Part shown: one piece after another, positions 1 to 64,000 of the stretch | Layout of the letters: each line of letters starts with the position of its first letter | How positions within the stretch are numbered: the first letter of the stretch is position 1 | Assembly: GCA_003694545.1 (NCBI GenBank) | Contig: RFKD01000051.1 | Location: 4,505 to 68,504 of the forward strand | Length of the DNA: 64,000 bases | Source of the DNA: Candidatus Parcubacteria bacterium | Lineage (GTDB): Bacteria; Patescibacteriota; Minisyncoccia; Phycocordibacterales; UBA12088 | Direction: 5' to 3' | Translations under genes and position numbers: made by a program | The notes under the pieces: model-generated | Seen by the model: only the letters and a program-made list of their open reading frames with translations | What the model was told of the DNA's origin: nothing | Database searches by the model: none

Positions 1-1
1 T

Positions 2-916
2 GGAGATGCGGCAACCACCGCGTTCGAATTGGCGCATGAAGGCGATAAGATGGGAGATGTCTTATCGGCGGCTTTGTTGGCGCCGCCTTCCTCTGGCGGA
101 GTGCTTGGAGGCCCCGCTGTCCCTGTTGTTGATGGGGTGGCGCTTGCCGCTGAGGGGTCAACAGGGAATGATGTTTTGGCATCAGACATCCCCGCTTCGG
201 ACCGCATCGCGTCGTATATCGTGCGCGAAGGTGATACCCTTTCGCAAATCGCGGAAATGTTCGGAGTGACTGTCAACACGATCCGTTGGGCAAACAACCT
301 CACTTCGGCCGACCTCATCACTCCGGGCCAAGAACTTCTCATTTTGCCGGTGAGCGGGGTGCGCTACACCGTTAAAAAAGGAGACACGCTTGAGAGTGTC
401 GCCAAGGAACTGCATGGCAATGTGCGCGAAATTATCACATACAATGGGCTCAAAGAAGGAGAGCCTTTGCGGCCGGGGACCACGATTGTCGTCCCGGGTG
501 GGGAATTGCCTGAAGTACACCACCGCACGCCCCACAAGGCTTCCACGCCGGTACGCAATGTTGCAGGCAATTACTTTATTCACCCCGTGCCGGGCGCGGT
601 GCGCAGTCAGGGCTTGCACGGATGGAACGCTGTTGATTTAGCGGCGCCAATCGGTACCCCCATTCTCGCCTCCGCGTCAGGCAAGGTTATTGTCGCCCGT
701 CCTTCAGGTTGGAACGGGGGCTATGGAGCGTATATTGTGATTGAGCACGACAACGGCACACAAACCTTATATTCGCACCTTTCCAAGGTGGCCGTGTATG
801 TCGGGCAAAGCGTCGTGCAGGGGCAAGTCATTGGGTATGTAGGCTCCACAGGTCGCTCGACGGGCCCCCACCTTCACTTTGAAGTGCGCGGAGCCCCAAA
901 CCCGTTTGCGTACTAA
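2..916 (+). CDS. LysM-LysM-M23 family peptidase (partial; reading frame is open to the window start, so the 5' end probably lies upstream)
   Basis: Two LysM repeats (YIVREGDTLSQIAEMFGVTVNTIRWANNL and YTVKKGDTLESVAKELHGNVREIITYNGL) followed by an M23 catalytic core (YSHLSKV...GYVGSTGRSTGPHLHFEVRG). The frame has no stop before position 29 (TTG), and an ATG lies at 50. Confidence 0.85.
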   Translation, partial: GDAATTAFELAHEGDKMGDVLSAALLAPPSSGGVLGGPAVPVVDGVALAAEGSTGNDVLASDIPASDRIASYIVREGDTLSQIAEMFGVTVNTIRWANNLTSADLITPGQELLILPVSGVRYTVKKGDTLESVAKELHGNVREIITYNGLKEGEPLRPGTTIVVPGGELPEVHHRTPHKASTPVRNVAGNYFIHPVPGAVRSQGLHGWNAVDLAAPIGTPILASASGKVIVARPSGWNGGYGAYIVIEHDNGTQTLYSHLSKVAVYVGQSVVQGQVIGYVGSTGRSTGPHLHFEVRGAPNPFAY

Positions 917-1347
917 ATAAACCAAAAACATCTCGCTTGCTTGCAAAGAGGCAGAAGGAGGGTTACCTCTCCTCCGGGGCGGAGAGATCGAGCCAGAGAT
1001 CTGATCCTTTTTCGGCAAAACAGAGCGCAAAGTTATACCACACTTTCAAATGAGAGCGCTGGTGGCTAACGGTCGCGAGAATGGTGTAACACCCGAGTTC
1101 TCGCGCTTTTTCTACAGCGGCACGCATGAGCTGCGTGCCCACCCCTCTTGCGGTGCGGAGGGTGCACGAACACTTCCTCCAAAAGGGTGTATCACCCTTT
1201 TGAGTTATGGACCAGAAAAAGAAAACAAAACCTAACTCCTCTTTGTATTCCTTTAAGAAAATACGAAGGGCGGTGGCGACAAGGGGGAACATTCAACCTG
1301 CACGGCAAGACCTCCTTACCGCGGCATCCATTTATCCTATCCAACAT

Positions 1348-2145
1348 TCACTCCGCTTCCCTAGTTACCCACCCTTCTTGCGCTGCAAGGTGGTGGCACG
1401 CCACCGCGGCGGCTGCGGCAACATTAATGCTGGACACTCCCTTGCGCATTGGAATGCGAAGCCCCTGGGTGGCGAGCTTCGCCAGCTTGGGTGGCGCGCC
1501 GCGCCGTTCGCCGCCAAGGATGAACCACCCGCGCTGGGGAAGCGGTGTGGTGGGGGAAAGCGGCGTTGTTTGTTCCCCACACGCGAGCACAACGCGCGGT
1601 TCCGGGCGTCCTGACAAGAACTTTGCGGCTTCGGATTGAGAGAGGGTGACAACCGGCAGCGCCCACTGCAGCCCCGCCGCCGCCCGCACGACGAGCGGGT
1701 GCCAGAAAGAAGGCGTATCTACACCCACGATCCCGCCCCAGCCAAACGCCGCGGCTATGCGCACGCAAGCGCCAACATTGCCGGGATGCGTCAGGTTCGC
1801 GAGAACCAATTTTGCCCGCTCAGAGCTCTCCATTTCCTCAAAGCTCCACGCACGTTTGCGCGCAAGTGCAATAACCGGTGACGGAATCTCTCTACCTAAA
1901 GTGGCGCGCGCAAATGCATCAGGAGAAACAGGCTGAAGGAGCGCCCCAAGGCGCTCGGCAATATCAGGGGCGAGCGTCGAGGCAAGCCTATGCACCTTTT
2001 TCGGCTCTGGTGAAAACACACCAAACACTTCAGCCCCAAATCGCAAGGCGTGCTTCAGGGGCTGTATGCCTTCAATAAGCGCCACATCGCCCCTGCCGTG
2101 GCGCGCGTCATCGCACTGTTGTATCCATAACGGGGGCGCGCTCAT
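1348..2145 (-). CDS. TrmH/SpoU-family RNA 2'-O-methyltransferase
   Basis: SpoU motifs LVLANLTHPGNVGACVRIAAAFGW and VVRAAAGLQWALPVV. The ORF overlaps the next gene by 4 nt. Confidence 0.75.
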   Translation of the reverse strand: MSAPPLWIQQCDDARHGRGDVALIEGIQPLKHALRFGAEVFGVFSPEPKKVHRLASTLAPDIAERLGALLQPVSPDAFARATLGREIPSPVIALARKRAWSFEEMESSERAKLVLANLTHPGNVGACVRIAAAFGWGGIVGVDTPSFWHPLVVRAAAGLQWALPVVTLSQSEAAKFLSGRPEPRVVLACGEQTTPLSPTTPLPQRGWFILGGERRGAPPKLAKLATQGLRIPMRKGVSSINVAAAAAVACHHLAAQEGWVTREAE

Positions 2146-3644
2146 ACGGGAAAAAGCCCGCGCGGGCGGTACGCGATTGCTTCTTCAATATGCTCCCGCC
2201 GAATGATATCGCTTTCTTCCAAATCTGCGATGGTGCGCCCCACGCGTAGGACCTTATGATAGGTGCGCGCCGAAAAACGCAAACGCTGAGCCGCGGCGCG
2301 CAACAGAGAAAGAGCGGTATGTTCCGGTGCGAACAGCGACACATCGCGCGTCGGAAGGCGGCTATTGAGGCAGCCGCGTTGTTTCTGCCGGGCGCGGGCG
2401 CGCATCACCCGTTCGCGCACGGCGGCAGACGGCTCCCCTTGCGAGGCACCTTCGAGAGTTTCGGGGGGCACCTCTCCAACCTCCACCCACACATCAATAC
2501 GGTCGGTAATGGGGCCAGAAATGCGTTTTGCCACACGGGCCCGTTCGCGCGGATCAATAAGCTCTGTGTCGCGTTCGTGTCCGCGCGTGGGGTTAAAGGC
2601 CACAACCACCAAGGCTTGAGCGGGATACACCACACTGCCCCGGGCGCGCGCGACGGTGATGTGCCCGGATTCCAACGGCTCGCGCAAGGCGTCAATGGCG
2701 CGGCGATCAAACTCACTTAATTCGTCCAAAAATAAGACGCCACGGTGCGCCAGCGTTATTTCACCAGGGCGCAGGGCGCTCCCGCCGCCAACCAATGCCG
2801 CCACCGAAGCCGTGTGGTGGGGGGATCGAAAGGGTGGTGTGTCGCAGAGCGCGCCGTCGGGGAGATTCCCTGCAAGGGAATGGATAGCGGAAACCTCTAG
2901 CGCCTCATCGCGCGACAGCGGGGGGAGAATACCCGCAAGGGCTCGAGCGAGCATTGTTTTCCCTGTTCCCGGCGGCCCCCATAAGGCAATGTGGTGGTTT
3001 CCCGCTGCGGCAATTTCAAGGGCGCGTTTTGCGTGGGGGTTGCCGCGAATGTCGAGCATATCAACTTCTGGCGCACTGGCCGGCGTTGCAGGGCACGGCG
3101 CGGCCGGAGGAAGCAGCTGTTCCTGAGAAAGATGACGCAGAACATCTTGCAGTGAGGAAGCGCCGTACACTGTAAGCTGATCGACCAAGGCGGCCTCCGG
3201 AGCATTCTGGGCTGGGACGACAAGTTCTCGTATGCCCCGGCGTGCGAGCGTGCGCGCGGCCGCTAACACTCCCCGAATGGGGCGCAACGAGCCGTCAAGC
3301 GCCAATTCTCCCAAAAAGGCCATCTCCAAGGGAGGCGAAGTGATGCAGTTGTGCGTCGCCAAATACGCAAGCGCCAAGGGCACATCAAACACCGCCCCTT
3401 CTTTGCGCACATCCGCGGGGGCAAGGGCGAGCGTTGTGCGCTTGGGGCGCGTTGCCGGGGTAAAGCCGCATGAGCGAACTGCCGCGCTAATGCGGTCGCG
3501 CGCTTCGGCGACCGCCTTATCAGGAAGTCCGATGATGGAAAGCGAAGCGGGGATAGCGTCTGTTGTCTCCCCTTCAATGGTGATGACAACGCTTTCAGGG
3601 TAGGCGGGTTGGGCGCTCATGACGCGCGCAATGCCCATACGCAC
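2142..3644 (-). CDS. YifB/ComM family Mg-chelatase-like AAA+ ATPase
   Basis: N-terminal Lon-like domain (VITIEGETTDAIPASLSIIGLPD), Walker A ALWGPPGTGKTMLARALAGILPPL, Walker B VLFLDELSEF, and a ChlI-like C-terminus. Confidence 0.85.
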   Translation of the reverse strand: MRMGIARVMSAQPAYPESVVITIEGETTDAIPASLSIIGLPDKAVAEARDRISAAVRSCGFTPATRPKRTTLALAPADVRKEGAVFDVPLALAYLATHNCITSPPLEMAFLGELALDGSLRPIRGVLAAARTLARRGIRELVVPAQNAPEAALVDQLTVYGASSLQDVLRHLSQEQLLPPAAPCPATPASAPEVDMLDIRGNPHAKRALEIAAAGNHHIALWGPPGTGKTMLARALAGILPPLSRDEALEVSAIHSLAGNLPDGALCDTPPFRSPHHTASVAALVGGGSALRPGEITLAHRGVLFLDELSEFDRRAIDALREPLESGHITVARARGSVVYPAQALVVVAFNPTRGHERDTELIDPRERARVAKRISGPITDRIDVWVEVGEVPPETLEGASQGEPSAAVRERVMRARARQKQRGCLNSRLPTRDVSLFAPEHTALSLLRAAAQRLRFSARTYHKVLRVGRTIADLEESDIIRREHIEEAIAYRPRGLFPV

Positions 3645-3658
3645 TGCGTCTCTCCAAC

Positions 3659-4078
3659 CTACAAGGGGAGCACCTCTTCTTCCTCACGCTCGGCAATAGT
3701 TGTTCGCGCGGCTGGGTCTGCGAACAAGCGCTCCCGCTCAATTGGTTTGCCGGAGATTTCTGAAAAACCGTAAGAACTCTCTTCCATCTTACGCAAGGCG
3801 CGTTCTATTTTCGCGCGGCGCACTTCCAGCTCGCTCAAAATGGCATTGTTGTCGATAAGTTCCTCAAACTTATCCGCAACCTCACTCTTATCGGAAGCGT
3901 CTATTTCTATATCTCCCACGGAAGGCTCCCAATCTGCTTTATTGGTAGGATCTCGCGCTCCGAATTGGGCAAGCTGCTTTTCCACCTCGGCAAGCTCGGC
4001 TTCCAGCATGGCGCGCAGTTCGCGTAAATCTTCGGGGCTGAGATTTGGATGTTGTTGCATAAGCGTATAGTAGCGCAA
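3659..4078 (-). CDS. DksA/TraR-like small protein lacking the C4 zinc-finger cysteines
   Basis: Coiled-coil N-terminus and a C-terminal segment YGFSEISGKPIERERLFADPAARTTIA that aligns to the DksA motif yGxCexCGxxIxxxRLxAxPxAxxCxxC with every Cys replaced. Confidence 0.45.
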   Translation of the reverse strand: MRYYTLMQQHPNLSPEDLRELRAMLEAELAEVEKQLAQFGARDPTNKADWEPSVGDIEIDASDKSEVADKFEELIDNNAILSELEVRRAKIERALRKMEESSYGFSEISGKPIERERLFADPAARTTIAEREEEEVLPL

Positions 4079-4084
4079 GAATCG

Positions 4085-5422
4085 CTAGGGCGCAATTTGC
4101 TGGGAGCGCCGCAAACGGGAGAGAATTTCGTAGTAGGTGGTGCTGTTGGTAGTGATGATAAGGTGTCTGCGGTCGGCAAAACCGTATACCACGCGCTCTT
4201 GCTCTTGCGCGTCGCGCAAAATGCGCACATCGTTGTTGCGTACCAGCGAGTCTTTAAACTGAGCATTTTCGCGCTCCTGCGCAAGTGGCGCGCCGAAAAG
4301 CGGGGAGAAATCCGCAAGGAGGTATGGTTCCCACGAGAGCATACCACGAACGCCTTCTTCAAATGAGCGAACGCGCAGAATTACGTACGAAGGCTTGTTG
4401 CGGTAGCCGTGGAAGCCGAACATAAACGGTTGCTCAAGAACAAGCTGGAGCGACTCAGGAATATGTGCCCTCAACAAAGAAAGGAACTCGGCGGCGCTTA
4501 TGGGCCGTTGCGACTGCCGTTCTGGTTTTACCGGATATACCGCTGCCACGCTGCCGAGCGCGAGTTCTGATGCTTGGCGGGTTTTTTCCAAATCCTGCAA
4601 GATGATTGTTCGATTTACTTGTGGCGAAAGTTGGTAGGTGAGAATAATGTCCGGTTTAAAAAATTGTGGCAGGGCGCGGTCAGGTCCTTCGGTTATGAGA
4701 ACTGGGGCTGAACGAAACAGGAATGCCCAACCTAACAATCCCGAGCCTCCCAAAACAAAAAGGGCCGAGAGCGCGGCAAGCGCTATGTCGCGCGGCCTCC
4801 AATGTTTTTTCCTCGGCGACGCGGATGTGTCAGCGCTCTTTTCACGCGCTTGACGCTCGGCTTCCAAGGCTGCGACGGTTGTCATGCGCAATTTGCCTGT
4901 GCGGACGACTCGGTCTATGTCTTGCTGGAAGGTGTGTATCGGGCTCACGCCTGCACGAATGGTTTTGCGAATTTCGTGGCCTGGTGGCTCTTGGGCCTCT
5001 TCTCGAGGTTGGGTGCTTTCTGTGGAGGAGGGCGCCACCTTGTTGCCGGGAGGTGGCGCTGGAGGGAGGTGACGTGCAGGGCGCTGAGAAGGAGGGGGTG
5101 GCGCGGGAGGCAAGTGGCGGGTGTTGGGGGCGCCGAACCGTGTCCCGCTGAGGAGCGTGTGTTTGATTGTGCTCCAGCGGGAAGAAGAGTCCGGACGCTG
5201 CTTTGAGGATCGCGGCCGACGGTGCGGAGGGTCAACAAACACACGCGCCGTTCTCTCGTCCAACCCCTCTACGGCGTCATCTTGCAGGGTAGTTTTGAGT
5301 TCTCTTTCGCTCCTTGCAAGGAGAGAATGAAGCGCCGCTGTTTCATCAACGCCTTGAGCGTCCTGCTGGCTCGGTGGCTCTGTTGAACTGTGTCGGCCGG
5401 GCGTGTTGGGGACATCGGCCAT
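4085..5422 (-). CDS. hypothetical proline-rich membrane-anchored protein
   Basis: ORF 4085..5593 trimmed to the internal Met (MADVPNTPGRH) at 5422 so it does not overlap the pnp 3' end. It has a PPAPPPP-rich region, a TM segment (IALAALSALFVLGGSGLLGWAFLF) and a C-terminal globular part. Confidence 0.5.
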   Translation of the reverse strand: MADVPNTPGRHSSTEPPSQQDAQGVDETAALHSLLARSERELKTTLQDDAVEGLDERTARVFVDPPHRRPRSSKQRPDSSSRWSTIKHTLLSGTRFGAPNTRHLPPAPPPPSQRPARHLPPAPPPGNKVAPSSTESTQPREEAQEPPGHEIRKTIRAGVSPIHTFQQDIDRVVRTGKLRMTTVAALEAERQAREKSADTSASPRKKHWRPRDIALAALSALFVLGGSGLLGWAFLFRSAPVLITEGPDRALPQFFKPDIILTYQLSPQVNRTIILQDLEKTRQASELALGSVAAVYPVKPERQSQRPISAAEFLSLLRAHIPESLQLVLEQPFMFGFHGYRNKPSYVILRVRSFEEGVRGMLSWEPYLLADFSPLFGAPLAQERENAQFKDSLVRNNDVRILRDAQEQERVVYGFADRRHLIITTNSTTYYEILSRLRRSQQIAP

Positions 5423-5429
5423 ACGACGG

Positions 5430-7637
5430 TTACGCGTGACGGCTCCGCGGTTGGTTATAGCGGTCGCGGTCGTGACGGGATTGGTCGCGATTGGGTTGAT
5501 GGGTGTGGTTGTGGTAAGGGGTGATGCCCTTGCGGCTTGCGAACTCAGGATCAGCCATTTTAATTGAGAGACTAATGCGGTCTTTTTCGTCAATTCCTTT
5601 AACTACCACCGGCACGCGTTCTCCAACCGCAAGCACATCCTCCACCTTTTCTATGCGAAACGGCGCGATTTCTGAAATATGCACCAACCCTTCAGCGTTG
5701 GGTCCGATTTTTACGAACGCGCCGAAATCAGTAAGGCGCACCACTTCTCCTTCCAAACGATCTCCAACTGCGAAAACACGCGTCAGTTCTTCTATTTCTG
5801 TTTTTGCCTTCTCCGCCGCTTCCGCTTTGCCAGCGATATATACCACGCCATCATCTTCAATGGTGATGTCGTCAACTCCCGTGCGATCTTTAATGCCGTT
5901 GATAGTTTTTCCGCCGGGGCCAATCACGAGGCCGATCATATCTTTCGGAATGGTGATAGTGATGAGGCGCGGCGCTAAGGGGGAGAGTTCTGGCCGGGGG
6001 GCGCTGATTGCCGCTTCCATAACATCCAAAATATGCGCCCGCGCTTCTTTGGCTTGCGCAAACGCTTCCGCGAGGATGGGGAGCGGGACCCCCGCTATTT
6101 TAACATCCATCTGGACGGCGGTAACGCCGTTGCGCGTTCCGGCGACCTTAAAATCCATGTCTCCATGATGGTCTTCCGGGCCTTGAATATCTGTCAGCAC
6201 AGTGTGCTTTCCTTCCCACAACATCAATCCCATCGCAATCCCCGCAACGTGGCGCGCGACAGGAACGCCGCCATCCATCAAGGCGAGCGATGAAGCGCAC
6301 ACGCTCGCCATTGAACTGGAGCCGTTGGAAGTCATCACTTCAGACACGAGACGAATAGTGTATGGGAACACCTCTTTTGGCGGGATGACGGGGAGCAGTG
6401 CCCGCTCCGCAAGAGCTCCGTGACCCACAGCGCGTCGGTTAATCCCGCCAAGACGCCCCGTTTCCCCCGTGCTATACGGGGGGAAGTTGTAGTGGTGTAT
6501 AAACCGTTTCGGGGTGCTGTGGTGCTCGATAGTGTCTAAGATTTGCGCGTCGCCGGGTCCGCCGAGAGTGAGCGCGCTAAACACATGGGTGTCGCCGCGG
6601 TAAAAAATGCCAGCCCCGTGCGTCATTGGCGCGATGAGGTTAGTGTAGGCTTTGATAGGGCGCAGTTCGTTGTGTTTTCGGCCGTCGGGACGTTTCCCCT
6701 CCTCCACCACGAGCCGGTGCAACGTTTTGTCGGCTTCTTCTTCAAACAACGCTCCCGCACAGCGCGCTTCCTCAGGAGGAAGCGCGCTGTGCGCTTCTTT
6801 GACCCATTCCTCCTTACACGCGTTGAGCGCGTGGGACCCAGGAGTGTTTGTCATCAGCGCTGCCTCCAATTTTCCTGGAGCAAGGATGCTTTGCGTGAAG
6901 AGCCGTCGCAGCGCGTCGGGGTAATCGGCGAAGCTCAAGGCGCGCTTTTGCTTGCCGATGCGCTCGATGATGTCGTGTTGCCAAGCTTGGAGCCGCCGGT
7001 GGATCTCTTGGGCGGCCTTCATTGCTTCCAAAATTTCTTCCTCGGAAACCTCTTTTGCGCCAATCTCAATCATATTGATAACTGCGCCGTCGCCACACGC
7101 CAGCAGTTCGTAGCGGTAGTCGGCATGTTCACGCTCAGTATAAGTTGGATTCACGATGCCCGCGCCGTTGTTGGAGCCAATGCGCACCGCGCTTATTGGC
7201 CCGTTCCAAGGAATGTCGGAGGTCGCCAAAGCAAGCGAAGTGCCAATGATTCCCAACACATCAGGGTCGTCCTCATCTATGGAGAGTATGGTCACCACCA
7301 CTTGCACCTCGTTGCGCAGGCGGTGGTCAAACAGGGGGCGAATAGCTCGGTCGACCACTCGGGCGGACAGAATAGCTTCTTCCGATGGGCGTCCTTCTCG
7401 GCGCATAAAGCGCGAGCCAAGGATTTGCCCGGCCGCGTAGTATTTTTCTTCGTATTCAACTGTGAGAGGGAAAAAGTCAATTCCCTCCCGCTCTGGCCCC
7501 ATAACGGCGGTAACCAACACAACGCTGTTGCCGTAGCGCAACACCACCGATCCGTTCGCCTTTGCGGCAAGGTCGGGGAACGAGGCGGTGAGCGTTTTTC
7601 CGCCGATATCAATGGTAAAAGTAGGGGCGTTTTCCAT
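5430..7637 (-). CDS. pnp: polynucleotide phosphorylase (PNPase)
   Basis: Two RNase PH domains (the mid-protein motif FMRREGRPSEEAILSARVVDRAIRPLF and the second-core GGINRRAVGHGALAERAL), a KH domain and an S1 domain (EGEVVRLTDFGAFVKIGPNAEGLVHISE). Start placed at the MENAPTFTIDIGGKTLT Met. Confidence 0.95.
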   Translation of the reverse strand: MENAPTFTIDIGGKTLTASFPDLAAKANGSVVLRYGNSVVLVTAVMGPEREGIDFFPLTVEYEEKYYAAGQILGSRFMRREGRPSEEAILSARVVDRAIRPLFDHRLRNEVQVVVTILSIDEDDPDVLGIIGTSLALATSDIPWNGPISAVRIGSNNGAGIVNPTYTEREHADYRYELLACGDGAVINMIEIGAKEVSEEEILEAMKAAQEIHRRLQAWQHDIIERIGKQKRALSFADYPDALRRLFTQSILAPGKLEAALMTNTPGSHALNACKEEWVKEAHSALPPEEARCAGALFEEEADKTLHRLVVEEGKRPDGRKHNELRPIKAYTNLIAPMTHGAGIFYRGDTHVFSALTLGGPGDAQILDTIEHHSTPKRFIHHYNFPPYSTGETGRLGGINRRAVGHGALAERALLPVIPPKEVFPYTIRLVSEVMTSNGSSSMASVCASSLALMDGGVPVARHVAGIAMGLMLWEGKHTVLTDIQGPEDHHGDMDFKVAGTRNGVTAVQMDVKIAGVPLPILAEAFAQAKEARAHILDVMEAAISAPRPELSPLAPRLITITIPKDMIGLVIGPGGKTINGIKDRTGVDDITIEDDGVVYIAGKAEAAEKAKTEIEELTRVFAVGDRLEGEVVRLTDFGAFVKIGPNAEGLVHISEIAPFRIEKVEDVLAVGERVPVVVKGIDEKDRISLSIKMADPEFASRKGITPYHNHTHQPNRDQSRHDRDRYNQPRSRHA

Positions 7638-7791
7638 AGGGTTGTCATTACGCGTCAAAAGGGTAAACTCCAAAAACACCGCACAAGCCGATCGCGGCGT
7701 CTTACTGACTTAGGGTAGCAAATTACGCGCGAATCGGCTACTCGCACAACAGCAAGGCGCTGTTGCTTGCACGCATGAGGAAGAAGGTTGT

Positions 7792-8334
7792 TTATAGCCC
7801 GGAGCGGCGAGGTCTTGAAGTGGTTTTAGGGCGCAGTGTGTAACGTCGAGGGTCGGCGTCCATGTCGGTAAAAATATCTGCTGCCTCCTTAAGCGCGAGG
7901 GCGGTGGATCTCCCAAACGATATGATTTCCACTTGGCACCCTTCGCGCATTTTGAGGTAATGAACTAAAGGAACAAAGTCGCCGTCGCCAGAGGCGATAA
8001 CCACAGCGTCAAGTTTGGGCGCGAGTTTAATGGCGTCCACCGCCAATCCCACATCCCAATCAGCCTTCTTCTGTCCCCCCACGAACACTTGAAGGTCTTT
8101 TTCTTTTGTTTCAATGCCTAGTTTGGAGAGGGCCTCAAAAAACGATCGTTCCTCCTCCCCTTCCGTCCGGATGACATACGCGACCGCCCGCACCAACTGT
8201 CGCTGGGTGATGGCTTCTTTGAGAAGTTCGGCAAAATTAACCCGCGTTTGATACAAATGCTTCGCGCTGTGGTAGAGATTTTGCGTGTCGATGAACACGC
8301 CAACACGTTGGGCGGGGTGCCGTGCGGCGGCCAT
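7792..8334 (-). CDS. NYN-domain (LabA-like) protein
   Basis: RVGVFIDTQNLYHSAK...DWDVGLAVDAIKLAPKLDAVVIASGDGDFVPLVHYLK, a typical NYN/LabA signature. It lies between rpsO and pnp. Confidence 0.75.
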   Translation of the reverse strand: MAAARHPAQRVGVFIDTQNLYHSAKHLYQTRVNFAELLKEAITQRQLVRAVAYVIRTEGEEERSFFEALSKLGIETKEKDLQVFVGGQKKADWDVGLAVDAIKLAPKLDAVVIASGDGDFVPLVHYLKMREGCQVEIISFGRSTALALKEAADIFTDMDADPRRYTLRPKTTSRPRRSGL

Positions 8335-8338
8335 ACGG

Positions 8339-8605
8339 TTATTTACGCAGACCCAGCTTCTTCACGATCGTGTTATAGCGTCGGGCGCTTTCTCGCTTGA
8401 GATACTGTAAGTGGCGCCTGCGATCGGCGACCAACCCCAACAGGCCGCGGCGCGAATGGATGTCGCGGGGGTGCTTTTTCAAATGTTGCGAAAGCTCATT
8501 GATGCGCTCCGTCAGGATGGCAATTTGCACCTCGGGAGACCCTGTGTCCTGCTCGTGCGTCTGCGTTTGCGCGATAAGTTTCGCCTTCTTTTGTTTCGTG
8601 ATCAT
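8339..8605 (-). CDS. rpsO: 30S ribosomal protein S15
   Basis: [70 protein letters not shown], full-length S15 similarity. Start at the MITKQ Met (rc 'cat' at 8603-8605). Confidence 0.92.
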
Positions 8606-8876
8606 ATGCAAAACAAGGTAGCACAAGACGAGCCTCCGCGCAAGATGCCCTTACCTCAGTTGGGCGGCTCTTTGGCGGTGGCAGGTTTTTCATTGGCGAG
8701 CGGTGAGGAGATTAATGAGGGGGTTGTTATGTTGTGCGACATTGCCTGTGCTATTCTTAATAAGTGGCGGGGGTTATGCGTAAAGTATCGGCGCCACGTT
8801 TTGAGACCTGTTACGGCTCACCTTGCGTTCCCATAGCATCCTACTACCTGTCTTTTTCATCACATGTTTCCTCAAT

Positions 8877-9812
8877 ATGCCGCGCGAGGCGACGCAACTT
8901 GCCAAGCTCAAACAAGCCTTTCTTGAGCACTTAGAGCTCGAGCGCGGTCGAGCCGTGCCTACCATTGCGGCTTACGACCGCTACCTCTCACGTTTTTTTG
9001 CTTTTTCTGGCGCCCGCGCCCCCGCGGATATCACCGAGCAAGCTATCCGCGATTTCCGCTTTTGGCTCAACCGCCAGCCGGGGCGCGAGCGGGGCGCAAC
9101 GGTTAAGCGGCGGACGCAAAACTACTACCTTATTGCGCTTCGCGCCTTTTTGAAATTTTTGCGACGGCGCGGCATTTCCGCGCTTTCTCCAGAGCGCATT
9201 GATCTTGCGAAAGTTGGCGAGCGAGACATTGAAGTTTTGTCTGTCGCGGAGCTCGAGCGCTTATTGGCGGCTCCTGAGGGGAGCGACATCCGTTCGTTGC
9301 GCGATAAGGCGCTCCTTGAGCTTTTGTTTTCCACGGGATTGCGAGTGGGAGAGCTCACGCGCCTCAACCGCGACGACATTGATCTTTCACGCGACGAATT
9401 TTCCGTTCGCGGCAAGGGCGATAAGGTGCGCATTGTGTTCCTTACGCCTGCTGCCAAGGAAGCACTGCGGGCGTATCTAGACGCCCGCGGCGATGTAAGT
9501 GAGGCGTTATTTGTTCAGCATGGGCCGCGGGCGCGGGGCGGACGGGAAACCCGCCTTACTTCCCGCTCGGTGGAGCGCCTCATCAAACATTATGCCGCGA
9601 AAGCGGGCATTGTGCGGCGCGTAACCCCCCATATGATCCGCCACTCGTTCGCGACCGATCTACTGATGAACGGCGCCGATATTCGAGCGGTGCAGGCGCT
9701 TTTGGGCCACGCGCACCTCGTTACCACGCAAATCTACACCCATGTCACTGATCGGCATTTGCGCGAAGTGCACAAACAATTCCACTCGCGCAACCGCGCG
9801 CGCAAGATGTGA
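8877..9812 (+). CDS. tyrosine site-specific recombinase, XerC/XerD family
   Basis: N-terminal SAM-like core-binding domain and a catalytic C-terminus with RHSFATDLLMNGADIRAVQALLGHAHLVTTQIYTHV (R..HxxR..Y active-site pattern). ATG at 8877 (MPREATQ). Confidence 0.9.
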   Translation: MPREATQLAKLKQAFLEHLELERGRAVPTIAAYDRYLSRFFAFSGARAPADITEQAIRDFRFWLNRQPGRERGATVKRRTQNYYLIALRAFLKFLRRRGISALSPERIDLAKVGERDIEVLSVAELERLLAAPEGSDIRSLRDKALLELLFSTGLRVGELTRLNRDDIDLSRDEFSVRGKGDKVRIVFLTPAAKEALRAYLDARGDVSEALFVQHGPRARGGRETRLTSRSVERLIKHYAAKAGIVRRVTPHMIRHSFATDLLMNGADIRAVQALLGHAHLVTTQIYTHVTDRHLREVHKQFHSRNRARKM

Positions 9813-9826
9813 TAGAGTACGCGTTA

Positions 9827-10600
9827 ATGCGCCTCGTCTCATGGAATGTTAACGGTTTGCGCGCGGTGGTGCGCAAGGGGGCGTGGCGGCCGTTTCTCCA
9901 GCGTTTTGCCGAGGCTGATGTAATCGGCCTTCAGGAAATAAAAGCCACCCCTGATCAGCTCCCTCCAGAGGCGCGCGCTCCAGAAGGGTGGCGCGCCTAC
10001 TTTCACCCCGCGAGCGTTAAAAAAGGCTACAGCGGTGTTGCGCTTTACACCCGGCGGGAGCCTGATGAAGTGCGCTATGAAATGGGATTTACCGACGAAG
10101 AAGGCAGAATTCTTGGAGCTCGCTTTGGCGATCGTTGGGTATTTTCCGTCTACTTTCCCAACGGAGGAGGCGCGCCCGAGCGCTTTACCTACAAACTTGA
10201 TTTTTACGCCCGCGTGCGTGACGAAGCGGCGCGTTTGACGCAAAGCGGATTTTCCGTTGTGTTGATGGGGGACTTTAATGTCGCGCACCAGCCGATCGAT
10301 TTAGCCCGCCCCAAGGAAAACGAAGGAATGATTGGCTTTCACCCCAAGGAGCGTGCGTGGTTCTCTTCCCTTCTTGCGGCGGGATTCGTCGACTCGTTTC
10401 GCCACTTGTCTCCCGCCCAAGAAGGCGCCTATTCTTGGTGGGATCTTATTACCCGCGCTCGCGAGCGCAATGTGGGCTGGCGCATTGACTACATTGTCGT
10501 GCCGCGGCAAGACGCAGCGGGCATACAGGAGGCCCAAGTGGTGCAGGATGTGCTCGGCTCGGACCACTGCCCGGTCGCACTTACGCTTGATGAGGTATAA
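9827..10600 (+). CDS. xth: exodeoxyribonuclease III (AP endonuclease, ExoIII/APE1 family)
   Basis: MRLVSWNVNGLRA..., DVIGLQEIK, FPNGGG, VLMGDFNVAH, WRIDYIVV, GSDHCPVALTL: all ExoIII family motifs. Confidence 0.92.
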   Translation: MRLVSWNVNGLRAVVRKGAWRPFLQRFAEADVIGLQEIKATPDQLPPEARAPEGWRAYFHPASVKKGYSGVALYTRREPDEVRYEMGFTDEEGRILGARFGDRWVFSVYFPNGGGAPERFTYKLDFYARVRDEAARLTQSGFSVVLMGDFNVAHQPIDLARPKENEGMIGFHPKERAWFSSLLAAGFVDSFRHLSPAQEGAYSWWDLITRARERNVGWRIDYIVVPRQDAAGIQEAQVVQDVLGSDHCPVALTLDEV

Positions 10601-11464
10601 AGGACACAAAGAAAACATAAAAGACAGTTATCCACAGGTTTGTCCTTTACAACTATTCCCCGCAGGTGTAATATCTTCTTCGGATCATAAATTAAGAGTG
10701 TGTCGCCACCACATTCGTTTGTTCTTTCTGTTCTTTGCGGGATCGTTGGACCAAGGGCGAGTTGGAGAGAGGTTTCCCCCTTCTCAACTCAACAAGCTCG
10801 AAAAGGTAGCGATCCACGAGCGGCTTTCAGCCGCAAGAGCGCCTGCTGTCCATAGATGGAGCGGGGTCTGGGAGGTGAAAAAATCCCCTCGCCTTTTCAC
10901 CTTCGAGATCCCGCCCCATCACGGGCACATTGCAGGCGCTCTTTTGCGTTTTTTAGGGCAGATTATGCAATTTTTTCAATCCATTTTCCACCATTGATTT
11001 GTTTGTTCCTTGTTGAGAAAATATAGCAAATGTTTCTTAAGAAACAGCGATAATTTACCGAATTTTCGCGAAATATGTTTTCACGTGAAAACACCGGCGC
11101 CCATATGCACGCTCTACCCTTTGGGCCTTTCGGTGTACGGCGTTTTTTTTTGGAACCTCCAGCTAATGATGTTTAAAAGAAAGCAGCTAACTGGGTGTAT
11201 AGTTCTATTTTGGCTTTATTTTACAAGAAATTTTTTAAAATTTGAAAACTTTCACGATTCTGAGGAGGCTGTGTCTCTTCTCGACTGCATTTTTAATTGT
11301 TTTTTATATTTTGATATGGGATTTATCAGTAAATTTTTATATGGTTTCTTAAGAAACAACACTTTTGTTTTCACGTGAAAACTAAATGATAACGCAATAA
11401 AAAAGCGACTACCTACATTCCAAACCATCCCTGTTTCTTTTTGGCTTGCGTTTGGAAGTGCTCG

Positions 11465-12949
11465 CTACACCACGCCGTATTTTTTCAAAATCTCCTTTGT
11501 GGCGGCCTCTTCTGCCTCTTCTTTGGTTTTTTTGCCTTTTTCTCCAATCTGCCGCAGTTCTTCCTCTGGGAGAGCAAGGAGTTCTTGAGCTCGCGCGAGA
11601 AGGTACTCTCTGTTGTTTTTGGAAGGGTCTTCAAGTATCTCTTCGAGCAGAGCATGGAGCACCCAGCCAATCGCAGGCCCTGGTTTCACGTGAAAATGTT
11701 CCATAAGATTCGTCCCGTTGATAGCCAACATACTCACGGAAATCGGATCGCGCAGCGCCTGCTCCACCATTGCGGTGTATTTACGAAGCCGAAACGGCTG
11801 CTCTTTGGGTTTGCCGCTTCCAATGCGGTCGCACATACGCAGGTGGAGAAGATCCCAAATGTTTTCTTTTCCTACACGCTGGATGATGCGCCGAACGGCA
11901 GAGAGGGTAATTTTCTCGGGGTCAGCGAAAAACATATGCCAACGGACAAGCGCCACAACCTTATCCCGCAAGTCGTGGGGAAACTTTAGGCGGTCAAGCG
12001 CGCGTTTCGTGATCGCCGCCCCAACCACCTCATGGTTGTAGAATGTGTGGTCTCCCAAGGCCGGATCGTATGCTTTTGTGGCGGGTTTGCCGATGTCGTG
12101 GAGAAGGGCGGCAAGACGCACCGCAAGAGAAAAGTTTCGGTCGGCGGCATGCTGTACGGAGCGCACAAGATGCTCAAACACATCGTAAATATGGGAGCGG
12201 TTTTGCCCAACATCATAGGTTTCCTCAAGCTCGGGTAACACATAGCGCATAAGGCCGGTTTGGCGCAGCAACGCCATGCCAACTGCCGGGCTGGGGGAGG
12301 CAATAATGCGGATAAACTCATCACGAATTCGCTCGCGAGAAATGTGCTCAAGCAGGGGGGCGTTTTGCGCAATAGCAGTGAGCGTTTCCCCTTCAATGGC
12401 AAGGTTCAATTCAGCGGCAAGCCGAATGGCTCTCAACATCCTTAGTGCGTCTTCAGAAAACCGCTGATTTGGATCTCCTACCGCTCGGATAATTTCCCGG
12501 CGTAAGTCCTCCAATCCGCCAAAGGTATCTATTAAATTTTCACGTGAAATAGAGTACGCCATCGCGTTGATGGTGAAATCGCGCCGCGCGAGGTCTTCTT
12601 CAAGGGAATCCGTAAAAGACACCTCTAAAGGACGCCGAAAATCTGCGTAAGTCCCCTCTGTCCTATACGGCGTTACCTCCACCACTTCGGTGGCTGGGTT
12701 GCCGCTCTCTGTCACCACACCCACGGTTCCAAATTCGTTGTTGTAGTAGGTGTGAGGAAAAAGCCGCTGAATTTTTTCCGGCGTGGCGTTCGTGGTGATG
12801 TCCCAGTCTTTCGGCTCTTTCCCCAAGAGAAGATCCCGCACGCATCCCCCAACGAGGTAGGCTTCGTAACCAGCCTTTTCAAGAGCTTGGGCGACTTCTT
12901 TCACCTCTGGGGGTATGTTGGCAGGAGGAATGGTGGAGGCGGCACGCAT
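11465..12949 (-). CDS. cca: CCA tRNA nucleotidyltransferase / poly(A) polymerase family protein with HD domain
   Basis: GGCVRDLLLGKEPKDWDITTNATPEKI (Pol-beta-like NTase head), RDFTINAMAY, and an HD domain (LLHDIGKPAT). Confidence 0.88.
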   Translation of the reverse strand: MRAASTIPPANIPPEVKEVAQALEKAGYEAYLVGGCVRDLLLGKEPKDWDITTNATPEKIQRLFPHTYYNNEFGTVGVVTESGNPATEVVEVTPYRTEGTYADFRRPLEVSFTDSLEEDLARRDFTINAMAYSISRENLIDTFGGLEDLRREIIRAVGDPNQRFSEDALRMLRAIRLAAELNLAIEGETLTAIAQNAPLLEHISRERIRDEFIRIIASPSPAVGMALLRQTGLMRYVLPELEETYDVGQNRSHIYDVFEHLVRSVQHAADRNFSLAVRLAALLHDIGKPATKAYDPALGDHTFYNHEVVGAAITKRALDRLKFPHDLRDKVVALVRWHMFFADPEKITLSAVRRIIQRVGKENIWDLLHLRMCDRIGSGKPKEQPFRLRKYTAMVEQALRDPISVSMLAINGTNLMEHFHVKPGPAIGWVLHALLEEILEDPSKNNREYLLARAQELLALPEEELRQIGEKGKKTKEEAEEAATKEILKKYGVV

Positions 12950-13024
12950 ATTGCTATGCGTCTACCTTACCGCACCCTCAGTAAAAAACCAATGGTCCGA
13001 ACATTCTTATCGCGCTCCACGTTT

Positions 13025-13576
13025 CTAAGCGCTTTCGTTGTTGTCTGAGCCGCTGTCGGAAGAAGGGGGTATTATTGGACGAAAGGCGATGCTTTGGATT
13101 TCTGCATAAATGTTGTCCAGAGTAGCCAAGTCCTGTTCGAGAATTTGTCGAGTTTCTTGAACCCTTTTGAGGGAATTTTGATATTGATGCTTTTCCACAG
13201 AGTTGGGCGGCAGGGAATCTATCTGCTGTTGTATCGCGGTCTCTAACTTAACCAGAAACTCGTGATACTTTTGCCACTCCTGCTGAATGGGTTGGACTGT
13301 GCGCTGAAACACTGGCCAATCGATAGCATGCAGTTCGTTGAGTAGGTTTTGAATTCGAATAGTCAGGCTGATTTCGCGTTCTTTGAGTATTTGCCAAATT
13401 AGTTGTGCTCTTGTGTCTAAGATAGGAAGCTCTGCTACCTTATCAAGACGTAGGCGCACCTTAGTTAGATCCTGAAGCATCAGTTCCGCCACTTCGCGAG
13501 TTTTTCGCACATCTTCAGCGGTAAAGGCTACAGACACGGGCACTTCACCACCCTTTGGAGATTTTGGTTTTTCCAT
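13025..13576 (-). CDS. hypothetical protein (coiled-coil)
   Basis: ORF 13025..13768 trimmed to Met65 (MEKPKSPKGG; rc ATG at 13576), because the upstream extension is simply the reverse translation of tRNA-Arg. No recognisable domain. Confidence 0.4.
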   Translation of the reverse strand: MEKPKSPKGGEVPVSVAFTAEDVRKTREVAELMLQDLTKVRLRLDKVAELPILDTRAQLIWQILKEREISLTIRIQNLLNELHAIDWPVFQRTVQPIQQEWQKYHEFLVKLETAIQQQIDSLPPNSVEKHQYQNSLKRVQETRQILEQDLATLDNIYAEIQSIAFRPIIPPSSDSGSDNNESA

Positions 13577-13609
13577 CGCAAATATGATAGCATACTCCCG
13601 CGCCCGTAG

Positions 13610-13682
13610 CTCAATGGATAGAGCGTCTGGCTTCGGACCAGAAGGCTGGGGGTTCGAGTCCTCCCGGGCGCGCAAAACAAGG
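13610..13682 (+). tRNA. tRNA-Arg (anticodon TCG)
   Basis: GCGCCCG TA GCTC AATGGATA GAGC G TCTGG CTTCGGA CCAGA AGGCT GGGGG TTCGAGT CCTCC CGGGCGC G. Full cloverleaf with a 7-bp acceptor stem and a T-loop TTCGAGT. CCA is not encoded. Confidence 0.9.
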
Positions 13683-13693
13683 AGGCGAACGCG

Positions 13694-13714
13694 AAGCGTT
13701 CGCCGACTGTGTCT
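13694..13714. terminator. GC-rich hairpin just downstream of tRNA-Arg (GGCGAACGC-GAA-GCGTTCGCC)
   Basis: Perfect 9-bp stem with a 3-nt loop, 12 nt after the tRNA 3' end. There is no clear U-tract. Confidence 0.35.
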
Positions 13715-14039
13715 TTGCGCTGCCCGGGGGGCCTCGAACTGAGCGCGCCACGAAGTCGCCCCGCGCACGCGCGGGGCGGGCGCGCGAAGCCGGGGTCGCG
13801 AGTTCTTAGGGGACGCACGGAGCGAGAGGCACCACTTCTCTTTTGACGCATAACACTCCCAATCGTTTCATACACAAAGGAGACCCGGTGTCTCGTGGTG
13901 ATTCTGACACACCGCGGCGGTTTATTTGGAAGTGGTAAGAGCCCTCAGCCGCCCGGTAGGGTATCGACAAAACGCTTGTCGAGTTTGCTAAGATGAGGGG
14001 GTGGGTGAGTGAGATTAGCAGGGTAGTGTTTTTTGCGCT

Positions 14040-14669
14040 ATGACGCTTGGCTTTATTGCTTCTCCTGTTTTCGCGCATGGGTTGGCGGAAAAAGGAGGCG
14101 GCAGCGGGTGGGACTTCCTGTTTCGTCACAACCCGCCGTTTGAGACAGTAAGTGGAACGCTGATGGTGGGGGCACTGGTGATAGCGGTGGCTGTGGGTCT
14201 CTTCCTCTTTTGGCGGCAATGGAGGACGGGGCGGGCTTCTTGGGTACAGTACAGCGCGTGGGCTTACGCAGCGATGTTTTTCCTTACAACAGCACTCACC
14301 TACATCCCCGGCGTCTCGGACGCGGAGGGAAATTTTCTCGGTTTATTCCGGCTCGATCTTATTGATGACCTCCTGCATTTCGGTTCCGGGGTGTGGGCAA
14401 TGCTTGCTGCGTGGCATTCCACTCGCGCGTCGCTCGCCTACTTCCGCATCTTTGGAAGTCTGTACCTCCTTGACGCGGCGGTCGGATTGGTTACCCAACG
14501 GGGGATTCTCGATTTAGGCGTTTTTCTCGCCGAATATCCCAACCTTTCGGTGTGGGAAACAGTCGGAGCCAACCTGCCCCATATTCTGATTGGCGGCATT
14601 GCGGTGCTCATCGGCTTTGTTTGGGGGCGCAACACGCAAGGTCGCCCTAACGCAACGCGCGACGCGTAA
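14040..14669 (+). CDS. hypothetical integral membrane protein
   Basis: Several hydrophobic helices (LMVGALVIAVAVGLFLFW, AYAAMFFLTTALTYIPGV, ILIGGIAVLIGFVWG). No recognisable family. Confidence 0.5.
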   Translation: MTLGFIASPVFAHGLAEKGGGSGWDFLFRHNPPFETVSGTLMVGALVIAVAVGLFLFWRQWRTGRASWVQYSAWAYAAMFFLTTALTYIPGVSDAEGNFLGLFRLDLIDDLLHFGSGVWAMLAAWHSTRASLAYFRIFGSLYLLDAAVGLVTQRGILDLGVFLAEYPNLSVWETVGANLPHILIGGIAVLIGFVWGRNTQGRPNATRDA

Positions 14670-14671
14670 GC

Positions 14672-15871
14672 ATGTTTCGCGACCTTCTTCACCTTTTCCA
14701 AAAAGGGTGGGGGCGCTTACAAGAGCGTGTGGGTCGCTTTGCGGCGCGATGGCGGCGTGTTGGTGCGAGAAGGCGGCGATGGATCTGGTGGGGAACCGGA
14801 GTCCTTCTTTGCTTTTTGGCGTCGCCGTTGGTGAGCTTTTTTGTTGTGTGGGGCATTTGTCGACAGGAGGAAGTCCCCCCGATTGTTGCTCAAACGGACG
14901 CGAGTGGGGAATTTGCGCGCCGGGTTGCCCCCCGGCCGCTCCGGCCAGAGGCGGCAACCCTGCTTACCTTTCCCGAATGGTATATCGTGTATAACGCTCG
15001 TGAATACGCGGAATTTCTCGAGAACAATCCCCCGTCACGCTTCCCGTACGCTCGGGCAATAGGGGCGTATTGGCAATCCGTGTGCCGCACCACGGCGGCG
15101 ACACGCGAGACCTACCCCCTTTCCCAGCTTCGTGACGGATTGATCACGCTTCATGTGATAGGGCCAAGTTTCACGCTCGAAACTATCCTGAGTGGCGCGT
15201 ATGAAACGACGCTGGGGCGACTGGTTTTTTGGTTAGGAGGAAGTTATACCGAAGAAGATCAGATAGCGGGAGAGGTCGCGCGCGAGTACGCGGTCTTTTT
15301 GGAGTATACGCCATGGTACGAGTTTCCTTACATGCAGGCGCTTGCCCGCCTCTGGACGGAGGCATCGTGGTGGGGGCCCCATGTGGCACGGAAATGGGAG
15401 CGGAAGATCGCGTTATCACTTGGATACGGAGCGAAAGCGTTGTATGCTGGGGTTATGCGCTGGGTAACGCGAACAACCTATGGCGTGCAGGACCCCACAA
15501 CCTATGCGGTTATTGCGGCTCCAGAGCCGCCTTCAATCCCTCCTGAAGTTGAGGTGGTTGCCCGGAGCGATGACTATGTAGTGCTCCGGCTGCCGCGCTA
15601 TGCTGCCCTTGTTCCCGCCGTGGTGGCGTTGGCGCAGGAAGGGGCCACATTCCTTTCTCTTGAGGGCAATAACTCCATTGCGGCCTCGTTTCTCGTGCCA
15701 AAAGGGGAAGCGATTCCTCCCGCGTGGGGGCAGGAAGTGGTGCGACTTGCGGTTTTGTCACGCCCGGGGGTAGAGCGGGTGCTGGTTGTGTTGCCGGTGC
15801 GACGTTTGGCAGAGGTGTTGCGCGCGGCGCAGCACAGCCCCATGCAACTGGATCATGTGTATGACTACTAG
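14672..15871 (+). CDS. hypothetical membrane-anchored protein
   Basis: N-terminal Arg-rich segment followed by a TM helix (WWGTGVLLCFLASPLVSFFVVWGI), then a roughly 330-aa soluble domain. It is translationally coupled to neighbours at both ends. Confidence 0.5.
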   Translation: MFRDLLHLFQKGWGRLQERVGRFAARWRRVGARRRRWIWWGTGVLLCFLASPLVSFFVVWGICRQEEVPPIVAQTDASGEFARRVAPRPLRPEAATLLTFPEWYIVYNAREYAEFLENNPPSRFPYARAIGAYWQSVCRTTAATRETYPLSQLRDGLITLHVIGPSFTLETILSGAYETTLGRLVFWLGGSYTEEDQIAGEVAREYAVFLEYTPWYEFPYMQALARLWTEASWWGPHVARKWERKIALSLGYGAKALYAGVMRWVTRTTYGVQDPTTYAVIAAPEPPSIPPEVEVVARSDDYVVLRLPRYAALVPAVVALAQEGATFLSLEGNNSIAASFLVPKGEAIPPAWGQEVVRLAVLSRPGVERVLVVLPVRRLAEVLRAAQHSPMQLDHVYDY

Positions 15872-16943
15872 CCCGCTACCGCAGACACAATCACGATCGG
15901 GGCGCATCCGATTTCATTTTTTTGGACAGCGGTGGGGAAAGCGCCTCGGGAAGGCGGGCTTGGTTGCGCTTGTTTGTCTGATAGCGACTCTCTGGGGTTT
16001 TTGGGGTTGGAGCGTGGTGCGAGAACGCGAAGACCCCCACCGCAGCGCGCCCCCGTCAGGAGCGTTTGTGGAGAGCGACGACGGGGTGATGGTGTTTTAT
16101 CAGACTCGCGCAGAGCCGACGAACCCTGCCGTCCTTCTCTTGCATGGGACAGAGGTATGGAGTGCTTCGTGGGGCTTGCTGCTTGATGATCTTGCTGAGG
16201 AAGGTTTGTTTGTCGTCGCGCCGGACCTGCCCCCGTTTGGATTTTCCACCAAGCTGAAAGATCCCCACAGCTACACGCCCGAAGCGCAAGTACGCCGCAT
16301 TTACGCGCTTCTCACCCACCTTGGGGTGAGGCGGGTTCATCTTGTGGCACATTCAGCCGGAGCCCCAGTCGCACTCGCTTTCGCGCGCGCCTATCCCCAG
16401 CAGGCGCAATCGTTGACACTCATTGCGCCAGCGATCGGCTTGTTGCCCAACGATCCGTTCGTGGTTGATGAAACCGCACGCACATCTTCGCCGTTTCTCC
16501 GGGTGGTGTTTGGGTGGGATCAATTGCGCGATGTGCTTGTGGCTGCCGTGGGCACCAACCCTTGGCTCACGCGGCTTTTGTTCGCCCGGCTTGTAGCAGA
16601 CCCCGCGAGCATTACCGAGAAGGATATCGCGCTGGTACAACGGCAATTTACCCTTGCGCAGTTTACTCCCGCTTTTGCCAGCTGGTTGGAACAGCTCCTT
16701 CTCCTTCAGACCCCCGCGGATAACGCGCTCCTTGATTATCTTGACGCGACTGGCATTCCCATTCTTTTCGTATGGGGAACCAAAGACCCGTTAACGCCAT
16801 TTGCTCAGGCTTTGTGGTTGCGCGAGCGCCTGTCGCGTGCGACACTGGTGACGATACCGGATGTGGGGCACATTCCCCAGCTGGAGGCGTATGCGCAAGT
16901 GCGGGATGCGGTGGCGCAATTTGTGCGCAAGCAAGCTTCCTAA
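15861..16943 (+). CDS. alpha/beta-fold hydrolase
   Basis: LLLHGTEVWSASW (HG oxyanion region), the nucleophile elbow HLVAHSAGA (GxSxG variant) and a C-terminal DVGHIPQLE motif. The ATG at 15861 overlaps the upstream stop (ATGACTACTAG). Confidence 0.75.
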   Translation: MTTSPLPQTQSRSGRIRFHFFGQRWGKRLGKAGLVALVCLIATLWGFWGWSVVREREDPHRSAPPSGAFVESDDGVMVFYQTRAEPTNPAVLLLHGTEVWSASWGLLLDDLAEEGLFVVAPDLPPFGFSTKLKDPHSYTPEAQVRRIYALLTHLGVRRVHLVAHSAGAPVALAFARAYPQQAQSLTLIAPAIGLLPNDPFVVDETARTSSPFLRVVFGWDQLRDVLVAAVGTNPWLTRLLFARLVADPASITEKDIALVQRQFTLAQFTPAFASWLEQLLLLQTPADNALLDYLDATGIPILFVWGTKDPLTPFAQALWLRERLSRATLVTIPDVGHIPQLEAYAQVRDAVAQFVRKQAS

Positions 16944-16961
16944 TCGCGGTTCTTCACCGGT

Positions 16962-18671
16962 ATGACGCGGCTCAAGGAGCCTCGGTTGTTTCGAAGGGTT
17001 TTGCGGATGCGGGGAATTCGCAAACCCGCCGTTCTTGCCTCTGTCGTGTTGCTTGCCGCAAGCGTTTTTGCGGGAAAGCGCATTGCAGAGCTCGCTACTG
17101 ATCCCCGTGGCGAAAAAACCTGTCCGCCTCTTTTTCCGGAATGGCTCGAAGGAGACGAAAGTCGCATTATTTTCGCTCCGCACCCCGCGACGCTCCCATG
17201 GCGCCAAATCAGGGGATACATTGATGACGCCAGTTGCCTCGATCGAACGGCGGTTTATGGCATTGTTGCCGTTCGTACCGAAGAGGATATCCGCAACGCG
17301 CTGGCTTTCGCCCGGGAGCATAACCTCAAAGTGTCGCTGGCGGGTGTGCGTCACTCTATGGGCGGGCACGCGTTTGCTCGCGGCGCGCTCGTTCTTGATA
17401 TGCGAGGCTACAACCAAATGCGACTCGATGAAGAACGCAAAATTCTCACGGTCCAGAGCGGTGCCACATGGCACGACATCCAAAACTTCCTCCATCCGCG
17501 TTTCGCTGTGCGCGCGATGCAGTCGAGCGATATTTTTACGGTTGGGGGTTCTCTTGCCGTTAACGCGCACGGAATGGATCATCGCGTGGGGTCGCTTGCA
17601 AACACCCTCAAGTCCTTCCGGCTGATGTTGCCGGATGGGTCTGTCGTGCGGGTGAGTCGAACCGAAAACGCCGAGCTCTTTCCGCTGGTGGTGGGTGGAT
17701 ACGGGTTGTTTGGGGTTGTGCTTGACGCTGAGATAGAAGTCACGGAAAATCCCGTGCTCGAGTCACGCCGCGAACTTATTGATTACCAACAATTTCCACG
17801 AGTGTTTCAGGAGCGCATTGAGCCGGATCCCAGCATAGAGCTCTTTTACGGGCACCTTTCCACCGCTCCCGGCAAGACCTTCTTGCGCGAGCTGCTGCTG
17901 TACACCTATGTGCGGAAAGCCGATGCGGAGAATCTGACAATTCCGCCCTTAGAGGAAGTGCGCGGGGTAAAACTACGCCGTTTCATTTTCAACCTTGCCA
18001 AGCAGGGGGCGATCCCTATGAAGCTTAAATGGTGGGCAGAAAAGCGCGTTGAGCCGCTTTTTGAAAGCTGCGCGGTTTCGCGCAATCAGGCAATGGCTTC
18101 GGGCGAGGCGTGCCTTGTCTCGCGCAATGAGCCTATGCACGATTCTGTGCCGTACTTGCGCAACAACCTTCGCAACGAAACGGATATTTTGCAGGAATAC
18201 TACATTCCTCGCGGCGAATTTGTGGGGTTTGTGGACGATGTGCGCCGCGTGTTGGAGCGGTACCCCACCATTCGTCTTCTCAACGCTTCCGTGCGAGTTG
18301 TGCACGCGGAGCGGGACATCCTGCTGAATTACTCTCCGCAAGAATCGTTTGCCATTGTTCTGTATCTCAACCAACCGACAACCCCCGAAGGGAACGCCAT
18401 TATGCGCTCGCTCACCCAAGAACTTATCGATGCGGTCCATAAGCACGGGGGAAAGTTTTTCCTTCCTTACCAACCTCACTACACCACAGAGCAGCTTCTC
18501 ACCTCCTACCCGAACCTATGGGAGTTTCTTGCTGCCAAGCTCCACTACGACCCGCACGAGGTGCTGGAAAGCAACTTCTACCGCATGCTCAAAGAACGGC
18601 TTCAGGCGCTGGGAGTATGGCCTCTCCAACCAACCGAGGATAACAACGCCACAACCGCGCGCACGACATAA
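16962..18671 (+). CDS. FAD-binding (PCMH-type, FAD_binding_4) oxidoreductase with N-terminal TM anchor
   Basis: AVYGIVAVRTEEDIRNALAFAREHNLKVSLAGVRHSMGGHAF...LDMRGYNQM is a typical FAD-linked oxidase N-domain. The C-terminal region is lactone-oxidase-like. Confidence 0.7.
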   Translation: MTRLKEPRLFRRVLRMRGIRKPAVLASVVLLAASVFAGKRIAELATDPRGEKTCPPLFPEWLEGDESRIIFAPHPATLPWRQIRGYIDDASCLDRTAVYGIVAVRTEEDIRNALAFAREHNLKVSLAGVRHSMGGHAFARGALVLDMRGYNQMRLDEERKILTVQSGATWHDIQNFLHPRFAVRAMQSSDIFTVGGSLAVNAHGMDHRVGSLANTLKSFRLMLPDGSVVRVSRTENAELFPLVVGGYGLFGVVLDAEIEVTENPVLESRRELIDYQQFPRVFQERIEPDPSIELFYGHLSTAPGKTFLRELLLYTYVRKADAENLTIPPLEEVRGVKLRRFIFNLAKQGAIPMKLKWWAEKRVEPLFESCAVSRNQAMASGEACLVSRNEPMHDSVPYLRNNLRNETDILQEYYIPRGEFVGFVDDVRRVLERYPTIRLLNASVRVVHAERDILLNYSPQESFAIVLYLNQPTTPEGNAIMRSLTQELIDAVHKHGGKFFLPYQPHYTTEQLLTSYPNLWEFLAAKLHYDPHEVLESNFYRMLKERLQALGVWPLQPTEDNNATTARTT

Positions 18672-18674
18672 GGT

Positions 18675-19259
18675 ATGAGAGGGAAACTGCTCGTTTTTGG
18701 GCTCTACAGCGCCGGAATTGCTGTGGTGCTGGTTTTTGGTTGGGTTGCGACGTTTTCGTCGGGTGAGGAGAGCGAAGCGCCCACACCAACCTCCTCCCCC
18801 TTACTGATTCCTACCGCACCACTACCGCCCCTTCTCGCGGCGCATCCGGCGCTCACCATTCCGCTCACCACGCTCGAAGACACACCAACTGCCCTGCAAC
18901 GATGGGGGCGGGGAACCGTAGTAGTGTTACTATGGGCGAGCTGGTGTGAGGTGTGTGTGGGGGAACTGGATGAACTGGCGCAAGCTGCCGCGCAGATGAG
19001 CCCGCGTGTCACCTTTGTTGTCGTCAACCGGGCGGAACCACTTGAAACCACAAAAGAAGTAAAACAGAAAATCGAGCTTGCGCAAAAGGGCAGAACGGAA
19101 AATCTCGTCTTTCTTTCAGACCCTCGCGACGCGCTGTTTGGGAGCTTCCAAGGAAGGGGGATGCCGCTTATTGTTGTGTTGCGTGACGGAAAAGAAGTGG
19201 CGCGCTTTGAGCGCTTCGCTGACGAAGAGGAAATACGCGCTGTTGTTGGTGCGCTGTGA
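18675..19259 (+). CDS. TlpA/redoxin-like thiol:disulfide oxidoreductase (thioredoxin fold, CxxC)
   Basis: N-terminal TM helix, then VVLLWASWCEVCVGELDEL (WCxxC active site) and the GMPLIVVLRDGKEV C-terminal motif. Confidence 0.75.
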   Translation: MRGKLLVFGLYSAGIAVVLVFGWVATFSSGEESEAPTPTSSPLLIPTAPLPPLLAAHPALTIPLTTLEDTPTALQRWGRGTVVVLLWASWCEVCVGELDELAQAAAQMSPRVTFVVVNRAEPLETTKEVKQKIELAQKGRTENLVFLSDPRDALFGSFQGRGMPLIVVLRDGKEVARFERFADEEEIRAVVGAL

Positions 19260-19309
19260 GCAACAGGAGGCCCCCCAAGCAAATCTAGCGGGCTGTTTCG
19301 GGTTTCACC

Positions 19310-19870
19310 TCAATATTGGCGGGATACGCCGCCTTGCCCCCCTGTGATAAGCCATTCTGATGATGCGTTGGGGTCATTCCAAGGCGAATCCATACAGGCA
19401 TCCCCTGAAGGACCAGCTGAAACCAACCCCCTCACGAGCAGCATATAGCGCGCTGGGCACCCCCAATAGGTGCCGTTCCACGCGTAGTAATGGGGAGTGT
19501 AGCCTTGAGGAAATTGAGGTATTTTAGGCAAAAAGGCAACATTGTTGGGATTTACCACCCTGCCACCCCCGATATCAACGCGGCCCTCCAAAAACCTCAT
19601 AAAACCATTGCCATTGGTAGGTGTATCCCAACAGCACGAGTTGCCCACATCGTAACCGCCTGTGGGGACAGGGTAAAATCCATACTCAGCATAAAACATC
19701 TCCAAAGCTTTTTGTAATTCGCGCAATGAAGCAAGCGCGTAGGCATCTCTTGCTTTTGCCCGGGCGCTGTTCACCGAGGCAAACACAATTGAAGAAAGCA
19801 ATCCAACAATCGCTATCACTACGAGAAGTTCTATGAGGGTGAATCCTGTGCTTTTCGTATGAATCGGCAT
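19310..19870 (-). CDS. type IV pilin-like protein (prepilin N-terminal methylation motif)
   Basis: GFTLIELLVVIAIVGLLSSIVFAS class III signal peptide immediately after a short leader. Start trimmed to MPIHTKST. Confidence 0.8.
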   Translation of the reverse strand: MPIHTKSTGFTLIELLVVIAIVGLLSSIVFASVNSARAKARDAYALASLRELQKALEMFYAEYGFYPVPTGGYDVGNSCCWDTPTNGNGFMRFLEGRVDIGGGRVVNPNNVAFLPKIPQFPQGYTPHYYAWNGTYWGCPARYMLLVRGLVSAGPSGDACMDSPWNDPNASSEWLITGGQGGVSRQY

Positions 19871-20329
19871 ATATGCGCTCATCATAACGACCACAGCGAA
19901 GCTGTCAACACACCGTCAGCAGGTCCGTTGCTTTGTGGCGGTAACGAAAAACAACTTTTGTTCTCCCTTTCACAAAGGCACGATTCTTGACCTGGAGTTT
20001 TGAAGTTTTGATATGTTGCAGGTTTTACGAGCTGGCGTCATAGATGTTTGAAGGTATGTTTCCCCATCTCCTTGATTTTGTGCAGAATACTGGAAAAATA
20101 GCTCAAAATGCCCCCGCCGCCGAGGTGGCGGTTGCTGGCTCGGTGCGTCCGGCTCAAACAATATCGAACTCGGCGAAACCGCTCCGCTGACAATATCAAA
20201 TTTTTGGCGGACTAGGTACGAGCGTGCCGAGCACACACAATTCTGTTCTGTTCTTTCAAAAAATAAGAGCCGCGTCACGAGGAATGCGGCTCGACTAGAG
20301 AACACTATTGCGTTTCTTCTTCGCGTTCG

Positions 20330-20959
20330 TTAGAAGGTCATGCGGGGGACGGTAAGAGTCATCACTCCAATGGCCCTGACCGCGGTGGCCATATGGTCTA
20401 TGACACCGCGAATCGTGGAGAGCGTTTCCTTCAGAATTTGATCGCACTTCGCGAAGTCGTGCTTCTCGCTCTCGGAATTACAGTAGTCAGACTGAACGAC
20501 GCGTTGCGTTGCCCAGCGCCCGGCAGTCTCTCCAGCATCGGCTGACATGACCAGCACTTCGCCAGCAAATGAGGCCCAGTCATTGATCTTCTCGACGAGA
20601 GACTGCGGCACGGGTGTACCTGGCACGCCATCCTTCATCTCGTCGAGAAGCTCCTGGCCGCGAGCGACCACGACTTCGCTGAGCAGAACCACTTGTGCGT
20701 ATTTGTCGAGTGTCTCGGCGTAAAGCCGCGACACCTCGGTGCCGTCCTGATTCGCGTCCTCGCGGGCGCGGAGGGCGGACAGCATCGTATGCAGGTAGAA
20801 TTCGGCGGTCTTCTCGGATACGCCGAACTGGGCGACGATCTCGGGCTTCTTCTGATTGACGAATACCGTGACCTTGTCCTTGCTCTGAGCGTTGGCTGAG
20901 AGCGGGGCAAGAGTCGCGAACGCGATGGCAAAGATCGTGTAGAGCGTGCGAGCAGACAT
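20330..20959 (-). CDS. hypothetical secreted protein
   Basis: Sec-type signal peptide MSARTLYTIFAIAFATLAPLSANAQ. No known domain. Confidence 0.5.
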   Translation of the reverse strand: MSARTLYTIFAIAFATLAPLSANAQSKDKVTVFVNQKKPEIVAQFGVSEKTAEFYLHTMLSALRAREDANQDGTEVSRLYAETLDKYAQVVLLSEVVVARGQELLDEMKDGVPGTPVPQSLVEKINDWASFAGEVLVMSADAGETAGRWATQRVVQSDYCNSESEKHDFAKCDQILKETLSTIRGVIDHMATAVRAIGVMTLTVPRMTF

Positions 20960-21187
20960 GATGCCCTCCCTGTTGCTCGTGGCAGTTCATTAATATTGTA
21001 CACCTAAATCACTCCCGTGTCAAGTATTTACGATGCACTAGAAATTGCCTTATTTAGCAATATATTTTGGATTGTATGTCCCAAAATTCCTTTTTCCCAA
21101 TGCAAAACCAATATTCAAATGGGAGTGTGGGCATATTGCGCGAGCCGCGGAGCGAAGTTAAGCGGCAAGCGCTGGATAGCATTCCTG

Positions 21188-21387
21188 TCTGGTGCGGGTA
21201 GGGGAAATCGGTCGCCAGTTCTAAGCAAATTCACCGCCTGCGGCGTCTCATTTGCTAAGAACTTGCGACCCCGGCTTCGGAGCAACCCAAACGCGAGTTT
21301 GGGGATCCGCTGCGCCTCAGTTCGATTTCCCCATCGAGCTACAAAATCATAGTTGGCGAATGCTTCGCATCCACCTCCTTGATTTTG
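21188..21387. repeat. tRNA-Gly-associated palindromic repeat element, copy 1 (homologous to 51915-52124)
   Basis: Begins with a copy of the last roughly 17 nt of tRNA-Gly as it appears on the + strand (tgcgggtaggggaaatcgg). It contains a conserved core CCAGTTCTAAGCAAATTC-N-GAATTTGCTAAGAACT (14-bp imperfect inverted repeat around a CCGCCTGCGGCG mini-hairpin) and an inverted T-arm/acceptor-like segment (CTCAGTTCGATTTCCCC...CAAAATCATAG). It ends at the real tRNA 3' end. Confidence 0.6.
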
Positions 21388-21458
21388 TGCGGGTAGGGGG
21401 AATTGAACCCCCGTCTCATCCATGGCAAGGATGCGTTCTACCACTAAACTATACCCGC
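21388..21458 (-). tRNA. tRNA-Gly (anticodon GCC)
   Basis: Reverse complement reads GCGGGTA TA GTTT AGTGGTA GAAC G CATCC TTGCCAT GGATG AGAC GGGGG TTCAATT CCCCC TACCCGC A. Clean cloverleaf, CCA not encoded. Confidence 0.9.
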
Positions 21459-21797
21459 CCAATCTTTAGCGTAGCAAACACGCAAGCTTAGTTCAAGCAA
21501 GCACGCTCGGGCGCATCTCGCAGGGGAGGGGGAGAGCGGCCAGGTGCTTCGGAAACGGCGGCGTTTATAAAAACGCCAAAAAGTCTCAAAACGCCAATGT
21601 CCTTGTGGATAGCGCTGTGGATAGGTGGATAAATCGAAGTCTCCTATGAAAAACAAGGGTTTTTTATAGGTTGTAAGTTGTCTTTAACCTTTACATGCCG
21701 TCTTTTCCGGATCGTATAACCACGCGAGTTGTTGATAACTGAAGGTGTGTCTCACTTGCTGGTCTGCGGAAGCGGGTGTGCTACAGTACTTTCGCGT

Positions 21798-22226
21798 ATG
21801 CGAAACAGGCGCGCCCAACGCCGGTTTGGCCTCTTGGCGCAGGCGCTCGCGGAGCGGTTTTTGGTGGAACGCAAAGGGTGGCACATTTTGGCGCGCAACG
21901 AACGCTCCGGTAGAGCGGAAGCAGATCTTATTGGAAAAGCGCCGGACGGATCACTGCGCGCGGTGGAGGAGAAGGGGGCGCGCGGTGCGATTGACGGGGA
22001 GGGGAATGTTCTGCGCGCTCCGTCCATCTTGCCCGTTGAACACCTCACGCGCGAGCAAATGGCGCGCGTGGCGCGCGTGCTGCGCGATTGGCGGGTAAAA
22101 GGCGGCGCTCACAAAAAGGCGGGCGCGGGGAAATGGGCCGTGGATGTGTGCCTCGTTATTGTTGACGAGCAAACCGCTCGCGCCCGCGTTGAACATCTGG
22201 AAGCTCTGATTGAGGGGCAGGGGTAA
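21798..22226 (+). CDS. YraN (UPF0102) family putative endonuclease
   Basis: AERFLVERKGWHILARNERSGRAEADLIGKAPDGSLRAVEEKGARG matches the YraN core (..GE.DLI.......VEVK.R). Start set to the Met at 21798. Confidence 0.65.
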   Translation: MRNRRAQRRFGLLAQALAERFLVERKGWHILARNERSGRAEADLIGKAPDGSLRAVEEKGARGAIDGEGNVLRAPSILPVEHLTREQMARVARVLRDWRVKGGAHKKAGAGKWAVDVCLVIVDEQTARARVEHLEALIEGQG

Positions 22227-22289
22227 GGTCAAGCTAGAGGTAGGGGGGAATATTCCTTTTAGAGGCGTTTTGTGGCATAGTGCAAGAGG

Positions 22290-22363
22290 CGGGGTGTGGT
22301 GTAATGGTAGCACGCATGCTTTGGGTGCATGTAGTCCGAGTTCGAGTCTCGGCACCCCGACCA
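22290..22363 (+). tRNA. tRNA-Pro (anticodon TGG), CCA encoded
   Basis: CGGGGTG TG GTGT AATGGTA GCAC G CATGC TTTGGGT GCATG TAGT CCGAG TTCGAGT CTCGG CACCCCG A CCA. The AT-rich island begins immediately downstream. Confidence 0.9.
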
Positions 22364-22485
22364 GATGCAACTTTTATTAATTCTGCGAGAAGATGTTTGC
22401 TCGCTCCGCCTCGCTAACGCTCGGCTCCGCTCGCATTTTTCCTTATATTTCGAGATTAAATCAAAGGGCTTTTGAAAATCAAAAA

Positions 22486-22782
22486 TCAGTTTTCTATCCA
22501 GCAGGCGGCGGTTCGTTCCAATTTTCCCGCAACAGATTTTATTTCATCAAAAGCGTCTGACGAAGCCAGTTCTTCAGCGTGATGAGCGGATAAAATCCAC
22601 TCTTTCAATGGTTCAATCCAATTGTTTCCCTTTCGCCCAAAATCAGCCTTTCTTTTGTTAAGGTCTGTTTTTGTTTTAATGAGCTCGTCTTTTTTGGCAA
22701 GATACGTTTCTTTTTCAATACTGCCGTCCAAAAAGGCGTTGACCAATCTATTCAACTTTTGCTGGGTTTCCTCTTGTCCCAA
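22486..22782 (-). pseudogene. 5'-truncated remnant of a large serine recombinase (C-terminal coiled-coil segment only)
   Basis: NRLVNAFLDGSIEKETYLAKKDELIKTKTDLNKRK resembles the C-terminal coiled-coil of large serine recombinases (..AYLDGxIsKEEYlxKKxELexexxeL..). There is no catalytic N-domain. It lies 120 nt from the tRNA-Pro 3' end. Confidence 0.4.
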
Positions 22783-22822
22783 TCTTCCCGTGCGCGGGCG
22801 ACAAAGTGGAACTCCCTATTTG

Positions 22823-22851
22823 TTGACTAAAGCAAAAATAATTCATATACT
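22823..22851 (+). promoter_or_regulatory. sigma70-like promoter for the XRE gene and the downstream defence operon (TTGACT-17 nt-TATACT)
   Basis: -35 TTGACT at 22823-22828, a 17-nt spacer, and -10 TATACT at 22846-22851, about 55 nt upstream of the XRE start. The region is AT-rich, so a chance match is possible. Confidence 0.35.
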
Positions 22852-22907
22852 ACCAATATAAGCAAGAACTTGAGTATACATAACTATATTAATAAAGTTT
22901 TATAATT

Positions 22908-23117
22908 ATGCCAAAGAGTAAAGCAACTATCGGCGAGAATATACGGAAGTACCGCCTGCAAAAAAATATGTCGCAAGACCGCCTGTCTAAATTGGCGGAT
23001 GTCGCTTTTCATACCATCGTCAAGATAGAATCCGGCGAGACGCCAAATCCTACAATAGAAACGGTCAGGAAAATCGCCGCCGCGCTTGGCGTGAGTATTG
23101 ATGATTTAATGAAGTAA
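22908..23117 (+). CDS. XRE-family helix-turn-helix transcriptional regulator (Cro/C1-type)
   Basis: IGENIRKYRLQKNMSQDRLSKLADVAFHTIVKIESGETPNPTIETVRKIAAALGVSIDDL, a canonical HTH_XRE. Its stop is 2 nt before the start of the next gene. Confidence 0.85.
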   Translation: MPKSKATIGENIRKYRLQKNMSQDRLSKLADVAFHTIVKIESGETPNPTIETVRKIAAALGVSIDDLMK

Positions 23118-23119
23118 CT

Positions 23120-26100
23120 ATGACGAACCATTCCGATCTCACATTTATCACAAACGAAGAAGGACAGAATCTCCTCGAGCGTTTCAGGGTGTTGATAAAA
23201 GACACCGAGTTCTTTGATGTCCTTGTAGGCTATTTCTATACCAGCGGCTTTTATACCCTATATAAATCATTGGAGAAAACTAAAAAAATCAGGATTCTTA
23301 TCGGCATCAGCACCAACCGGCAGACACTTGATCTGATAGAAAAGGCAGAGCAACAGGAGCTTACATTCTCCCATGCGGAGACGAAGGAACACTTTTCCAA
23401 TCTGCTTGCTGGAGAAATGGAGAGCGCGGAGGACAGCAGAAAAGTAGAAGAAGGGGTTACAAAGTTTATGGAGTGGTTGCAAAACGGAAAACTCGAAATC
23501 AGGGCGTATCCGACAGAAAATATCCACGCCAAGCTTTACATTATGACTTTTGTAGAGAGCGACAGAGACGTCGGGAGGGTCATCACAGGTTCAAGCAATT
23601 TTACCTACTCAGGCTTAGTGGAAAATCTTGAGTTCAATGTGGAGTTGAAAAACCGCGCTGATTATGAATTCGCCAAAGAAAGATTTGAGGAGCTTTGGAA
23701 AGAAGCTGTTGACGTCAGCGAAAAATACATTCAGACGATTCAGGAAAAAACCTGGCTCAACCCGAATGTAACCCCCTATGAGCTATACCTAAAATTTCTG
23801 TACGAATATTTTAAAGACGAGTTAAGCCAAACCGATGAAATGTTTTGTCGCTACTTACCCCACGACTTCAGGAAACTTGAATATCAGGAGCAAGCGGTTT
23901 TAAACGCCAAAAAAATCCTCGAGGAATACGGTGGTGTATTCATTTCGGATGTTGTGGGTTTGGGAAAGACTTACATTTCAGCCATGATCGCCGGTCAGCT
24001 TGACGGCAGAACGCTGGTCATCGCTCCGCCGGTTTTGCTTGACAAAACAAATCCCGGCTCATGGCCAAATGTGTTTTCCGATTTTCGGATTTCGGCGGAC
24101 TTTGAGTCCATTGGAAAATTAGACGATATCCTGCGCAGAGGAACAGAAAAATACAAGAACATTATTATAGATGAAGCCCATCGATTCCGCACGGAAACCA
24201 ACATCACCTACGAAAAATTAGCCGAAATCTGTCGAGGCAAGCGAGTGATTCTGGTCACAGCCACGCCGTACAACAATTCCCCAAAAGACATCTTAAGCCA
24301 GATAAAGCTGTTCCAAAAAGCAAGGAGAAGCACGATTCCCAATCTGCCTGATTTGGAAGGCTTCTTTGGAGGATTGGAGAGGAAGCTTAAAAAGCTCGAC
24401 AGGCAAAAAGATTACTCCGAATACATCAGAGTAGTTAAAGAGAATGCCAAAGAAATCCGCGAGAAGGTGCTCAAGTATTTGATGGTGCGTCGCACCAGAA
24501 CTGAAATCTTAAAATACTTTCCCGATGATTTGGCTAAGCAAAATCTCAAGTTTCCGGATGTCGATGATCCAATGCCGCTTTTTTACCAGCTTAATGAAGA
24601 AGAAGACAAAATATTCAACACAACCATAGAGATGATTACCAAAAAATTTACTTACGCTCGTTACACGCCACTTTTGCCAAAATACTATAAAGGTTCAATT
24701 GACCTTTTTGAGGAACAATCCCAGAAGAACATGGGTAAGTTCATGAAGATTCTTTTGGTGAAACGGCTTGAGAGCAGCTTCTTTGCTTTCAAGCAATCAA
24801 TTGGCCGCTTTATCTCCTCTTATGAGATGTTTATCAAAGAGTTCAAAAAGGGACATGTTTATATCAGTAAAAAATACGCGAACAAGATTTTTGAATATCT
24901 GGAAAATGATGATGACGAAGCCATCCAAAAGCTGATCGATGGGGGTAAAGCCGAAAGATACGACAGCGAGGATTTTACCGAAGACTTTATCAAAGATCTG
25001 GAAAGCGATCTCACTATATTGACCACTATCTTATCTCTCTGGCAAAACATTAAACGAGATCCCAAACTACTCACGTTCCTTGATGAACTTTCAAAAAATA
25101 AAATACTCCAAAATAAGCTCATCGTTTTTACCGAATCAAGAGAAACCGCCGAATATCTGGCAAGAAATATCAATAATAAATTTGGAGACATCACGCTTTG
25201 TTTTACTGGCAGATCAGAAGAAGCCACCCGCGATAAAGTGATCGATAATTTTGATGCAAAAGTGCGCCATCCCAAAGACGATTATCGCATTCTGGTTTCG
25301 ACCGAGGTCTTGTCAGAGGGCGTCAACCTGCATCGCTCCAATGTGGTCGTAAATTATGACATACCCTGGAATCCAACCCGCATGATGCAAAGGGTCGGAC
25401 GCATCAACAGGATCGATACGACGTTCGACAAAATCTATACTTTTAATTTTTTCCCAACCAAACAATCGAACGACCAGATCAAACTCAAAGAAGCGGCAGA
25501 GGCTAAAATCAATGCTTTTCTTACATTGCTAGGCGGCGATGCGGCGTTGTTAACTGAAGGCGAACCGGTTGACTCACATGAGCTTTTCAATCGGTTAATC
25601 TCCAAAAAGACCCTGATTGGCGAAGACGAAACCGAAGAAAGCGAGCTTAAGTATTTGCAAGTGATTAAAAATATTCGGGACAAAAACCCTGACCTATTTG
25701 AAAAAATCAAGCGTTTGCCCAAGAAAGTCCGGACAGCAAAAAAGGATGTTGGACATCGAGATTCACTGGTAACTTATTTCAGGCGTGGCAAGCTACAGAA
25801 ATTTTTTATAGCTGATCAAAGCTCGGTTGCCAGGGAACTTGATTTTATAAGTGCTGCACGTATACTCGCAAGTGCCAGTGATGATAAAAAACAAAAACTG
25901 CCGGAAAAGTTTTTTGACCTTCTGGATAAAAATAAAGAGGCTTTTCTTCGTGCCACTACCGAAGAGATGGTTGAACCCGTAAAAAAACGTGGTCATGACA
26001 GCGCCGCACAATTGCTCAAAATTCTCAAAGCTACAGTGGGGAACACACAACCGTTCACGGACGAGCAGGAGCAGTATATTAAACAGGTCATCGTCCAGTT

Positions 26101-26308
26101 GGAGGAAGGCGGTTTACCTAGGCAAACAGTCAAAGAAACCCTCAAGGCGCTGAATGAACTCAAGCAGGATTTAATTAACCCGTTTAAAGTGCTGGCTACA
26201 CTGCAAAGCCACATCCCCGAGCAATTTTTACGACAGCACTATGCAGAGCAGAATCCGCGTTCAGTCGGGAAAAGGGAAGTGATTCTATCAATGTATTTAA
26301 CAGGATAA
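23120..26308 (+). CDS. PLD-family (HKD) nuclease domain fused to an SNF2-family helicase (putative restriction / DNA-translocase subunit)
   Basis: N-terminal PLD-like region (KKIRILIGIST...NIHAKLYIMTF...VITGSSNFTYSGL: HxK...GSxN). SNF2 motifs I GLGKTYIS, II IIIDEAHRFR, III VILVTATPYNN, and helicase-C motifs LVSTEVLSEGVNL and NPTRMMQRVGRINR. Confidence 0.85.
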   Translation: MTNHSDLTFITNEEGQNLLERFRVLIKDTEFFDVLVGYFYTSGFYTLYKSLEKTKKIRILIGISTNRQTLDLIEKAEQQELTFSHAETKEHFSNLLAGEMESAEDSRKVEEGVTKFMEWLQNGKLEIRAYPTENIHAKLYIMTFVESDRDVGRVITGSSNFTYSGLVENLEFNVELKNRADYEFAKERFEELWKEAVDVSEKYIQTIQEKTWLNPNVTPYELYLKFLYEYFKDELSQTDEMFCRYLPHDFRKLEYQEQAVLNAKKILEEYGGVFISDVVGLGKTYISAMIAGQLDGRTLVIAPPVLLDKTNPGSWPNVFSDFRISADFESIGKLDDILRRGTEKYKNIIIDEAHRFRTETNITYEKLAEICRGKRVILVTATPYNNSPKDILSQIKLFQKARRSTIPNLPDLEGFFGGLERKLKKLDRQKDYSEYIRVVKENAKEIREKVLKYLMVRRTRTEILKYFPDDLAKQNLKFPDVDDPMPLFYQLNEEEDKIFNTTIEMITKKFTYARYTPLLPKYYKGSIDLFEEQSQKNMGKFMKILLVKRLESSFFAFKQSIGRFISSYEMFIKEFKKGHVYISKKYANKIFEYLENDDDEAIQKLIDGGKAERYDSEDFTEDFIKDLESDLTILTTILSLWQNIKRDPKLLTFLDELSKNKILQNKLIVFTESRETAEYLARNINNKFGDITLCFTGRSEEATRDKVIDNFDAKVRHPKDDYRILVSTEVLSEGVNLHRSNVVVNYDIPWNPTRMMQRVGRINRIDTTFDKIYTFNFFPTKQSNDQIKLKEAAEAKINAFLTLLGGDAALLTEGEPVDSHELFNRLISKKTLIGEDETEESELKYLQVIKNIRDKNPDLFEKIKRLPKKVRTAKKDVGHRDSLVTYFRRGKLQKFFIADQSSVARELDFISAARILASASDDKKQKLPEKFFDLLDKNKEAFLRATTEEMVEPVKKRGHDSAAQLLKILKATVGNTQPFTDEQEQYIKQVIVQLEEGGLPRQTVKETLKALNELKQDLINPFKVLATLQSHIPEQFLRQHYAEQNPRSVGKREVILSMYLTG

Positions 26309-26312
26309 TAAT

Positions 26313-29147
26313 ATGGACAGACAACAAGCTCAAAAGCTGATTAAAGAAACTTTTGAAAATCCTTTTGATAAAGGCAAATTTGCCCGTTTTATAAAAAATC
26401 TCCTTAACCGAGTTGAAGACGCCCCTTTCACGTACCAAGGCAATTATATCCCCGAAGCTTACCAACCTTACATCTCATCGTTGGAGCGTCTTTACAAATA
26501 TTCAGGCGGAGAACATAAGATTGACATACTTGTCGTTCAACTGAAAAAACAAACTTCGCTGGAACGCGCCCGTACCATGCAGCGCAATTTCATTGCCCGG
26601 TACTTAAACGGCAGCCGTGGCGGTGAAATGAAAGATGCCGCGCTGGTTGCCTTTGTTTCTCCTGGTGAAGTGGACTGGCGTTTTTCGCTGATTACAATGG
26701 ACTACCGTTTTGAAGAAACAAAAGACGGAAAAGTAAAAGTCAAAGAAGAATTTACTCCGGCAAGGCGCTGGTCGTTTCTGGTAGGAAGCAACGAAGCCAG
26801 CCACACCGCCCAGAGCCGACTGGTGAACATTCTCGTCGATGATGAGCACCATCCCACACTCCAGCAACTGGAAGAAGCCTTCAACATTGAAACTGTTACC
26901 AAAGAGTTCTTCATCAAATACCGCGAGATGTTTATCCGTACGAAGGAAGAACTGGATACAGTGGTGGCACGAGACGCCAAAATCAAAGCCGATTTTGATG
27001 CCAAAGGTATTGACACGGTCAACTTTGCCAAAAAGCTGCTCGGCCAAATCGTCTTTCTTTATTTTCTGCAAAAGAAAGGCTGGTTTGGCGTCAAGCGGGA
27101 CGCCAAATGGGGTACGGGCTCCAAACATTTTTTACGAGAACTTTTCGAAGGCAAATATGGCAGCTATAACAATTTTTTCAACGATATTCTTGAACCTCTC
27201 TTTTATGAAGCGTTGCGCATCGACCGCAGTCATGACGACCATTATTACAGCCGGTTCAATTGTAAGATTCCGTTTCTGAACGGAGGGCTGTTTGATCCTA
27301 TCGGCAATTACGACTGGGTACACACGGACATCAACATACCGAACGAGCTTTTTTCCAACACAGTAAAAACCAAAGAAGGCGATATTGGTAACGGTATTTT
27401 AGATATCTTTGACCGCTACAACTTTACGGTCAAGGAAGATGAGCCTTTGGAAAAAGAGGTCGCCATCGATCCGGAGCTTTTGGGTAAAACGTATGAAAAA
27501 TTCAACGCTATCCGTCCGGATAATTTTGAAGAATACAAGGCGGCTTTAAAGAGCGGGCAAAAGGGTGCTGAAAACAAGTTCAACAAGACATTTGGTGTTT
27601 ACTACACCCCGCGGGAAATCGTGCATTACATGTGCAAGCAGAGCCTGATTAATTATCTTTTCACTAAGGCGGAAGAAGAGGGGATTTCTAACGATATTAA
27701 AAAGCAAGACATCGAAGACCTGATCGAAATCGGCGAGATGATTACCGAACACGAGGCAACCGCTCTTAACAAAGAGGATAAAATTAGAAACGGCATCCAG
27801 AAATCCACGAAATACGAGAGGCTTTCATCCGACAGTATACGAAAAAATGCCAAAATCATAGATAACTGGCTGGCTGACATTACCGTGTGCGATCCGGCAG
27901 TGGGTTCCGGCGCCTTCCCGGTGGGCATGATGCATGAAATTGTCAAGGCTCGTAATCTCCTTTCCACATTTATTCAAGACCCTAACCGCACCATTTATAC
28001 CTTCAAACGCGAATGCATCGAAAAATCCCTCTATGGCGTGGACATCGACCCCGGCGCGGTGGAGATTGCCAAACTGCGGCTCTGGCTGTCGCTGGTGGTG
28101 GATGAGGATGATATCCGCCAGATCAAGCCTCTGCCGAATTTGGATTATAAAATTGTGTGCGGAAATTCGCTGCTGGGTGTGGAGAAGAATTTGTTTAATA
28201 ACCAACTGTTTGCCGAACTGGAACGACTGAAGCCGCTTTACTTTCATGAAACCAATCCCACAAAAAAGCAGGAATACAAAAAGGAGATTGATGACTTGAT
28301 TAGCCAAATTACCAACGGACATACGGAATTTGATTTTGAGGTCTATTTTTCCGAGGTGTTTCATAAGAAGGGCGGGTTTGATGTGGTGATTGGAAATCCG
28401 CCGTACATCCAACTTCAAAAAGCGATTGATGATAAGCAAAAATACGCTGATCTCTATAAAAATGCATGCTACGAGACTTTTGATAGGTGCGGAGATATTT
28501 ACTGCCTCTTTTATGAAAAAGGCATACACATTCTCCGACCCAATGGCGTTTTGTGTTTTATCACCAGCAATAAATGGATGCGGGCAGGCTACGGCAAATC
28601 TCTCCGAAGATTTTTCCTCAAGCATAATCCCAGACTTTTGATTGATTTAGGTCCCGGCGTTTTTGAAAGCGCGACCGTGGATACCAATATTCTCATAATG
28701 CAAAAATCCGAGGAAAAACCCGCCCCGGTGTGTCTCGATGCTGTTACCTTAACTGAAGAGGCAAAAGAATCGGACATTGCTTTGTATATTAAGAAGAACA
28801 GAAAACGCTTGACGGCTCTGAGCGAGAATGCTTGGTTTATTGGCAGCGCTGCTGAACAGCAACTCAAAGAAAAAATCGAACGCATAGGTAAACCACTGAA
28901 AGATTGGGATGTGAATATTTATTATGGTATTAAAACCGGCCTAAACGAAGCCTTTATCATCACTACTGAAAAGCGTAATGAAATACTAGCAAACTGCAAA
29001 GATGAAGAAGAAAGAAAACGCACCGAAGCCATCATCAAACCTATTTTACGAGGCAGAGATATCAAGCGATATTATCAAGCGATATTATTACGAATGGGCA
29101 GGGTTTTGGGTGATAGTAATTCCAGCAGGCTGGACAAATGTAAATAA
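26313..29147 (+). CDS. gamma-class N6-adenine DNA methyltransferase (Eco57I/PglX/type IIG-like), interrupted near its C-terminus by a frameshift
   Basis: FGVYYTPREIVHYMCKQSL (motif X), CDPAVGSGAFPVG (motif I), VIGNPPYIQLQ (motif IV NPPY), and a long N-terminal domain typical of PglX/type IIG enzymes. The reading frame ends KPILRGRDIKRYYQAILLRMG... just after the ILRGRDIKRY TaqI_C hallmark. Confidence 0.85.
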   Translation: MDRQQAQKLIKETFENPFDKGKFARFIKNLLNRVEDAPFTYQGNYIPEAYQPYISSLERLYKYSGGEHKIDILVVQLKKQTSLERARTMQRNFIARYLNGSRGGEMKDAALVAFVSPGEVDWRFSLITMDYRFEETKDGKVKVKEEFTPARRWSFLVGSNEASHTAQSRLVNILVDDEHHPTLQQLEEAFNIETVTKEFFIKYREMFIRTKEELDTVVARDAKIKADFDAKGIDTVNFAKKLLGQIVFLYFLQKKGWFGVKRDAKWGTGSKHFLRELFEGKYGSYNNFFNDILEPLFYEALRIDRSHDDHYYSRFNCKIPFLNGGLFDPIGNYDWVHTDINIPNELFSNTVKTKEGDIGNGILDIFDRYNFTVKEDEPLEKEVAIDPELLGKTYEKFNAIRPDNFEEYKAALKSGQKGAENKFNKTFGVYYTPREIVHYMCKQSLINYLFTKAEEEGISNDIKKQDIEDLIEIGEMITEHEATALNKEDKIRNGIQKSTKYERLSSDSIRKNAKIIDNWLADITVCDPAVGSGAFPVGMMHEIVKARNLLSTFIQDPNRTIYTFKRECIEKSLYGVDIDPGAVEIAKLRLWLSLVVDEDDIRQIKPLPNLDYKIVCGNSLLGVEKNLFNNQLFAELERLKPLYFHETNPTKKQEYKKEIDDLISQITNGHTEFDFEVYFSEVFHKKGGFDVVIGNPPYIQLQKAIDDKQKYADLYKNACYETFDRCGDIYCLFYEKGIHILRPNGVLCFITSNKWMRAGYGKSLRRFFLKHNPRLLIDLGPGVFESATVDTNILIMQKSEEKPAPVCLDAVTLTEEAKESDIALYIKKNRKRLTALSENAWFIGSAAEQQLKEKIERIGKPLKDWDVNIYYGIKTGLNEAFIITTEKRNEILANCKDEEERKRTEAIIKPILRGRDIKRYYQAILLRMGRVLGDSNSSRLDKCK

Positions 29148-29718
29148 AGGTGAAGTCACCGCAGAAAAATTTATAAACATGAAGTTTCCTGCATTAATGC
29201 AGTATTTGAAAATATATGAAGAAAAAGCCAGAAAACGCGATGATCAAGGTGATTATTGGTGGGAATTACGCCATTGTGCCTACTACCCCGAATTTGAGAA
29301 AGAGAAGGTGGTGTGGAGTGATATTGCCTCAGAACCAACTGTTACCGTTTTACCTAAGGGATTATATTTCAATAATACCGTTTACATGGTTTCTTCAAGA
29401 ACCCCACGCTATTTTGCCGGTATTTTAAATTCTCGCGTGATAAAATGGTATTTCTCTAAAATAGCAACGGATCTAGGAGAAAAAGGTCGGCGCTTTTTTA
29501 AAATCTTTGTTGAGGTTATGCCTTTGATACCCATCACCCCTGCCAACCAGCCCATTGTTCAGCAAATAGAGGCATTGGTAGATAAAATCCTTGCAGAAAA
29601 GAAACAAAACCCGCAAGCAGACACCAAAGAATACGAACACCAGATTGACCAGCTCGTCTATAAACTCTACGATCTGACACCGGAGGAAATTAAGATTGTG
29701 GAAAATTCACGATCGTGA
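29002..29718 (+). CDS. C-terminal TaqI_C-like target-recognition segment of the methyltransferase, in the +1 frame (continuation after the 13-bp duplication)
   Basis: The +1 frame gives DIIKRYYYEWAGFWVIVIPAGWTNV...WWELRHCAYYPEF...YFAGILNSRVIKWYF, which matches the TaqI_C / type IIG specificity-domain pattern (WxELR..YY, LNS.v..wy). Confidence 0.7.
   Translation: MKKKENAPKPSSNLFYEAEISSDIIKRYYYEWAGFWVIVIPAGWTNVNKGEVTAEKFINMKFPALMQYLKIYEEKARKRDDQGDYWWELRHCAYYPEFEKEKVVWSDIASEPTVTVLPKGLYFNNTVYMVSSRTPRYFAGILNSRVIKWYFSKIATDLGEKGRRFFKIFVEVMPLIPITPANQPIVQQIEALVDKILAEKKQNPQADTKEYEHQIDQLVYKLYDLTPEEIKIVENSRS
29064..29089 (+). repeat. perfect 13-bp tandem duplication (caagcgatattat x2) causing a +1 frameshift inside the methyltransferase
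   Basis: Read directly from the sequence: 29064-29076 equals 29077-29089. Removing one copy restores ...ILRGRDIKRYYYEWAGFWVIVIPAGW..., the expected TaqI_C continuation. Confidence 0.9.
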
Positions 29719-31967
29719 ATATGATCACTCGCGTAATAAAAATTAAAAACTGTGCGTCATTTGTTGATTTTGTACCGGGTGCCGACCTGCCGGCATTTAG
29801 GAAATACAACTTAATTTACGGATGGAATGGATCGGGTAAAACCAATTTTTCACGAGTATTACGTTCTTTTGAATTACGGGAAAATTATTATGCTGACTTG
29901 AATAATCCAACAGAATTTGAATTTCAACTTGATAATGGTACAGCAATAAGTCAACAAGATTTAACGGTTTTCCCAAATATTCGAGTGTTTAACAAGGATT
30001 TTATCAATGAGAGCGTTTTTTGTACCGGCGGACCAAAGCCGATTTTCTTTCTGAGTAAAGAAAGTAAGGAAGACCAAGAAAAAATCATGCAACTAGGGAA
30101 TCAATTACGGAAATTGAGAGAAGATTTAGATTTTAAAAGAGCACTCCTTGATAAAGCTAAAATAAGAAAAGAAAAAATGCTTTCTGATAAAGCGCGTGAT
30201 ATTAAAACCGCTCTCACAACATCTCGTAGTGATAAGTACAGAAATTATGAACGGCCAAATCTAGAAAAAGCAATTCAGGACAACGTGAATGAACTTAAAA
30301 GCAATGTCGATAAATATAAATTGGCAGGGGATAGAGTTGCCATTCTCCAAAAGACAATACAACAAACGACTAAGCCAAAAGTTGAATCTTTGGCATTCCC
30401 AGATTTTGATATTTCTGAAACTGTAAGTGAGGTAAAAAAAGTTTTACAGACTACTGTTACTTCTCATATTATTGAGAGTCTTAAATTGGATGAGATGCTG
30501 AATAAGTGGGTAGAGCATGGGCTTTCTATTCACAAGGAAAGAGGGCTGAAAAATTGCGCTTTTTGTAATCAAGTAATCCCGCATCATAGATTTTCGGAAC
30601 TAGAACAACACTTTAACGATGATTACCAAAGGCTTATTGAGGAGCTGAGTAGCTTAAAGCAAACACTTGAAGGTAAAAAAATTTCAATTTCTTTTCCAGA
30701 CGCTTCAAGTTTTTATGACGATTTAATAGAAGAGTATTTAAACGCCAAAAAAGAAGCTGAAGAAATAGTTAAGAAATTTAATCAAAACATAGATTCTCTT
30801 ATTTCTGCTCTTGTGCAGAAGGAGCAAAGGCCATTTTCAAAAGTAGATTTAGAAGAATGGAAACAAGTTGAAATAAGGCCATTTGAAAATATAAACATTA
30901 TTATTTCAAAGCATAACGAAAGGTCAGACAATTTTGATAAACAAATAGATGAAAGTAAACACATTTTAGAGATGCACTATATTGCAGATTTTATCCATTC
31001 TTATTTTGAACAGATGGATGAAATAGAAAAACTAGAGAAAGAAGTTTCGGAATTAGAGAATGAAATAAAAACTAACGAGACGAAAGAAAACGAGTTAAAA
31101 AACTCACTCATAAGTCATCGCATTCCCGCTAATCGGATTAACGAAGACTTGAAGCATTTTTTGGGACGTGATGATATTCGCCTAGTTGCTACCGATAAGG
31201 AGGAAGGTTATCAGATTTTCCGTAACGGAACGCTTGCAAAAGATTTAAGCGAGGCCGAAAAAACTGCATTGGCGCTCGTATATTTTCTGACAAAAATACA
31301 CGAGAAAGGGTTTGACTTGAAAAATGGTGTGATTGTTATGGATGATCCGGTTTCAAGCTTTGATTCTAATTCAATTTTTCAAGCATTTGGGTTTATCAAA
31401 GAGTCAATCAAAGAGGCAAAACAGATTTTTATTTTGACACATCACTTTGACTTTTTTAGACAAGTGAAAAATTGGTTTTCGTATTACAAGGAAGATGAAC
31501 GAGAATTCTTTATGATGGTATGCGGCAAAGAAGATTCAGTGAGAAAGTCCCGAATTGCAACAATCGACAAATTACTGATTGGCTATGAATCCGAATACCA
31601 CTTTTTGTTTAGCATTTTGTACAGATTTGCGAAAAATAATGAAGTACAATTGGAAAACGCATATCCAATTCCAAATATTGCGCGTAAATTTCTTGAGAGT
31701 TTTTTGGCTTTCAGAGTACCTGTTTTAGCAAACGGACGACAAAAAGAGCCGAACTTGTACCATAGATTGGAAAAAATTGATTTTGATAAAAAAAAGAAGG
31801 AACGTATTCTCCGGTTTATTGAAACTCACTCCCATCCGCGATACGAGTCTGGAGTACAAGATTTTGACATGACTATTTTGGGAGAGACGAAAGAAATCGT
31901 GAATGATTTACTTGCTTTAGTAGAGCACGAAGACAAAAAACACTTTGAATTTTTAGTGAAAAGTTAG
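29715..31967 (+). CDS. RloC/PrrC-like AAA_13 family ATPase (restriction-linked anticodon-nuclease-type protein) with coiled-coil CxxC zinc-hook
   Basis: Walker A NLIYGWNGSGKTNFSRVL at the N-terminus. A roughly 400-aa K/E-rich coiled-coil contains NCAFCNQVIPHH (CxxC). ABC-signature-like LSEAEKTALALVYFL, Walker B/D-loop VIVMDDPVSSFDSNS, H-loop IFILTHHFDF, and a C-terminal R/E/H-rich segment (KKERILRFIETHSHPRYE). GTG at 29715 overlaps the upstream stop (GTGA); an alternative ATG is at 29721. Confidence 0.75.
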   Translation: MNMITRVIKIKNCASFVDFVPGADLPAFRKYNLIYGWNGSGKTNFSRVLRSFELRENYYADLNNPTEFEFQLDNGTAISQQDLTVFPNIRVFNKDFINESVFCTGGPKPIFFLSKESKEDQEKIMQLGNQLRKLREDLDFKRALLDKAKIRKEKMLSDKARDIKTALTTSRSDKYRNYERPNLEKAIQDNVNELKSNVDKYKLAGDRVAILQKTIQQTTKPKVESLAFPDFDISETVSEVKKVLQTTVTSHIIESLKLDEMLNKWVEHGLSIHKERGLKNCAFCNQVIPHHRFSELEQHFNDDYQRLIEELSSLKQTLEGKKISISFPDASSFYDDLIEEYLNAKKEAEEIVKKFNQNIDSLISALVQKEQRPFSKVDLEEWKQVEIRPFENINIIISKHNERSDNFDKQIDESKHILEMHYIADFIHSYFEQMDEIEKLEKEVSELENEIKTNETKENELKNSLISHRIPANRINEDLKHFLGRDDIRLVATDKEEGYQIFRNGTLAKDLSEAEKTALALVYFLTKIHEKGFDLKNGVIVMDDPVSSFDSNSIFQAFGFIKESIKEAKQIFILTHHFDFFRQVKNWFSYYKEDEREFFMMVCGKEDSVRKSRIATIDKLLIGYESEYHFLFSILYRFAKNNEVQLENAYPIPNIARKFLESFLAFRVPVLANGRQKEPNLYHRLEKIDFDKKKKERILRFIETHSHPRYESGVQDFDMTILGETKEIVNDLLALVEHEDKKHFEFLVKS

Positions 31968-32416
31968 TGGAAAGTGTTACCCAACTCGTTTGAGAATCTT
32001 TTTAAGAGTTTCTGTTGTCTCCCGAAAACCCGGGCGAAGCCCGAAGGCGAGTGGGCAAAAAGAAAAGGGGGAATGGGGGAAATGAATTTTTGCCTGCTCG
32101 CCAATACCGCGCCGCAGGCGCGGCAGGGGTGGGAAGCGGCTCGTCTCTGCTCAAGCCAGAGAAACAAAGCCCGCAAAGCGCGTTTCCTTAATTGAAAAAG
32201 AGTTTTGCGCGCGCCCGTTAAAAGAAAAAGAAATTGTTGCGTGCTTTACTTGCCGCCGTCAGGCGGCGAGCCGCTGGGCGGGTTCTGCGCCCGTCAGGGC
32301 GCAGATTGTCGCTCAAAGAAAGTTCGAGCGGCGTTCAGTAATTGCGACTAAGGGAATGAAAGAGAGGTGTTGCAAGTATTGCTTTATTCACTCTTCACAA
32401 CAGGGGGGTCAAACGG

Positions 32417-33868
32417 TTGCGGAGCAAGAAACTACGCTGGGAAAAAGAACCGCAACGATTGTTTGAGGCTAACCTTGAGGAACTCCTAGACATCTTTTTG
32501 GCATCCGAATTTTGCACGAGCTTCGGTGCAAGAATTGACACCCTCGGGAGAGAAAAAATGGCGCGCCGGTGCTCATGGGAGACCTACCACTGCTTCAAAC
32601 GAATCTTGCATTTCTTACAAAATCCAGAACCACGCGAGCTAGCAAAGTCCACATTGCGCGATGTGGCGGTGTGGTACAGTTGCGGCATGCTCCATGTGTG
32701 GTGGCAAGACGACTTACCCCAACGCGAGGGATCGTTGGTGCGGAGGATTCTGTCGCTCGCGGCGGGGGGCGAAATTATTTCGTTTGCCGGCGGGTTGCCG
32801 AACGCGAAGCATTTTCCCGTGCAGGAAGTGGGGGAGGTGCTTGCCGCGATTTCGCAAGAGCCGCCCTTGATGCGCCTTGCCTTGCAGTATGGGGAAACCG
32901 ACGGCTACTATCCTTTGCGGGAAATTATTGCTGAAAGCTACGCGCGCAAAGACAATTTACCTATTAAGCCAGAACAGGTTGGAATTACCACTGGCTCTCA
33001 GCAGGCAATTGATCTTCTCTCGCGCGTTTTGCCGCGCGGGAGCGTTGTCGCGGTTGAGCGTCCCACCTATCTCGCGGCGCTCTCGGCGCTGCGCTTGGGG
33101 GAGCACGATTTTGTGGAGGTAGTGCTTGAAGAAGAAGGGCCCGAGGTTGGCTCGCTGCCGGAACGCGCTGCTGCCTTCTATGCTGTTCCTAACTTTCAAA
33201 ATCCTTCTGGTATCACGTGGAGCAACGCGCGGCGCGAGGCGATCGCCAGGTGGGCCCACGAACGAGGGGCGCTTTTGGTAGAGGACGATCCGTATGGCGA
33301 AATCCGCTTTCGCGGCGATCGCCAGCGGCCGCTTGCGGCGTTTGCTCCGAAGCACACACTCTTGCTCGGCTCCTTTTCAAAAATTCTCGCGCCGGGGATG
33401 CGGGTGGGGTGGTTTGTGGCGCCGGAAGGGGGTGGGCGCCTCTTTGAGGAAATGCGCTTCGTGAAGGAATCCGCCGATTTGCACACGAGCACCTTCGCGC
33501 AAGTGGTGATTGCCGAGTACTATCGCCGCGGCTTCGCGCAAGCGCACATTGAGGCTGTGGCGCGCGCGTATGGCAAGCGGGCGGCGCTGATGCGCGAACT
33601 GTTCCATGAGCTTCTTCCCGAGGTGCGCACGACGGACCCGGAAGGAGGTATGTTCCTCTGGGCGGTCCTGCCGGAAGGGATGGATGCGCGCGAACTGTTT
33701 ACCATCGCACTAGAAGAAGGGGTGGCGTTCGTTCCGGGGGATGTCTTTTACGCTTCCGCGCCCGAGAGGCGCACGCTACGGATCAATTTTACGGCGGAGG
33801 ATGAAGGAGGCATTGAGGAGGGGGTGCGTCGTCTTGCGCGCGCGTACGCGCGCTGTCTGCGGCGGTAG
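32417..33868 (+). CDS. PLP-dependent aminotransferase (class I/II fold) family protein
   Basis: LVRRILSLAAGGEIISFAGGLPN, the PLP-lysine region FSKILAPGMRVGWFVAP, and C-terminal GGMFLWAVLPEG. The start is uncertain; alternative Met codons at 32558 and 32687. Confidence 0.75.
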   Translation: MRSKKLRWEKEPQRLFEANLEELLDIFLASEFCTSFGARIDTLGREKMARRCSWETYHCFKRILHFLQNPEPRELAKSTLRDVAVWYSCGMLHVWWQDDLPQREGSLVRRILSLAAGGEIISFAGGLPNAKHFPVQEVGEVLAAISQEPPLMRLALQYGETDGYYPLREIIAESYARKDNLPIKPEQVGITTGSQQAIDLLSRVLPRGSVVAVERPTYLAALSALRLGEHDFVEVVLEEEGPEVGSLPERAAAFYAVPNFQNPSGITWSNARREAIARWAHERGALLVEDDPYGEIRFRGDRQRPLAAFAPKHTLLLGSFSKILAPGMRVGWFVAPEGGGRLFEEMRFVKESADLHTSTFAQVVIAEYYRRGFAQAHIEAVARAYGKRAALMRELFHELLPEVRTTDPEGGMFLWAVLPEGMDARELFTIALEEGVAFVPGDVFYASAPERRTLRINFTAEDEGGIEEGVRRLARAYARCLRR

Positions 33869-34003
33869 CGCGTTGGCGCGTCACGCATACGTCTTTTTCA
33901 GCAAAACATGGCAGAGGCGAAGAGGAGCGTAACGCGTAAGTATATCGAGGTTTGCGGTATTTTGCTGGTTGCGGTGTAAGGTGTTATAACATACCTACCT
34001 GTT

Positions 34004-34402
34004 ATGGAGCAGAAACCAACTTTGCGCCTTCCAGCAGGCGAAGTGGCCTATTGGCGCGCCCGACAATTGAGCAAAGCCGCTGGCGATCACTCGTGCCCGC
34101 TGTGTCGCTCGCCGTCTCTCCGCGAGTTTTCTTTCTGGCGCCTTATTCTCAACGATTTCCCCTACGACAAGATAGCCCGCACGCACCATATGCTCATTCC
34201 CAAGCGGTGCGTGCCCCAAGAAGCGCTGACTTCACAAGAATCCGCCGAACTTGAGGACATCAAAAAGCAGCTCGCTGAAAACTACCATTACTATATCGAA
34301 GCAACACCGCAACAGCGCTCTGTTCCTGGGCACTACCATTTACACTGCGTTGAGCTTGGAGGCCCTTGTTCACAACCTGATCATAACCCGGAGCGCGAGT
34401 AG
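34004..34402 (+). CDS. HIT (histidine triad) family protein
   Basis: HIT motif GHYHLHCV (HxHxHxx) near the C-terminus, and a CPLC motif near the N-terminus. Confidence 0.6.
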   Translation: MEQKPTLRLPAGEVAYWRARQLSKAAGDHSCPLCRSPSLREFSFWRLILNDFPYDKIARTHHMLIPKRCVPQEALTSQESAELEDIKKQLAENYHYYIEATPQQRSVPGHYHLHCVELGGPCSQPDHNPERE

Positions 34403-34465
34403 CATAATTGAGTAACATAATATTGCCGCTCTGCGCTTCGTGAAGTTTGGGCCGCTTTCAGTTAT

Positions 34466-35413
34466 TTGTTGCGTATGATCCGCCTTGCCTATCAAACCCT
34501 GCGCGACACCCGCCTCAGAACGCTGGACCACGATAGCCTTCGGGCTGGAGCTTGGGTGTACGCCGTCTGTCCTTCTGAAGAAGAGATTGCGTGGCTCAAG
34601 GAGCGTTGCGGTTTGGACGAGGATTTTGCGCGCGACGCGCTCGATCCGTTTGAAATGCCTCGCTATGAGGTATACGACGGCGTTGTATATTTTTTCTTGC
34701 GGTTTCCGCTTGAGAGGGAAGGAGAAAACATTACTGCGCCTGCCCTGCTTGCCGTCACGCCAGAATATGTTGTTACGCTTGCCCAAGAGCGAATTCCCGC
34801 GTGGGAAGCGCTTTTTGCCGACTCAACCACTATTGTGAGCGAAGTTCCCACGACCCAGCGCACGAAATTCTTTCTCTATCTTTTGCGGCGCGTGGTTGAC
34901 GCCTACACGGCTTCGCTGAACCATATGCAACGGCAAGTGCAACGCTACCGCACACACCCCCGCCATCTCACCGAGCGAACCATAGATATTTTTGTGCATT
35001 ATGAAAACACGCTCAACGAGTTTTTAAGCGCGCTTGTGCCAATGAGCGCCGGCATTGACCAGTTGTTGCGCAAAGCAGGGGTTCCGCTGTTTGAGGAGGA
35101 TGTTGATTTTGTTGAGGACCTCCAGCTTGCCGTCGGGCAACTGTTGGAGCGATGCCGTGCCGTCTTGAAGACAACGCAAAACATCCGCAATGCCTTCAGC
35201 GCGATTGCCACCAATCGCCTCAACCTTATCGTGAAGCGCTTGACGACGCTCACGGTTATCCTTGCGATTCTTACGGTAGTCACCTCGCTGTGGGGAATGA
35301 ATGTCCCCGTACCGTTTGCGGAGCATCCGCGGGGGTTTTGGATTGTCCTTGCGTTGGCGATGGCCATTGCAGGAGGGGTAGGGTGGTGGTTTGCGAAAAT
35401 TAGGTGGTTGTAG
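34466..35413 (+). CDS. corA: CorA-family magnesium/cobalt transporter
   Basis: C-terminal two TM helices with the signature LWGMNVPVPF (GMN motif) and an N-terminal cytoplasmic funnel domain. Confidence 0.85.
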   Translation: MLRMIRLAYQTLRDTRLRTLDHDSLRAGAWVYAVCPSEEEIAWLKERCGLDEDFARDALDPFEMPRYEVYDGVVYFFLRFPLEREGENITAPALLAVTPEYVVTLAQERIPAWEALFADSTTIVSEVPTTQRTKFFLYLLRRVVDAYTASLNHMQRQVQRYRTHPRHLTERTIDIFVHYENTLNEFLSALVPMSAGIDQLLRKAGVPLFEEDVDFVEDLQLAVGQLLERCRAVLKTTQNIRNAFSAIATNRLNLIVKRLTTLTVILAILTVVTSLWGMNVPVPFAEHPRGFWIVLALAMAIAGGVGWWFAKIRWL

Positions 35414-35441
35414 AAGATGGAGAAGGTAGGGGGCGAAGGCG

Positions 35442-36284
35442 GTGCTCTCGAGGTGTACAAAAACGTTTTGCGTGAGCTTTTCAAGGTGTTGTGCTACAAA
35501 TGCTACCATGCTAATTCATATTTGGCGTATCCGCACATACAATGGCGTTATCGCGGAAGTTGCGCCCCCTGCGCGGCGCGGGGCGCGAGGGCTGGTGGTG
35601 CTTGCGCCCGGCTGCCCCTCGGTTCCCTGTGCCAAGGAGGCGCTCATGTTTCTCGTGCGCGAGGGATTTTGGGGCGCCTATGTGCGCTATGGAGGGAGCT
35701 GGGAAAGCGAGGGGGCGTTTCTCGAGCGAGAACCCACGGATGATGTACTCGCGGTTGCCGCGGCACTGCGAAAAGGGGCGCGTGATGCGTGGAGTCGCGA
35801 AGTTGTGCGCGTGGACAATAACTTGCCGCTCTTTGTTGTTGGTGGCAGTTTTGGGGGGCCGGCCGCCTTGTTTGCCTCCGGTCGCACGGAAGTTGCCCGC
35901 GCTGTGGCGCTCTCCCCCGTGGTTGATTGGCGGGCGACACAGCGCGGCGTTGAACCCCCGCGCGAATGGCTGCGATTGTTGCGCGAGGGGTTTGGCGGAG
36001 CGTATCGGGATATTCATCAAGCGCACCTCCGCGCTCTTTCGCGCAATAGATGGTACACACCAGTTGGGGAGCCGGAGCGCGTTGATCCACGGAAAGTGCT
36101 CGTGATTCACGCGCAGGACGACCCTGTTGTGCCTTTTGAGGAAGTTGCCGCGTTCGCGCGGAAGCAGCTTATTGCGCTCACGCTCTATCGGCGCGGGGGG
36201 CATTTTGGGGTGAGTGATATCGCGCGCAACGCGCGCCTGTGGGCGCGCGTTGCGCGCTTCCTTGCAAGAACGGAGCACCCATGA
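35442..36284 (+). CDS. alpha/beta hydrolase (dienelactone hydrolase / peptidase S9-like)
   Basis: Nucleophile elbow FVVGGSFGGPAALFAS (GxSxG) and C-terminal DDPVVPFEE...GGHFG (catalytic Asp/His region). Confidence 0.65.
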   Translation: MLSRCTKTFCVSFSRCCATNATMLIHIWRIRTYNGVIAEVAPPARRGARGLVVLAPGCPSVPCAKEALMFLVREGFWGAYVRYGGSWESEGAFLEREPTDDVLAVAAALRKGARDAWSREVVRVDNNLPLFVVGGSFGGPAALFASGRTEVARAVALSPVVDWRATQRGVEPPREWLRLLREGFGGAYRDIHQAHLRALSRNRWYTPVGEPERVDPRKVLVIHAQDDPVVPFEEVAAFARKQLIALTLYRRGGHFGVSDIARNARLWARVARFLARTEHP

Positions 36285-36317
36285 AGTTTTCTTGCCAATT
36301 TGCTACTATAGCGAGGT

Positions 36318-37127
36318 ATGCACGTCACCATCATCAACGACTCGTCAGACGCGAATGCTGCCGGCCGCCAGCTTACCCGCGCGGGTGTGCTTATTAAAGA
36401 AGCATCGCTCGCGTTTGTTGGTGTTCCGGCGTTTTCTGACCTTGCGGCAGCAGGTAACCTTGTTGACGCTTTGGACGCGGCAATGGGGGAGTCAGCCGCG
36501 ATCATCGTTAATGTCGCGCCGCGGCACACGCCGCAAGCGCGCAAGCAAAAGAACGGCACCCCGTTTTGCTACTTTTTTGTTGGCGGCACACTCGTGATTT
36601 CCACGATGGAAGGTTTTACGCTTTCACTCGTAAAGAAGGTTGGCGCCTTGCGCGAAAGCACCATTCATCTTCTCGATGTGGAGCAAGTCGCGCAGGATCT
36701 CAACGCGAAAGGTAAACTCACCGCTGTTGAAGCGGCTTGGGTGAGCAACACGCAGTTTCGCAGTTATGAATTTGCGCCCCGCCTTGCTGCACGCCTTTTA
36801 GAAGGATACGAACCGCCGTCGCATTCGCTATCTGCCGATGATGTCCCCGACGCGCCGCTTGCCGTGTGGTGGATTGATAATTTTGGCAACCTCAAAACCA
36901 CTGCGCTTCCGGAAGATATCGATTTTACTCCGGGCGCAGAAATAGAAACCGCGCTTGGCACCCTGCGGTGCTATGAACAGCTGGCGCATGTGCCGCCCGG
37001 AGAGCTCGCGTGCGTGGTGGGGAGCTCCGGCTATGGAGAGCTGCGTTTCGTGGAGATTGTCGCGCAGGGCGAACGTGCTGCTGCCCTCTTAGACGGGCAC
37101 ATTGGGCAGGTATTACGTAACAGGTAG
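36318..37127 (+). CDS. SAM hydroxide adenosyltransferase (DUF62; fluorinase/chlorinase-like SAM hydrolase) family protein
   Basis: VTIINDSSDANAAGR, IIVNVAPRHTP, and WWIDNFGNLKTT (the family D-x-FGN motif). Confidence 0.65.
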   Translation: MHVTIINDSSDANAAGRQLTRAGVLIKEASLAFVGVPAFSDLAAAGNLVDALDAAMGESAAIIVNVAPRHTPQARKQKNGTPFCYFFVGGTLVISTMEGFTLSLVKKVGALRESTIHLLDVEQVAQDLNAKGKLTAVEAAWVSNTQFRSYEFAPRLAARLLEGYEPPSHSLSADDVPDAPLAVWWIDNFGNLKTTALPEDIDFTPGAEIETALGTLRCYEQLAHVPPGELACVVGSSGYGELRFVEIVAQGERAAALLDGHIGQVLRNR

Positions 37128-37173
37128 TAAACCGCAGTTTTGGATCGCGTGTTCGGCCACATCACCTCCTTGG

Positions 37174-37917
37174 CTAAGCAACACGAACAAGCTTCTGTTG
37201 TAACTCCGCGAGGGCGCGATACCACGCTGTTACCTGCTCATCTTCACGCACCGTTTTTACTCCTCCTTCCTCGGAGGAGTCGGAAAAGGGGGTGTCGGAT
37301 TCGCTGGTAAGGTTGCGTGCAACATTTAAAAACTCCCCGTGCACCGCTCGCCAGAAGTTCGCGATGGCCTCTAAAAGAAGTGTGGCGTAATTGACATAGT
37401 TCGCTTGCGGTTCAAAAAACCTGTGGCGCTCTAAAAGTTGGACGGCTTCGTGAGTGGCTTCCTTTACCTGGGCGAGCCTCTCCCCCACCTTACGTAAGGC
37501 ATCATCCCACCCCGCCTCTCCTGTTTGCAATTTTTGAAGCGAATCGCTGAGGTTACTGATTGCGTTTGAGAGGGATTCCAAGACCGTTCTGAGTTCTGCG
37601 GGGATGGAATCCTGCGCAGGGTTGCGTGTGAGTGCCTCAAAATTGGCAAGGGCGCGCCCGAGTGGCGCGAAAGGATTCAGAAGAGCCTGTAGTTGTTTTA
37701 CGCTGCCCAATTCGCGATTGCGCGCGTTCCCAACAAACACCCCCCACACCTTTTCTTTGAGCATTTCATTGGGGGTGGAAGCGAGGATGTTGAAAAAGTC
37801 GCGATATGCGCGGAGCGCCTCTTGAGATGCGTAAGTTTCCACCACCCGCTTCCACAGCCTTGCCTCTGCCTTAAGAGCGCCCCACACTTGGTCTAGTTCG
37901 GAAGGTTTACGCTCCAT
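37174..37917 (-). CDS. hypothetical protein
   Basis: ORF trimmed to MERKPSELDQVW. No recognisable domain; predicted helical. Confidence 0.4.
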   Translation of the reverse strand: MERKPSELDQVWGALKAEARLWKRVVETYASQEALRAYRDFFNILASTPNEMLKEKVWGVFVGNARNRELGSVKQLQALLNPFAPLGRALANFEALTRNPAQDSIPAELRTVLESLSNAISNLSDSLQKLQTGEAGWDDALRKVGERLAQVKEATHEAVQLLERHRFFEPQANYVNYATLLLEAIANFWRAVHGEFLNVARNLTSESDTPFSDSSEEGGVKTVREDEQVTAWYRALAELQQKLVRVA

Positions 37918-37937
37918 ATGTCGCAGGATCACGCGCG

Positions 37938-39197
37938 CTACACCACAAACTCGCCGTCGGCGTAAAGGAGGAGGGTGCCGCCTTGTTTCAGGTGCGCCGT
38001 AACCCGACGGCGAGTGGTGGAAATGATGTCGGTGTGGACCGCCGAGTCGTTGTAGCCAAGTCGCTGCCACTCTTCTTCAGAAACCTCTGCGGGGTTGCCG
38101 TCGTGCGCGTCGCGATAGGCTTTACCGAGCGCGATATGCATGTTGCCCCAGCGGCCACCCACATTCTCGTCGTAGAGTGTGTTTGCCATAAACTTCGTGA
38201 TGCGGGAGAGGCGCCGATCTGTGAGAGAAAATTCGCCGACCTTATCGGCGTTCGCCACCTTCAGCATCGCTTTAAGGTGCGCCTCGTTCGTGCGGGAGCG
38301 CGCTTTCACCACCCGCCCTTTTTCAAACCACAACTCAATCCCTTCGATTTTAACCCCTTGGCGATATAGCGGCTGGTTAAAGCGAATCCACCCTTCCGTC
38401 CCGCGCCAATCAGGGGAAGTGAATACCTCAAACGAGGGGATATTGCGGCCAGAACCGCCAAGCCAGCTCCGTTTTTCGCCGGGCACGATCTTGAGGCGCA
38501 CATCGAGCCCCTCCACCATCAGGTGGTCGACGACGGGGGTGAGCTTGTTGAGCTTGCGGACCACGTGGTCGATTTGGCGCTGAACGGCCCGCCAGCGCGC
38601 AACAGGATCCGCCTCGTCAAGAAAGCAAGCGCGAATAATTTGCCGCCAGTATTCCTTCAGAGACATTCCCGCCTCCTTGGCATAGCCTTCCGTGCCATAC
38701 AGCGCAAGGGTCCAGGTGAGCTTGCCTTCGAGTTCTTTTTGCGTGCGCCAGTCCATAAAAATCTTGCGGGCGGTTTGCGCGCGCATAATCTTCTTAGGGT
38801 CAATCCCTTCCAGCTCGCGCGGGTCGTCTTCTCCCAAGAGGTAGATGTAGTGGGTCATTTCGTCAACGAGGCCGCGGAAGTAGCGTTTGGGGGTCCAATC
38901 GAGCTGGTGCGGCTTCGCAAGCTCGAAAAAATCGCGAGAAAACTGCCAGCGATCCCAACTCTCGGGTATAAAGTTGGAAATCACATTGCCACCCGCTTTG
39001 AGAATTTCGCGGCGCACCGCCAAAAATAGCGGCTTGGTTGCCTCCGCGCCCACCAAATACACCACTTCTCCCTTGCGGATTCCCTTGCCGCCCCACAGCG
39101 CAAAGCGCACCAACACCTGCGCGTAGCGCTCAAGGACGCGGCAGGGAGGGGTGTAAGAGGTTGCGGTGGTTTGTGGTTGTTGTGAAGAGGGACTCAT
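37938..39197 (-). CDS. M29-family (AmpS/aminopeptidase T-like) aminopeptidase
   Basis: RYAQVLVRFALWGGKGIRKGEVVYLVGAEATKPLFLAVRREILKAGG at the N-terminus and a C-terminal metal-binding region (HIALGKAY...HTDII), in the AmpS/AmpT family. Confidence 0.65.
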   Translation of the reverse strand: MSPSSQQPQTTATSYTPPCRVLERYAQVLVRFALWGGKGIRKGEVVYLVGAEATKPLFLAVRREILKAGGNVISNFIPESWDRWQFSRDFFELAKPHQLDWTPKRYFRGLVDEMTHYIYLLGEDDPRELEGIDPKKIMRAQTARKIFMDWRTQKELEGKLTWTLALYGTEGYAKEAGMSLKEYWRQIIRACFLDEADPVARWRAVQRQIDHVVRKLNKLTPVVDHLMVEGLDVRLKIVPGEKRSWLGGSGRNIPSFEVFTSPDWRGTEGWIRFNQPLYRQGVKIEGIELWFEKGRVVKARSRTNEAHLKAMLKVANADKVGEFSLTDRRLSRITKFMANTLYDENVGGRWGNMHIALGKAYRDAHDGNPAEVSEEEWQRLGYNDSAVHTDIISTTRRRVTAHLKQGGTLLLYADGEFVV

Positions 39198-40175
39198 AAG
39201 TTCAAGGGACTACGCTTACTTGATTGAGCCTTGCGTAATTCAAAAATAGCGTCTTTGCCATTAATACCGAAGTAACTATAACAGCAATTTCTAATGAGGC
39301 AACATCAGGAATGAGTCGCGCGCCCTAAATTTTAGATAGGATGCTCGCAGAGGAAGTTTTTCTCTCAAGCGCAGGGCGGAGCGGGAGTTTTTCCAACATT
39401 TTTCTCCGTAGGGCCCGTTTATTCTTGAGTTCCCGCTGAGCTTGAGGATGAACGACCCGGCGGGGTCGTCATCCGGTGGAAAGAGAGAGCCACCGTAGCA
39501 TGTTTTTGTAGAAGGAGAAAAACAGATGGTTGCCCTTGCTGAGGAGTATTTGAAAAAGGGCGGCGAGATATCGCCAGTGTGGAAAAACTTTACTGAGAAA
39601 GCGCGAGAGGGGGTACGAGCGCGTCGGCTTTTCTCACTCCCTGAGCGCCTCGAGAAGCGGCGCACGCCAGAAGAGCAAGCAACTCTTGCGATCTCAATGG
39701 CAAAAAGAGGTGGGGCGCTTCAAAGAGCGAGCCGCTTCTCCTCAAGCGCAAGAGAAGTTGGAGTGCGAATCGAAGGGGGCGGAACCAGCTCAGCCCAGCG
39801 GCGTCGCGCGTTGGAGGACATATACGGGAGACCGAACCTCCGCCGTACTATTTGATCTCGGACTGGAGGTGAAGCTGCGTATCTATGGTTTGGTCACATT
39901 ACGTAACAACGAGAAGCTCCAAGAAGTGTTAGAAAAGTAGCTTCGCGTGTGCGAAGCTGTTGCTTAACGAAGCAACAGGCAAAGTAGAAGCGCTTCCGAT
40001 TGATGAAGTGCAAGACCGAGGCGTGTGAGAAATGATCGCAGCCCACGCATGATGCGTCATGGGGCATAACGCTTATTTGCGGGAACGAGGGTTAGGCAAA
40101 AACCATCTGCAGGAGGTGGTGGGTAAGACTATCTTCCGACCTGCCTTGAGTGGGAATGGAAGAGTGTGTTAGTTT

Positions 40176-41102
40176 TTGGCGCACGGTAGTATGTTTTCAC
40201 GGACGCTTACCAAACTTATTTCTTCGCGTAAAAAGGGCCCCCGAGTCCTTGTGGTGGGCGGGATGCATGGCAATGAGCCTGTTGGGGTGCGGTGGTTTGA
40301 AGCGTTTCAAGAGAAACTCGCGCGGGGCGAATTAACCCTCACGCGCGGGGAAGCACACTTCCTCTTTGGCAATCCTGAGGCGTTCGCGCGGGGGGTGCGG
40401 CACATGGGGTTTGACCTTAACCGGGCGTTCCGCCCGTCTCTGTTGGAGCAAAGCCCGCCCGCGAGCGCGGATGTCGCGCGGGCGCAGGAAATCGCGCGCC
40501 TGTTGGAAGGCGAGCAGTATGACGCGGTGGTGGATTTTCATTCCGTGAGCCGCGGGGATGTGGCGATGGTTGTAACGCGGGTGGAACGGGAAGATGACGA
40601 CAATGTGATAGCTGAAACCGCCGTCGGTGTTCCCCCTGCCTTTCCCATTATTTTTGCGTACCAAGAGGGTGATGTGCCAGGTATGTTTGTTGACTGGGCA
40701 CGTAAGCATTTGAAGGCGGAACAAGCCTATGCTGTTGAGTGCGGCAACCACACTTCGCAGTTGGGAGTTGGGCGTGTATGGGCGTTTGTGCGATGGCTCC
40801 TCGGAGAGCGGCTGGCGATGGTGGAAGGCGCATGGCCCGAGGATGCGTCGCTCGCGAACGCGCAAACAAGCCGCAAAGTGTATCGCGTGGTTGCGCGCAT
40901 TGACGCGAGTGCGGATTTTCGCTGGGAACTCCCCGAAGAACGGCTCCATTCAGAAGAGTTTGTGGAGGAGGGCGAAGTGTACGCACGACGAGAAGGGAAG
41001 GCCTTGTGCGCTCCAGAGCCTTCCTATTTGATGATGCCTGCCGTCACTTTCGCGCCGCAGGACGAAGCCATCGCGTTTTTGTGCCGTAAGGTGGGAGGGT
41101 GA
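40176..41102 (+). CDS. succinylglutamate desuccinylase / aspartoacylase (AstE/AspA) family zinc hydrolase
   Basis: KKGPRVLVVGGMHGNEPVGV (GxHGNE zinc-binding motif), FHSVSRG, and a C-terminal beta-domain. Confidence 0.7.
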   Translation: MAHGSMFSRTLTKLISSRKKGPRVLVVGGMHGNEPVGVRWFEAFQEKLARGELTLTRGEAHFLFGNPEAFARGVRHMGFDLNRAFRPSLLEQSPPASADVARAQEIARLLEGEQYDAVVDFHSVSRGDVAMVVTRVEREDDDNVIAETAVGVPPAFPIIFAYQEGDVPGMFVDWARKHLKAEQAYAVECGNHTSQLGVGRVWAFVRWLLGERLAMVEGAWPEDASLANAQTSRKVYRVVARIDASADFRWELPEERLHSEEFVEEGEVYARREGKALCAPEPSYLMMPAVTFAPQDEAIAFLCRKVGG

Positions 41103-41115
41103 TGCTATACTCCTT

Positions 41116-42210
41116 GTGATGCGGCGCATTGCTCTTCCTTTTTTACGACAGCGGGAGATGTTGCTTTGGCACAAGCCAGAAGCGTGCGAATTTGCGGATA
41201 TCGCCTATCTCACCGGTTTTCGGGGAACAACTGCGTGGGCCGCCGCAACGCCGCGGGGTGTTTGGCTTTTTGTTGACGCGCGCTATCACGAACGCGCGCG
41301 GAACGAGGCGCACGAAGGAGTGCGGGTGGTTGAAGTGCCAGCGGGAGCCAAGCCTCTTGAAGCGGTCGCGCACTTCGCGCGCGCAAAGCGCGCGCGAAGT
41401 GCGCTTGTGGACCCCTCTATTCCCGCCCTTGTGTTCCGTAGCTTGCGTCGAAAGTTGCGTGCAAGCGGCATAACAACGCGTCTTGCGCGCAAACCGCTTT
41501 TGCGCGAGGCGCGTTCGCGCAAGCGCCCCGAGGAAATCGCGGCCCTTGAACGGGCGCAAGCGCTCACTCAAGCCGCAATAGAAGCGGCGCTCGCGTCCCT
41601 TGCGCCCGGCAAAACGACCGAGCGCGAACTCGCGCTCGAGCTCGAGTGGCAGGGAAGGCGGCGGGGAGCGGAGCGCGCCGCCTTCCCTCCCATTGTTGCT
41701 TTTGGACCCAACAGCGCCTTGCCGCATGCGACGGCGCGCGACGCGCGCGTCGCACAGCGTGGCGCCCTGCTGATTGACGCCGGATTCGTGCTTGACGGCT
41801 ACTGCGGCGATTGCACGCGCACCTTTTGGATCGGCGGCAAACCCGAGCAGATGTTCCTTGCGGCGTACAACACCGTCTTTCGCGCCTACGAAGCTGCGCG
41901 TCGCGCGGCAACCTTCGCGCGCAGCGCAGAAGCGCGCGCCATTGACGCGGCGGCGCGCCAAGTGATTGACGCAAGCATCTTTCGCGGCGCCTTTCTCCAC
42001 AGCACGGGGCACGGCGTTGGGTTGGAAATTCACGAATCCCCGTTCCTTTCTCGCTGGAGCGATGAAGTTCTGGGCGGCGGAGAGGTCGTGACCATCGAGC
42101 CGGGGATTTACCTTTCGGGCAAGTTCGGCGTGCGCCTTGAGGATATGGTTGTCGCGGGAGAAGGGCGGGTGTTGGGGTCGGAGGTTCCGCGCGAGGTGAT
42201 GTGCAGGTAG
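41116..42210 (+). CDS. M24-family Xaa-Pro aminopeptidase / creatinase-fold peptidase
   Basis: Pita-bread domain motifs LLIDAGFVLDGYCGDCTRTFWIG, HSTGHGVGLEIHESP, and VVTIEPGIYLSGKFGVRLEDMV. Confidence 0.85.
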   Translation: MMRRIALPFLRQREMLLWHKPEACEFADIAYLTGFRGTTAWAAATPRGVWLFVDARYHERARNEAHEGVRVVEVPAGAKPLEAVAHFARAKRARSALVDPSIPALVFRSLRRKLRASGITTRLARKPLLREARSRKRPEEIAALERAQALTQAAIEAALASLAPGKTTERELALELEWQGRRRGAERAAFPPIVAFGPNSALPHATARDARVAQRGALLIDAGFVLDGYCGDCTRTFWIGGKPEQMFLAAYNTVFRAYEAARRAATFARSAEARAIDAAARQVIDASIFRGAFLHSTGHGVGLEIHESPFLSRWSDEVLGGGEVVTIEPGIYLSGKFGVRLEDMVVAGEGRVLGSEVPREVMCR

Positions 42211-42359
42211 CTTCTTGACCAATCGGGAGATGTTTGTTAGGATACGATCGCGCTATGAATTGCGCTTCTTTCGCACAACTCCGCTTCATTTGGATTCTCC
42301 TTAGTGGGGGGCGGGGTGCTGTGCGCATGCAATTCTAGCGCACAGGAGAGATTTCAGAA

Positions 42360-42402
42360 AAACACCCTGCCCCCTCTTCCAAAAAGAGGGGGCAGGGTGT
42401 TT
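42360..42402 (+). terminator. intrinsic-terminator-like hairpin (19-bp perfect stem AAACACCCTGCCCCCTCTT / AAGAGGGGGCAGGGTGTTT, 5-nt loop) followed by a T-rich tract
   Basis: Read directly from the sequence. Followed by gttggtctttttggtctttg. It lies downstream of the M24 peptidase gene. Confidence 0.55.
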
Positions 42403-42601
42403 GTTGGTCTTTTTGGTCTTTGATAACGATACATCGCTAAAAAGGCCCCTTGGCAACTTTCTCTTTGTCTGCCTCTTTGACACTGATGTGTGCCGGTTTT
42501 TGAAAGGTCGAGGGAGCGCGCGCTGTTACCAAAACACAACGCGCTCCCTCGCCCTTTCCCGGCACCGTGGTGGTGTTGGGCGGCGAGGCAAAGAGGGGAA
42601 G

Positions 42602-43684
42602 AAGATGGCTCAGATAAAGGTCGTGGAGCGACGCGATCATCATCTCTGCCCTCTGTTTCTGAAGGAGGGCGATACTGCTTGGCCCGAGTGGGCAAAGCGG
42701 AAGTTATGCAACGTCACACTCCCAAAATATAGCCAGGGTTGGAAGAACTATCTTTATCAGCATCGTCCGGGGGAATTCAACCCCCCAGCATTGCACGGGG
42801 GAATGTTCGTGCAGGTGGATTGCTTCCTCCTAGAGGATGGCCGAGAAATCGTAATCTGCGAGATAGAAAACTCGATCGCCGGCTACGATTTGCTTAGGAT
42901 CCTCCACCCGAATTTGGGAGATGCGTGGAGAGAGGCTCTTAACAAATGGGCCCCTGCTGGTGTGTGGGTTGTTTTCTCGCATCCCGAGAAAAAACAAAGT
43001 ACGCTGTACTTTGAATGGGGTGGTAAGCCCACTCGAAAGCAACTAGAAATGAGTGGTTTCGTCGGGATCGTTGGACCCGGCGACCCTCTTCCTCATGAGG
43101 GAAGCTTTCAGCCCAGAACTTCACGCCCTCTCTCTTGGCTCAGGCGTCCGGGCCCATACTCAGATGTGCTGCAGGACCTCTATTTAAGGCGTGCGATTTC
43201 GGAGCGTAGCATGGTGCCGAATGTGGACGACCCGAGGTGGTCTCTTTGGGACTCACGGGTGGTGAATGATTCTAAGGCGCCGTACCTTTCCCTTATTGAC
43301 GCTCAAGTTTTGGAGAGCGTCGAGGGATTCGAGGGAAAGTTCGAATATACTTGTCGCGCGAAGCCGCTTCGTGACCACTACGGTGGGTACGGGCACATCA
43401 CGATCACGCAGGACGGAAAAAGGAAAAAAAAAATCGCAGAACTCCGGCACGAGTTGAAGTGTCGTGGTCCTTACGCGATACAGAAAGAATATACTCCGCC
43501 ATCTTGTGACATTCCGGGGATCGGCCGATGCGTATATATCGACCGGGTGTTTTGTGCGCTCGACACCGACTTGCGGTGGAAATATGCTGGCGGACTACGG
43601 TGCTACATGCCGGCTTCCTGCCGGGAAGCACAGCGCAACAGAATACACGGAAACCCCGAAACTATTTGGGCTTGCATATGGTAA
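42602..43684 (+). CDS. hypothetical protein, Cys-rich C-terminus, no recognisable family
   Basis: ORF 42401..43684 trimmed to MAQIKVVERRDHHLCPLF. The C-terminal third has many Cys (CRAKP..C..C..C..C). Local GC looks lower than in the flanking genes. Confidence 0.45.
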   Translation, partial: KMAQIKVVERRDHHLCPLFLKEGDTAWPEWAKRKLCNVTLPKYSQGWKNYLYQHRPGEFNPPALHGGMFVQVDCFLLEDGREIVICEIENSIAGYDLLRILHPNLGDAWREALNKWAPAGVWVVFSHPEKKQSTLYFEWGGKPTRKQLEMSGFVGIVGPGDPLPHEGSFQPRTSRPLSWLRRPGPYSDVLQDLYLRRAISERSMVPNVDDPRWSLWDSRVVNDSKAPYLSLIDAQVLESVEGFEGKFEYTCRAKPLRDHYGGYGHITITQDGKRKKKIAELRHELKCRGPYAIQKEYTPPSCDIPGIGRCVYIDRVFCALDTDLRWKYAGGLRCYMPASCREAQRNRIHGNPETIWACIW

Positions 43685-43779
43685 GAGCCCACAAGACCCA
43701 AGCGTTTGCTTGGGTCTTCTTTTTGCTTTCAAAAACTCAAGATTTATAGTATTGTTGTGTTGAGTTCATTTGTATTTGT

Positions 43780-44910
43780 ATGAGAACAGTGCTTTCGCCC
43801 GTTGTTCGAAACGATATACTCCACCTTACGCGGCGCCTTGTCCAAATTCGATCTGTAGATGGCGATAGGAAGGCGCTCGAACAAGCCCTAGAAACTGCCG
43901 TGCAGACGCTTAAGTCAGTAGGTTTTACCATTGAGCGCTTTGTGAGCAACGGATATCCAAGCGTTTTGGCATATCCGACAACCCACCGCCCAAAGCGTTT
44001 CCGACTTTTGTTTAATGGACATCTGGATGTTGTTCCCGGGAAGGCGCATCAGTATCACCCAACGATAGCAGGCGGCAAGCTGTATGGGGTTGGCTCTATG
44101 GACATGAAGGCGAATGTTGCCGCTATGGTGCATGCTTTGCAGGGGTTTGCGCGTTCTCAGGTGCCTGTAGGAATTCAGTTGGTTACCGATGAACAAGTGG
44201 GAGGAGTGCACGGAACCCTCCATCAAATTCAAAAAGGGGTGCGGGCTGATTTTGTTATTGCGGGTGAGTCCACAAATCTCAACATAGCTCACGCCAGTAA
44301 AGGGATTCTGTGGCTCCAGCTACGCGCGCAAGGCAAATCAGCGCATGGCGCTTACCCTTGGCGAGGAAAGAACGCTCTGTTGTTGATCACGGAAGCGGTA
44401 CAATCTCTTATCCGAGAATTTGAAGAAGGTTTTCATGGCAGAGGATTGAATCATTGGGTCTCCACTTTAAATGTCGCGCGTATTGAGACCCCCAACACGG
44501 CGTATAACAAGGTTCCTGATGAAGCCTTCGCCTATTTAGATGTTCGTTTTATTCCCGAGGAGGGTCGGGGTAATGTGTTGGGTCGCGTTCGTCGCGCTCT
44601 TCCTTCGGGAGTACGGGTAACTCTTGTGATGGATGAACCCGCGATGTGGACCCCTGAGGATCTGCCTGATGTTATGTTGCTGCAACAAGTCACGCGACAA
44701 GTGGTAGGAAGGCGTCCTCGCTTATATCGAGCACAAGGATCTTCTGACGCGCGACATTTCGCACGTGTGGGGGGATTTGGTGTAGAATTCGGTCCTGTTG
44801 GAGGCGGACGGAATACGGATAGAGAATGGGTAGACATAGAAAGTGTATTTCGGTTCGCGGAGGTTCTTTCGCGCTACATCCAGGCGGTTATAGCAAACAA
44901 GGCTCACTAG
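43780..44910 (+). CDS. M20-family metallopeptidase (ArgE/DapE/succinyl-DAP desuccinylase-like)
   Basis: LLFNGHLDVVPG, GVGSMDMKANVAAMVHAL, and a dimerisation-domain insertion, in the M20 family. Confidence 0.85.
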   Translation: MRTVLSPVVRNDILHLTRRLVQIRSVDGDRKALEQALETAVQTLKSVGFTIERFVSNGYPSVLAYPTTHRPKRFRLLFNGHLDVVPGKAHQYHPTIAGGKLYGVGSMDMKANVAAMVHALQGFARSQVPVGIQLVTDEQVGGVHGTLHQIQKGVRADFVIAGESTNLNIAHASKGILWLQLRAQGKSAHGAYPWRGKNALLLITEAVQSLIREFEEGFHGRGLNHWVSTLNVARIETPNTAYNKVPDEAFAYLDVRFIPEEGRGNVLGRVRRALPSGVRVTLVMDEPAMWTPEDLPDVMLLQQVTRQVVGRRPRLYRAQGSSDARHFARVGGFGVEFGPVGGGRNTDREWVDIESVFRFAEVLSRYIQAVIANKAH

Positions 44911-45111
44911 GGGAAGCGCTGCGAGAAGCGAGGCTATTTCTGAAATAGTACGCCAGCTTATCGATAAGAAGTGTTGAGCGTTGCGTTTCTCCGGCGCAAA
45001 TTCCTTACCGAAGGATCATGAAAAGTAGCTAGATACCTCCCTGTACCCTCCGGAACTTTTTTCGTGAAGGGAGTTTGCTTATCACACCTAGTCTGCTAGG
45101 ATAGAGACTGT

Positions 45112-46236
45112 ATGTTGAACGGAAGCGCGCGGGCGATAGAAAGCGCTATTGCGCGATGGGGAGAAGGGGTTGGTTTGGATCTCTCTTTTGCCGTTTTTGG
45201 GCACACGCTTGCGGAGTATTTCGCGAGCGTGGTGGTGTTCGCGGCCGCGTTTGTTGCCTTTAAGGTTTTGCAATGGCTCGTTTTGCGCAAGGTAAAGGCG
45301 CTTGCCGAGCGCACGGCAACAGAGTTGGACGATACTTTCGTGAAGATGGTGGCAAGCTTCCGCCCGCCGTTTTACGCATTTTTGGCGTTTTGGCTTGCTG
45401 TGCAATACTTGGGGGCGCACGGCGTGTGGGCGAAAATCCTGACGGCGGTTGCGATCGTGTGGGCGGTTTATCAGGCGGTCATCACGCTTGGGATTCTCGT
45501 TGAAGATCTCCTCCTCAAAAAGATCGCGAAGGATAAGGATCCCAACACGCAAGCCGCGTTGCGCCTTCTGGCAAACTTCGGCAAGGGGGCGCTGTGGGGG
45601 CTTGGCATCGTTCTTTTGCTTGCCAATTTGGGCGTGGATGTTTCTTCCTTGCTTGCGGGGGTGGGGATTGGCGGTATTGCGATCGCGTTTGCCGTGCAGG
45701 GCATCCTTTCGGATCTTTTTAATTCCTTTTCCCTTTACTTCGACAAGCCGTTTGTCGTGGGCGATTTCATTGTCCTGCCCGACGGCAAGATGGGGACGGT
45801 CAAACACATTGGCTTGAAATCCACCCGCGTTACCTCGCTGACGGGGGAAGAGATTGTCGTTCCTAACTCCGTTCTGACAGGTTCTTCTATCCAAAATTTC
45901 AAGCGAATGCAGGAGCGCCGCATCACCTTTACACTTGGGGTGGGGTATCACACATCGGTGGACAAACTGCGGCGTGCCCTACAAGTCGTGCGCGAAGCCA
46001 TTGAAGCGCGTGATCAGGTGCGGTTCGATCGCGTGCACTTCAAGCAATTTGGCGACTTCGCGCTCATAATTGAGGCGGTGTATTACCTTCAAAACCCCGA
46101 CTACACCTTCTATATGGACACGCAGCAGGCAATTAATTTCGCTATCAAGGAAGCGTTTGAAAAAGAGGGGATTGCAATTGCGTTTCCCACGCAAACCGTT
46201 TATTTGCGTAAAGACGCTGGCGATTTATCTTCTTAA
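45112..46236 (+). CDS. MscS-family mechanosensitive ion channel
   Basis: TM helices followed by PFVVGDFIVLPDGKMGTVKHIGLKSTRVTSLTGEEIVVPNSVL (MscS beta-domain). Confidence 0.85.
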   Translation: MLNGSARAIESAIARWGEGVGLDLSFAVFGHTLAEYFASVVVFAAAFVAFKVLQWLVLRKVKALAERTATELDDTFVKMVASFRPPFYAFLAFWLAVQYLGAHGVWAKILTAVAIVWAVYQAVITLGILVEDLLLKKIAKDKDPNTQAALRLLANFGKGALWGLGIVLLLANLGVDVSSLLAGVGIGGIAIAFAVQGILSDLFNSFSLYFDKPFVVGDFIVLPDGKMGTVKHIGLKSTRVTSLTGEEIVVPNSVLTGSSIQNFKRMQERRITFTLGVGYHTSVDKLRRALQVVREAIEARDQVRFDRVHFKQFGDFALIIEAVYYLQNPDYTFYMDTQQAINFAIKEAFEKEGIAIAFPTQTVYLRKDAGDLSS

Positions 46237-46257
46237 AACCTCGCAAGGCGCGGTTTT

Positions 46258-47550
46258 CTAGCGTTCCTTGCGCAGAAGCGCTTCGCGCACTCGGGGTAAG
46301 ACGCCTTCACGAAACCATTCCTCGCGCTCATCGAGATCTCCCGCGAGCACCGCTTGGAGGCCCATCCCCGTTGCGTGCCGCAAGGACAGATCAACAGACG
46401 ACAACGAAAGAGCGTAAAGCACGCGATCGCCCGTTGAAGCGGCGGAGATTCCCCCTGTGGTGATGATTCCCGTGAGCGCGCCGCTTTCGAGAAACACGCC
46501 GCCTCCCGATGCTCCCTTTTGGGCGAGAATCACCCCTGGCAGGGAAAATATCGCCGCAATGGAAGGGTCGCTTGAAAAGGCATAGCGCTCCGCGACGGTT
46601 GCGATAGTGCTCACGGGATACAACGCCCGCTCAATGATTTCGGGGGAGTAAAACTCCACAGGATACGCCGCAACGAGCACCTCTTGTCCTTTTTGCGGGA
46701 TAGTCGGCAGCCACGGCGCGGCGGTGCGCGTTGTGAGGTCGGCGCCTGGAGCGGCGCTCTTGAGGCGCAAGAGGGCGTAATCATACTCGCCCGTGGAGAG
46801 ATAGGATTCACGGGTTGTTGCAATGGCGGCGTTTTCCTGTGCCCACGCAAGCGGCAAGAACAACAGCGACGCTTCGCCCAAGGGGCGCGCCGGGGCGCCT
46901 GAGCGCACCTCACAACGCACATCTCCAAACTCCGGCGTTCCGGAAAGCGCAAGCGGGTAGGCAATATGGGCATTGGTGAGGATTACGCCGCGCTGGTCGA
47001 TGAACACGCCAGATCCTGAAATAGATGAGACGAGGACGCCTTGCGTGGTGGTTGCCTGCCGTATACAGCGGATATTCACCAGAGACGAGCGTGCTTTTTG
47101 GTTGATGACGCTCCATTGGGCAGGGGGTTGTGGCTGGGAGGAGGGGGTGGAGACGGGTATGTTTGGCGTTGTTGTTGAGGTGGGCGCGCGGGAAGGTTGA
47201 TCGGAAGGCGGGCGCGCTTGCGCGCTTTTGCCGCCTCGGGCAGAAGCGGGGGAAGTTGTGGCTTGCGTTCGCGGCGCGGGCGCTGAGAGTTCGGGGGAAG
47301 CGTCTGGTTGCGGTTGCGGGGGTGTTTGATTCGAAGAGGAGGGGTGAGTTAGGAGGGTGGGCATTGCGTCTGCCGCGGTATCCTCGCGCGAAGCCTTGGC
47401 GGCTTCTTCTTGCGCATTGGCTGGCGCGTTGCCTTGCGTCTCTTGCCGCGTTTCCGGTTGCCCTATTCCCACAAAGCCGGCAAGGGCGGCGATAACGCCG
47501 AGAAACCACGCAATAATGGCTTGCGTCATAGCCGTTACCATAGCACACAC
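46258..47550 (-). CDS. S1-family (trypsin/HtrA-like) serine protease with N-terminal TM anchor and Pro/Thr/Ser-rich linker
   Basis: Catalytic motifs GSGVFIDQRGVILTNAHI (His), ...DYALL (Asp region), and GASGGGVFLESGALTGIIT (GDSGG-like Ser). No PDZ domain is evident. Confidence 0.8.
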   Translation of the reverse strand: MCAMVTAMTQAIIAWFLGVIAALAGFVGIGQPETRQETQGNAPANAQEEAAKASREDTAADAMPTLLTHPSSSNQTPPQPQPDASPELSAPAPRTQATTSPASARGGKSAQARPPSDQPSRAPTSTTTPNIPVSTPSSQPQPPAQWSVINQKARSSLVNIRCIRQATTTQGVLVSSISGSGVFIDQRGVILTNAHIAYPLALSGTPEFGDVRCEVRSGAPARPLGEASLLFLPLAWAQENAAIATTRESYLSTGEYDYALLRLKSAAPGADLTTRTAAPWLPTIPQKGQEVLVAAYPVEFYSPEIIERALYPVSTIATVAERYAFSSDPSIAAIFSLPGVILAQKGASGGGVFLESGALTGIITTGGISAASTGDRVLYALSLSSVDLSLRHATGMGLQAVLAGDLDEREEWFREGVLPRVREALLRKER

Positions 47551-47728
47551 GCCAGCCTTGCGGCGAGAAAGGGGTGATGGTATTTGTCAACTCTTGACAA
47601 AACTTAAAAATGTTTTATAGCTTGATTTTTTGACCTTCTGAGGCTACGATACAAATACCCCAAAAGGTCGTAAGTGGGTGGGTTTTGCAGACCCATTACC
47701 GGCATTATAGGCGTTAACGCTTTTTGCT

Positions 47729-47947
47729 ATGACAACGACAACTGATCTTGAACTCCTTACCACCCTCGTTGTTGCTGAGGAAGAGGAAGAAATTGATCCG
47801 GAAGAAGAGCCGACAGAAGACCCAGAGGAAGCTGCTGATGAGGGCGACCAGGAGGAGGAGGAAGAAGAAGCTCCTTCTTCTGAAGAGTTTGCTGAAGATG
47901 AGGGTAACCTCGAGGAGGAAGAAGATGGTGAAGAAGAGGACAACTAA
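47729..47947 (+). CDS. possible small, extremely acidic protein (Glu/Asp-rich)
   Basis: MTTTTDLELLTTLVVAEEEEEIDPEEEPTEDPEEAADEGDQEEEEEEAPSSEEFAEDEGNLEEEEDGEEEDN. Low-complexity sequence; coding status is uncertain. Confidence 0.3.
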   Translation: MTTTTDLELLTTLVVAEEEEEIDPEEEPTEDPEEAADEGDQEEEEEEAPSSEEFAEDEGNLEEEEDGEEEDN

Positions 47948-48096
47948 ACTACTTTCCCACCTCATTTGAAGGTTTTTGCACCACCCCCGCCTTTTAGGCG
48001 GGGGTGGTCTTTGGTTTGTTGATGGGAAAAGCGCTGGTGCAAAGCTTGGGGAGAAGGAAGCTGAAAAGGGAATGGGAAGAAGGGGCCGGCAGGCTT

Positions 48097-49215
48097 TTAC
48101 GCTTCTTTCTCATGCACGGCGCTTTCTAGCCGTTCGCGCAGAGAAGCCTTACGACTGCGCCGGTCCTTCAAGCGTGTGAGAGCGCGTAAGGCTAGCCAGA
48201 GGAAGGTTGCTGCGCCCAGAATAAGGATCGCCCAACCAATCCACGCCTGCCGGAGCACCGCCGCCGCGGCGCTGAGCGCCGCGGCGGCGGTGCGTCGCCA
48301 CCAGAGGGAGAAGGGCTCAGATTCACGAGAAGGCAGACCTTGGCGCTCTGCTTCCCACGCGCGCGCGAGCGCTTGGGCCTGCGTCTCAAGGCGTTGCGCC
48401 CCTTGCCGCGCGAGAGAATTCACACCCTCCGCGATAGGCGCCGCGCGTGATACCGCCGTACGAGCAAAGGAGCGCGCCGTCGCGCCGCTTATCGCTCGGT
48501 TGGAAGGCAAGAGATCCTCTCCGTCGACAACGCCGTCGCCGTCGGTATCGGCGTCAAGGGGGTTGGTGTCCTTGCGCGCCTCTTCCCCGTCGGTAAGTTT
48601 GTCGCCATCTGAATCAGCCTTGAGTGGGCTTGTGCCGCCCGCGAGCTCTTCGTTATCGGAAAGTCCATCACCATCTGTGTCGGGGTTGCGGGGATTGGTG
48701 CCAAGCTCTCGTTCTTGTTCGTCGGGAATGCCGTCATTGTCGTCGTCCGTATCTTGGTTGTCGCCAAAACGATCGTCATCAGTATCCCGGTCGACAATGA
48801 GAGTCATTGGGGGTGTAGTGGTCTCATTGTTTTCGGGAATCGGGAGGGGTGTTTTGCCGAGGATAGTTTTGCGGGCAACCCGAACGATCCGGACTTTCAG
48901 GGTGTAATCGCCTTCTTGCGCGGTCCATAACATTCTTGCGACAGCGCTTCCTTGAGGACCAAGTTCTACGGTTGTGGTCGCCACAACCGACTCATCAATA
49001 AAGACTGCCACCTCCGCCTCACGCGTTTCTTCGCTCGTGTTCCACAGGGGCACAAAGATTTTCACCTGCTCTCCCGCAAAAAACTCCGAAGGCTCGATCC
49101 ACAGTGGTCGGTTTATGATAGCAACAGGAGAGGCCGCAACGGCATATTCCCCGCCTGCCCACACGAGCCAAGCAAGCAGCGCGCTTCCCACGAAGAAGTT
49201 CCATTTGTCGCGCAT
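48097..49215 (-). CDS. membrane-anchored protein with thrombospondin type-3-like calcium-binding Asp-rich repeats
   Basis: N-terminal signal/TM, a beta-rich domain, then tandem D-x-D-x-D-G-x-x-D repeats (DTDDDRFGDNQDTDDDNDGIPDEQE, NPDTDGDGLSDNEE, DSDGDKLTDGEE, DADTDGDGVVDGED), and a C-terminal TM helix. Confidence 0.65.
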   Translation of the reverse strand: MRDKWNFFVGSALLAWLVWAGGEYAVAASPVAIINRPLWIEPSEFFAGEQVKIFVPLWNTSEETREAEVAVFIDESVVATTTVELGPQGSAVARMLWTAQEGDYTLKVRIVRVARKTILGKTPLPIPENNETTTPPMTLIVDRDTDDDRFGDNQDTDDDNDGIPDEQERELGTNPRNPDTDGDGLSDNEELAGGTSPLKADSDGDKLTDGEEARKDTNPLDADTDGDGVVDGEDLLPSNRAISGATARSFARTAVSRAAPIAEGVNSLARQGAQRLETQAQALARAWEAERQGLPSRESEPFSLWWRRTAAAALSAAAAVLRQAWIGWAILILGAATFLWLALRALTRLKDRRSRKASLRERLESAVHEKEA

Positions 49216-49382
49216 AGCGCTTTCACCTTACCATACGCGCGCCAGCGAGGTGTTTCCTGTGTGTGCCGCTTTGATGGCGCGCTTTAGAGCGTGGCCGTGA
49301 AGATCGGTAAACGGGAGATGTGTGCTCCTCTCCGCAACGCTCTTTGATGCTGACCGCGCAAGAGGAGAAAACAGAGTGCAAC

Positions 49383-51791
49383 CTATTGGAGAGAATAAAG
49401 ATATTCCAATGTGGCGCGAGCCACCACCTCGAGACTTTTGTCGCTACACCGATCGAGAGTGTCGTTTGTTGTATGGTGCGCGGGGAATCCGGCGTCAATA
49501 AGGAGGATGCTTGGAATGTCGGCTTGGTTGAGGGGTATGTGGTCATCTTGCACACTGGGTCCTATATTGTTTTGAAACACTGAACCATCCACCTTTTGCG
49601 CCACCGCCCAAAACGATTCCACCAAATCTTCGGCGTACCGAAGAGAAAATGGCTCCTTTTGTATGCGAATGTTTTTACCACATACCATATCGAGGACTAT
49701 TGCGCCCATTGGCTTTGTGTCCCCATATACTTCGTGTATATGTTCAGCAAAATACGTTGACCCCAAAGGCCGCCAATTACTGTAGTCACCGCGTTGGTTA
49801 ATGTCACCTTCTTCTCCATCAAAGAAAACCAGGTCAACACCAATTTTGGGCGTTACGGAGGCGTTGCTTACTACCCGCGCAAGCTCCAACAGAACTGCAA
49901 CTCCAGAAGCGGAATCGTTAGCTCCAGGCACCGGCTGATCAAACCTTGTCTTATCCTTGTCGGCGAAACGTTTACTGTCGTAGTGGGTTGCAATAATGAT
50001 GCGCCTGTTTTGCTCAGGGAAGAGGCGCCCAACAATGTTCGTTAAGGTGTACGTGTTACCGTCTGTGGCTGGGTACTCCCACGACTGCGCAATGACTTCG
50101 TCAGTATAGGTGCGCATTTCCGCCAACAAGGCTTTTTGCACACTTTTATGCCCTCGTGAACCCATATACCGAGGGCCATAGCGAAGCTGTTGGTCTATTA
50201 TTGCCAGCATTTCGTTGCCGTTGATGGAGTCGTGTTTACTTAATTGGCGCGCAAGCACTTCGGCCGTAAGATATTCAACGGGAGCATAATTATCGGTCAG
50301 GATTGGGTAAGGGCTTAATTCGTATCGTTCGAGATTAATAGTTTGTGAGGGCAGAGACCGTATTAGAGGATGTGCGCTTCTCGTAACCTCAACTGATTCC
50401 ATATCGACAATACGAATGCTGTTGTACCCAACGAAAATGATGTTTTGCGTGTGGGTGTTTTTGGGGGTTTCAACTGCGAAAAAATAACTATTCGGGAAGA
50501 CCTGTTGAAATGTCTTGATCTCAGAAAAGAGCAAAGACGGCTGCTGCCGTGACAAGTCTCCAATGATATTGGCAATAAATACACCGTTTGGAGCAAGCTT
50601 TTCCTTTGCAAGGCTAAAAAATTCGCGCGTTGTAAAATGCGCCGGGATGGAAAAGAGTGAAGAATATACATCGCTGAAAATTACATCGTATGTCTGGTTG
50701 GTGTCTCGAAGAAGATGGCGGCCATCTGTTATGTGGTTATGCAAGCGGGGTGTTCCCTTCACGCTGAAATATTGTTGCGCCAGGGGGTAGAGAGATGGCT
50801 CTATTTCTGCCACATCTACGATTACGTTCGGTAGTTCCGCCAACAGAGCCTTTGGTATGGAGTAAGCGCCTCCGCCTATCACCAGCGCGCTTCGGACATC
50901 CGGCTGAAAGAGTTTATAGAGCGCATAGTACTTTGTGTATTCATATGCTAAATCCGTGGGGTCGTTTGTATCAAGAAACATTGCGCCGGAAGAACTTCGA
51001 TCTTGTTGCAAAACCCGTACTGGCCTTCCCTGCTGCTGGCTGTCGTAGATTGTTATTTTTTCGTAAATGCCATCTTTGTGGTAGAGCGCGGCGCTGTAAG
51101 CTTGCGAGTTGATAAACATTGCGGCGCCGACGAGCACGATGACCACCAAGGCGGTTTTTGCAAGCAGGTTTTTGTTGTCACTGAACACTATAAGCGGGAT
51201 GAGACCAAGTGTACACAAGGTAATTCCAGTGGAAATAAAAATAAGATCCACGCCGAGTTTGGGAATAAGCACGAAGCCGGTAAGCAAACTCCCGCTGATA
51301 CTACCAAGCGTTGACCAGAAGAAAATGCTGCCAGAGACACTGCCGATACCTTGTGCGGGGGCGTAAGCGCTGTGGAGTTTTATCGCGTACGGCGACAAGA
51401 TTCCAAGTAGCAATGCGGGCAGAAAGAAAAGGAGCAAAGAGGCAACAAGAGGCCCGTTCACTGGCGATAGTGCTATGCCTAAGATGGGGAGAGTAAGAAC
51501 GCTCAGGAAGTGCACAGCCAACACTAGGACGCCGCTTGCGAGAATGATTCCGAAAAACCGTTGAGGGGAGGGGAGCCTATCAGCGAGGTTGCCTCCAATG
51601 TGGTACCCAACACTGAGGGCCGCAAGCACCACACTGATGACGCTGGAGACCGTGAAGATGGTATTGCCGTAGTATGGTGACAACGCGCGCACTGCCACAA
51701 TTTCAATAATTAAAACACACGCGCCTGTGACAAACACGACAAAGGGAAACAAGTTCTTTTTTATGCATTCATGCATATCGTGCGCTGGCAA
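49383..51791 (-). CDS. fusion protein: polytopic membrane domain + spermidine-synthase-like (class I SAM MTase fold) domain + M28-family peptidase domain
   Basis: About 7 N-terminal TM helices, then ALVIGGGAYSIPKALLAELPNVIVDVAEIEPS (SpeE-like), then IIATHYDSKRF...GANDSASGVAVLLELARV...VDLVFFDGEEGD (M28 zinc-ligand pattern). Confidence 0.7.
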   Translation of the reverse strand: MPAHDMHECIKKNLFPFVVFVTGACVLIIEIVAVRALSPYYGNTIFTVSSVISVVLAALSVGYHIGGNLADRLPSPQRFFGIILASGVLVLAVHFLSVLTLPILGIALSPVNGPLVASLLLFFLPALLLGILSPYAIKLHSAYAPAQGIGSVSGSIFFWSTLGSISGSLLTGFVLIPKLGVDLIFISTGITLCTLGLIPLIVFSDNKNLLAKTALVVIVLVGAAMFINSQAYSAALYHKDGIYEKITIYDSQQQGRPVRVLQQDRSSSGAMFLDTNDPTDLAYEYTKYYALYKLFQPDVRSALVIGGGAYSIPKALLAELPNVIVDVAEIEPSLYPLAQQYFSVKGTPRLHNHITDGRHLLRDTNQTYDVIFSDVYSSLFSIPAHFTTREFFSLAKEKLAPNGVFIANIIGDLSRQQPSLLFSEIKTFQQVFPNSYFFAVETPKNTHTQNIIFVGYNSIRIVDMESVEVTRSAHPLIRSLPSQTINLERYELSPYPILTDNYAPVEYLTAEVLARQLSKHDSINGNEMLAIIDQQLRYGPRYMGSRGHKSVQKALLAEMRTYTDEVIAQSWEYPATDGNTYTLTNIVGRLFPEQNRRIIIATHYDSKRFADKDKTRFDQPVPGANDSASGVAVLLELARVVSNASVTPKIGVDLVFFDGEEGDINQRGDYSNWRPLGSTYFAEHIHEVYGDTKPMGAIVLDMVCGKNIRIQKEPFSLRYAEDLVESFWAVAQKVDGSVFQNNIGPSVQDDHIPLNQADIPSILLIDAGFPAHHTTNDTLDRCSDKSLEVVARATLEYLYSLQ

Positions 51792-51914
51792 GTATACTCA
51801 AGACGGCGCTGCTTAGTCAGGCGCTTATGGTTGATTGTATCATTTATCTTTGCCGCAGTCTCTCGTTCTCCTGTTTCTCTCGCACTTCACAATACTTAGC
51901 AAGGCTTCGCCTTT

Positions 51915-52124
51915 CGCTCCTTGATTTTGTGCGGGTGGGGGGAATCGGTCACCAGTTCTAAGCAAATTCGCCGCCTCCGGCGTCTCATTTGCTAAGAACT
52001 CGCGACCCCGACCTCGGCGCCCGCCACGCTTCGCGTGGCGACTTCGTGGCGCCTCGGTTCGATTCCCCCACCGCGCTCCAAAATCATAGTCGCGCGACGC
52101 TTCGCCTCGCGCTCCTTGATTTTG
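51915..52124. repeat. tRNA-Gly-associated palindromic repeat element, copy 2 (homologous to 21188-21387)
   Basis: Flanked by an exact 33-bp direct repeat cgctccttgattttgtgcgggtggggggaatcg (51915-51947 and 52110-52142), which is the last 18 nt of tRNA-Gly(TCC) plus 15 nt of 3' flank. The interior shares CCAGTTCTAAGCAAATTC...ATTTGCTAAGAACT and the inverted GGTTCGATTCCCCCCACCGCGCTCCAAAATCATAG with copy 1. Confidence 0.65.
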
Positions 52125-52195
52125 TGCGGGTGGGGGGAATCGAACCCCCGACCTCAGCTTGGAAGGCTGATGTTTTACCACTAAACTACACCCGC
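52125..52195 (-). tRNA. tRNA-Gly (anticodon TCC)
   Basis: Reverse complement reads GCGGGTG TA GTTT AGTGGTA AAAC A TCAGC CTTCCAA GCTGA GGTC GGGGG TTCGATT CCCCC CACCCGC A. Confidence 0.9.
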
Positions 52196-52266
52196 GCTGT
52201 GCATACTATACCACAAACCCCCGCTTTTGCGGGGGTTTGTGGGAGTCACCGTGGACCTGCCGCGCC

Positions 52267-52548
52267 TTAGCGGCCTTGAGCCACGCGGTCTTTAAATCCC
52301 TTGGCTGGAGTGAATTTCGGCATTTTTGTTGCCGGAACTTGCACTGTTTCTCCGGTGCGCGGGTTGCGTGCCGTGCGCGCTTTACGCTCGCGTCGGCGGA
52401 AGGTGCCCAAACCGGCGATGGAAACTTCCTCGCCGCGGGCGACCGCCCCGACTACAGCGTCGACAACCGCTTCCACGGCGCGCTCCGCGTCTGCTCGGGT
52501 GCTCCCCAAAACATCCCGAACGCGGTCTACAATATCTTGCTTGTTCAT
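52267..52548 (-). CDS. hup: HU-family nucleoid-associated DNA-binding protein
   Basis: MNKQDIVDRVRDVLGSTRADAERAVEAVVDAVVGAVARGEEVSIAGLGTFRRRERKARTARNPRTGETVQVPATKMPKFTPAKGFKD, full-length HU/IHF fold. Confidence 0.9.
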   Translation of the reverse strand: MNKQDIVDRVRDVLGSTRADAERAVEAVVDAVVGAVARGEEVSIAGLGTFRRRERKARTARNPRTGETVQVPATKMPKFTPAKGFKDRVAQGR

Positions 52549-52769
52549 AGTGTCAATGCATTAGGTGTTCTGGTAATGTGATGCGCCTCCTTGTGAGGCC
52601 TGATAATACCGCAGGATATTGTAAATAAAGGCGTAAAAAAGCGCAATAGCCGGAGCTGCCCGGTATTTTAATTGACATATTATATATTTTGTGATTTGAA
52701 AACAGGTCGCTGCGCGCGAGATGTGCGTGACAAGGAGAGCAGGGGCGGGTTGCCAATACCCGACGATTT

Positions 52770-53657
52770 GTGGCACCATTCGGCGGTATGGCTCACCCTG
52801 TTGTTTTTTTCCAAGGTCAGCGCGGCGCGTATTCCGAAGAGGCCGCGAGCGTTATCTTTCCGGGCGCGACGATGGTTGCTCAGCCGACATTCCGCAAGGT
52901 GTTTGAAGCGCTTGCGGCTCAACCAGAAGCATTTGCGTGCTTACCAATCGAGAATACCACGGCAGGGCGGGTAAGCGATGTTCAGCTTTTGTTGCCCCGT
53001 TTTGGCTTTCAAATCATCAAGGAGCATTTTTTGCCCGTGCGGCACCAGTTACTGGGTGTTGTCGGCGGGTCTCTTTCCCGCGTGCGCGAAGTGTTGAGCC
53101 ACCCACAGGCGCTCGCGCAGTGCGAACGCTTTTTAAAAGAGCACAACCTGACTCCTATCCCTTTTGAAGATACGGCTGGCGCGGCGGCGGAGGTCGCTCG
53201 CCGAAACGATCCAACGCTAGCCGCGATTGCTTCGCGCGCGGCACAGCAACACTATCGTCTCAAAGCTTTTGCCGAAGATATCCAAGATGAGACGCACAAC
53301 ACCACGCGGTTTATCGTTCTTGCTGGCTCTCCTCAGCCTATTGAGCCGCCTGATCCGTCGCGCGCCTTTATTACCGCAATTTGGTTCACGCTCAAAAGCG
53401 TCCCAGCCGCGTTATACAAAGCGATAGGCGGGTTTGCGACCGCCGCCTTAAACCTCACAAAGATTGAGTCGCACCTTACGGGTCACCGCTTCACGCGCGC
53501 CCAGTTTTACATTGAAGTTGAAGGTCATCCGGAGACAGACGCGATGCGGCACGCGATGCGGGAGCTTACGTTTTTTGCTGATGATGTGCGGGTGTTGGGC
53601 GTATTCCCAGCCGACCCCTATCGTTACAACGGCCATCCTCAAGAAATCGTGCTTTAA
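52770..53657 (+). CDS. pheA: prephenate dehydratase (PDT + ACT domains)
   Basis: VVFFQGQRGAYSEEAA (N-terminus of the PDT domain), the TRF motif TRFIVLAG, and ACT domain AFITAIWFTLKSVPAALYKAIGGFATAALNLTKIESH. An alternative start is at 52788. Confidence 0.85.
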   Translation: MAPFGGMAHPVVFFQGQRGAYSEEAASVIFPGATMVAQPTFRKVFEALAAQPEAFACLPIENTTAGRVSDVQLLLPRFGFQIIKEHFLPVRHQLLGVVGGSLSRVREVLSHPQALAQCERFLKEHNLTPIPFEDTAGAAAEVARRNDPTLAAIASRAAQQHYRLKAFAEDIQDETHNTTRFIVLAGSPQPIEPPDPSRAFITAIWFTLKSVPAALYKAIGGFATAALNLTKIESHLTGHRFTRAQFYIEVEGHPETDAMRHAMRELTFFADDVRVLGVFPADPYRYNGHPQEIVL

Positions 53658-53720
53658 AGAGACTTTTCGAGCCTTTGCGCGGTTTGGCTCATTGAGATCC
53701 ACGCTTTGCGCGATGTGCAC

Positions 53721-55253
53721 TTAGCGCGCGTACTCCACGATGCGGTTTTCTCGGATCACATGGACTTTAATTTCGCCAGGGTAGCGCAGTTCATCTTCAA
53801 TACGCTTGGCGATGTTGCGCGCTAGTGTCCGCGCGCCGACATCTGAAACAGCTTCCGGCTGGACAAATACACGGACTTCCCGCCCCGCAGAAAGAGCGTA
53901 CGCCTTTTGCACCCCCTCAAACGAGGTGGCAATCGCCTCAAGATCCTCCAAGCGCTTAATGTACTGCTCGACGCTATCACGCCGCGCGCCGGGCCTCCCT
54001 CCGGAAATGGCGTCAGCCACCTGCACGATGACCGACTCGACGGTTTCGTAGGGGTATTCTTCGTGGTGCGCTTGCATTGCTTTGATAATGCGCTCGTCTT
54101 CGCCAAATTTCATCAAGATTTTCCTGCCAATTTCCACATGGGACCCTTGCACCTCGTGGTCTAGCGCTTTTCCGATGTCGTGCACCAACCCTGCAGCTTT
54201 CGCGATTTGCACATCCGCCCCCAATTCTTCAGCCAGCATTCCTGCTAAAAGCGCGACTTCCACCGAATGTTGGAGCACATTTTGTCCGTAGCTCGTTCGG
54301 AAATACAGTCGCCCGAGTATCATCAGGGTTTTCGGGTTTAGATTAAACACACCCGCCTCGTACGCGGCCTCCTCCCCTTTTTGTTTAATGATCTTATTGA
54401 TTTCTTCTTTCGCTTTTTCAACCACCTCCTCGATTCGCGCGGGTTGGATGCGCCCGTCGAGAATCAAATTTTCCAAAGCGACGCGGGCAATTTGGCGGCG
54501 TATTGGGTCAAACGATGAGATCATTATTGTTCCAGGCGCGTCATCAATCACCACTTCCACGCCGGTGGCACGCTCGAACGCCTTAATATTTCTCCCTTCC
54601 TTTCCAATAATTTTCCCCTTGATGTCATCGGAAGGTATGGGGACAACCGTTGACATAACATCTGGCGCAACAGAGTTGCCGAGGCGGTGAATAACGGAAG
54701 TAAGGATCTCCTGCGCTTTGCGCTCAAAGCGCTCCTCCCCCTCTTGCGCCAATTTATAGAGACGCTTCGCGATATCTTCCTCGTATTCTCGTTCTATTTG
54801 TGCGTAGAGTTCCTTGAGAGCCTCATCGCGCGTCATTCCAGCGACTCGCTCGAGCGCTATCTCCATTTCCTCTTGCGCTTTGCGCAACGACGCTCGGTCA
54901 GCCTCGAGCGCCTCTCGCTCTTGGGTGAGCGTTTTTTTTGCAGCTTCATGTTCGGCAAGGCGCTTGTCGAGCGCTTCTTCGCGCGCCAACAAGCGCTCTT
55001 CCAACTTTTGGACACTACGTTCTCGCTCAGCGATAGTCTCGAGCCGCTCATCAATAATGCGTTGCGCCTCCGTTTCCGCGCGCTCAACAATCTTGGAAGC
55101 CTCTTCCTTTGCTTCCAAGAGGCGCTGTTTAATTTCAAGCTCCATTGACCCGCGCTTGGAAAGCGCGATAGCCCAGCGGAGCACATAGCCAACCACCCCT
55201 CCTACGAGGAGCGCTCCGAACATAGCAAGGAGGATGGTAAAAGACATACGCAA
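53721..55253 (-). CDS. rny: ribonuclease Y
   Basis: N-terminal TM helix, long coiled-coil, KH domain (GKIIGKEGRNIKAFERATGVEVVIDD), and HD domain (GLVHDIGKALDHEVQGSHVEIG). Confidence 0.92.
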   Translation of the reverse strand: MRMSFTILLAMFGALLVGGVVGYVLRWAIALSKRGSMELEIKQRLLEAKEEASKIVERAETEAQRIIDERLETIAERERSVQKLEERLLAREEALDKRLAEHEAAKKTLTQEREALEADRASLRKAQEEMEIALERVAGMTRDEALKELYAQIEREYEEDIAKRLYKLAQEGEERFERKAQEILTSVIHRLGNSVAPDVMSTVVPIPSDDIKGKIIGKEGRNIKAFERATGVEVVIDDAPGTIMISSFDPIRRQIARVALENLILDGRIQPARIEEVVEKAKEEINKIIKQKGEEAAYEAGVFNLNPKTLMILGRLYFRTSYGQNVLQHSVEVALLAGMLAEELGADVQIAKAAGLVHDIGKALDHEVQGSHVEIGRKILMKFGEDERIIKAMQAHHEEYPYETVESVIVQVADAISGGRPGARRDSVEQYIKRLEDLEAIATSFEGVQKAYALSAGREVRVFVQPEAVSDVGARTLARNIAKRIEDELRYPGEIKVHVIRENRIVEYAR

Positions 55254-55506
55254 CCGCTTACAATATGGGCAGCGGCGCGCAGAAAGAAAGCGTTATGTTT
55301 TTTGCGTCACTGTCGTGCGTGTGCGAGGTTCGTGCTCCAATCGCACTCCTCACGCATCCGAGGATGCACTCTGTTCGCGCAAGGCAGGGAAAAATAGGCT
55401 TTCTGCGCCCAAAGCTGCTGCCGCATACTTGATGGATAACAATACACCAACACAAAGGCCCTACTGGGGAGCCTCCACACGAGGGTACCACACTTCTTGC
55501 GGCGCT

Positions 55507-56118
55507 TCAACAGCGGGTTTTTGGCTGTTTTCCCTTGGAAGGAGCCAGGACTGTGTCAACGATGCCGTAGGCAACCGCCTCCTCGGCCGTCATAAAGAAA
55601 TCGCGATCTACATCCTTTTCAATGCGGGAAAGTTTTTGGCCAGTGTTTTCCGCGAGGATCTTGTTGAGCCGTTCGCGGGTGCGCAAGATATGCCGCGCGG
55701 TGATTTCTATATCCGAGGCTTGCCCTTCCACGCCGCCCCACGGCTGGTGGATCATCACCTCCGCATTGGGGAGAATGTAGCGCTTACCGCGCGCTCCCGC
55801 CGACAACACGACAGACGCCATCGAAGCGCAGATACCAAGACAAACGGTGGCGACAGGGGGTTTGATGTGCCGCATTGTGTCGAGTATCGCAAGGCCAGAG
55901 GAAACCACGCCGCCTCCCGAATTGATGTAAAGCCAAATGTCCTTTTTGGGATCCTCAGCCTCGAGGAACAGCAACTGCGCCACGACGGTGTTTGCCACCG
56001 CGTCGTTAATTGAGCCACCTAAAAACACAATGCGCTCCTTGAGAAGGCGCGAGTAGATGTCGTAGGCGCGTTCGCCGTAGGTTGTTTTTTCAATGACGGT
56101 AGGAATGAGGTAGGTCAT
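55507..56118 (-). CDS. clpP: ATP-dependent Clp protease proteolytic subunit
   Basis: [64 protein letters not shown]...CASMASVV (catalytic Ser), and IHQPWGG (His). Confidence 0.95.
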
Positions 56119-56177
56119 ACGGCAGATACTCTACCTACATTATGCTGCTTGCGCAACACAACGCAGGCTCGGCGGGG

Positions 56178-57332
56178 TTACTTTTCGCTATTTCCCTTAT
56201 TTTCAGCCAAAGACGCCATTGGGGTATCACGCTCGGCTTTATTATGCAGTTCTTCGCCCAACAACCTTCGAAACGCCGCCTCATTGCGCATACGCTGGCG
56301 CAGAAATGCTTCAACGGATTCTCGCTCAAGCGAAGGGTTATGGGAAAGAATATGGTCTGTCTCGCGCTTCACCGCTTCGGCGTCTTCCGTTATGTGCTCG
56401 GCTTCAGCAATAGCTTCCAGGATGAGCTGAGCCTTAACGCGGCGCGCGGCTTCTTCTTGCCAAGCCTGCAGGAGAGCTTCTCTCTTTTCTCCCAAGTCAT
56501 CAAGGAATGCTTCCATTGTTTTGCCGAGAGCTGCGAGTTGGGCAGCGACTTCTTCCATTATCCGCATCAGTTCTAGCTCAACAAACACAAGCGGGACTTC
56601 AAAATCGGTTTCCTTCAGCAAAGCATCAAGGAGCGATTTGCGCGCTGTTTCCGTGCGCTCCCGCGTCAGGAACACGCCGATATCTTTTTGGAGGGCATCT
56701 TTCAGTTCGGCAACACTTTGAAAAGGTCCAAGATTTTTAGCGATTTCGTCGGTAAGAGGCGGAAGGCTGTCTTCGGATATGTCGTCGAGCGTGGAAGTAT
56801 CTTGTGGATTGAGTGCTTTTCGCGCTTTGAGCGCGTGCTCCTTGCGCAGGAGCGTCAAGGCGCGTTCGAGTGCTTCTTTTTGTTCTTTTTCGCTGTGAGG
56901 TTGTGCTCCGCCAAGCACGCGTGCGGCAATTGCGCGATAGTCGGGAAGGGGGATGTCGGGATAGACGGGAACAGCAAGCGTGAAAACGATACCTTCTTCA
57001 TCTGCCTCTTCTTTTACAAAAACACGAGGGGCAGCAACCGCTTTTGGCGCGTGTTCGTCAAGCAGGTGCGGCAGGTGAGGCTCCAGCGCAATGCGCACGA
57101 CTTCCCGCACAATGTCGTTTTCCTTGAGATGTTTCTCGGCAACATGAGGCGGCACTTTGCCCGGGCGGAAGCCGTCAAGCACCAGCGTCTGCGCGAGGGT
57201 TTGTATAGCCTTAGGGCGGACGGCGGCAATGGTTTCGTTAGGGACAACACCTTCAAGGTGCACTTCACTGTGGGGCGCTTGCTCCACGGAGCGCACGACA
57301 ATAGGGTGGCGAGTTGCGTCTTGCTGTGTCAT
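56178..57332 (-). CDS. tig: trigger factor (short form, lacking the C-terminal extension)
   Basis: Ribosome-binding N-domain with the GFRPGKVP signature motif and an FKBP-like middle domain. It is adjacent to clpP, as in the conserved tig-clpP arrangement. Confidence 0.85.
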   Translation of the reverse strand: MTQQDATRHPIVVRSVEQAPHSEVHLEGVVPNETIAAVRPKAIQTLAQTLVLDGFRPGKVPPHVAEKHLKENDIVREVVRIALEPHLPHLLDEHAPKAVAAPRVFVKEEADEEGIVFTLAVPVYPDIPLPDYRAIAARVLGGAQPHSEKEQKEALERALTLLRKEHALKARKALNPQDTSTLDDISEDSLPPLTDEIAKNLGPFQSVAELKDALQKDIGVFLTRERTETARKSLLDALLKETDFEVPLVFVELELMRIMEEVAAQLAALGKTMEAFLDDLGEKREALLQAWQEEAARRVKAQLILEAIAEAEHITEDAEAVKRETDHILSHNPSLERESVEAFLRQRMRNEAAFRRLLGEELHNKAERDTPMASLAENKGNSEK

Positions 57333-57361
57333 ACCGTGCTACCCTACCACACCGCGCACCT

Positions 57362-57402
57362 CACCACAAACCGCGCGCCCTTGGGGCGCGCGGTTTGTGG
57401 TG
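57362..57402. terminator. very stable GC-rich hairpin (19-bp perfect stem CACCACAAACCGCGCGCCC / GGGCGCGCGGTTTGTGGTG, loop TTG)
   Basis: Read directly from the sequence. It sits between the 3' end of ORF 57426-57788 and the tig start codon, on the minus-strand transcription path. There is no U-tract. Confidence 0.45.
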
Positions 57403-57425
57403 CTGGGCACTACGGCGTCTGCAGC

Positions 57426-57788
57426 TTAAAATTGGAGTTCCCCCTCAATATTTCGGAGTTCCGCGTCAAGGTTTTCCGTGTCAAACTGTAATTCAGCTTC
57501 AATAGTGTCGAGGTCATCGTTCTCGCTCACTTGTTGAAGTTCTTCCGGGCTAGGGCCCTCTAGCGTTTCTGCGGCTGGGACACCAGCGTTCTGTTGGGCC
57601 TTATCGTTGGATTTGCTGCCCCAGTAGTACAAACCGCCGATTGCCAAGACGGCCACGACCACGATTGCCGCGACAACAGGCCCAATCGGCGCCTGATCTT
57701 GCGTTGCGTTCATAGAAGACTGTGTACCTTGCTCGGACATGCCTGAAGGGGCCCCGGGTTGTTGTGTCTTCATAGGTTTTTGTTCCAT
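57426..57788 (-). CDS. hypothetical small membrane protein
   Basis: One TM helix (IGPVVAAIVVVAVLAIGGLYYWG) flanked by acidic/polar low-complexity segments. Confidence 0.45.
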   Translation of the reverse strand: MEQKPMKTQQPGAPSGMSEQGTQSSMNATQDQAPIGPVVAAIVVVAVLAIGGLYYWGSKSNDKAQQNAGVPAAETLEGPSPEELQQVSENDDLDTIEAELQFDTENLDAELRNIEGELQF

Positions 57789-57878
57789 AAGCGTTGTAAG
57801 TTAGTGGGTGTTGGTGGTTAATAACGCATTACAATTACATAAGCCCTCGGTCAGTCAGGATTCCCTTATTCTTCCCCG

Positions 57879-58940
57879 TCAGTTGGAGATGGAAGGGTGG
57901 TCCTCAGTAGAGACTTTAGCTTCAGTTTCTCCGGCTGTTGTGCTGGTTTCGCCCGAGCCGCTTTGCGTTTGGGCGCGCACGGACCCTAACGCGGCGCGAA
58001 CCTCACGCGTTGCGGCAACCAGTGCGGCGTGCGCGCGCTTGATGGCCTCGATGGGTTCGCGCGCCTGTTCTCGGCGCGCCTGCGCCTGCTCGCGCAGCTG
58101 CGCAGCGAGATTGTTCATTGTTTCGGCTGTATTTGTAGTCTGATCGTCTGCAGACACATTAACATCAGCCTCGACTTCAACATTCAGCGCAGCCACCACT
58201 CCTTTTGCTTGCGCGATTGCGTTGCGTGCTTCTTGTAGTTTTGCGCGAGCGGCCGTCCCGTCGAAGCCGCGTTCACGAAACCCTTCTTCCAATTCGGCTA
58301 TGCGGCGCTCTAATTTATCAGCTAGTTTTTCCAGGCGCACCACTGCCGCCTCCAGCCGTTCTTTCACACGACGGAACATGTCGGCAAGGTTATTGCGTGC
58401 ACGCTCAAGAATTTGCTCCTTTCGCGCCTCTAATCGCTCTTGCGCCTTTTCTTTACGCTCTTCAAATCGCTCTTTCGCTTTTTCCCTGCGTTCTTCAAAC
58501 CGCTCATGAGCTTTATCTTTGGGGTTTTCCATCTCTTGCTTTTCGGCAAGAGGAACCACATTGTCTCTTCCTCTGGGTGGGTAGCTCGGCGGCAGGGTGG
58601 GGGAGTGATCACCTGCCGACGCCGGACGCGCCTCACCGTCTCCCGGTTTCCCTACCGGCTTACCATCACGCGACGGCGGTAGCGGGACTGGGAGGTGCGG
58701 TTTCTCGCGGGAGGGCTTTACCTCCCCTTCGACTTCTGCTTTCACAGACACAGGATCGTCTTGAGCTTTTTCGGATACCACCGCTTCGCCTCTGGCAGAG
58801 CCTCTGGCAGATGTTTCTTGCGCGTACGCGCTTTGAGCGAAGACGGTGAGCGACGCAATGCACACTGCCGCCGCGAAGCCGGCAAAGCCCAACAAGTGTG
58901 TGCGGGAACGCTGGGCAAGGGTAAGGTAGGAGTATGACAT
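57879..58940 (-). CDS. hypothetical secreted coiled-coil protein with ERFEERxEKA repeats
   Basis: Signal peptide (LLGFAGFAAAVCIASLTVFAQSAYA), a Pro-rich segment, then repeated KAKERFEERKEKAQERLEARKEQ heptad-like units. Confidence 0.5.
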   Translation of the reverse strand: MSYSYLTLAQRSRTHLLGFAGFAAAVCIASLTVFAQSAYAQETSARGSARGEAVVSEKAQDDPVSVKAEVEGEVKPSREKPHLPVPLPPSRDGKPVGKPGDGEARPASAGDHSPTLPPSYPPRGRDNVVPLAEKQEMENPKDKAHERFEERREKAKERFEERKEKAQERLEARKEQILERARNNLADMFRRVKERLEAAVVRLEKLADKLERRIAELEEGFRERGFDGTAARAKLQEARNAIAQAKGVVAALNVEVEADVNVSADDQTTNTAETMNNLAAQLREQAQARREQAREPIEAIKRAHAALVAATREVRAALGSVRAQTQSGSGETSTTAGETEAKVSTEDHPSISN

Positions 58941-59192
58941 ACGGAGTGTTACGTTAAATTATTGCTAAGGGGTCTGGTAACATAAGTCGCATTACTCGTA
59001 TTGCAACACGTAACGCTTGCTCAACTACTTGGTTTGCTGTAGGTAGTATACTCACCCGTAAGAGAGCGGACAATACACAGGTTGTGTATAACGGTTGCCC
59101 ACAAAATGGGCGCCGCTTTTGTGCCTTTCCAAGTGTGAGCTCCCTGTGCGGCAGATGGAGCGTTTTTGTCGTTGACCTTGTGCATCGCTGCG

Positions 59193-59717
59193 TCACGAAG
59201 CAAATTTTTGGCGATATAAATCTTTTGCGCGCTCAACGGCTTTTCGGGCGGCTTGCGCCCCCTCAAACCCTTTCACCACCACTTCTTTATTTTGAAGCGC
59301 TTTGTAGGTGGAAAAGAAGTGTTCCATTTCTTTGAGCGTGTGAGAATTAATGTCGTTGAGGTCTTTTACCCCCGCGAATCGCGGGTCTTCGGCGGGAACC
59401 GCGATGAGCTTGTGGTCGTCTTCCCCGTCGTCCGTCATTGCCATAATGCCAACCGGGCGCGCTTCAACGAGTATGCCAGGCAAGAGAGGATATGTGGTGA
59501 GCACAACAACATCCAACGGATCAGCGTCGTCCCAGTAGGTTTGCGGTATAAACCCGTAGTCAAACGGGTAATCCTGCGCGGTGTGCATAGGCCGATCCAG
59601 CTTGATAAGACCGGTTTCTTTGTCAATCTCGTATTTATTCTTGGAAAAACGCGGAATTTCAATAATAACATTCACAATTTCCGCGTCTCCTGCAGGAACA
59701 TCATGCCAAAGGTTCAT
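59193..59717 (-). CDS. ppa: inorganic pyrophosphatase (family I)
   Basis: EIVNVIIEIPRFSKNKYEIDKETGLIKLDRPMHTAQDYPFDYGFIPQTYWDDADPLDVVVL, the family I PPase core. Start at MNLWHDVPAG. Confidence 0.9.
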   Translation of the reverse strand: MNLWHDVPAGDAEIVNVIIEIPRFSKNKYEIDKETGLIKLDRPMHTAQDYPFDYGFIPQTYWDDADPLDVVVLTTYPLLPGILVEARPVGIMAMTDDGEDDHKLIAVPAEDPRFAGVKDLNDINSHTLKEMEHFFSTYKALQNKEVVVKGFEGAQAARKAVERAKDLYRQKFAS

Positions 59718-59837
59718 AGAGGAATGGTGCATAAAGCCAGTAAGACGTATAACGGTGCTTTGGCGCACAACGCCGCTTCAACAATACGCCACAGCGCGCT
59801 CGGGCGCAACATGTTTTCGGCGTAGTTTCTCTTGCTA

Positions 59838-61160
59838 TTACGTGCTTTGGGCGGCACTTTTGGATTCCTCGGCCTCTCCCTTCTCATTCAGCGTCTTGCT
59901 TGCCAATTGAGAAGGTGCTTGCGATGTTTGGGGCGAGGCGGTTTCTTTGGGCTGTTCGTTTGATTTGGGAGTTGCCTCCTCTCCTTGTTGCGCCGTCTCA
60001 TTGGCAGGCGCAAGCGAGTTGACCAGATCGGAAAGCTCGGGTGACAGCACTTCTTTCATGTTTGCTCCTTCCGCTGGTTTTATGTCTATTTTCCAGCCGG
60101 TCAGCTTGGCGGCAAGGCGGACATTTTGCCCGCCACGGCCGATCGCAAGCGAAAGTTGGTCTTCGCTCACGGTTACATGGGCTATGCGGTTTTCCTCATC
60201 AAGGGCGATGTCCATCACACGCGCCGGCTGGAGCGCCTCTTCAATAAAGTAAGCGGGGTCGTCGCTCCACTCCACAACATCGATTTTCTCTCCGCCCAGC
60301 TCGCTGATGACCACGGAAACCCGCACGCCCCGACTGCCCACGAGGGAACCGACCGGGTCGATGTGTTCGTCAAACGAAACTGCGGCAACCTTGGAGCGGC
60401 TCCCTGGTTCGCGGGCAATTGCGCGGATAGCCACTGTTCCGTTGCGCAACTCAGGAACCTCCTGTTCGAACAATTTTGCCAAGAAGCGCGGGTGTGCCCG
60501 GGAAAGCCGCAGGTAAATGCCCCGCGGGCTTTCGTCCACTTTCATTAAAAGAGCGCGAATGCGCTCGCTCGGGCGGAAGCGTTCCCCGGGAATTTGTTCT
60601 TCACGCGGCAAGACGCCAGTTGCCTTGCCGAGCTCAACAAACACCACACCGCGCTCAACGCGCTGAACAGTGCCAGTGACTATTTCGCCTTCTTTGCTTG
60701 CGAATTCAGCAAACACCGATTCGCGCTCTGCCTCGCGAATTTTTTGGATGATGACTTGCTTTGCGGTTTGGGCAGCAATGCGGCCAAACGACTCTTTGGT
60801 TTCCAAAGGGAACAGGATTTCATCTCCCGGCTGCGCCTCGCGTTTAATGTGCCGCGCGTCTTCCACGAGAATGTGTTGCTCGGGGATAAAGCGGATTTTT
60901 TCTTCCTGAAGCGACTCTTCCTCTTCCGGCATACGGACTTCGTCGGGCGACACGACCTTTTTGACTTGCACGAATTCCACATCGCCTGTCTCGGCGTTGA
61001 AAAACGCGCGCACAACCTGCCCGCGGCTGCCATACTCTTTCTTGTACGCAGTTGCCAGCGCCGCTTCAATAGCAGCCAAGGTGCGGTCGCGCGGGATACC
61101 GCGCTCGGCTTCTAACTGCTCAACAACGGCGTTGAGCACTTTCATGTCGAATAAAGGCAT
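59838..61160 (-). CDS. nusA: transcription termination/antitermination factor NusA
   Basis: N-terminal RNAP-binding domain (MKVLNAVVEQLEAERGIPRD), an S1 domain, two KH domains (..GRGGQNVRLAAKLTGWKIDI), and an acidic C-terminal tail. Confidence 0.9.
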   Translation of the reverse strand: MPLFDMKVLNAVVEQLEAERGIPRDRTLAAIEAALATAYKKEYGSRGQVVRAFFNAETGDVEFVQVKKVVSPDEVRMPEEEESLQEEKIRFIPEQHILVEDARHIKREAQPGDEILFPLETKESFGRIAAQTAKQVIIQKIREAERESVFAEFASKEGEIVTGTVQRVERGVVFVELGKATGVLPREEQIPGERFRPSERIRALLMKVDESPRGIYLRLSRAHPRFLAKLFEQEVPELRNGTVAIRAIAREPGSRSKVAAVSFDEHIDPVGSLVGSRGVRVSVVISELGGEKIDVVEWSDDPAYFIEEALQPARVMDIALDEENRIAHVTVSEDQLSLAIGRGGQNVRLAAKLTGWKIDIKPAEGANMKEVLSPELSDLVNSLAPANETAQQGEEATPKSNEQPKETASPQTSQAPSQLASKTLNEKGEAEESKSAAQST

Positions 61161-61463
61161 ACGTAATGATTTAATTTATTATGTTGATGGTTAATGTGTT
61201 GTCTCGGTGTGTTCCGTAGTGACCGTTGTCGAGAATAAAGTGTGTTGGTTATGTGTGGCGCTAGAGAAGTTTCCTGTTAATTATTGGGTTACCGTGGGGC
61301 ATCTTGTCTGCGGCAGTATGGGTCGAGTTTTGCGGTGTGCTTAGCGCGGAGGAAAACTTTCCTCGTTTGCCAACTTTCGCGTTGTGCCCGTCGCGACACC
61401 CGTGCGCGGCATTATACCGCACTTGCTGTTGATACACAAGGCGCTTAAGGAAGCGCTATAATA

Positions 61464-64000
61464 ATGGCAATGGCGCAAAGACCAAAAATGCCGCACGGCG
61501 GCCATGCGGCAGAAGAAGAGGCGCGCTATCTCCACGCGGAACTCGCAAAGCGCGCAAAGGCACTCGAAGGTGCTTCGCCGGAAGCGATCACGCGAATGGA
61601 GCGGGAGGTTGTCGAGCAGTACCGCGCCACGCCGCACCACCGCACTCCCGCCACCCAACCCGCGCTTTCCCATGAAGAGATAGAAGCTCAGCGGGCAATC
61701 GTGCTTGCCATTCCTCCGGATAGGCATGATGAGGTCATTTCGTCCCTCGTTGACATAATGCTCACAAAAGGCATCAAAAATATGTTAACGGTTGCGGAGC
61801 GTTCTGGTCCACACATTCTTGATGACGCGCACCGTTTTCTGGTCGCGTATCTCAAAGCGGGCTACCCCGTGTATGGCTTGCGCGAGCGTGATCCAATGCA
61901 ACGGACGCTAAGAATGACCTTGTATGAAGTGCGTGTTGCGACCGCACTGCCGGAAGAGGAAAAAGCTGCGGATGCGGTGCTCGCGAAAATGATGCAGCTG
62001 TACGCCGGTCTTCTTGCCTTGTACGACGAAAAGGAACAAATGGGGCATAGCGTCCTTGAAATCGCCGTACCCGAGGACGCGGATACCATCGGCTTTTACA
62101 TTGCCGTTCCAACGGCGCAAAAGAACGCGTTTGAAAAGATGCTCTCCTCCTTGTTTCCTCACGCAGTGTTTGAAGAAGTTCCGGGCGATTACAATCCTTT
62201 TTCCGAAAAGGGCGGGGTTGCGGTTTTGGAAGGGAGCCTCAAAGCTCCCTGGGTGCTTCCCATTGCAACATACGAAGACATTAAAGGGGATCCCTTGCGC
62301 GTTTTGTTAGAATCGTTCACGCGGCTTGAGCGGCAGGGAGTTGGTGCCGCGCTGCAGGTTACCGTCGCACCGGCGCCAGAAGATGCGCTTACCTGCGCCG
62401 TGAAAACCCTTGAGAAGTTGGATGAAGGAGAGACGCTCCAAAGCGCGTTTCGAGAAGTCTCGCGCGGGACGCTCACAAACGTGATTGTGGAAATTGGGAG
62501 GGCCCTTAAGGATTTAGCGTTTTCTCAAGAAGACAACGAGAACCACGACGCGAAGAAACCCAAAGAGCGCAATCCCGCGGTTCGTGAACTCATCCAAAAA
62601 AAGATTAAGACGCCTTTGGTTTCCGTGGGGGTGCGCATTATCGCGTCGGCTGACGACGCGGCCACAGCAACTTCTGCCGCCCGGGACATAGTCGCGGCCT
62701 TTAGCCAGTTTGCTAACCCGCTCGGCAATCGATTTGCGTTTGAGCCGGTATCGCTCCGTCGCCAAGCGGAAGTTGTGCGGGCATTTGTGCTGCGCTCGCG
62801 CATTCCATCACGGGAAATGGTTCTTTCTTTAGAGGAGCTTGCCTCCGTCATTCACATACCGTTTGACGCGAAGGCGGTTCCCGAATCAATGCGGCAGAGT
62901 CGATCCCGGGAAGCTTCCTTGCCACAAGGTGTTCCCACGCAAGGCGTTTTGTTGGGGGAGCATATCTACCAAGGCGTGCGCACCCCTGTTGCCATGCTGC
63001 CGCAAGATCGCTTGCGGCACCTGTATGTTATCGGCCAAACCGGCACCGGTAAGACTTCGCTCCTCAAGAACCTTATCGTGCAGGATATTCGCAACGGCGA
63101 GGGGGTGTGTTTTATCGATCCTCACGGCGTGGATGTGGACGAAGTACTCTCGCAAGTGCCGCCAGAGCGGTATGATGATGTGATTTACTTTGACCCCGCC
63201 AACACTGCGTATCCATTCGGCTTGAATATGATGGAGTACGACCCGTCGCGCCCGGAAGAAAAAACGTTTGTCGTCAACGAGCTTCTGTCTATCTTTAAAA
63301 AGTTGTACTCCCATGTCCCCGAGAGTATGGGCCCGGCATTTGAGCAATACTTCCGCAACGCCGCCTTGCTCGTGATGGAAGACCCGGAAACTGGGATGAC
63401 GCTCCTTGATATCGCACGCGTGTTTGCCGATGAGGTGTATCGAGAACTGAAACTGCGTCGGTGTAAAAACCCGACGGTGGCGCAGTTTTGGCGGGACATC
63501 GCGCTGAAGGCGACGGGAGAAATGGGGTTGCAAAACTACGCGCCCTACATCACCAACAAAATTGATGTGTTCACCACGAACGACATTATGCGCCCCATCA
63601 TCGCGCAGGAGCGTTCCTCGATCCGCTTTAATGAAATTATGGACACACGCAAGATCCTTCTCGTGAACCTTTCTAAAGGGCGACTTGGCGATATCAACGC
63701 GCACCTTATCGGCTTGGTGCTTGTTGGGAAGTTTTTGATGGCGGCGCTCGCGCGCACCGGCCGGGGCGACTACCCTCCGTTTTACTTGTATTTGGATGAG
63801 TTTCAAAATGTGACGACGGACTCCATCAGCGTTATCCTATCGGAGGCGCGCAAATACAAGCTCGCGCTCATTCTCGCGCACCAATTCTTAAAACAACTTG
63901 ACGACCCCATCCGCAACGCGGTATTTGGCAATGTTGGCTCTATGGTTGCGTTCCGTATTGGCACCCACGACGCGCAGGAACTCGAGCCTTTGTTCGCGCC
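61464..64000 (+). CDS. VirD4/TraG/TraD-like type IV secretion coupling-protein-type ATPase (3'-partial; runs off the window end)
   Basis: Manual translation from the ATG at 61464 gives an uninterrupted frame to 64000. It has Walker A YVIGQTGTGKTSLLKNLI, CFIDPHGVD, and Walker B FYLYLDEFQNV, with an N-terminal soluble domain of about 400 aa. It is not in the supplied ORF table because no stop codon occurs. Confidence 0.7.
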   Translation, partial: MAMAQRPKMPHGGHAAEEEARYLHAELAKRAKALEGASPEAITRMEREVVEQYRATPHHRTPATQPALSHEEIEAQRAIVLAIPPDRHDEVISSLVDIMLTKGIKNMLTVAERSGPHILDDAHRFLVAYLKAGYPVYGLRERDPMQRTLRMTLYEVRVATALPEEEKAADAVLAKMMQLYAGLLALYDEKEQMGHSVLEIAVPEDADTIGFYIAVPTAQKNAFEKMLSSLFPHAVFEEVPGDYNPFSEKGGVAVLEGSLKAPWVLPIATYEDIKGDPLRVLLESFTRLERQGVGAALQVTVAPAPEDALTCAVKTLEKLDEGETLQSAFREVSRGTLTNVIVEIGRALKDLAFSQEDNENHDAKKPKERNPAVRELIQKKIKTPLVSVGVRIIASADDAATATSAARDIVAAFSQFANPLGNRFAFEPVSLRRQAEVVRAFVLRSRIPSREMVLSLEELASVIHIPFDAKAVPESMRQSRSREASLPQGVPTQGVLLGEHIYQGVRTPVAMLPQDRLRHLYVIGQTGTGKTSLLKNLIVQDIRNGEGVCFIDPHGVDVDEVLSQVPPERYDDVIYFDPANTAYPFGLNMMEYDPSRPEEKTFVVNELLSIFKKLYSHVPESMGPAFEQYFRNAALLVMEDPETGMTLLDIARVFADEVYRELKLRRCKNPTVAQFWRDIALKATGEMGLQNYAPYITNKIDVFTTNDIMRPIIAQERSSIRFNEIMDTRKILLVNLSKGRLGDINAHLIGLVLVGKFLMAALARTGRGDYPPFYLYLDEFQNVTTDSISVILSEARKYKLALILAHQFLKQLDDPIRNAVFGNVGSMVAFRIGTHDAQELEPLFA

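Follow-up and report, generated by a model that had tools for sequence, protein, structure and literature searches.

A probable parS-type centromere cluster and a candidate small-RNA gene with a DnaA-box promoter between xth and cca in an uncultured Patescibacteria chromosome

The long gap between the genes xth and cca described here is composite: it consists of two functional units plus filler. The two units are likely to be a cluster of centromere sites of the parS type and a small-RNA gene, so far unannotated, whose promoter carries a DnaA box; AT-rich filler specific to the lineage lies between them. The element is of an ordinary kind, found in a little-studied lineage. The evidence comes from the identity of a group of palindromes with the parS core, from their clustering and the conservation of their positions, from the geometry of a promoter and a terminator, and from compensatory base pairs in a hairpin.

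The spacer is bounded by the end of xth (+ strand) at 10600 and the end of cca (- strand) at 11465; all coordinates refer to the window, which is the whole stretch of 64,000 nucleotides that was analysed. By Pfam the flanking genes code for a Xer-type integrase, an exonuclease of the exonuclease III family (xth) and the CCA-adding enzyme (cca), and the gene order cca -> <- xth <- integrase, followed by rpsO, NYN and PNPase, is kept in relatives. The window is a piece of a 101-kb contig from a JGI metagenome, and the host belongs to the Patescibacteria (CPR) and is Paceibacteria-like. The best cca matches among GTDB species genomes are 58-61% identical and carry the labels Kaiserbacteria, Nomurabacteria and Paceibacterota. 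Scans for cca in genome and metagenome contigs gave relatives with at most 61% identity, and the closer ones were reached through protein searches and contig look-ups. The spacer sequence is not an assembly artefact, as a Logan assembly made independently from another run (L162) has it in identical form, and the NCBI MAG GCA_026004575.1 (L164), a sister strain of the window organism, with 98% identity. The coordinates and sequences given in the original prediction were all exact when they were checked again. Its description of the spacer as the most AT-rich host-type DNA is correct for 10956-11464, which at 35% GC is the lowest 500-nt stretch except for a low-GC island at 22-32 kb, and incorrect for 10681-10955, where the GC content of 53% equals that of the flanking genes.

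The palindromes, to which no strand is assigned, are the following.

11031-11046: P2a, TGTTTCTTAAGAAACA, with the outer arms of parS and the centre TTAA replacing ACGT; it matches the parS core in 10 of 14 positions.
11076-11093: P1a, TGTTTTCACGTGAAAACA, a parS-like site whose 14-bp core TTTTCACGTGAAAA has 2 mismatches.
11344-11358: P2b, GTTTCTTAAGAAACA, where the centre variant recurs; GTTTCTTAAGAAAC lies within it at 11344-11357.
11366-11382: P1b, TGTTTTCACGTGAAAAC, the other parS-like site of the spacer, at a distance of 8 nt from P2b.
11683-11696: parS-like site GTTTCACGTGAAAA with 1 mismatch, within cca (codons H-F-H-V-K).
12537-12550: parS-like site TTTTCACGTGAAAT with 2 mismatches, within cca (codons I-S-R-E-N).

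The idealised parS consensus is TGTTTCAC-GTGAAACA with the 14-bp core GTTTCACGTGAAAC, and it is found in many phyla; by genus it reads TGTTNCACGTGAAACA in Bacillus and Corynebacterium and GTTTCACGTGAAAC in Mycobacterium (PMC7022226; bioRxiv 10.1101/724823). As a test pattern we used a palindrome of 14-16 bp fitting tGTTTCACGTGAAACa, and the parS-like sites of the window agree with it. The 12-mer TTTCACGTGAAA, which forms the core of parS, the canonical centromere site bound by ParB (TGTTTCACGTGAAACA), is exact in four copies in the window, two of them intergenic and two in cca (11684-11695 and 12538-12549); in addition there are the two copies of the centre variant. Over the 14-bp core these four sites have 1-2 mismatches (12-13 of 14 positions match), and none of the window sites is a perfect parS 14-mer. 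The two intergenic copies share GTTTTCACGTGAAAAC, at 11077-11092 and 11367-11382, and in both cores (starting at 11078 and 11368) the two mismatches are at position 1 of the half-sites, where T is found and not G. In the structure of the Caulobacter ParB-parS complex Arg173 touches G1, and Gly201 is without a specific contact at position 6. The location of two copies inside a gene is unremarkable, since parS sites within coding sequence are normal.

It had been claimed that the copies of the 12-mer are far too many for chance, and the counts bear this out: the 64 kb contain 4 copies of TTTCACGTGAAA with at most one mismatch where 0.31 would be expected, and 0 of 100 shuffles reach 4. TTTCTTAAGAAA occurs twice in the window against 0.16 expected. 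The looser pattern TTTC-N4-GAAA has 7 occurrences in 64 kb, six of which lie within 11033-12549, and four of the 7 CACGTG hexamers are parS-like sites. Altogether six ParB-type palindromes fall within 1.5 kb, four in the spacer and two in cca. When about 85 kb of the genome was scanned the only further site was a 14-mer with 2 mismatches at 40304, which is taken as a chance match. A reading of the palindromes as restriction sites (CACGTG for PmlI, CTTAAG for AflII) was rejected, because CTTAAG is not depleted elsewhere (9 copies) and because the conserved unit is a 14-16-mer and not a hexamer.

The nearest non-conspecific relative is represented by NCBI GCA_015491145.1 (L172), with L163 from the same lineage; relative to the window their identity is 81% for cca and 77% for xth. 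The spacer of L172 is GC-rich and at 447 nt has about half the length of that in the window, and it is unalignable apart from the elements that are kept. It contains GTTTCTTAAGAAAC and, 13 nt on, ATTTCACGTGAAAC, as well as a perfect GGTTTCACGTGAAACC adjoining the cca stop codon. The P2 and parS pair at 2485/2512 is orthologous to P2b and P1b of the window. Inside cca of L172 a perfect GTTTCACGTGAAAC (2898) is found at the codon position of the window site at 11683, and a site with one mismatch (3752) at the codon position of the site at 12537. In total L172 has P2 and four parS sites (0-1 mismatches), two in the spacer and two in cca, placed as in the window. The residues under the sites in cca, FHV and ISRE, belong to variable parts of the protein and are not common to other cca homologues, so that the constraint acts on the DNA. 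By this comparison the parS-like sites appear to be conserved under selection.

The same holds for the wider clade. Paceibacteria-like cca loci, 634 kb in total, contain 59 instances of the pattern GTTTC-N4-GAAAC where 0.6 would be expected, an enrichment of about 100-fold; in 1.09 Mb of non-CPR cca loci there is one (1.04 expected), which is the chance level. The commonest centres in the clade are ACGT (12), ATAT (10), ACAT (4), ACGA (4), ACAA (3) and TTAA (3), and positions 6-7 of the half-sites are mostly AC (41) or AT (36), followed by TT (13), the P2 type. L030 and L171 have hybrid sites with one half of the P2 type and one of the P1 type. This spectrum of centres and half-sites fits one family of sites which tolerates changes in the centre. 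The clade sites concentrate in cca, in or just upstream of the gene for UPF0102 (YraN-like), and beside DnaA-box clusters; such clusters adjoin the palindromes in L025 (3817-4030) and in L002, L004, L005 and L006.

The match to parS, the clustering and the conservation together point to a centromere-like function of the palindrome cluster. By analogy with characterised ParABS systems ParB dimers would nucleate on the parS-like sites of the window, bind CTP, slide to the flanking DNA and form a partition complex. This complex would recruit SMC and together with ParA segregate the part of the chromosome, presumably origin-proximal, in which the sites are located. It should be noted that genes for ParB, ParA and DnaA were found neither in the window, nor in the readable 75.7 kb of the source contig, nor in the matching ~42 kb of GCA_026004575.1, nor within ~6 kb of cca in any of the relatives. 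The search for parB, soj and dnaA was carried out by tblastn with B. subtilis, Caulobacter, Thermus and E. coli queries against the window and all loci, and a Pfam scan of the larger ORFs likewise gave no parB, soj or dnaA. A conserved 183-aa protein encoded upstream of cca was considered as a ParB and rejected, being a coiled-coil protein with no family assigned. Our literature searches turned up no relevant description of parS or ParB in Patescibacteria, CPR or Parcubacteria, and no publication describing Patescibacteria origins or centromeres.

The lack of a ParB in the DNA searched could also mean that the palindromes are operators for an ordinary dimeric transcription factor, different from ParB, which controls cca, the RNA gene or UPF0102. 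Relatives do have one GTTTCACGTGAAAC in an operator-like position, 30-50 nt upstream of the UPF0102 start codon, and the P2 sites as well as the copies with T at position 1 depart from canonical parS. However, the window sites lie between two 3' ends and in coding sequence where there is no promoter, the motif is identical with the pan-bacterial parS core, and the many copies that lie at varying places within the cca and UPF0102 reading frames are typical of parS and not of operators. We consider operators of this kind unlikely. A binding array for a dimeric protein was among the possibilities raised originally, and it was right in kind; as the motif is that of the canonical ParB site, we regard the array as a segregation element rather than as a set of transcription-factor operators.

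The stretch between the two palindrome modules is a feature of its own.

11094-11343, no strand assigned: AT-rich filler between the palindrome modules, 35.6% GC, lineage-specific and probably unconstrained.

These 250 bp are absent from the 447-nt spacer of L172. In the comparison of the window with the 98% identical L164 almost all substitutions and a 2-nt indel are located at ~11264-11329. Folding of the stretch gave no significant structure (z -2.4 and -1.6). A coding function of the ORFs at 11010-11378 (+ strand) and 11252-11428 (- strand) was rejected, since they have no Pfam match, their translations are of low complexity, and in the sister strain the 2-nt indel breaks the 70-122 aa ORFs of the stretch.

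Two near-identical modules (15 and 17 nt exact) which bracket ~250 bp of atypical composition resemble a mobile element or MITE with palindromic ends that has decayed, and such an element had been proposed for this DNA. The modules are, however, direct (variant then parS, twice) and not inverted, a target-site duplication is not evident, and no further copy was found in the 64 kb. Nor is there a transposase-like ORF, those present being the ones broken in the sister strain, and L172 has kept the sites without the AT-rich insert. A mobile origin is for these reasons extremely improbable and the proposal was abandoned. Possibly the second P2-P1 module arose by duplication, with the AT-rich filler left behind.

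The other functional unit is found at the xth end of the spacer. A spacer between two 3' ends had been assumed to need no promoters; this is wrong, because a conserved promoter is present inside it. The promoter module has the following parts.

10598-10606, - strand: TAAAGGACA; in reverse complement this is the 9-bp motif TGTCCTTTA, present here in three copies, of which this one comes first and overlaps the stop codon of xth.
10618-10626, - strand: TAAAAGACA, a copy of the TGTCCTTTA motif with one mismatch; it aligns with TAAAGGACA in L172, L173 and L171.
10628-10637, + strand: TTATCCACAG, a perfect 9-mer DnaA box followed by a conserved G; the predicted transcription start is ~45 nt downstream.
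10641-10674, + strand: core promoter from a promoter scan, TGTCCTTTACA with the -35 sequence TTTACA (10646-10651), a 17-nt spacer and the -10 sequence TAATAT (10669-10674).

The DnaA-box 9-mer TTATCCACA occupies 10628-10636. The order of the module is TAAAGGACA ... TAAA(A/G)GACA, TTATCCACAG, 2-3 nt, TGTCCTTTACA, and it is near-invariant in the window, L172, L173 (xth 73% identical to the window) and L171 (cca 63%). In these four TTATCCACAG does not vary, and the TAAAGGACA at 10598 is kept in position and orientation in L172, L173 and L171, in which the block TTGTCCTTTACA is also invariant. A looser form of the module is found at the same place in L002, L003, L005, L006, L007 and L008, again with TTATCCACAG, and the geometry of a -35 sequence, a spacer of 16-17 nt and TAnnnT is also seen in L002, L003, L005 and L006. 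The 9-bp motif TGTCCTTTA travels with DnaA boxes across the clade. The combination of a DnaA box and three copies of TGTCCTTTA suggests that the promoter would be controlled by DnaA together with another DNA-binding protein.

The promoter is followed by the predicted RNA.

10682-10954, + strand: candidate structured small RNA of ~270 nt, fold z -7.4 against shuffles.

The RNA is predicted to have a 5' hairpin, a U/C-rich single-stranded stretch (GUUCUUUCUGUUCUUUG), a middle domain specific to the lineage and a long 3' hairpin. This last hairpin (10835-10943) has ~50 bp and is followed by a T-run, which makes it look like an intrinsic terminator. Transcription of the + strand would start from the conserved promoter immediately after xth and end at the hairpin terminator. 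The counterpart in L172 is ~190 nt long with a fold z of -4.5. The base for assessing conservation consists of two full-length sequences and two which are partial or divergent; between the window and L172 the 3' hairpin has 33 predicted pairs, of which 4 are compensatory (both sides changed) and 0 are broken. The sequence blocks common to these two RNAs are GUGUGUCGCCACC and the U/C-rich (G)UUCUUUCUG(U/G)UCUUU. With a promoter, an intrinsic terminator and a structure with compensatory changes the locus has what is asked of a small-RNA gene, as far as this can be judged from sequence comparison. Our guess is that the RNA acts in trans as a regulator through its conserved U/C-rich single-stranded stretch.

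A non-coding RNA locus was one of the options raised at the outset and it was the right one, with the gene located in the GC-normal part of the spacer and not in the AT-rich stretch between the palindromes. The search of structure and Rfam families suggested along with it gave the low fold z at the RNA and no match to an Rfam family. A scan with Rfam 15 at gathering thresholds found tRNAs only, in the window and 13 relatives, and no family for the RNA; permissive scans, run on the window and on the L002 and L005 RNA regions, gave miRNA-like hairpin hits that were discarded as spurious. In distant relatives the same promoter is followed by a different-looking RNA, which has a conserved 5' domain with compensatory pairs. 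A covariance model (R1) of the RNA that L002, L003, L005 and L006 have in this position detects L007 and misses the window, L171, L172 and L173, and in nhmmer searches the promoter module alone is common to the window and the wider clade. The RNA bodies are thus not detectably homologous across the wider clade, and since R1 finds L007 and not the window, we treat the RNA of the window as a lineage-specific or fast-evolving counterpart.

A perfect DnaA box close to the most AT-rich native DNA of the window invites the hypothesis that the spacer is the chromosomal origin or part of it, in which the box nucleates, the AT-rich 250 bp unwind and the palindromes are accessory; an origin-like element of this type (DnaA box plus DUE) had been suggested. 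Sites of the parS type are usually found near oriC (PMC7022226), the palindromes of relatives adjoin real DnaA-box clusters, and the orientation of the genes switches: over at least 17 kb to the left of ~8.6 kb the - strand carries them, and to the right, up to ~46 kb, mostly the + strand. Several observations speak against the hypothesis. The box is single, no other with up to 1 mismatch being found in 10601-11464, and it is embedded in a promoter module which is conserved in eight relatives. It is separated from the AT-rich stretch by ~330 nt in which the RNA gene and its terminator are located, and the stretch itself is missing in a relative at about 80% identity (L172) and is the part that changes fastest between strains. 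The cumulative GC skew is flat or uninformative in the window and in the readable 75.7 kb of the source contig, without a minimum at 10.6-11.5 kb, and neither dnaA nor dnaN is found in those 75.7 kb. A better candidate for oriC is a cluster of three DnaA boxes at 21604-21632 with a fourth box at 21730, located by UPF0102 at 10 kb from the spacer and conserved beside UPF0102 in L172 (8629-8754). We therefore find it very unlikely that the spacer is the origin, and we keep the description of its box as part of a promoter.

A location of the whole region near the origin is a different matter, and for this the parS cluster, the orientation switch at ~8.6 kb and the DnaA-box cluster provide circumstantial evidence. 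In L025 four intergenic palindromes of the parS type, an AT-rich stretch, TGTCCTTTA motifs and several DnaA boxes are found within 250 bp, and this arrangement suggests that the origin of these genomes may lie in the neighbourhood of tRNA, UPF0102 and cca.

A bolder hypothesis would combine three proposals: a centromere with two codes, in which P2 is read by a second protein of the ParB family, a regulatory RNA which is specific for Paceibacteria and coupled to the cell cycle, and an origin/centromere region marked by cca and UPF0102 instead of dnaA. The variant of the TGTTTCTTAAGAAACA type is conserved directly beside parS in two lineages; we know of no experimental precedent for a centre variant of this kind. 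The combined hypothesis is improbable in our judgement. If the two-code reading were true there would be a Noc-like switch of specificity at positions 6 and 7 outside the Firmicutes.

Nothing in the current understanding is overturned by the parS cluster or the RNA gene. Their value is that parS sites mark, cheaply and from sequence alone, the origin-proximal part of a chromosome and the segregation machinery of ParB and SMC, and that a conserved cluster linked to cca and UPF0102 offers a starting point for studying how the chromosome is organised in uncultured Patescibacteria. What is newly added is the unannotated, structured candidate RNA with its unusually conserved DnaA-box promoter and the 9-bp motif TGTCCTTTA, and both offer ways to test how the cell cycle is controlled where genomes are very small.

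The known system closest to the palindrome cluster is chromosomal parS as found in Bacillus subtilis, Caulobacter crescentus, Mycobacterium, Streptococcus and others. Both have the palindromic core GTTTCACGTGAAAC, and in both the copies are clustered within a few kb, some of them intragenic and some degenerate with 1-2 mismatches; DnaA-box clusters adjoin the sites in relatives of the window. The cluster of the window differs in being linked to cca and UPF0102 and not to parB or gidB, in its host, an uncultured member of the Patescibacteria (Paceibacteria-like), in having T for G at position 1 in the window's own copies, and in the symmetric TTAA centre variant which is conserved alongside.

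This variant can be compared with the site of Noc, a paralogue of ParB, for which Firmicutes are the sole hosts known to us. The Noc-binding site NBS, TATTTCCCGGGAAATA, is likewise palindromic; it can be derived from parS through symmetric changes at a few positions, one of them position 6, and coexists with parS within a genome (bioRxiv 10.1101/724823). P2 is also a symmetric derivative of parS that coexists with parS. Over the 14 positions it has 4 differences from parS. Its bases at positions 1, 6 and 7 are G, T and T, whereas those of NBS at positions 1 and 6 are A and C; P2 was for this reason rejected as an NBS. The distribution differs as well, NBS sites being spread across the chromosome with avoidance of the terminus and P2 occurring nowhere but next to parS.

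Compared with oriC the spacer shares a DnaA box, an AT-rich stretch and nearby parS-like sites. It differs from oriC by being without a cluster of boxes, by the lack of conservation of the AT-rich stretch and by the position of the RNA gene, which separates the box from the AT-rich DNA. The module upstream of the RNA is more like the promoters regulated by DnaA. DnaA can act as a transcription factor, for instance at the dnaA promoter, and these promoters, like the one described here, have a single consensus box just upstream of or overlapping a sigma-70-type promoter. The promoter after xth departs from them in two respects: its target is a candidate non-coding RNA, and its box is flanked by 3-4 copies of TGTCCTTTA.

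A group of DnaA-box-like 9-mers lies next to the UPF0102 (YraN-like nuclease) gene of the window, in the following arrangement:

21387-21458, tRNA-Gly, on one flank of the cluster
21596-21640, three contiguous DnaA-box-like 9-mers (CTATCCACA, CTATCCACA and TTATCCACC)
21730-21738, a fourth DnaA-box-like 9-mer (TTATCAACA), 100 nt from the group of three
21798-22226, UPF0102 gene, on the other flank

The same cluster adjoins UPF0102 in L172, the locus of a relative with about 80% protein identity, where it is found at 8629-8657 and 8754. Judged from sequence, the four boxes are a better candidate for oriC than the spacer between xth and cca.

In other relatives the UPF0102 genes carry several in-frame palindromes of the type of parS, the centromere site bound by ParB, and these encode repeated V-S-R/H/Y-E-T peptides. 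One additional, perfect parS precedes the start codon by 30-50 nt. Such genes are found at:

L004, 3617-4090
L005, 2858-3313
L002, L006, L007, L009, L011 and L015, homologues

No parS-type palindromes were found in the window's own UPF0102 gene.

Right behind tRNA-Pro (22290-22363) begins a region of low GC content (30-45%, approximately 22400-32000), with genes for:

a PLD-nuclease/SNF2-type helicase, 1062 aa
an Eco57I-family methyltransferase, 944 aa
a TaqI_C specificity-domain protein
an AAA_13 ATPase, 750 aa

The region resembles a restriction/defence island that was gained by horizontal transfer and integrated at the tRNA gene.

A conserved gene without family assignment directly precedes cca and has the same orientation:

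13025-13576, - strand, predicted coiled-coil protein of 183 aa

The protein is also found in L172, in L163 from the same lineage and in L162, an independent Logan assembly. More distant Paceibacteria carry a second, unannotated candidate RNA family at the position syntenic to that of the window RNA, with these members, all on the - strand:

L002, 7958-8142
L003, 6425-6542
L005, 7985-8145
L006, 5092-5275
L007, 6255-6411

The conserved 5' domain comprises GGCCCAGAAAGGGCG, a loop UACCUCCAA, which is similar to an anti-Shine-Dalgarno sequence, and AACGUUCAUAACA. The family shows compensatory base pairing as well as a long terminator hairpin, and had no match in Rfam.

One relative, L025, has after a tRNA gene what is, by its motif content, a compact origin-plus-centromere-like layout:

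L025, 3817-4030, four intergenic parS-type palindromes spaced 34-42 bp apart

Behind the palindromes come AT-rich DNA, TGTCCTTTA-type motifs and several DnaA boxes, and the whole arrangement fits into about 250 bp. Throughout the clade this 9-bp motif (variant TGTCTTTTA) is present in three to four copies, in both orientations, which lie around DnaA boxes and over the -35 and -10 of the RNA promoter. The motif occurs at:

window, 10598-10651, to which exact TGTCCTTTA is confined within the 64 kb
L002, L004-L008, L011, L014, L025, L030 and L171-L173

By analogy with the Spo0A, CtrA and HP1021 sites found at other origins, TGTCCTTTA could be the site of an origin or cell-cycle regulator.

Follow-up and report, generated by a model that had tools for sequence, protein, structure and literature searches.

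Three of the four tRNA genes in the 64,000-nt stretch of a Candidatus Parcubacteria genome analysed here (the window) are directly followed at their 3' side by a non-coding, hairpin-rich unit of approximately 195 bp, which begins with a spare copy of the 3' end of its own tRNA. With a probability of about one half, we consider these units to be a non-autonomous, non-coding mobile DNA element of approximately 195 to 260 bp, belonging to a family that is widespread among Patescibacteria and for which the T-loop and the 3' end of tRNA genes serve as the site of attachment.

Units behind three tRNA genes in the window

At both tRNA-Gly genes, which are located on the minus strand and were detected by ARAGORN and Rfam, the unit has the same order of segments: a hairpin module (hp1), an inverted copy of the tRNA 3' part (B), a second hairpin region (hp2), a third hairpin (hp3) and, last, the tRNA 3' part repeated in direct orientation. 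Copy 1 belongs to tRNA-Gly(GCC) (21388-21458), the final 18 nt of which, from C56 in the T-loop to the discriminator (T, 21405-21388), are the proximal copy of the repeat. The first base directly 3' of the discriminator is that of hp1 (21342-21387), a terminator-like hairpin module of 46 nt with the sequence CAAAATCAAGGAG-GGTGGATGC GAA GCATTCGCC-AACTATGATTTTG. It is followed by the imperfect inverted copy B (21321-21341, TAGCTCGATGGGGAAATCGAA), whose last bases are the complement of T54-A58 of the T-loop, by the variable hp2 region (21274-21320) with the hairpin CCCAAAC TCGC GTTTGGG, and by hp3 (21211-21273; 68.2 bits), which contains the conserved foot CGGGGTCGCAAGTTCTTAG ... CTTAGAACTGGCGAC, a tandem G-A internal loop and the apical GCC-GCA-GGC. 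The distal, displaced tRNA 3' part CGATTTCCCCTACCCGCAC (21210-21192) begins at the equivalent of C56 and matches the proximal sequence CAATTCCCCCTACCCGCAC (21405-21387) exactly over 13 bases and in 17 of 19 positions overall, at a spacing of 195 nt.

Copy 2, behind tRNA-Gly(TCC) (52125-52195; T at 52142-52125), contains hp1 at 52079-52124 (46 nt, loop GCGAAGC), B at 52058-52078 (GAGCGCGGTGGGGGAATCGAA, an inverted copy of the 3' part of tRNA-Gly(TCC)), the hp2 region at 52011-52057 with a GGCGCC...GGCGCC stem around CGCCACGC GAA GCGTGGCG, and hp3 at 51948-52010 (76.3 bits). Several paired positions of the hp1 stem are changed between the two copies with pairing kept. The distal direct repeat (51915-51947) comprises 33 nt, namely the 18 nt of the tRNA from C56 on and 15 nt of the trailer: the 33-mer CGATTCCCCCCACCCGCACAAAATCAAGGAGCG is found at 52142-52110 and again at 51947-51915, at a spacing of exactly 195 nt. 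A distal hp1-like remnant is present at 51888-51929 (CAAAATCAAGGAGCGAAAGGCGAAGCCTTGCTAAGTATTGTG), where a sister genome (L056) harbours a full second hp1. The two regions, including tRNA, unit and short flanks, have a mean column identity of 85%, and hp3 is 92.7% identical across 82 nt. The 21-mer GTTCTTAGCAAATGAGACGCC occurs window-wide only at the two Gly units, and none of 100 shuffles contained any match. These data bear out the sequence-only reading in that homologous elements with a duplicated tRNA 3' end exist at both tRNA-Gly genes, that the repeat is an exact 33-mer in copy 2 and a shorter one in copy 1, and that both units contain an inverted segment resembling the tRNA 3' end.

The only ORFs on the Gly units (21115-21462 and 51840-52181) lie on the strand of the tRNA genes, with which they overlap, and are taken to be spurious. 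When the flank beyond the distal repeat was aligned as a candidate older, decayed unit, the local alignment score of 11 was not above that of shuffles (9.3 +/- 1.5). An island bounded by a tRNA-Pro repeat was looked for, and none was found.

The third unit is located on the plus strand behind tRNA-Arg(TCG) (13600-13672; ARAGORN and Rfam). Its hp1 (13673-13717) is homologous to hp1 of the Gly units, while its B (13718-13738, CGCTGCCCGGGGGGCCTCGAA) is an inverted copy of the 3' part of tRNA-Arg and not of tRNA-Gly. The hp2 region follows at 13739-13790, and of hp3 only the 5' arm is present (13791-13809), the homology ending at 13809. A distal hp3 3' arm or a tRNA-Arg repeat, which would be a sign of a cargo-carrying element, was looked for and neither was found; since both features are absent, copy 3 is a truncated unit. 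The specificity for tRNA-Gly that had been proposed from the sequence alone does not hold, because of this copy and of relatives located at tRNAs with 16 anticodons.

Relatives, junctions and empty sites

Related loci were retrieved with an exact 19-mer, a block common to all three window copies, and the apparent conservation of the hp3 foot is therefore partly an artefact. The search for copies elsewhere, as the sequence-only reading had suggested, yielded dozens in 41 loci, 26 from metagenomes and 15 from metagenome-assembled genomes (MAGs). The lineage-labelled MAG records belong to Patescibacteria (Campbellbacteria, Yonathbacteria, Saccharibacteria-labelled and unclassified), with the exception of two contigs binned as 'Gammaproteobacteria' and one labelled just 'bacterium'; the HU protein encoded in the window is 97% identical to one labelled Candidatus Parcubacteria. 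Judging from these records, the family is widespread in Patescibacteria. The host tRNAs are Val-TAC, Ser-GCT, Ser-TGA, Gly-GCC, Gly-TCC, Ala-TGC, Leu-TAG, Met-CAT, Ile-GAT, Arg-TCG, Arg-GCG, Arg-TCT, Trp-CCA, Lys-CTT, Gln-CTG and Pro-TGG. Across different tRNAs the hp1 modules are homologous, and the orientation of the unit is always that of the tRNA. B was found at 25 of the 42 tRNA genes in the examined loci, a proportion biased by the selection of these loci with a probe for the element. Tandem arrays of two to three units from different subfamilies occur, in some loci occupying up to approximately 0.7 kb behind the tRNA, and decaying distal copies are common. Two loci (L013 and L033) contain simply truncated units like copy 3 of the window, one (L031) a hybrid unit, and one (L017) a classical anticodon-loop duplication beside such units.

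When genomes were scanned with a 20-mer taken from the hp3 loop, no match was obtained, and searches of viral contigs (with two patterns) and of a phage database likewise gave none. At the gathering score of Rfam only tRNAs matched, and at E <= 10 over the units only weak, chance-level matches were obtained, among them no family, ribozyme or intron. We found no description of this unit family in the literature; a paper on Patescibacteria tRNAs has as its subject group I introns in the anticodon loop.

Units in which hp3 is complete and an upstream tRNA was detected all continue directly after hp3 with the sequence of the local tRNA from C56 on. Where an exact upstream match could be mapped, the repeat starts 19 nt before the tRNA end given by ARAGORN, and B starts approximately 51-54 nt past the tRNA. 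The junction is thus inside the T-loop, at C56, and not at the tRNA 3' end as previously read. The direct repeat always begins at C56 and ranges from 12-13 exact nt up to approximately 59 nt in L056, in which it spans the whole trailer hairpin; because it can take in this entire hairpin, it is not the simple short target-site duplication that had been supposed. Further, B and the direct repeat are each a copy of the tRNA next to them (Gly versus Arg in the window, other tRNAs elsewhere); the element has no invariant terminal inverted repeats. In young units T, hp1 and B constitute a near-perfect palindrome about the hp1 loop (19 of 19 positions in L040). For the Gly units, T:B hairpins with strong z-scores are predicted. 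The hp1 of one relative (L014) fits the pattern of an intrinsic terminator.

In most units the distal copy of the tRNA part has suffered truncation or mutation, and B is closer to the live tRNA than to the displaced copy. For these reasons a conserved RNA three-way junction closed by B and the distal repeat was rejected. Two other candidates were dropped by eye: B as a primer-binding site of the retroviral type, since B copies the genomic trailer and not the CCA end, and a hammerhead-like core (CUGANGA / GAA / UH), since the junction sequences are unsuitable. At locus L039 all three displaced copies of the tRNA part have a common 6-nt insertion absent from the live tRNA, which does not fit a successive displacement of once-functional 3' ends.

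A strain with 99.6% identity (L002; 44 SNPs in 10 kb) lacks exactly 195 bp at tRNA-Gly(TCC), corresponding to one repeat and the 162 nt between the repeats. Among relatives, L056 has a full unit, L059 hp1 and a stub of B, and the more distantly related L057 and L060 an unrelated, naive trailer; hp1 is absent at the naive sites. Together with the dozens of other copies, the empty-site allele and the naive sites uphold the claim of an insertion-like, repeated miniature element and speak against a segmental duplication or a normal tandem tRNA gene, the alternatives considered along with it. At the same time, mobility is opposed by the 'empty' allele of L002 itself, which retains an hp1-like module, and the 195-bp polymorphism could equally be explained by deletion between the 33-bp repeats. 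Nor was the unit seen in free or circular form, which is also an argument against a mobile element.

Mobile element, structured RNA or remnant

The folding and covariation analyses proposed along with the sequence-only reading gave strong signals. The RNA folds of the two Gly stretches (tRNA plus unit) had z-scores of -10.0 and -6.8 against shuffles, and the single-stranded DNA folds of the 195-nt units alone -11.6 and -5.3. In the hp3 stem, 35 double-change cells were counted versus 13.2 +/- 2.9 in shuffles, 0 of 500 of which reached this number, and the upper stem is 83% paired versus 58% with shuffled partners. The tRNA-sense strand of hp3 folds better in 24 of 24 variants (G-U pairs: 27 versus 6), while hp2 shows no strand bias. 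The upper hp3 stem gives no RNA-specific signal, since there G-T counts 2 versus 5 for A-C. Based on the covariation and the better fold of the sense strand, we infer that hp3 works in single-stranded form; both properties would suit an RNA as well as an intermediate of single-stranded DNA.

The main rival explanation, which we regard as rather doubtful, is that the unit encodes a structured non-coding RNA in the tRNA sense, originating from read-through of the tRNA or reaching from B to the next hp1 terminator, with a role concerning the cognate tRNA and with the repeats as functional RNA parts instead of insertion scars. For example, B-hp2-hp3-T could be a mimic of a tRNA minihelix, whose acceptor and T stems take their 5' strand from B, or an antisense RNA or decoy for the tRNA 3' half. 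Such an RNA would be in line with the covariation of hp3, with the strong preference for its sense strand (more G-U pairs, tandem G-A motifs, GNRA/GNA loops), with the very stable folds, with the invariable co-orientation of unit and tRNA, and with the frequency of the units in very small genomes. In sequence, B corresponds to the 5' strands of the acceptor and T stems, and B:T pairing would copy the acceptor/T helix. However, a terminator-like hairpin is located between the tRNA and B, the helix of B with the distal T is not kept (the latter being truncated or mutated in most units), and the arrays contain decaying copies. The presence or absence of the unit among strains with 99.6% identity and its absence at the same tRNA in relatives are hard to reconcile with this RNA, as are the lack of strand bias in hp2 and of any Rfam match even at E <= 10; no promoter was identified.

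The mobile element that we favour can be pictured as follows. In the tRNA sense, the integrated unit consists of T (C56 to the discriminator), the terminator-like hp1, the inverted T (B), hp2 and hp3, behind which the previous tRNA 3' part is displaced downstream. Since the unit supplies T and hp1, the tRNA would stay intact and keep a terminator while the displaced copy decays, and repeated events would build up the arrays. The moving form may be a unit-length single-stranded molecule of the tRNA-sense strand, presumably the lagging-strand template in co-oriented tRNA genes. Pairing of T with B is predicted to result in a hairpin that imitates the double-stranded tRNA gene between T-loop and 3' end and would be capped by hp1 at one side and by hp2/hp3 at the other. 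The conserved hp3 foot beside the junction is a putative binding site of a trans-acting enzyme catalysing strand exchange in the T-loop, for which a tyrosine recombinase (for instance the product of an Xer-type gene at 8823-9812) or an HUH-type nuclease are candidates. T and B could be matched to a new tRNA by copying from the target at insertion, or by later conversion within the palindrome.

Against this element stands that no transposase, integrase or other enzyme could be tied to it. There are no ORFs inside the units, and an integrase was not found beside any of them. Clustering of the ORFs within 4 kb or less of the units revealed clusters confined to few, mostly orthologous loci and none that is family-wide, and the window ORFs scanned include no Y1 HUH transposase (TnpA or RAYT). 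The Xer-type gene mentioned above is the sole integrase-family gene in the window, lies approximately 3.8 kb from the nearest unit and is probably an ordinary chromosome-dimer resolvase. Moreover, conserved segments (hp1, hp2, hp3) alternate with the target-specific T and B in one genome, an order that no simple integration model predicts. A bolder idea, in our opinion unlikely, is that of a novel type of mobile unit whose attachment arms are made from the target: when inserting into the T-loop, which is universally conserved, it would copy the 3' part of the local tRNA twice, inverted as B and directly, so that any tRNA could be used and repaired without a pre-adapted attP. This would proceed via a single-stranded, hairpin-primed or template-switching step or via an RNA intermediate, with the hp3 foot as the only fixed recognition element.

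Quite unlikely is the possibility that larger elements with an integrase of their own (phages or genomic islands) integrated in tRNA T-loops and that the units are the scars left when their interior was deleted with fusion of attL and attR, as in cis-mobilizable elements; an integrase encoded elsewhere may still mobilise such remnants. A direct repeat of the 3' part from the T-loop on, together with a restored tRNA, is indeed what tyrosine integrases targeting tRNA genes classically leave behind. These tRNAs are visited by conventional elements (compare the anticodon-loop duplication of L017), and tandem accretion is seen at one and the same tRNA. Scars are nevertheless difficult to reconcile with a uniform size of approximately 195-260 bp over dozens of loci and 16 tRNA species, and with one hp2/hp3 core behind many tRNAs, as an integrase lineage normally keeps to a single tRNA. 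Furthermore, no integrase lies beside any unit, no cargo-carrying version was seen (copy 3, L013 and L033 being simply truncated), viral contigs and the phage database gave no matches, and hp3 has the properties of a single-stranded structure. Highly improbable, and as a complete explanation already largely refuted, are local replication errors at tRNA terminators without mobility in trans, in which fold-back template switching at the hairpin would copy the tRNA 3' part first in inverted and then in direct orientation, the product being spread by gene conversion: the near-perfect T-hp1-B palindromes of young units (19/19 in L040) are exactly what quasi-palindrome switching produces, and the direct-inverted-direct target copies resemble its products, but local errors cannot yield hp1 and hp2-hp3 cores homologous behind unrelated tRNAs, within a genome and across genera, and hp1 is missing at naive sites; such switching might survive as the step generating B.

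Significance and comparison with known systems

Patescibacteria have very small genomes, in which mobile DNA was believed to be scarce. Should the units be mobile, they exemplify a way of inserting into the essential, universally conserved T-loop at no cost for the host, since the element brings along the missing tRNA end and a terminator, and the question is raised how conserved modules come to interleave with target-matched segments. If they are RNAs, they would represent a new tRNA-linked class in a phylum known for its unusual RNA biology. In practice, the units break short-read assemblies at tRNA genes (three other short-read contigs end exactly at the repeat), can produce chimeric contigs, and may mislead island-detection tools that rely on displaced tRNA fragments.

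Among known systems, elements integrating into tRNA genes by tyrosine integrases (phages P4, P22 and L5, genomic islands) share with the units the T-loop junction, the replacement 3' part brought by the element, the old part as a far direct repeat around the insert, the restored tRNA, and accretion. Williams is said to have defined in 2002 sublocation classes of integration sites in tRNA genes, including a T-loop class. In contrast to such elements, the unit comprises only about 200 bp and contains neither an integrase nor another gene, at least 16 tRNA species instead of a single one are used by the same core, and an inverted copy of the tRNA part and hairpins with single-strand properties are present. 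Like MITEs, the units are small (195-258 bp), non-coding, multi-copy, structured and strain-polymorphic; unlike in MITEs, their inverted repeats are local target copies and not fixed ends, the duplication measures 18 to approximately 60 bp compared with 2-10 bp, insertion is strictly at one tRNA position, and no parent IS or other parent element was found. Of the MITE-like or integrase-mobilised element proposed from the sequence alone, the small, non-coding, multi-copy and insertion-like character stands; fixed terminal inverted repeats, a short duplication of fixed length and an integrase gene inside or beside the unit, as known from such elements, were not found.

Derivatives of IS200/IS605 (PATEs) and the REP/RAYT system resemble the units in having imperfect subterminal hairpins with conserved mismatches that are active on one strand, an orientation fixed to a short conserved target, and mini-hairpin loops of the type C-GNA-G. 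They differ in that no TnpA or RAYT was found near the units, the two end hairpins of the unit are mutually unrelated, and target copies are carried. In CTX-phi attP(+), other Xer-exploiting elements and integron attC sites, two inverted half-sites of a single strand can form a hairpin imitating the target duplex, as is predicted for T and B; the conservation of structure with varying sequence, the strand asymmetry and the tandem build-up at the site recur in the units. The units, in comparison, target the tRNA T-loop and not dif or attI, a role of Xer or IntI is only putative, and the unit, much smaller than CTX-phi, includes a terminator as well as a tRNA part. Finally, in the pdif modules of Acinetobacter plasmids, short modules lie between sequences resembling recombination sites in alternating orientation, comparable to the succession T, B, T in the units. 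While the sites of the units are tRNA 3' parts that differ by locus, are chromosomal at tRNA genes and flank non-coding modules, the modules of both appear to reassort, as indicated in the units by different hp1 modules combined with the same hp2 and by the hybrid unit of L031.

Repeat units behind three tRNA genes

The window contains four tRNA genes: tRNA-Arg(TCG) (13600-13672, plus strand), tRNA-Gly(GCC) (21388-21458, minus strand), tRNA-Pro(TGG) (22290-22363, plus strand) and tRNA-Gly(TCC) (52125-52195, minus strand). Aligned in tRNA sense, the two Gly regions (tRNA, unit and short flanks) have a mean column identity of 85%. At tRNA-Gly(TCC) (copy 2), an exact 33-mer comprising 18 nt of the tRNA from the T-loop and 15 nt of the trailer is found again 195 nt downstream; at tRNA-Gly(GCC) (copy 1), the tRNA 3’-end is repeated with 17 of 19 matches, likewise 195 nt downstream. 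A 21-mer of the conserved hairpin is present within the window solely at these two sites, and shuffles gave zero matches. The fixed spacing and the restriction of the 21-mer to two sites show that the sequence-only reading described the Gly repeats correctly.

In tRNA sense, a unit starts with T, the 3’ portion of the tRNA running from C56 through the discriminator. Directly behind the discriminator begins the hairpin hp1, which measures 45-46 nt in the window copies, all three included; A-rich sequence flanks its GC stem on the 5’ side and T-rich sequence on the 3’ side, and the loop is of the GCGAAGC type. The hp1 hairpin is followed by B, an inverted copy of T of approximately 21 nt, which terminates in TCGAA, the complement of T54-A58, and covers 2-4 nt more of the T-loop than the repeat in direct orientation does. 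Then come the variable hp2, hp3 (59-63 nt, with the foot CGGGGTCGCGAGTTCTTAG...CTTAGAACTGGTGAC) and a second copy of T. The predicted single-stranded DNA fold of each 195-nt unit consists of three hairpins, T:B capped by hp1, hp2 and hp3 (folding z of -11.6 and -5.3). Folded as RNA, the tRNA-plus-unit stretches were also far stabler than shuffles (z of -10.0 and -6.8).

When the units were compared with the window by short-word BLAST, a partial match appeared right behind tRNA-Arg(TCG). This copy 3 (13673-13809, plus strand) is truncated: it contains hp1, B and hp2, but of hp3 just the 5’ arm, inside which sequence homology to the other units ends at 13809. While hp1 and hp2 are homologous to those of the other units, B (CGCTGCCCGGGGGGCCTCGAA) is the inverted 3’ part of the Arg tRNA, not of a Gly tRNA. 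Thus hp1 to hp3 are common to the units, and T and B match the local tRNA. The copy counting by BLAST that had been proposed for an element of tRNA-Gly genes did find a further copy in the window, but at tRNA-Arg. Two short-read contigs begin at approximately 13769-13780, within the hp2 region of copy 3 just upstream of hp3.

According to the window sequence, tRNA-Pro(TGG) is without a unit, and no repeat of its 3’-end was found anywhere in the window. Just past it starts a block (22486-31967) encoding an HTH protein, a PLD-SNF2 helicase (DISARM DrmD-like), an Eco57I-type methylase, a TaqI_C specificity protein and an AAA_13 ATPase, which looks like a defence island. In all three unit-bearing genes CCA is not encoded, and CAAAA stands directly after the discriminator. 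A gene for a CCA-adding enzyme (PolyA_pol, tRNA_NucTran2_2; 11465-12949, minus strand) is located directly upstream of tRNA-Arg(TCG). The contig of the window was also found in GCA_026004575.1, and the window HU protein is 97% identical to an HU labelled Candidatus Parcubacteria.

Distribution and architecture of the family

Public collections were scanned with the block common to all three window copies, CGGGGTCGCRAGTTCTTAG, and loci were retrieved by an exact 19-mer; all material consists of MAGs and metagenome contigs. The scan yielded 26 loci from metagenomes and 15 from species-representative genomes. The lineage-labelled genome records are MAGs of Patescibacteria, among them the complete Campbellbacteria genome CP011215.1 and a MAG of Yonathbacteria, except for two contigs assigned to Gammaproteobacteria bins and one that bears just the label “bacterium”. 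The two “uncultured Gammaproteobacteria” contigs (L042, L044) share an identical unit with several JGI metagenome contigs and are therefore likely mis-binned. One contig (L030), in which the upstream side of tRNA-Ser(GCT) is joined to a downstream flank known from tRNA-Ser(TGA), is probably an assembly chimera via an identical unit. Rfam contains no family for the units, phage and viral sequence searches gave no match, and no description of them was found in the literature searched.

The tRNAs preceding the units represent 16 different anticodons, and unit and tRNA always share one orientation; with the unit at tRNA-Arg(TCG), this contradicts the suggested specificity for tRNA-Gly. Wherever hp3 was complete and a tRNA was detected upstream, the units examined all continue directly after hp3 with the sequence of the local tRNA, beginning at C56, and exact upstream matches, where mappable, all begin at the C56 position. 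Unit length is 195-258 nt across loci, and B mostly starts 51-54 nt past the tRNA. In a core-independent search of the fetched loci for repeated tRNA parts, 25 of 42 non-redundant tRNAs proved to have an inverted copy downstream, a count biased by the choice of loci with the probe. The search also uncovered sister families with the same architecture and different hp3 sequences; in one of them, at tRNA-Gln (L038), paired changes in the outermost part of the hp3 foot were read by eye.

In several loci (L019, L026, L031, L039, L049, L050) B carries a small inserted hairpin between its acceptor-complementary and T-stem-complementary parts; the stem of this hairpin varies, its loop AAACTGCTTT is conserved, and it is absent from the window. 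One unit in a marine sediment contig (L026) is located at a non-tRNA sequence; its direct repeat measures at least 55 nt, and its B is complementary to about the first 12 nt of the repeat plus a few upstream bases. Behind a tRNA-Arg(TCT) (L016, 861-933, minus strand), hp1 and a perfect B precede an unrelated insert of approximately 230 nt, which is closed by the long-range stem CCCAGCCCTAC...GTAGGGCTGGG and followed by a later-starting tRNA-end repeat, TTCCTGCC... Judging from this locus, the hp1/B frame can carry other cargo.

Evidence for gain, loss and decay of units

The HU gene adjoining tRNA-Gly(TCC) led us to seven contigs with an identical HU protein. One of them, L002, lacks exactly 195 bp, corresponding to one repeat and the interior. 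With 44 substitutions in 10 kb it represents a distinct strain and not a collapsed assembly of the window strain; its “empty” allele retains the distal hp1-like sequence. Three further short-read contigs terminate exactly at the repeat, and a k=31 assembly graph would be expected to break there wherever the unit is present. Copy 1 was found in all four assemblies covering its site. More distantly related versions of this locus have an unrelated trailer without hp1 (L057 and L060, HU 87% and 82% identical), so that the anticipated empty sites do exist at tRNA-Gly(TCC). L059 (HU 84%) carries hp1 and a B stub, and L056 (HU 97%) a full unit with a direct repeat of approximately 59 nt, comprising T and the entire hp1. 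The absence of hp1 from L057 and L060 and its duplication in L056 indicate that it is element-derived and that the distal hp1-like sequence of the window (51929-51888) is a decayed second copy.

Tandem arrays of two or three units per tRNA exist behind tRNA-Trp and tRNA-Lys in L017 and behind tRNA-Gly(GCC) in L039, L022 and L031, and arrayed units often belong to different subfamilies. Distal tRNA-part copies are often truncated or mutated, and in most units the live tRNA is a closer match to B than the displaced copy is. No recurring protein family was found near the units. Arrays, decay and the lack of a linked protein are what a selfish non-autonomous element leaves behind, not what would be expected if an RNA helix of B with the distal repeat were being maintained. 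At tRNA-Lys(CTT) of L017 (10480-10600, minus strand), the tRNA is duplicated from the anticodon loop to the 3’-end, a classical integrase-type footprint, and T-loop units follow; thus, two kinds of tRNA-targeting insertion occurred at one gene.

Strand preference of hp3 and a model for the units

In 24 distinct sequences the 20-pair helix of hp3 is 89.5% paired, and nine pairs have changes on both sides. Double-change cells amount to 35, versus 13.2 ± 2.9 after shuffling (none of 500 shuffles as high), although the relatedness of the sequences inflates the p-values. Pairing fell to 27-48% when the partners were shifted by one to three columns, and in an anchored analysis the variable upper stem was 83% paired, compared with 58 ± 3.5% when the partners were shuffled. 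Recurring features are tandem G-A motifs and loops of the C-GNA-G or GNNA type. In all 24 sequences the tRNA-sense strand gives a more stable fold than the complement (mean difference -6.4 kcal/mol), with 27 G-U pairs versus 6; the bias is weaker for hp1 (20 of 24) and missing for hp2. These predictions argue, in a clear direction, for selection acting on hp3 as a fold of the single-stranded sense strand, which fits RNA or sense-strand single-stranded DNA. G-T and G-A are the most stable mismatches in DNA, and therefore the hp3 data do not separate the two.

The best-supported reading is that the units are a non-autonomous mobile element with the tRNA T-loop and 3’-end as attachment site. That they are instead a structured RNA is unlikely: the covariation, strand bias and G-U pairs of hp3 would suit it, while the decaying distal repeat, the arrays, the presence/absence polymorphism and the terminator-like hp1 would not. 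An intrinsic-terminator pattern was matched by hp1 of L014; a simple scan gave no such match for the window hp1 copies. Still less probable are scars of larger integrase elements, with which the repeat geometry agrees, since unit size is uniform, the tRNA range wide, integrases are absent and a strand bias exists. Purely local replication errors are very improbable as they cannot explain a common core behind unrelated tRNAs; template switching may nevertheless be the step producing B.

For the mobile element, we propose that an incoming unit brings a replacement tRNA 3’ part and a terminator, displacing the old 3’ part. A unit-length sense-strand molecule would fold with T pairing to B, and this hairpin would imitate the tRNA gene duplex between T-loop and 3’-end. 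A recombinase or nuclease acting in trans could bind the conserved hp3 foot beside the junction, a putative binding site, and exchange strands in the T-loop. The only recombinase among the window ORFs scanned is a Xer-type tyrosine recombinase (8823-9812, plus strand; XerD/XerC/XerA models, 235-251 bits); nothing was found tying it to the units, and only the lack of other candidates makes it a possible trans factor. An exodeoxyribonuclease III gene follows it (block 8823-10600, plus strand).

The mobile-element model does not explain the additional 2-4 nt of T-loop covered by B, the AAACTGCTTT hairpin, or a 6-nt insertion common to all three displaced T copies of L039 and missing from the live tRNA. 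Nor does it explain how conserved and target-matched modules interleave within one genome (T, hp1, B, hp2-hp3, T): T and B are either copied from the target at insertion or re-programmed later, e.g. by conversion within the palindrome. Among known kinds, the units are filed nearest to tRNA-integrating elements and MITE-like repeats, and there is a real chance that their mechanism is new. The nearest precedents are tRNA-integrating elements with crossover in the T-loop, the folded single-stranded attP of CTX-phi, integron attC sites and the one-strand hairpins of IS200/IS605.

Follow-up and report, generated by a model that had tools for sequence, protein, structure and literature searches.

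MANTIS, a related system that has already been dissected experimentally, uses a nuclease, MtsD, whose dimer builds a single composite PLD site, and its methyltransferase, which is related to the one described here, cannot load on DNA without an AAA+ loader. Genes for such methyltransferases were labeled Type II/IIG by Milman 2023 and Johnston 2017, and both papers mentioned an adjacent helicase in passing. Pin17FIII of P. intermedia has a SNF2/RAD54 helicase gene upstream and, cloned alone in E. coli, gave GGYGAB m6A methylation, with no cleavage reported (Johnston 2017). We liken Pin17FIII to the pair described below by its organization and through the sister species P. nigrescens, in which a locus organized like that of Pin17FIII is homologous to our pair. 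No functional study or restriction test of any family member was found in the searchable literature. Here we analyzed a 64,000-nucleotide stretch of contig RFKD01000051.1 from a Candidatus Parcubacteria bacterium (the window), in which a PLD-SNF2 gene and a methyltransferase gene can be read, with moderate confidence, as a Type III/ISP-like, MANTIS-like two-subunit ATP-dependent restriction-modification enzyme.

The two genes lie in a 9.6-kb, low-GC island (about 22364–32000) that adjoins tRNA-Pro(TGG) (22290..22363, + strand; ARAGORN) and carries four co-oriented, closely spaced genes on the + strand, with the spacing given in the initial annotation. That annotation placed all four within 23120–31967, which holds for three of them, while the XRE gene (22908–23117) falls just before 23120. 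A GC scan revealed a drop from 0.55–0.65 to about 0.40 past 22400, and the island has a GC content of 29–50% against about 56% in its flanks; it is compositionally foreign. Because the low-GC sequence starts directly 3' of tRNA-Pro, this tRNA gene is the probable integration site; a search for an att-like direct repeat found none. A 98-aa ORF in the island (22486..22782, − strand), called in two public annotations, had no match in a Pfam search and a weak match to phrog_95 'integrase' (E=0.007); tentatively, it could be what remains of the C-terminus of an integrase of the serine-recombinase type.

The conserved unit comprises the PLD-SNF2 and methyltransferase genes only. Among 80 species-level genomes from many phyla having a PLD-SNF2 orthologue (69–87% identity), 74 have the methyltransferase gene following in the same orientation, in 40 cases after 8–15 nt. 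Consistently, a reciprocal search with methyltransferase aa 1–450 found PLD-SNF2 directly upstream in 12 of the 13 viral contigs having upstream sequence, down to 45% identity, and pairwise distances among the PLD-SNF2 proteins track those among the methyltransferases (matrix correlation r=0.86, Mantel p about 0.001, n=70). The pairing also occurs in Prevotella, Parabacteroides and Thermus relatives at 30–37% identity; altogether it was seen in hundreds of genomes, and is therefore far beyond chance. The predicted co-occurrence of a PLD-SNF2 protein with an Eco57I/TaqI_C methyltransferase was thus strongly borne out. No other neighbor of the pair is conserved across the 80 loci. Genes lie between the two in 30 loci, encoding AlbA_2/HATPase_c_4, Bro-N, ORF6N, AbiEii or PIN proteins, which are usual hitch-hikers in Type I R-M operons.

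The PLD-SNF2 gene (23120..26308, + strand; Pfam, PADLOC and motif alignment) encodes a 1062-aa nuclease-motor, the candidate 'Res-like' subunit. Pfam matches to PLDc_2, RE_NgoFVII, ResIII, SNF2-rel_dom and Helicase_C, together with an intact HKD core, confirmed the proposed fusion of a PLD nuclease to a SNF2 motor. The PLD domain (PLDc_2) spans about aa 31–193 (nt 23210–23698) and the SF2/SNF2 ATPase about aa 254–765 (nt 23879–25414), followed by a conserved C-terminal 260 aa in which no known domain was recognized. Invariant across 31 orthologues are H136-x-K138, GSSN157-160, GLGKT280-284, DEAH351-354 and QRVGRINR757-764. The protein scores 165 bits against the PADLOC 'HKD+Snf2' model C3a139, and its fold matches include SNF2 remodellers and SauUSI, the predicted model being poor (pLDDT 54).

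The methyltransferase gene starts 4 nt downstream, at 26313, and is split by a frameshift. Its 5' part (26313..29147, + strand, 944 codons; Pfam, PADLOC and an alignment of 32 orthologues), belonging to the candidate 'Mod-like' subunit, comprises a family-specific N-domain (aa 1–190), a helical region (191–510) and a gamma-class N6A core with motif I DPAVGSGAF (527–535) and motif IV NPPY (695–698), and includes the start of the target-recognition domain (TRD). The 3' part (ORF 29002..29718, + strand) is of the TaqI_C type (Pfam, 47 bits). Pfam, with Eco57I (148 bits), N6_Mtase and MmeI_Mtase matches to the 5' part, thereby upheld both the Eco57I-type gamma-class assignment and the TaqI_C C-terminus. 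Variation within the protein peaks in the TRD, where the median identity is 32% against 70% for the N-domain. Could this protein instead act on its own as a Type IIG enzyme, cutting through an N-terminal nuclease, with PLD-SNF2 serving only as an accessory or enhancer? The literature naming agrees with such an arrangement, as do the end-to-end match to the REBASE-derived 'Type IIG' profile (PADLOC REase_MTase_IIG PDLC03596, 1311 bits; the 3' ORF covers positions 925–1146) and the overall fold, since Foldseek matches (CamA, PglX/BrxX, DrdV and TaqI) include the Type IIL enzyme DrdV, whose nuclease is N-terminal. The N-domain is also well folded, with an alpha/beta core. However, aa 1–190 gave no Pfam or PDB sequence match, no conserved PD-(D/E)xK triad was found there, and neither E58 nor D71, the candidate acidic residues, is conserved across the wider family. 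E161 and H164 are invariant, and the domain could conceivably be a nuclease of unrecognized fold; it occurs solely at the N-terminus of proteins of about 1000–1300 aa (843 clusters at 50% identity). Cloned Pin17FIII, for which methylation but no cleavage was reported, also speaks against a Type IIG enzyme, as does the methyltransferase's strict linkage to, and joint divergence with, a partner that has a complete nuclease and motor; we regard this arrangement as rather unlikely.

Membership in DISARM, BREX, Hma or MANTIS was rejected, because their defining genes are absent from the window: profile searches found no DrmA, DrmB, PglZ, BrxC, DUF499, DUF1998 or DUF3780 within it. For the same reason, and with a score of 132 against a cut-off of 610 for the DrmD model, the DISARM-like reading in the initial annotation fails as a statement of membership. 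Partial matches to DrmD, DrmMI, PglX, BrxH and the MtsD-like 'phospholipD_antiphage' profile, and the NCBI name 'BREX-1 PglX' on some orthologues, might suggest that the locus is a fragment of some known, larger system (DISARM class 1, BREX or Hma/MANTIS) whose remaining genes lie elsewhere. But all of these scores are far under the curated cut-offs (138 against 1100 for NF042964), the 80 loci share no third gene and the methyltransferase family has its own full-length profile, which makes a fragment most improbable.

The remaining two genes frame the pair. Upstream, the 69-aa XRE-family HTH protein (22908..23117, + strand; Pfam HTH_3, 57 bits) resembles a controller (C-protein) and scores 39.5 bits against PADLOC Control_protein; its gene ends 2 nt before PLD-SNF2. 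It is preceded by an AT-rich palindrome (22877–22904; palindrome search) and, 5' of this, by the island's top-scoring sigma-70-like promoter candidate, TTGACT-17-TATACT (22823..22851, + strand; 10/12 matches in a consensus scan, a consensus match alone). Downstream, rloC (29715..31967, + strand) starts with GTG, overlaps the end of the methyltransferase frame by 4 nt and encodes a 750-aa ABC/Rad50-like ATPase (Pfam AAA_13, 479 bits, full length; PADLOC PDC-S06, 710 bits). Its Walker A (36), CxxC hook (281), ABC signature LSEAE (511), Walker B (539) and C-terminal anticodon-nuclease motif R657-x3-E661-x45-S-H707 fit the published sequence definition of RloC (PMC2610378), so the earlier RloC-like call holds. 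The close packing, with the overlap also present in a locus just 57–73% identical (L037), the single good candidate promoter upstream of XRE and the helicase-methylase-ATPase order that mirrors Hma would fit one obligatory four-gene system, or an Hma-like trio with AAA_13 as its ATPase. Nevertheless, an XRE homologue lies upstream in 0/80 related loci and RloC downstream in just 3/80, and the closest intact orthologues (84–85% identity) have neither, so both are add-ons to a two-gene core and the four-gene module first proposed was not sustained. Moreover, rloC has a distinctly lower GC content (29–39%) than the remainder of the island, RloC has its own complete effector motifs, and the ATPases of Hma and MANTIS belong to the DUF499 AAA+ type, unlike the ABC/Rad50-like AAA_13 protein. 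A four-gene or Hma-like system is accordingly quite unlikely. XRE is a lineage-specific accessory outside the conserved system (distant Prevotella and Parabacteroides relatives have unrelated HTH genes upstream), perhaps a controller-like add-on using the operon's common promoter. RloC is an accessory, abortive-infection-type gene; probably acquired separately, this putative suicide tRNase may be triggered by the restriction complex or by broken DNA, like PrrC with EcoprrI.

The two-subunit restriction-modification reading has as its observed basis the domains, catalytic motifs, obligate pairing, co-divergence, TRD hypervariability and lack of further conserved partners; from these we infer complex formation, translocation, collision-dependent cutting, hemimethylation and a defence phenotype. 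The methyltransferase of about 1130 aa would be the Mod/specificity-like subunit, whose variable TaqI_C-type TRD would read a short, probably asymmetric motif and whose gamma-class domain would methylate one adenine of it as a self mark. PLD-SNF2, the Res-like subunit, would be recruited or licensed by methyltransferase sitting on unmethylated sites, possibly through the N-domain, a physical interaction suggested by the genomic linkage, and its SNF2-type motor would drive ATP-dependent movement along dsDNA. With one HKD motif per chain, two chains must join to form one nuclease site, and therefore the encounter of two complexes is expected to trigger cutting, in the manner of Type III, Type ISP and SauUSI enzymes and of the MANTIS model. 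The composite site of the MtsD dimer, together with SauUSI, provides a mechanistic precedent, and the functional analogy with a split Type ISP or Type III enzyme is supported. Since the MANTIS methyltransferase needs its loader, the two-gene system may need a further factor.

The methyltransferase gene is broken in this genome. A 13-bp tandem duplication (TATCAAGCGATAT x2, 29060..29085, + strand), read in the sequence and scored by TRF as a perfect repeat of 2.2 copies (29060–29088), shifts the frame within GRDIKRY, a conserved motif of the TaqI_C domain, ending the 5' part early at 29147; genuine coding of the 3' ORF starts past the duplication, at about 29086. Deleting one copy restores an unbroken ORF of 1130 aa, close to the 1131–1132 aa of intact orthologues and to the length of about 1130 aa expected after repair. 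The two assemblies having the duplication may stem from the same reads; a near-identical NCBI contig lacks it, and its methyltransferase carries another lesion. The implied activity was therefore overstated, and the window copy of the system is probably dead. Because the duplication breaks the TRD, modification and targeted restriction are both probably lost, which would account for the tolerance of an intact nuclease gene. Intact PLD-SNF2 beside a broken or shortened methyltransferase occurs in the window, its NCBI twin and up to 7/50 related loci, although such lesions in MAGs may partly reflect assembly errors. This tolerance, and the PLD plus SF2 layout shared with SauUSI, would also suit an independent, modification-dependent Type IV enzyme merely lying beside a methyltransferase. 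Yet Pfam shows no recognizable modified-base reader domain in PLD-SNF2, such an enzyme would have nothing to gain from being tied so strictly to a single m6A methyltransferase family, and the near-obligate, closely spaced adjacency and co-divergence point the other way; we give a Type IV enzyme very little credence.

A role outside defence, whether in epigenetic regulation (as a phasevarion) or in DNA repair or remodelling, is likewise highly improbable. Relatives do contain inverted TRD cassettes, TRD inversion in such genes was reported by Milman 2023, genes of the Cj0031 type are phase-variable and affect gene expression, and SNF2 proteins remodel protein–DNA complexes, but the catalytic HKD nuclease is conserved, the TRD is hypervariable, the pair lies in an island, Abi- and toxin-type genes are inserted into the operon, and the patchy spread across phyla at 70–87% identity implies horizontal transfer. 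The novelty first attached to the locus was overstated, given how widespread the pair is, the existing 'Type IIG' profile, a CDD model (PLDc_N_Snf2_like), the two papers and the dissection of MANTIS. The locus is best described as one copy of a widespread, putative two-gene restriction pair whose methyltransferase the databases file as "Type IIG".

The genes studied here lie in an island of ~9.6 kb with a GC content of 29–50%, against ~56% in the surrounding sequence (ORF listing and composition). The island starts directly 3' of tRNA-Pro(TGG) (22290–22363) and ends near 32000. Outside it, the window carries housekeeping genes (PNPase, CCA-adding enzyme, RNase Y, NusA, trigger factor, peptidases, CorA and a MocR-type regulator), indicating that the island is an isolated insertion outside any larger defence island. 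No att-type direct repeats were found around the island, and a DNA search of the E. coli genome returned no match. As proposed in the initial annotation, the ORF listing resolved four co-oriented, tightly packed genes on the forward strand, and Pfam gave matches for all the domains claimed: an XRE HTH gene (22908–23117; HTH_3), a 1062-aa protein joining a PLD nuclease domain to an SNF2 motor (PLD-SNF2, 23120–26308; PLDc_2, RE_NgoFVII, ResIII, SNF2-rel_dom and Helicase_C), an Eco57I-type methyltransferase (MTase) split between two frames (5' part at 26313–29147, with Eco57I, N6_Mtase and MmeI_Mtase; 3' part within the ORF 29002–29718, with TaqI_C), and a 750-aa AAA_13 protein of predicted RloC type (29715–31967; full-length AAA_13 match, 479 bits). 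The XRE and PLD-SNF2 genes are separated by 2 nt and the PLD-SNF2 and MTase genes by 4 nt, while the last junction, into AAA_13, is a 4-nt overlap. Within the low-GC island, the stretch from tRNA-Pro to the XRE gene also holds a 98-aa ORF on the reverse strand (22486–22782, starting LNRLVNAFLDGSIEKETYLAKKDEL). It resembles large serine recombinases in their coiled C-terminal part, and its sole match, a weak one, was to phrog_95, a phage 'integrase' profile (E = 0.007). This ORF is the only possible trace of an integrase in the island and may be what is left of the element's own.

The PLD catalytic core assigned to the 1062-aa protein was confirmed by the Pfam PLD matches and by conservation. 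A single HKD motif (H136-x-K138) followed by GSSN157–160 was invariant in 31 orthologues, as were Walker A (GLGKT280–284), DEAH351–354 and motif VI (QRVGRINR757–764) of the motor, whose RecA lobes are kept apart by a long helical insert. The window copy thus has the family feature of an N-terminal single HKD motif and an SNF2-like SF2 ATPase in one chain. The best profile matches of PLD-SNF2 were the PADLOC 'HKD+Snf2' model (165 bits), DrmD and BrxH. Against the curated NCBIfam models it scored 132 for DrmD (cut-off 610), 138 for the PLD anti-phage model NF042964 (cut-off 1100), which we take to be MtsD, and lower still, far under the cut-offs, for ZorD and DpdE. RE_NgoFVII of Pfam gave 24.9–29.7 bits, and a search of PDB sequences gave generic helicase matches only. 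The AF2 model of PLD-SNF2 was poor (pLDDT 54) and matched SNF2 remodellers, other SF2 motors and SauUSI in Foldseek; that of the MTase was moderate (pLDDT 67) and resembled CamA, PglX/BrxX, DrdV and M.TaqI. At this model confidence, the Foldseek matches of both proteins back fold class only. Since each PLD-SNF2 chain has one HKD motif, two chains must pair for an active site. Paired chains that form one HKD active site are established for Nuc, BfiI and SauUSI. An MtsD dimer with a composite PLD site has now been shown structurally in the MANTIS study.

In the MTase, motif I (DPAVGSGAF, 527–535) comes before NPPY (695–698) and the target-recognition domain (TRD) is C-terminal, which defines the gamma arrangement. 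The two fragments jointly span the REBASE-derived PADLOC profile 'REase_MTase_IIG' (PDLC03596) end to end, the upstream one with 1311 bits and the downstream one over profile positions 925–1146. Databases file the MTase as Type IIG, but sequence searches did not find the fused nuclease that defines this type, although a nuclease of novel fold may be present. For residues 1–510, neither Pfam nor the PDB sequences yielded a relative, and no PD-(D/E)xK triad or nuclease domain was detected in them by Pfam, PDB sequences or alignment. Residues 1–190 (the N-domain) form a confident alpha/beta fold in the AF2 model; at E ≤ 10, nothing meaningful was found for them in Pfam and no match in a profile search of PDB sequences. 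The candidate acidic residues of the N-domain, E58 and D71, vary once relatives at 45–50% identity are aligned, so no PD-(D/E)xK nuclease is seen in the MTase chain. The invariant residues of the N-domain are R87, R91, W122-R123, S125, R152, S154, V157-G158, E161 and H164-T165. The N-domain occurs in 843 clusters (50% identity) of 1.8 billion cluster representatives, and among the matches listed (150 of the 843) it forms the N-terminus of ~1000–1300-aa proteins, bar shorter fragment-like entries. With the Type IIG/IIL enzymes (Cj0031, MmeI, DrdV and Pin17FIII) the MTase shares the full-length Type IIG profile match and, as modelled, a DrdV/PglX-like fold, but it has no recognisable nuclease motif in its own chain and adjoins a separate nuclease-motor gene.

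PLD-SNF2 relatives are numerous, with at least 8000 candidates at E ≤ 1e-10. A scan of one genome per species gave 354 loci with a PLD-SNF2 relative, the best 80 of which (69–87% identity) were examined; they come from Spirochaetota, Bacteroidota, Nitrospirota, Planctomycetota (anammox), Desulfobacterota, Chloroflexota, Omnitrophota, Patescibacteria and other phyla. An MTase homologue lies downstream on the same strand in 74 of these 80. The six unpaired loci mostly have too little downstream sequence, while one (L020) has room and shows only a TRD-like match. The gap between the two genes is 8–15 nt in 40 of the best 80 loci. Genes are inserted between them in 30 loci (within L002–L078), making the junction an insertion hotspot, and the inserts include AlbA_2/Schlafen + HATPase_c_4 (~17 loci), Bro-N (6), ORF6N (3) and AbiEii or PIN pairs. 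AlbA_2/HATPase_c_4, Bro-N, ORF6N, AbiEii and PIN are typical passengers of Type I restriction-modification (R-M) operons. The reciprocal search of IMG/VR with MTase residues 1–450 placed PLD-SNF2 directly upstream in 12 of the 13 loci with upstream sequence, in pairs reaching down to 45% identity. Co-occurrence of PLD-SNF2 with an Eco57I-like MTase in other genomes, on which the initial annotation had staked its reading, was thus found from both sides. Pairwise distances of the two proteins correlate (r = 0.86, Mantel p ~0.001, 70 loci). Plasmid-borne relatives at 30–37% identity (Prevotella, Parabacteroides and Thermus) also adjoin homologous MTases, which are ~1110–1130 aa long except in Thermus (744 aa, where the genes also stand in another order), and two of these relatives have an HTH gene upstream. 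The closest intact orthologues (84–85% identity) consist of two genes only, encoding 1062 aa and 1131–1132 aa, and no third gene is conserved beside the pair across the 80 loci. One of these pairs (L103; 1062 and 1132 aa, 84% identical) is attributed to Pseudacidobacterium ailaaui, and an intact pair also occurs in Thermoflavifilum thermophilum DSM 14807 (L079). The window copy retains the family layout, an MTase of ~1100–1200 aa with an N-domain directly downstream on the same strand, in frameshifted form. A distant pair on a Parabacteroides distasonis plasmid (L099; NZ_OY725763.1) is followed by two further genes (13660–16814 of L099), one for a protein with a TIR domain and one for a large protein with an AAA domain, suggesting that other effector genes attach to such systems in gut Bacteroidota.

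The four-gene module of the initial annotation, by contrast, was not conserved. No XRE homologue was found upstream of any of the best 80 loci by blastp or phmmer against upstream ORFs, and an AAA_13 gene follows the pair in only three of them (L027, L037 and L039, with a fragment in L039). The XRE protein matches the PADLOC R-M Control_protein profile (39.5 bits), and its gene lies behind the island's best promoter-like site, with one AT-rich palindrome between that site and the start codon; it is plausibly an R-M controller, as predicted from these features. Small upstream ORFs in the other loci are noise-like, bar one RHH-like peptide. In two Omnitrophota loci (L013, 9813–9998; L029, 1253–1435), the small ORF immediately preceding PLD-SNF2 resembles a ribbon-helix-helix (Arc/CopG-type) peptide and not an XRE, recalling the optional MtsR repressor of MANTIS.

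RloC is defined by ABC ATPase motifs with a coiled-coil bearing a CxxC zinc hook between them, and by a C-terminal Arg-x3-Glu-x36–52-His, often with Ser ahead of His (Davidov and Kaufmann 2008, PMC2610378). The AAA_13 protein, which has a GTG start, carries every sequence feature of this definition, in agreement with the earlier RloC-like call: GWNGSGKT (Walker A) at 36, CAFC at 281 in a long helical insert, the ABC signature LSEAE at 511, Walker B VIVMDDP at 539, and R657-x3-E661-x45-(S706)H707. It is also a strong member of the PADLOC candidate family PDC-S06 (710 bits), and it had no match among PDB sequences. The GC content of its gene is 29–39%, below the 37–50% of the PLD-SNF2 and MTase genes, which points to separate acquisition and makes the island a mosaic of at least two acquisitions. 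The 4-nt overlap with the MTase stop recurs in the divergent locus L037, so a PrrC-like functional link of RloC with the pair is possible in some lineages. Linkage to a restriction locus is likewise seen for PrrC and a minority of RloC genes, whose known linkages are with Type I/III loci, whereas here the partner is a PLD-SNF2/MTase pair.

Sequence divergence within the MTase is concentrated in the TRD. When the repaired window MTase was compared with 42 intact orthologues, median identity was 70% for the N-domain, 69% for the helical region (residues 191–510), 60% for the core and 32% for the TRD, the pattern expected of a swappable specificity domain. One related locus (L089) has an inverted partial TRD copy, with inverted repeats of 291 nt (98%; 8447–8737 / 9967–10257), and a P. 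nigrescens locus (L102) has 47-nt inverted repeats across the GNPPY motif (12283–12329 / 14974–15020); in both, the repeats sit between the MTase gene and a downstream inverted partial copy. Such long inverted repeats imply inversion-driven specificity switching in these relatives. They agree with Milman et al. (2023), whose programmed-inversion targets include 'Cj0031-like Type II R-M genes' adjoining a phospholipase D + SNF helicase gene. No inverted TRD cassette was found in the window. Pin17FIII, a 1117-aa enzyme cloned from Prevotella intermedia, is followed by an inverted partial gene and preceded by an SNF2/RAD54 helicase gene, and on its own in E. coli it produces m6A at GGYGAB (Johnston et al. 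2017). The locus of the sister species P. nigrescens is organised like that of Pin17FIII and is homologous to the window pair (PLD-SNF2, 29.5%; MTase, 33% from residue 47 on). Pin17FIII, placed via this locus and not by its own sequence, is a probable member of the wider family, suggesting that such a member methylates an asymmetric motif alone.

The frameshift in the window MTase is a perfect tandem duplication of the 13-bp TATCAAGCGATAT at 29060–29085, within the TRD. The repair suggested earlier, with an expected product of ~1130 aa, proved correct: removal of one copy restores an ORF of 1130 aa, in which the conserved TaqI_C motif GRDIKRY is read without a break. A JGI metagenome contig and a Logan assembly match the window exactly, and the window is 99.7% identical to NCBI contig BPJK01000002.1 (L082), from a MAG labelled Candidatus Parcubacteria. 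The latter is without the 13-bp duplication and instead has a 1-bp deletion at window position 29378. It further shows 11 substitutions within 63 bp (28871–28933), against only two other differing sites over the remaining 9 kb, and this cluster may mark a tract of recombination within the specificity region. In both known haplotypes, therefore, the TRD is broken by different lesions, each perhaps from one read set, and PLD-SNF2 is intact. We also considered the duplication as a phase-variation switch and rejected this reading, because no simple-sequence tract is involved and the lesion in the twin contig is a different one. Among 50 related loci with enough sequence, the MTase is intact in 43 and broken or shortened in 7, and all of these 7 have an uninterrupted PLD-SNF2. 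Together with the two lesions in this organism, they suggest that the PLD-SNF2 nuclease is harmless without a functional MTase/TRD, as expected if targeting depends on the MTase subunit, which is the case in Types I, III and ISP and in MANTIS. The frameshift in the TRD should abolish site recognition, so the window copy is most likely non-functional, and the system of this genome is a decaying, horizontally acquired copy. As for the host, the window (~56% GC, on a 196-kb contig) carries type II secretion pseudopilin-like genes and many metabolic or peptidase genes, which is unusual for Candidatus Parcubacteria, and the label, as given in the title of BPJK01000002.1, may be wrong.

Judged by analogy, the pair is functionally like a Type III or a split Type ISP enzyme and is closest to MANTIS in its parts. 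Type III enzymes (EcoP15I Mod + Res) likewise divide specificity and methylation from SF2 ATPase and nuclease between two genes, with ResIII matched in Pfam, and by this analogy asymmetric sites, hemimethylation and two-site cleavage would be expected of the pair. However, Res has a C-terminal PD-(D/E)xK nuclease, whereas the nuclease here is an N-terminal PLD domain with an SNF2-like motor; Mod is a beta-class MTase with an internal TRD, whereas the MTase here is of gamma class, carries its TaqI_C TRD at the C-terminus and is extended by 500 aa at the N-terminus. The PLD nuclease and the gamma arrangement exclude Type III membership. Type ISP enzymes (LlaGI/LlaBIII) have nuclease, translocase, gamma-type N6A MTase and TRD in the same order as along the operon, and their helical-plus-MTase layout is related. 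Yet they are single polypeptides whose nuclease is of the Mrr family and whose motor is Type I-like, and membership was rejected because the pair consists of two ORFs, separated by a stop codon and the 4-nt gap, with PLD rather than Mrr and an SNF2-like motor. CglI/NgoAVII and SauUSI resemble PLD-SNF2 in combining an NgoFVII-type HKD nuclease with an ATP-dependent SF2 motor and in forming one active site per dimer, but CglI differs in its separate R and H subunits, its B3-like DNA-binding domain and its C5 MTase, and SauUSI is a single-chain Type IV enzyme against modified DNA.

Multi-gene systems were weighed as well. The initial annotation had offered a DISARM-like reading, and DISARM class 1 (DrmD + DrmMI + DrmABC) does bring together an SNF2-like helicase, an N6A MTase and a PLD nuclease. 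As membership this reading failed: PLD is fused to the SNF2 protein here whereas DISARM has a separate DrmC, drmA, drmB (DUF1998) and drmC are absent from the island and the scanned window ORFs ≥350 aa, and the DrmD score (132) falls far below the cut-off (610). BREX was rejected since no PglZ or BrxC was found in the window and PglX-profile matches were only partial (78–79 bits). MANTIS (Gao_RL, BREX-related type 2; MtsA–D) shares a specificity-setting N6-adenine MTase, an effector with an N-terminal HKD/PLD nuclease and an SF2 helicase-like ATPase, and sometimes a small repressor gene. According to Shaw et al., restriction by MANTIS needs the dimeric PLD-SF2 effector and its ATPase and prefers inverted site pairs. 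It also needs the DUF499 AAA+ loader MtsA and a small co-activator, MtsB, which is DUF3780 or DUF3870 depending on which of two disagreeing source papers is followed, and MtsD cleavage has not yet been reconstituted. Unlike MANTIS, the window and related loci lack the DUF499 loader and MtsB, the window MTase has its own N-terminal domain, and PLD-SNF2 reaches only 138 of the 1100 set for NF042964. Hma (BREX-related type 1) centres on a DUF499-type ATPase according to the survey of BREX-related systems and is a HmaA-HmaB-HmaC trio in the Hma paper; the HmaA profile matches only the helicase C lobe of PLD-SNF2. As no DUF499 AAA+ (MtsA/HmaC) or DUF3780/DUF3870 protein was present in the window, membership in MANTIS/Gao_RL and Hma was rejected.

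The domains, motifs and genomic coupling of the pair invite a mechanism in which subunit interaction, translocation, cleavage geometry and phenotype would follow the precedents of Type III, Type ISP, SauUSI and MANTIS. The MTase would bind its motif through the TRD and methylate one adenine; at an unmethylated site it would recruit or activate PLD-SNF2, which would then translocate along dsDNA in an ATP-driven manner. The single HKD site would be built by two PLD-SNF2 chains, which come either from complexes that converge or from a dimer formed beforehand, and these would then cut.

Earlier records of the pair exist in the CDD model PLDc_N_Snf2_like and in passing mentions by two papers, and our literature search found no name, census or functional test of it. 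The pair is neither categorically new nor, most likely, active in this genome. We tentatively propose, at somewhat less than an even chance, that the pair is a self-sufficient, uncharacterised class of ATP-dependent R-M system, which would correspond to MANTIS, Hma and DISARM class 1 in minimal form and work without a loader, in which the MTase N-domain would take the place of the AAA+ loader and link site recognition with a PLD-SNF2 translocase that dimerises, and to which, in some lineages including that of the window, RloC would be translationally coupled as a PrrC-style guard. The many parts of BREX-related systems, DISARM and MANTIS make these systems hard to dissect, and the pair would hold MANTIS/DISARM-type effector logic in two proteins only. 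Its linkage with RloC also extends the restriction partners of anticodon nucleases by a new type. In practical terms, the message for this genome is modest. The family ranges over many phyla of bacteria, among them Bacteroidota of the human mouth and gut, anammox bacteria and candidate phyla, and also over archaeal plasmids. Should the pair prove autonomous, it would serve as a tractable model of an MTase licensing a PLD-motor nuclease, and many 'Type IIG' database entries would be half of a two-subunit enzyme, which would bear on methylome-to-gene assignments and on predictions of transformation barriers.
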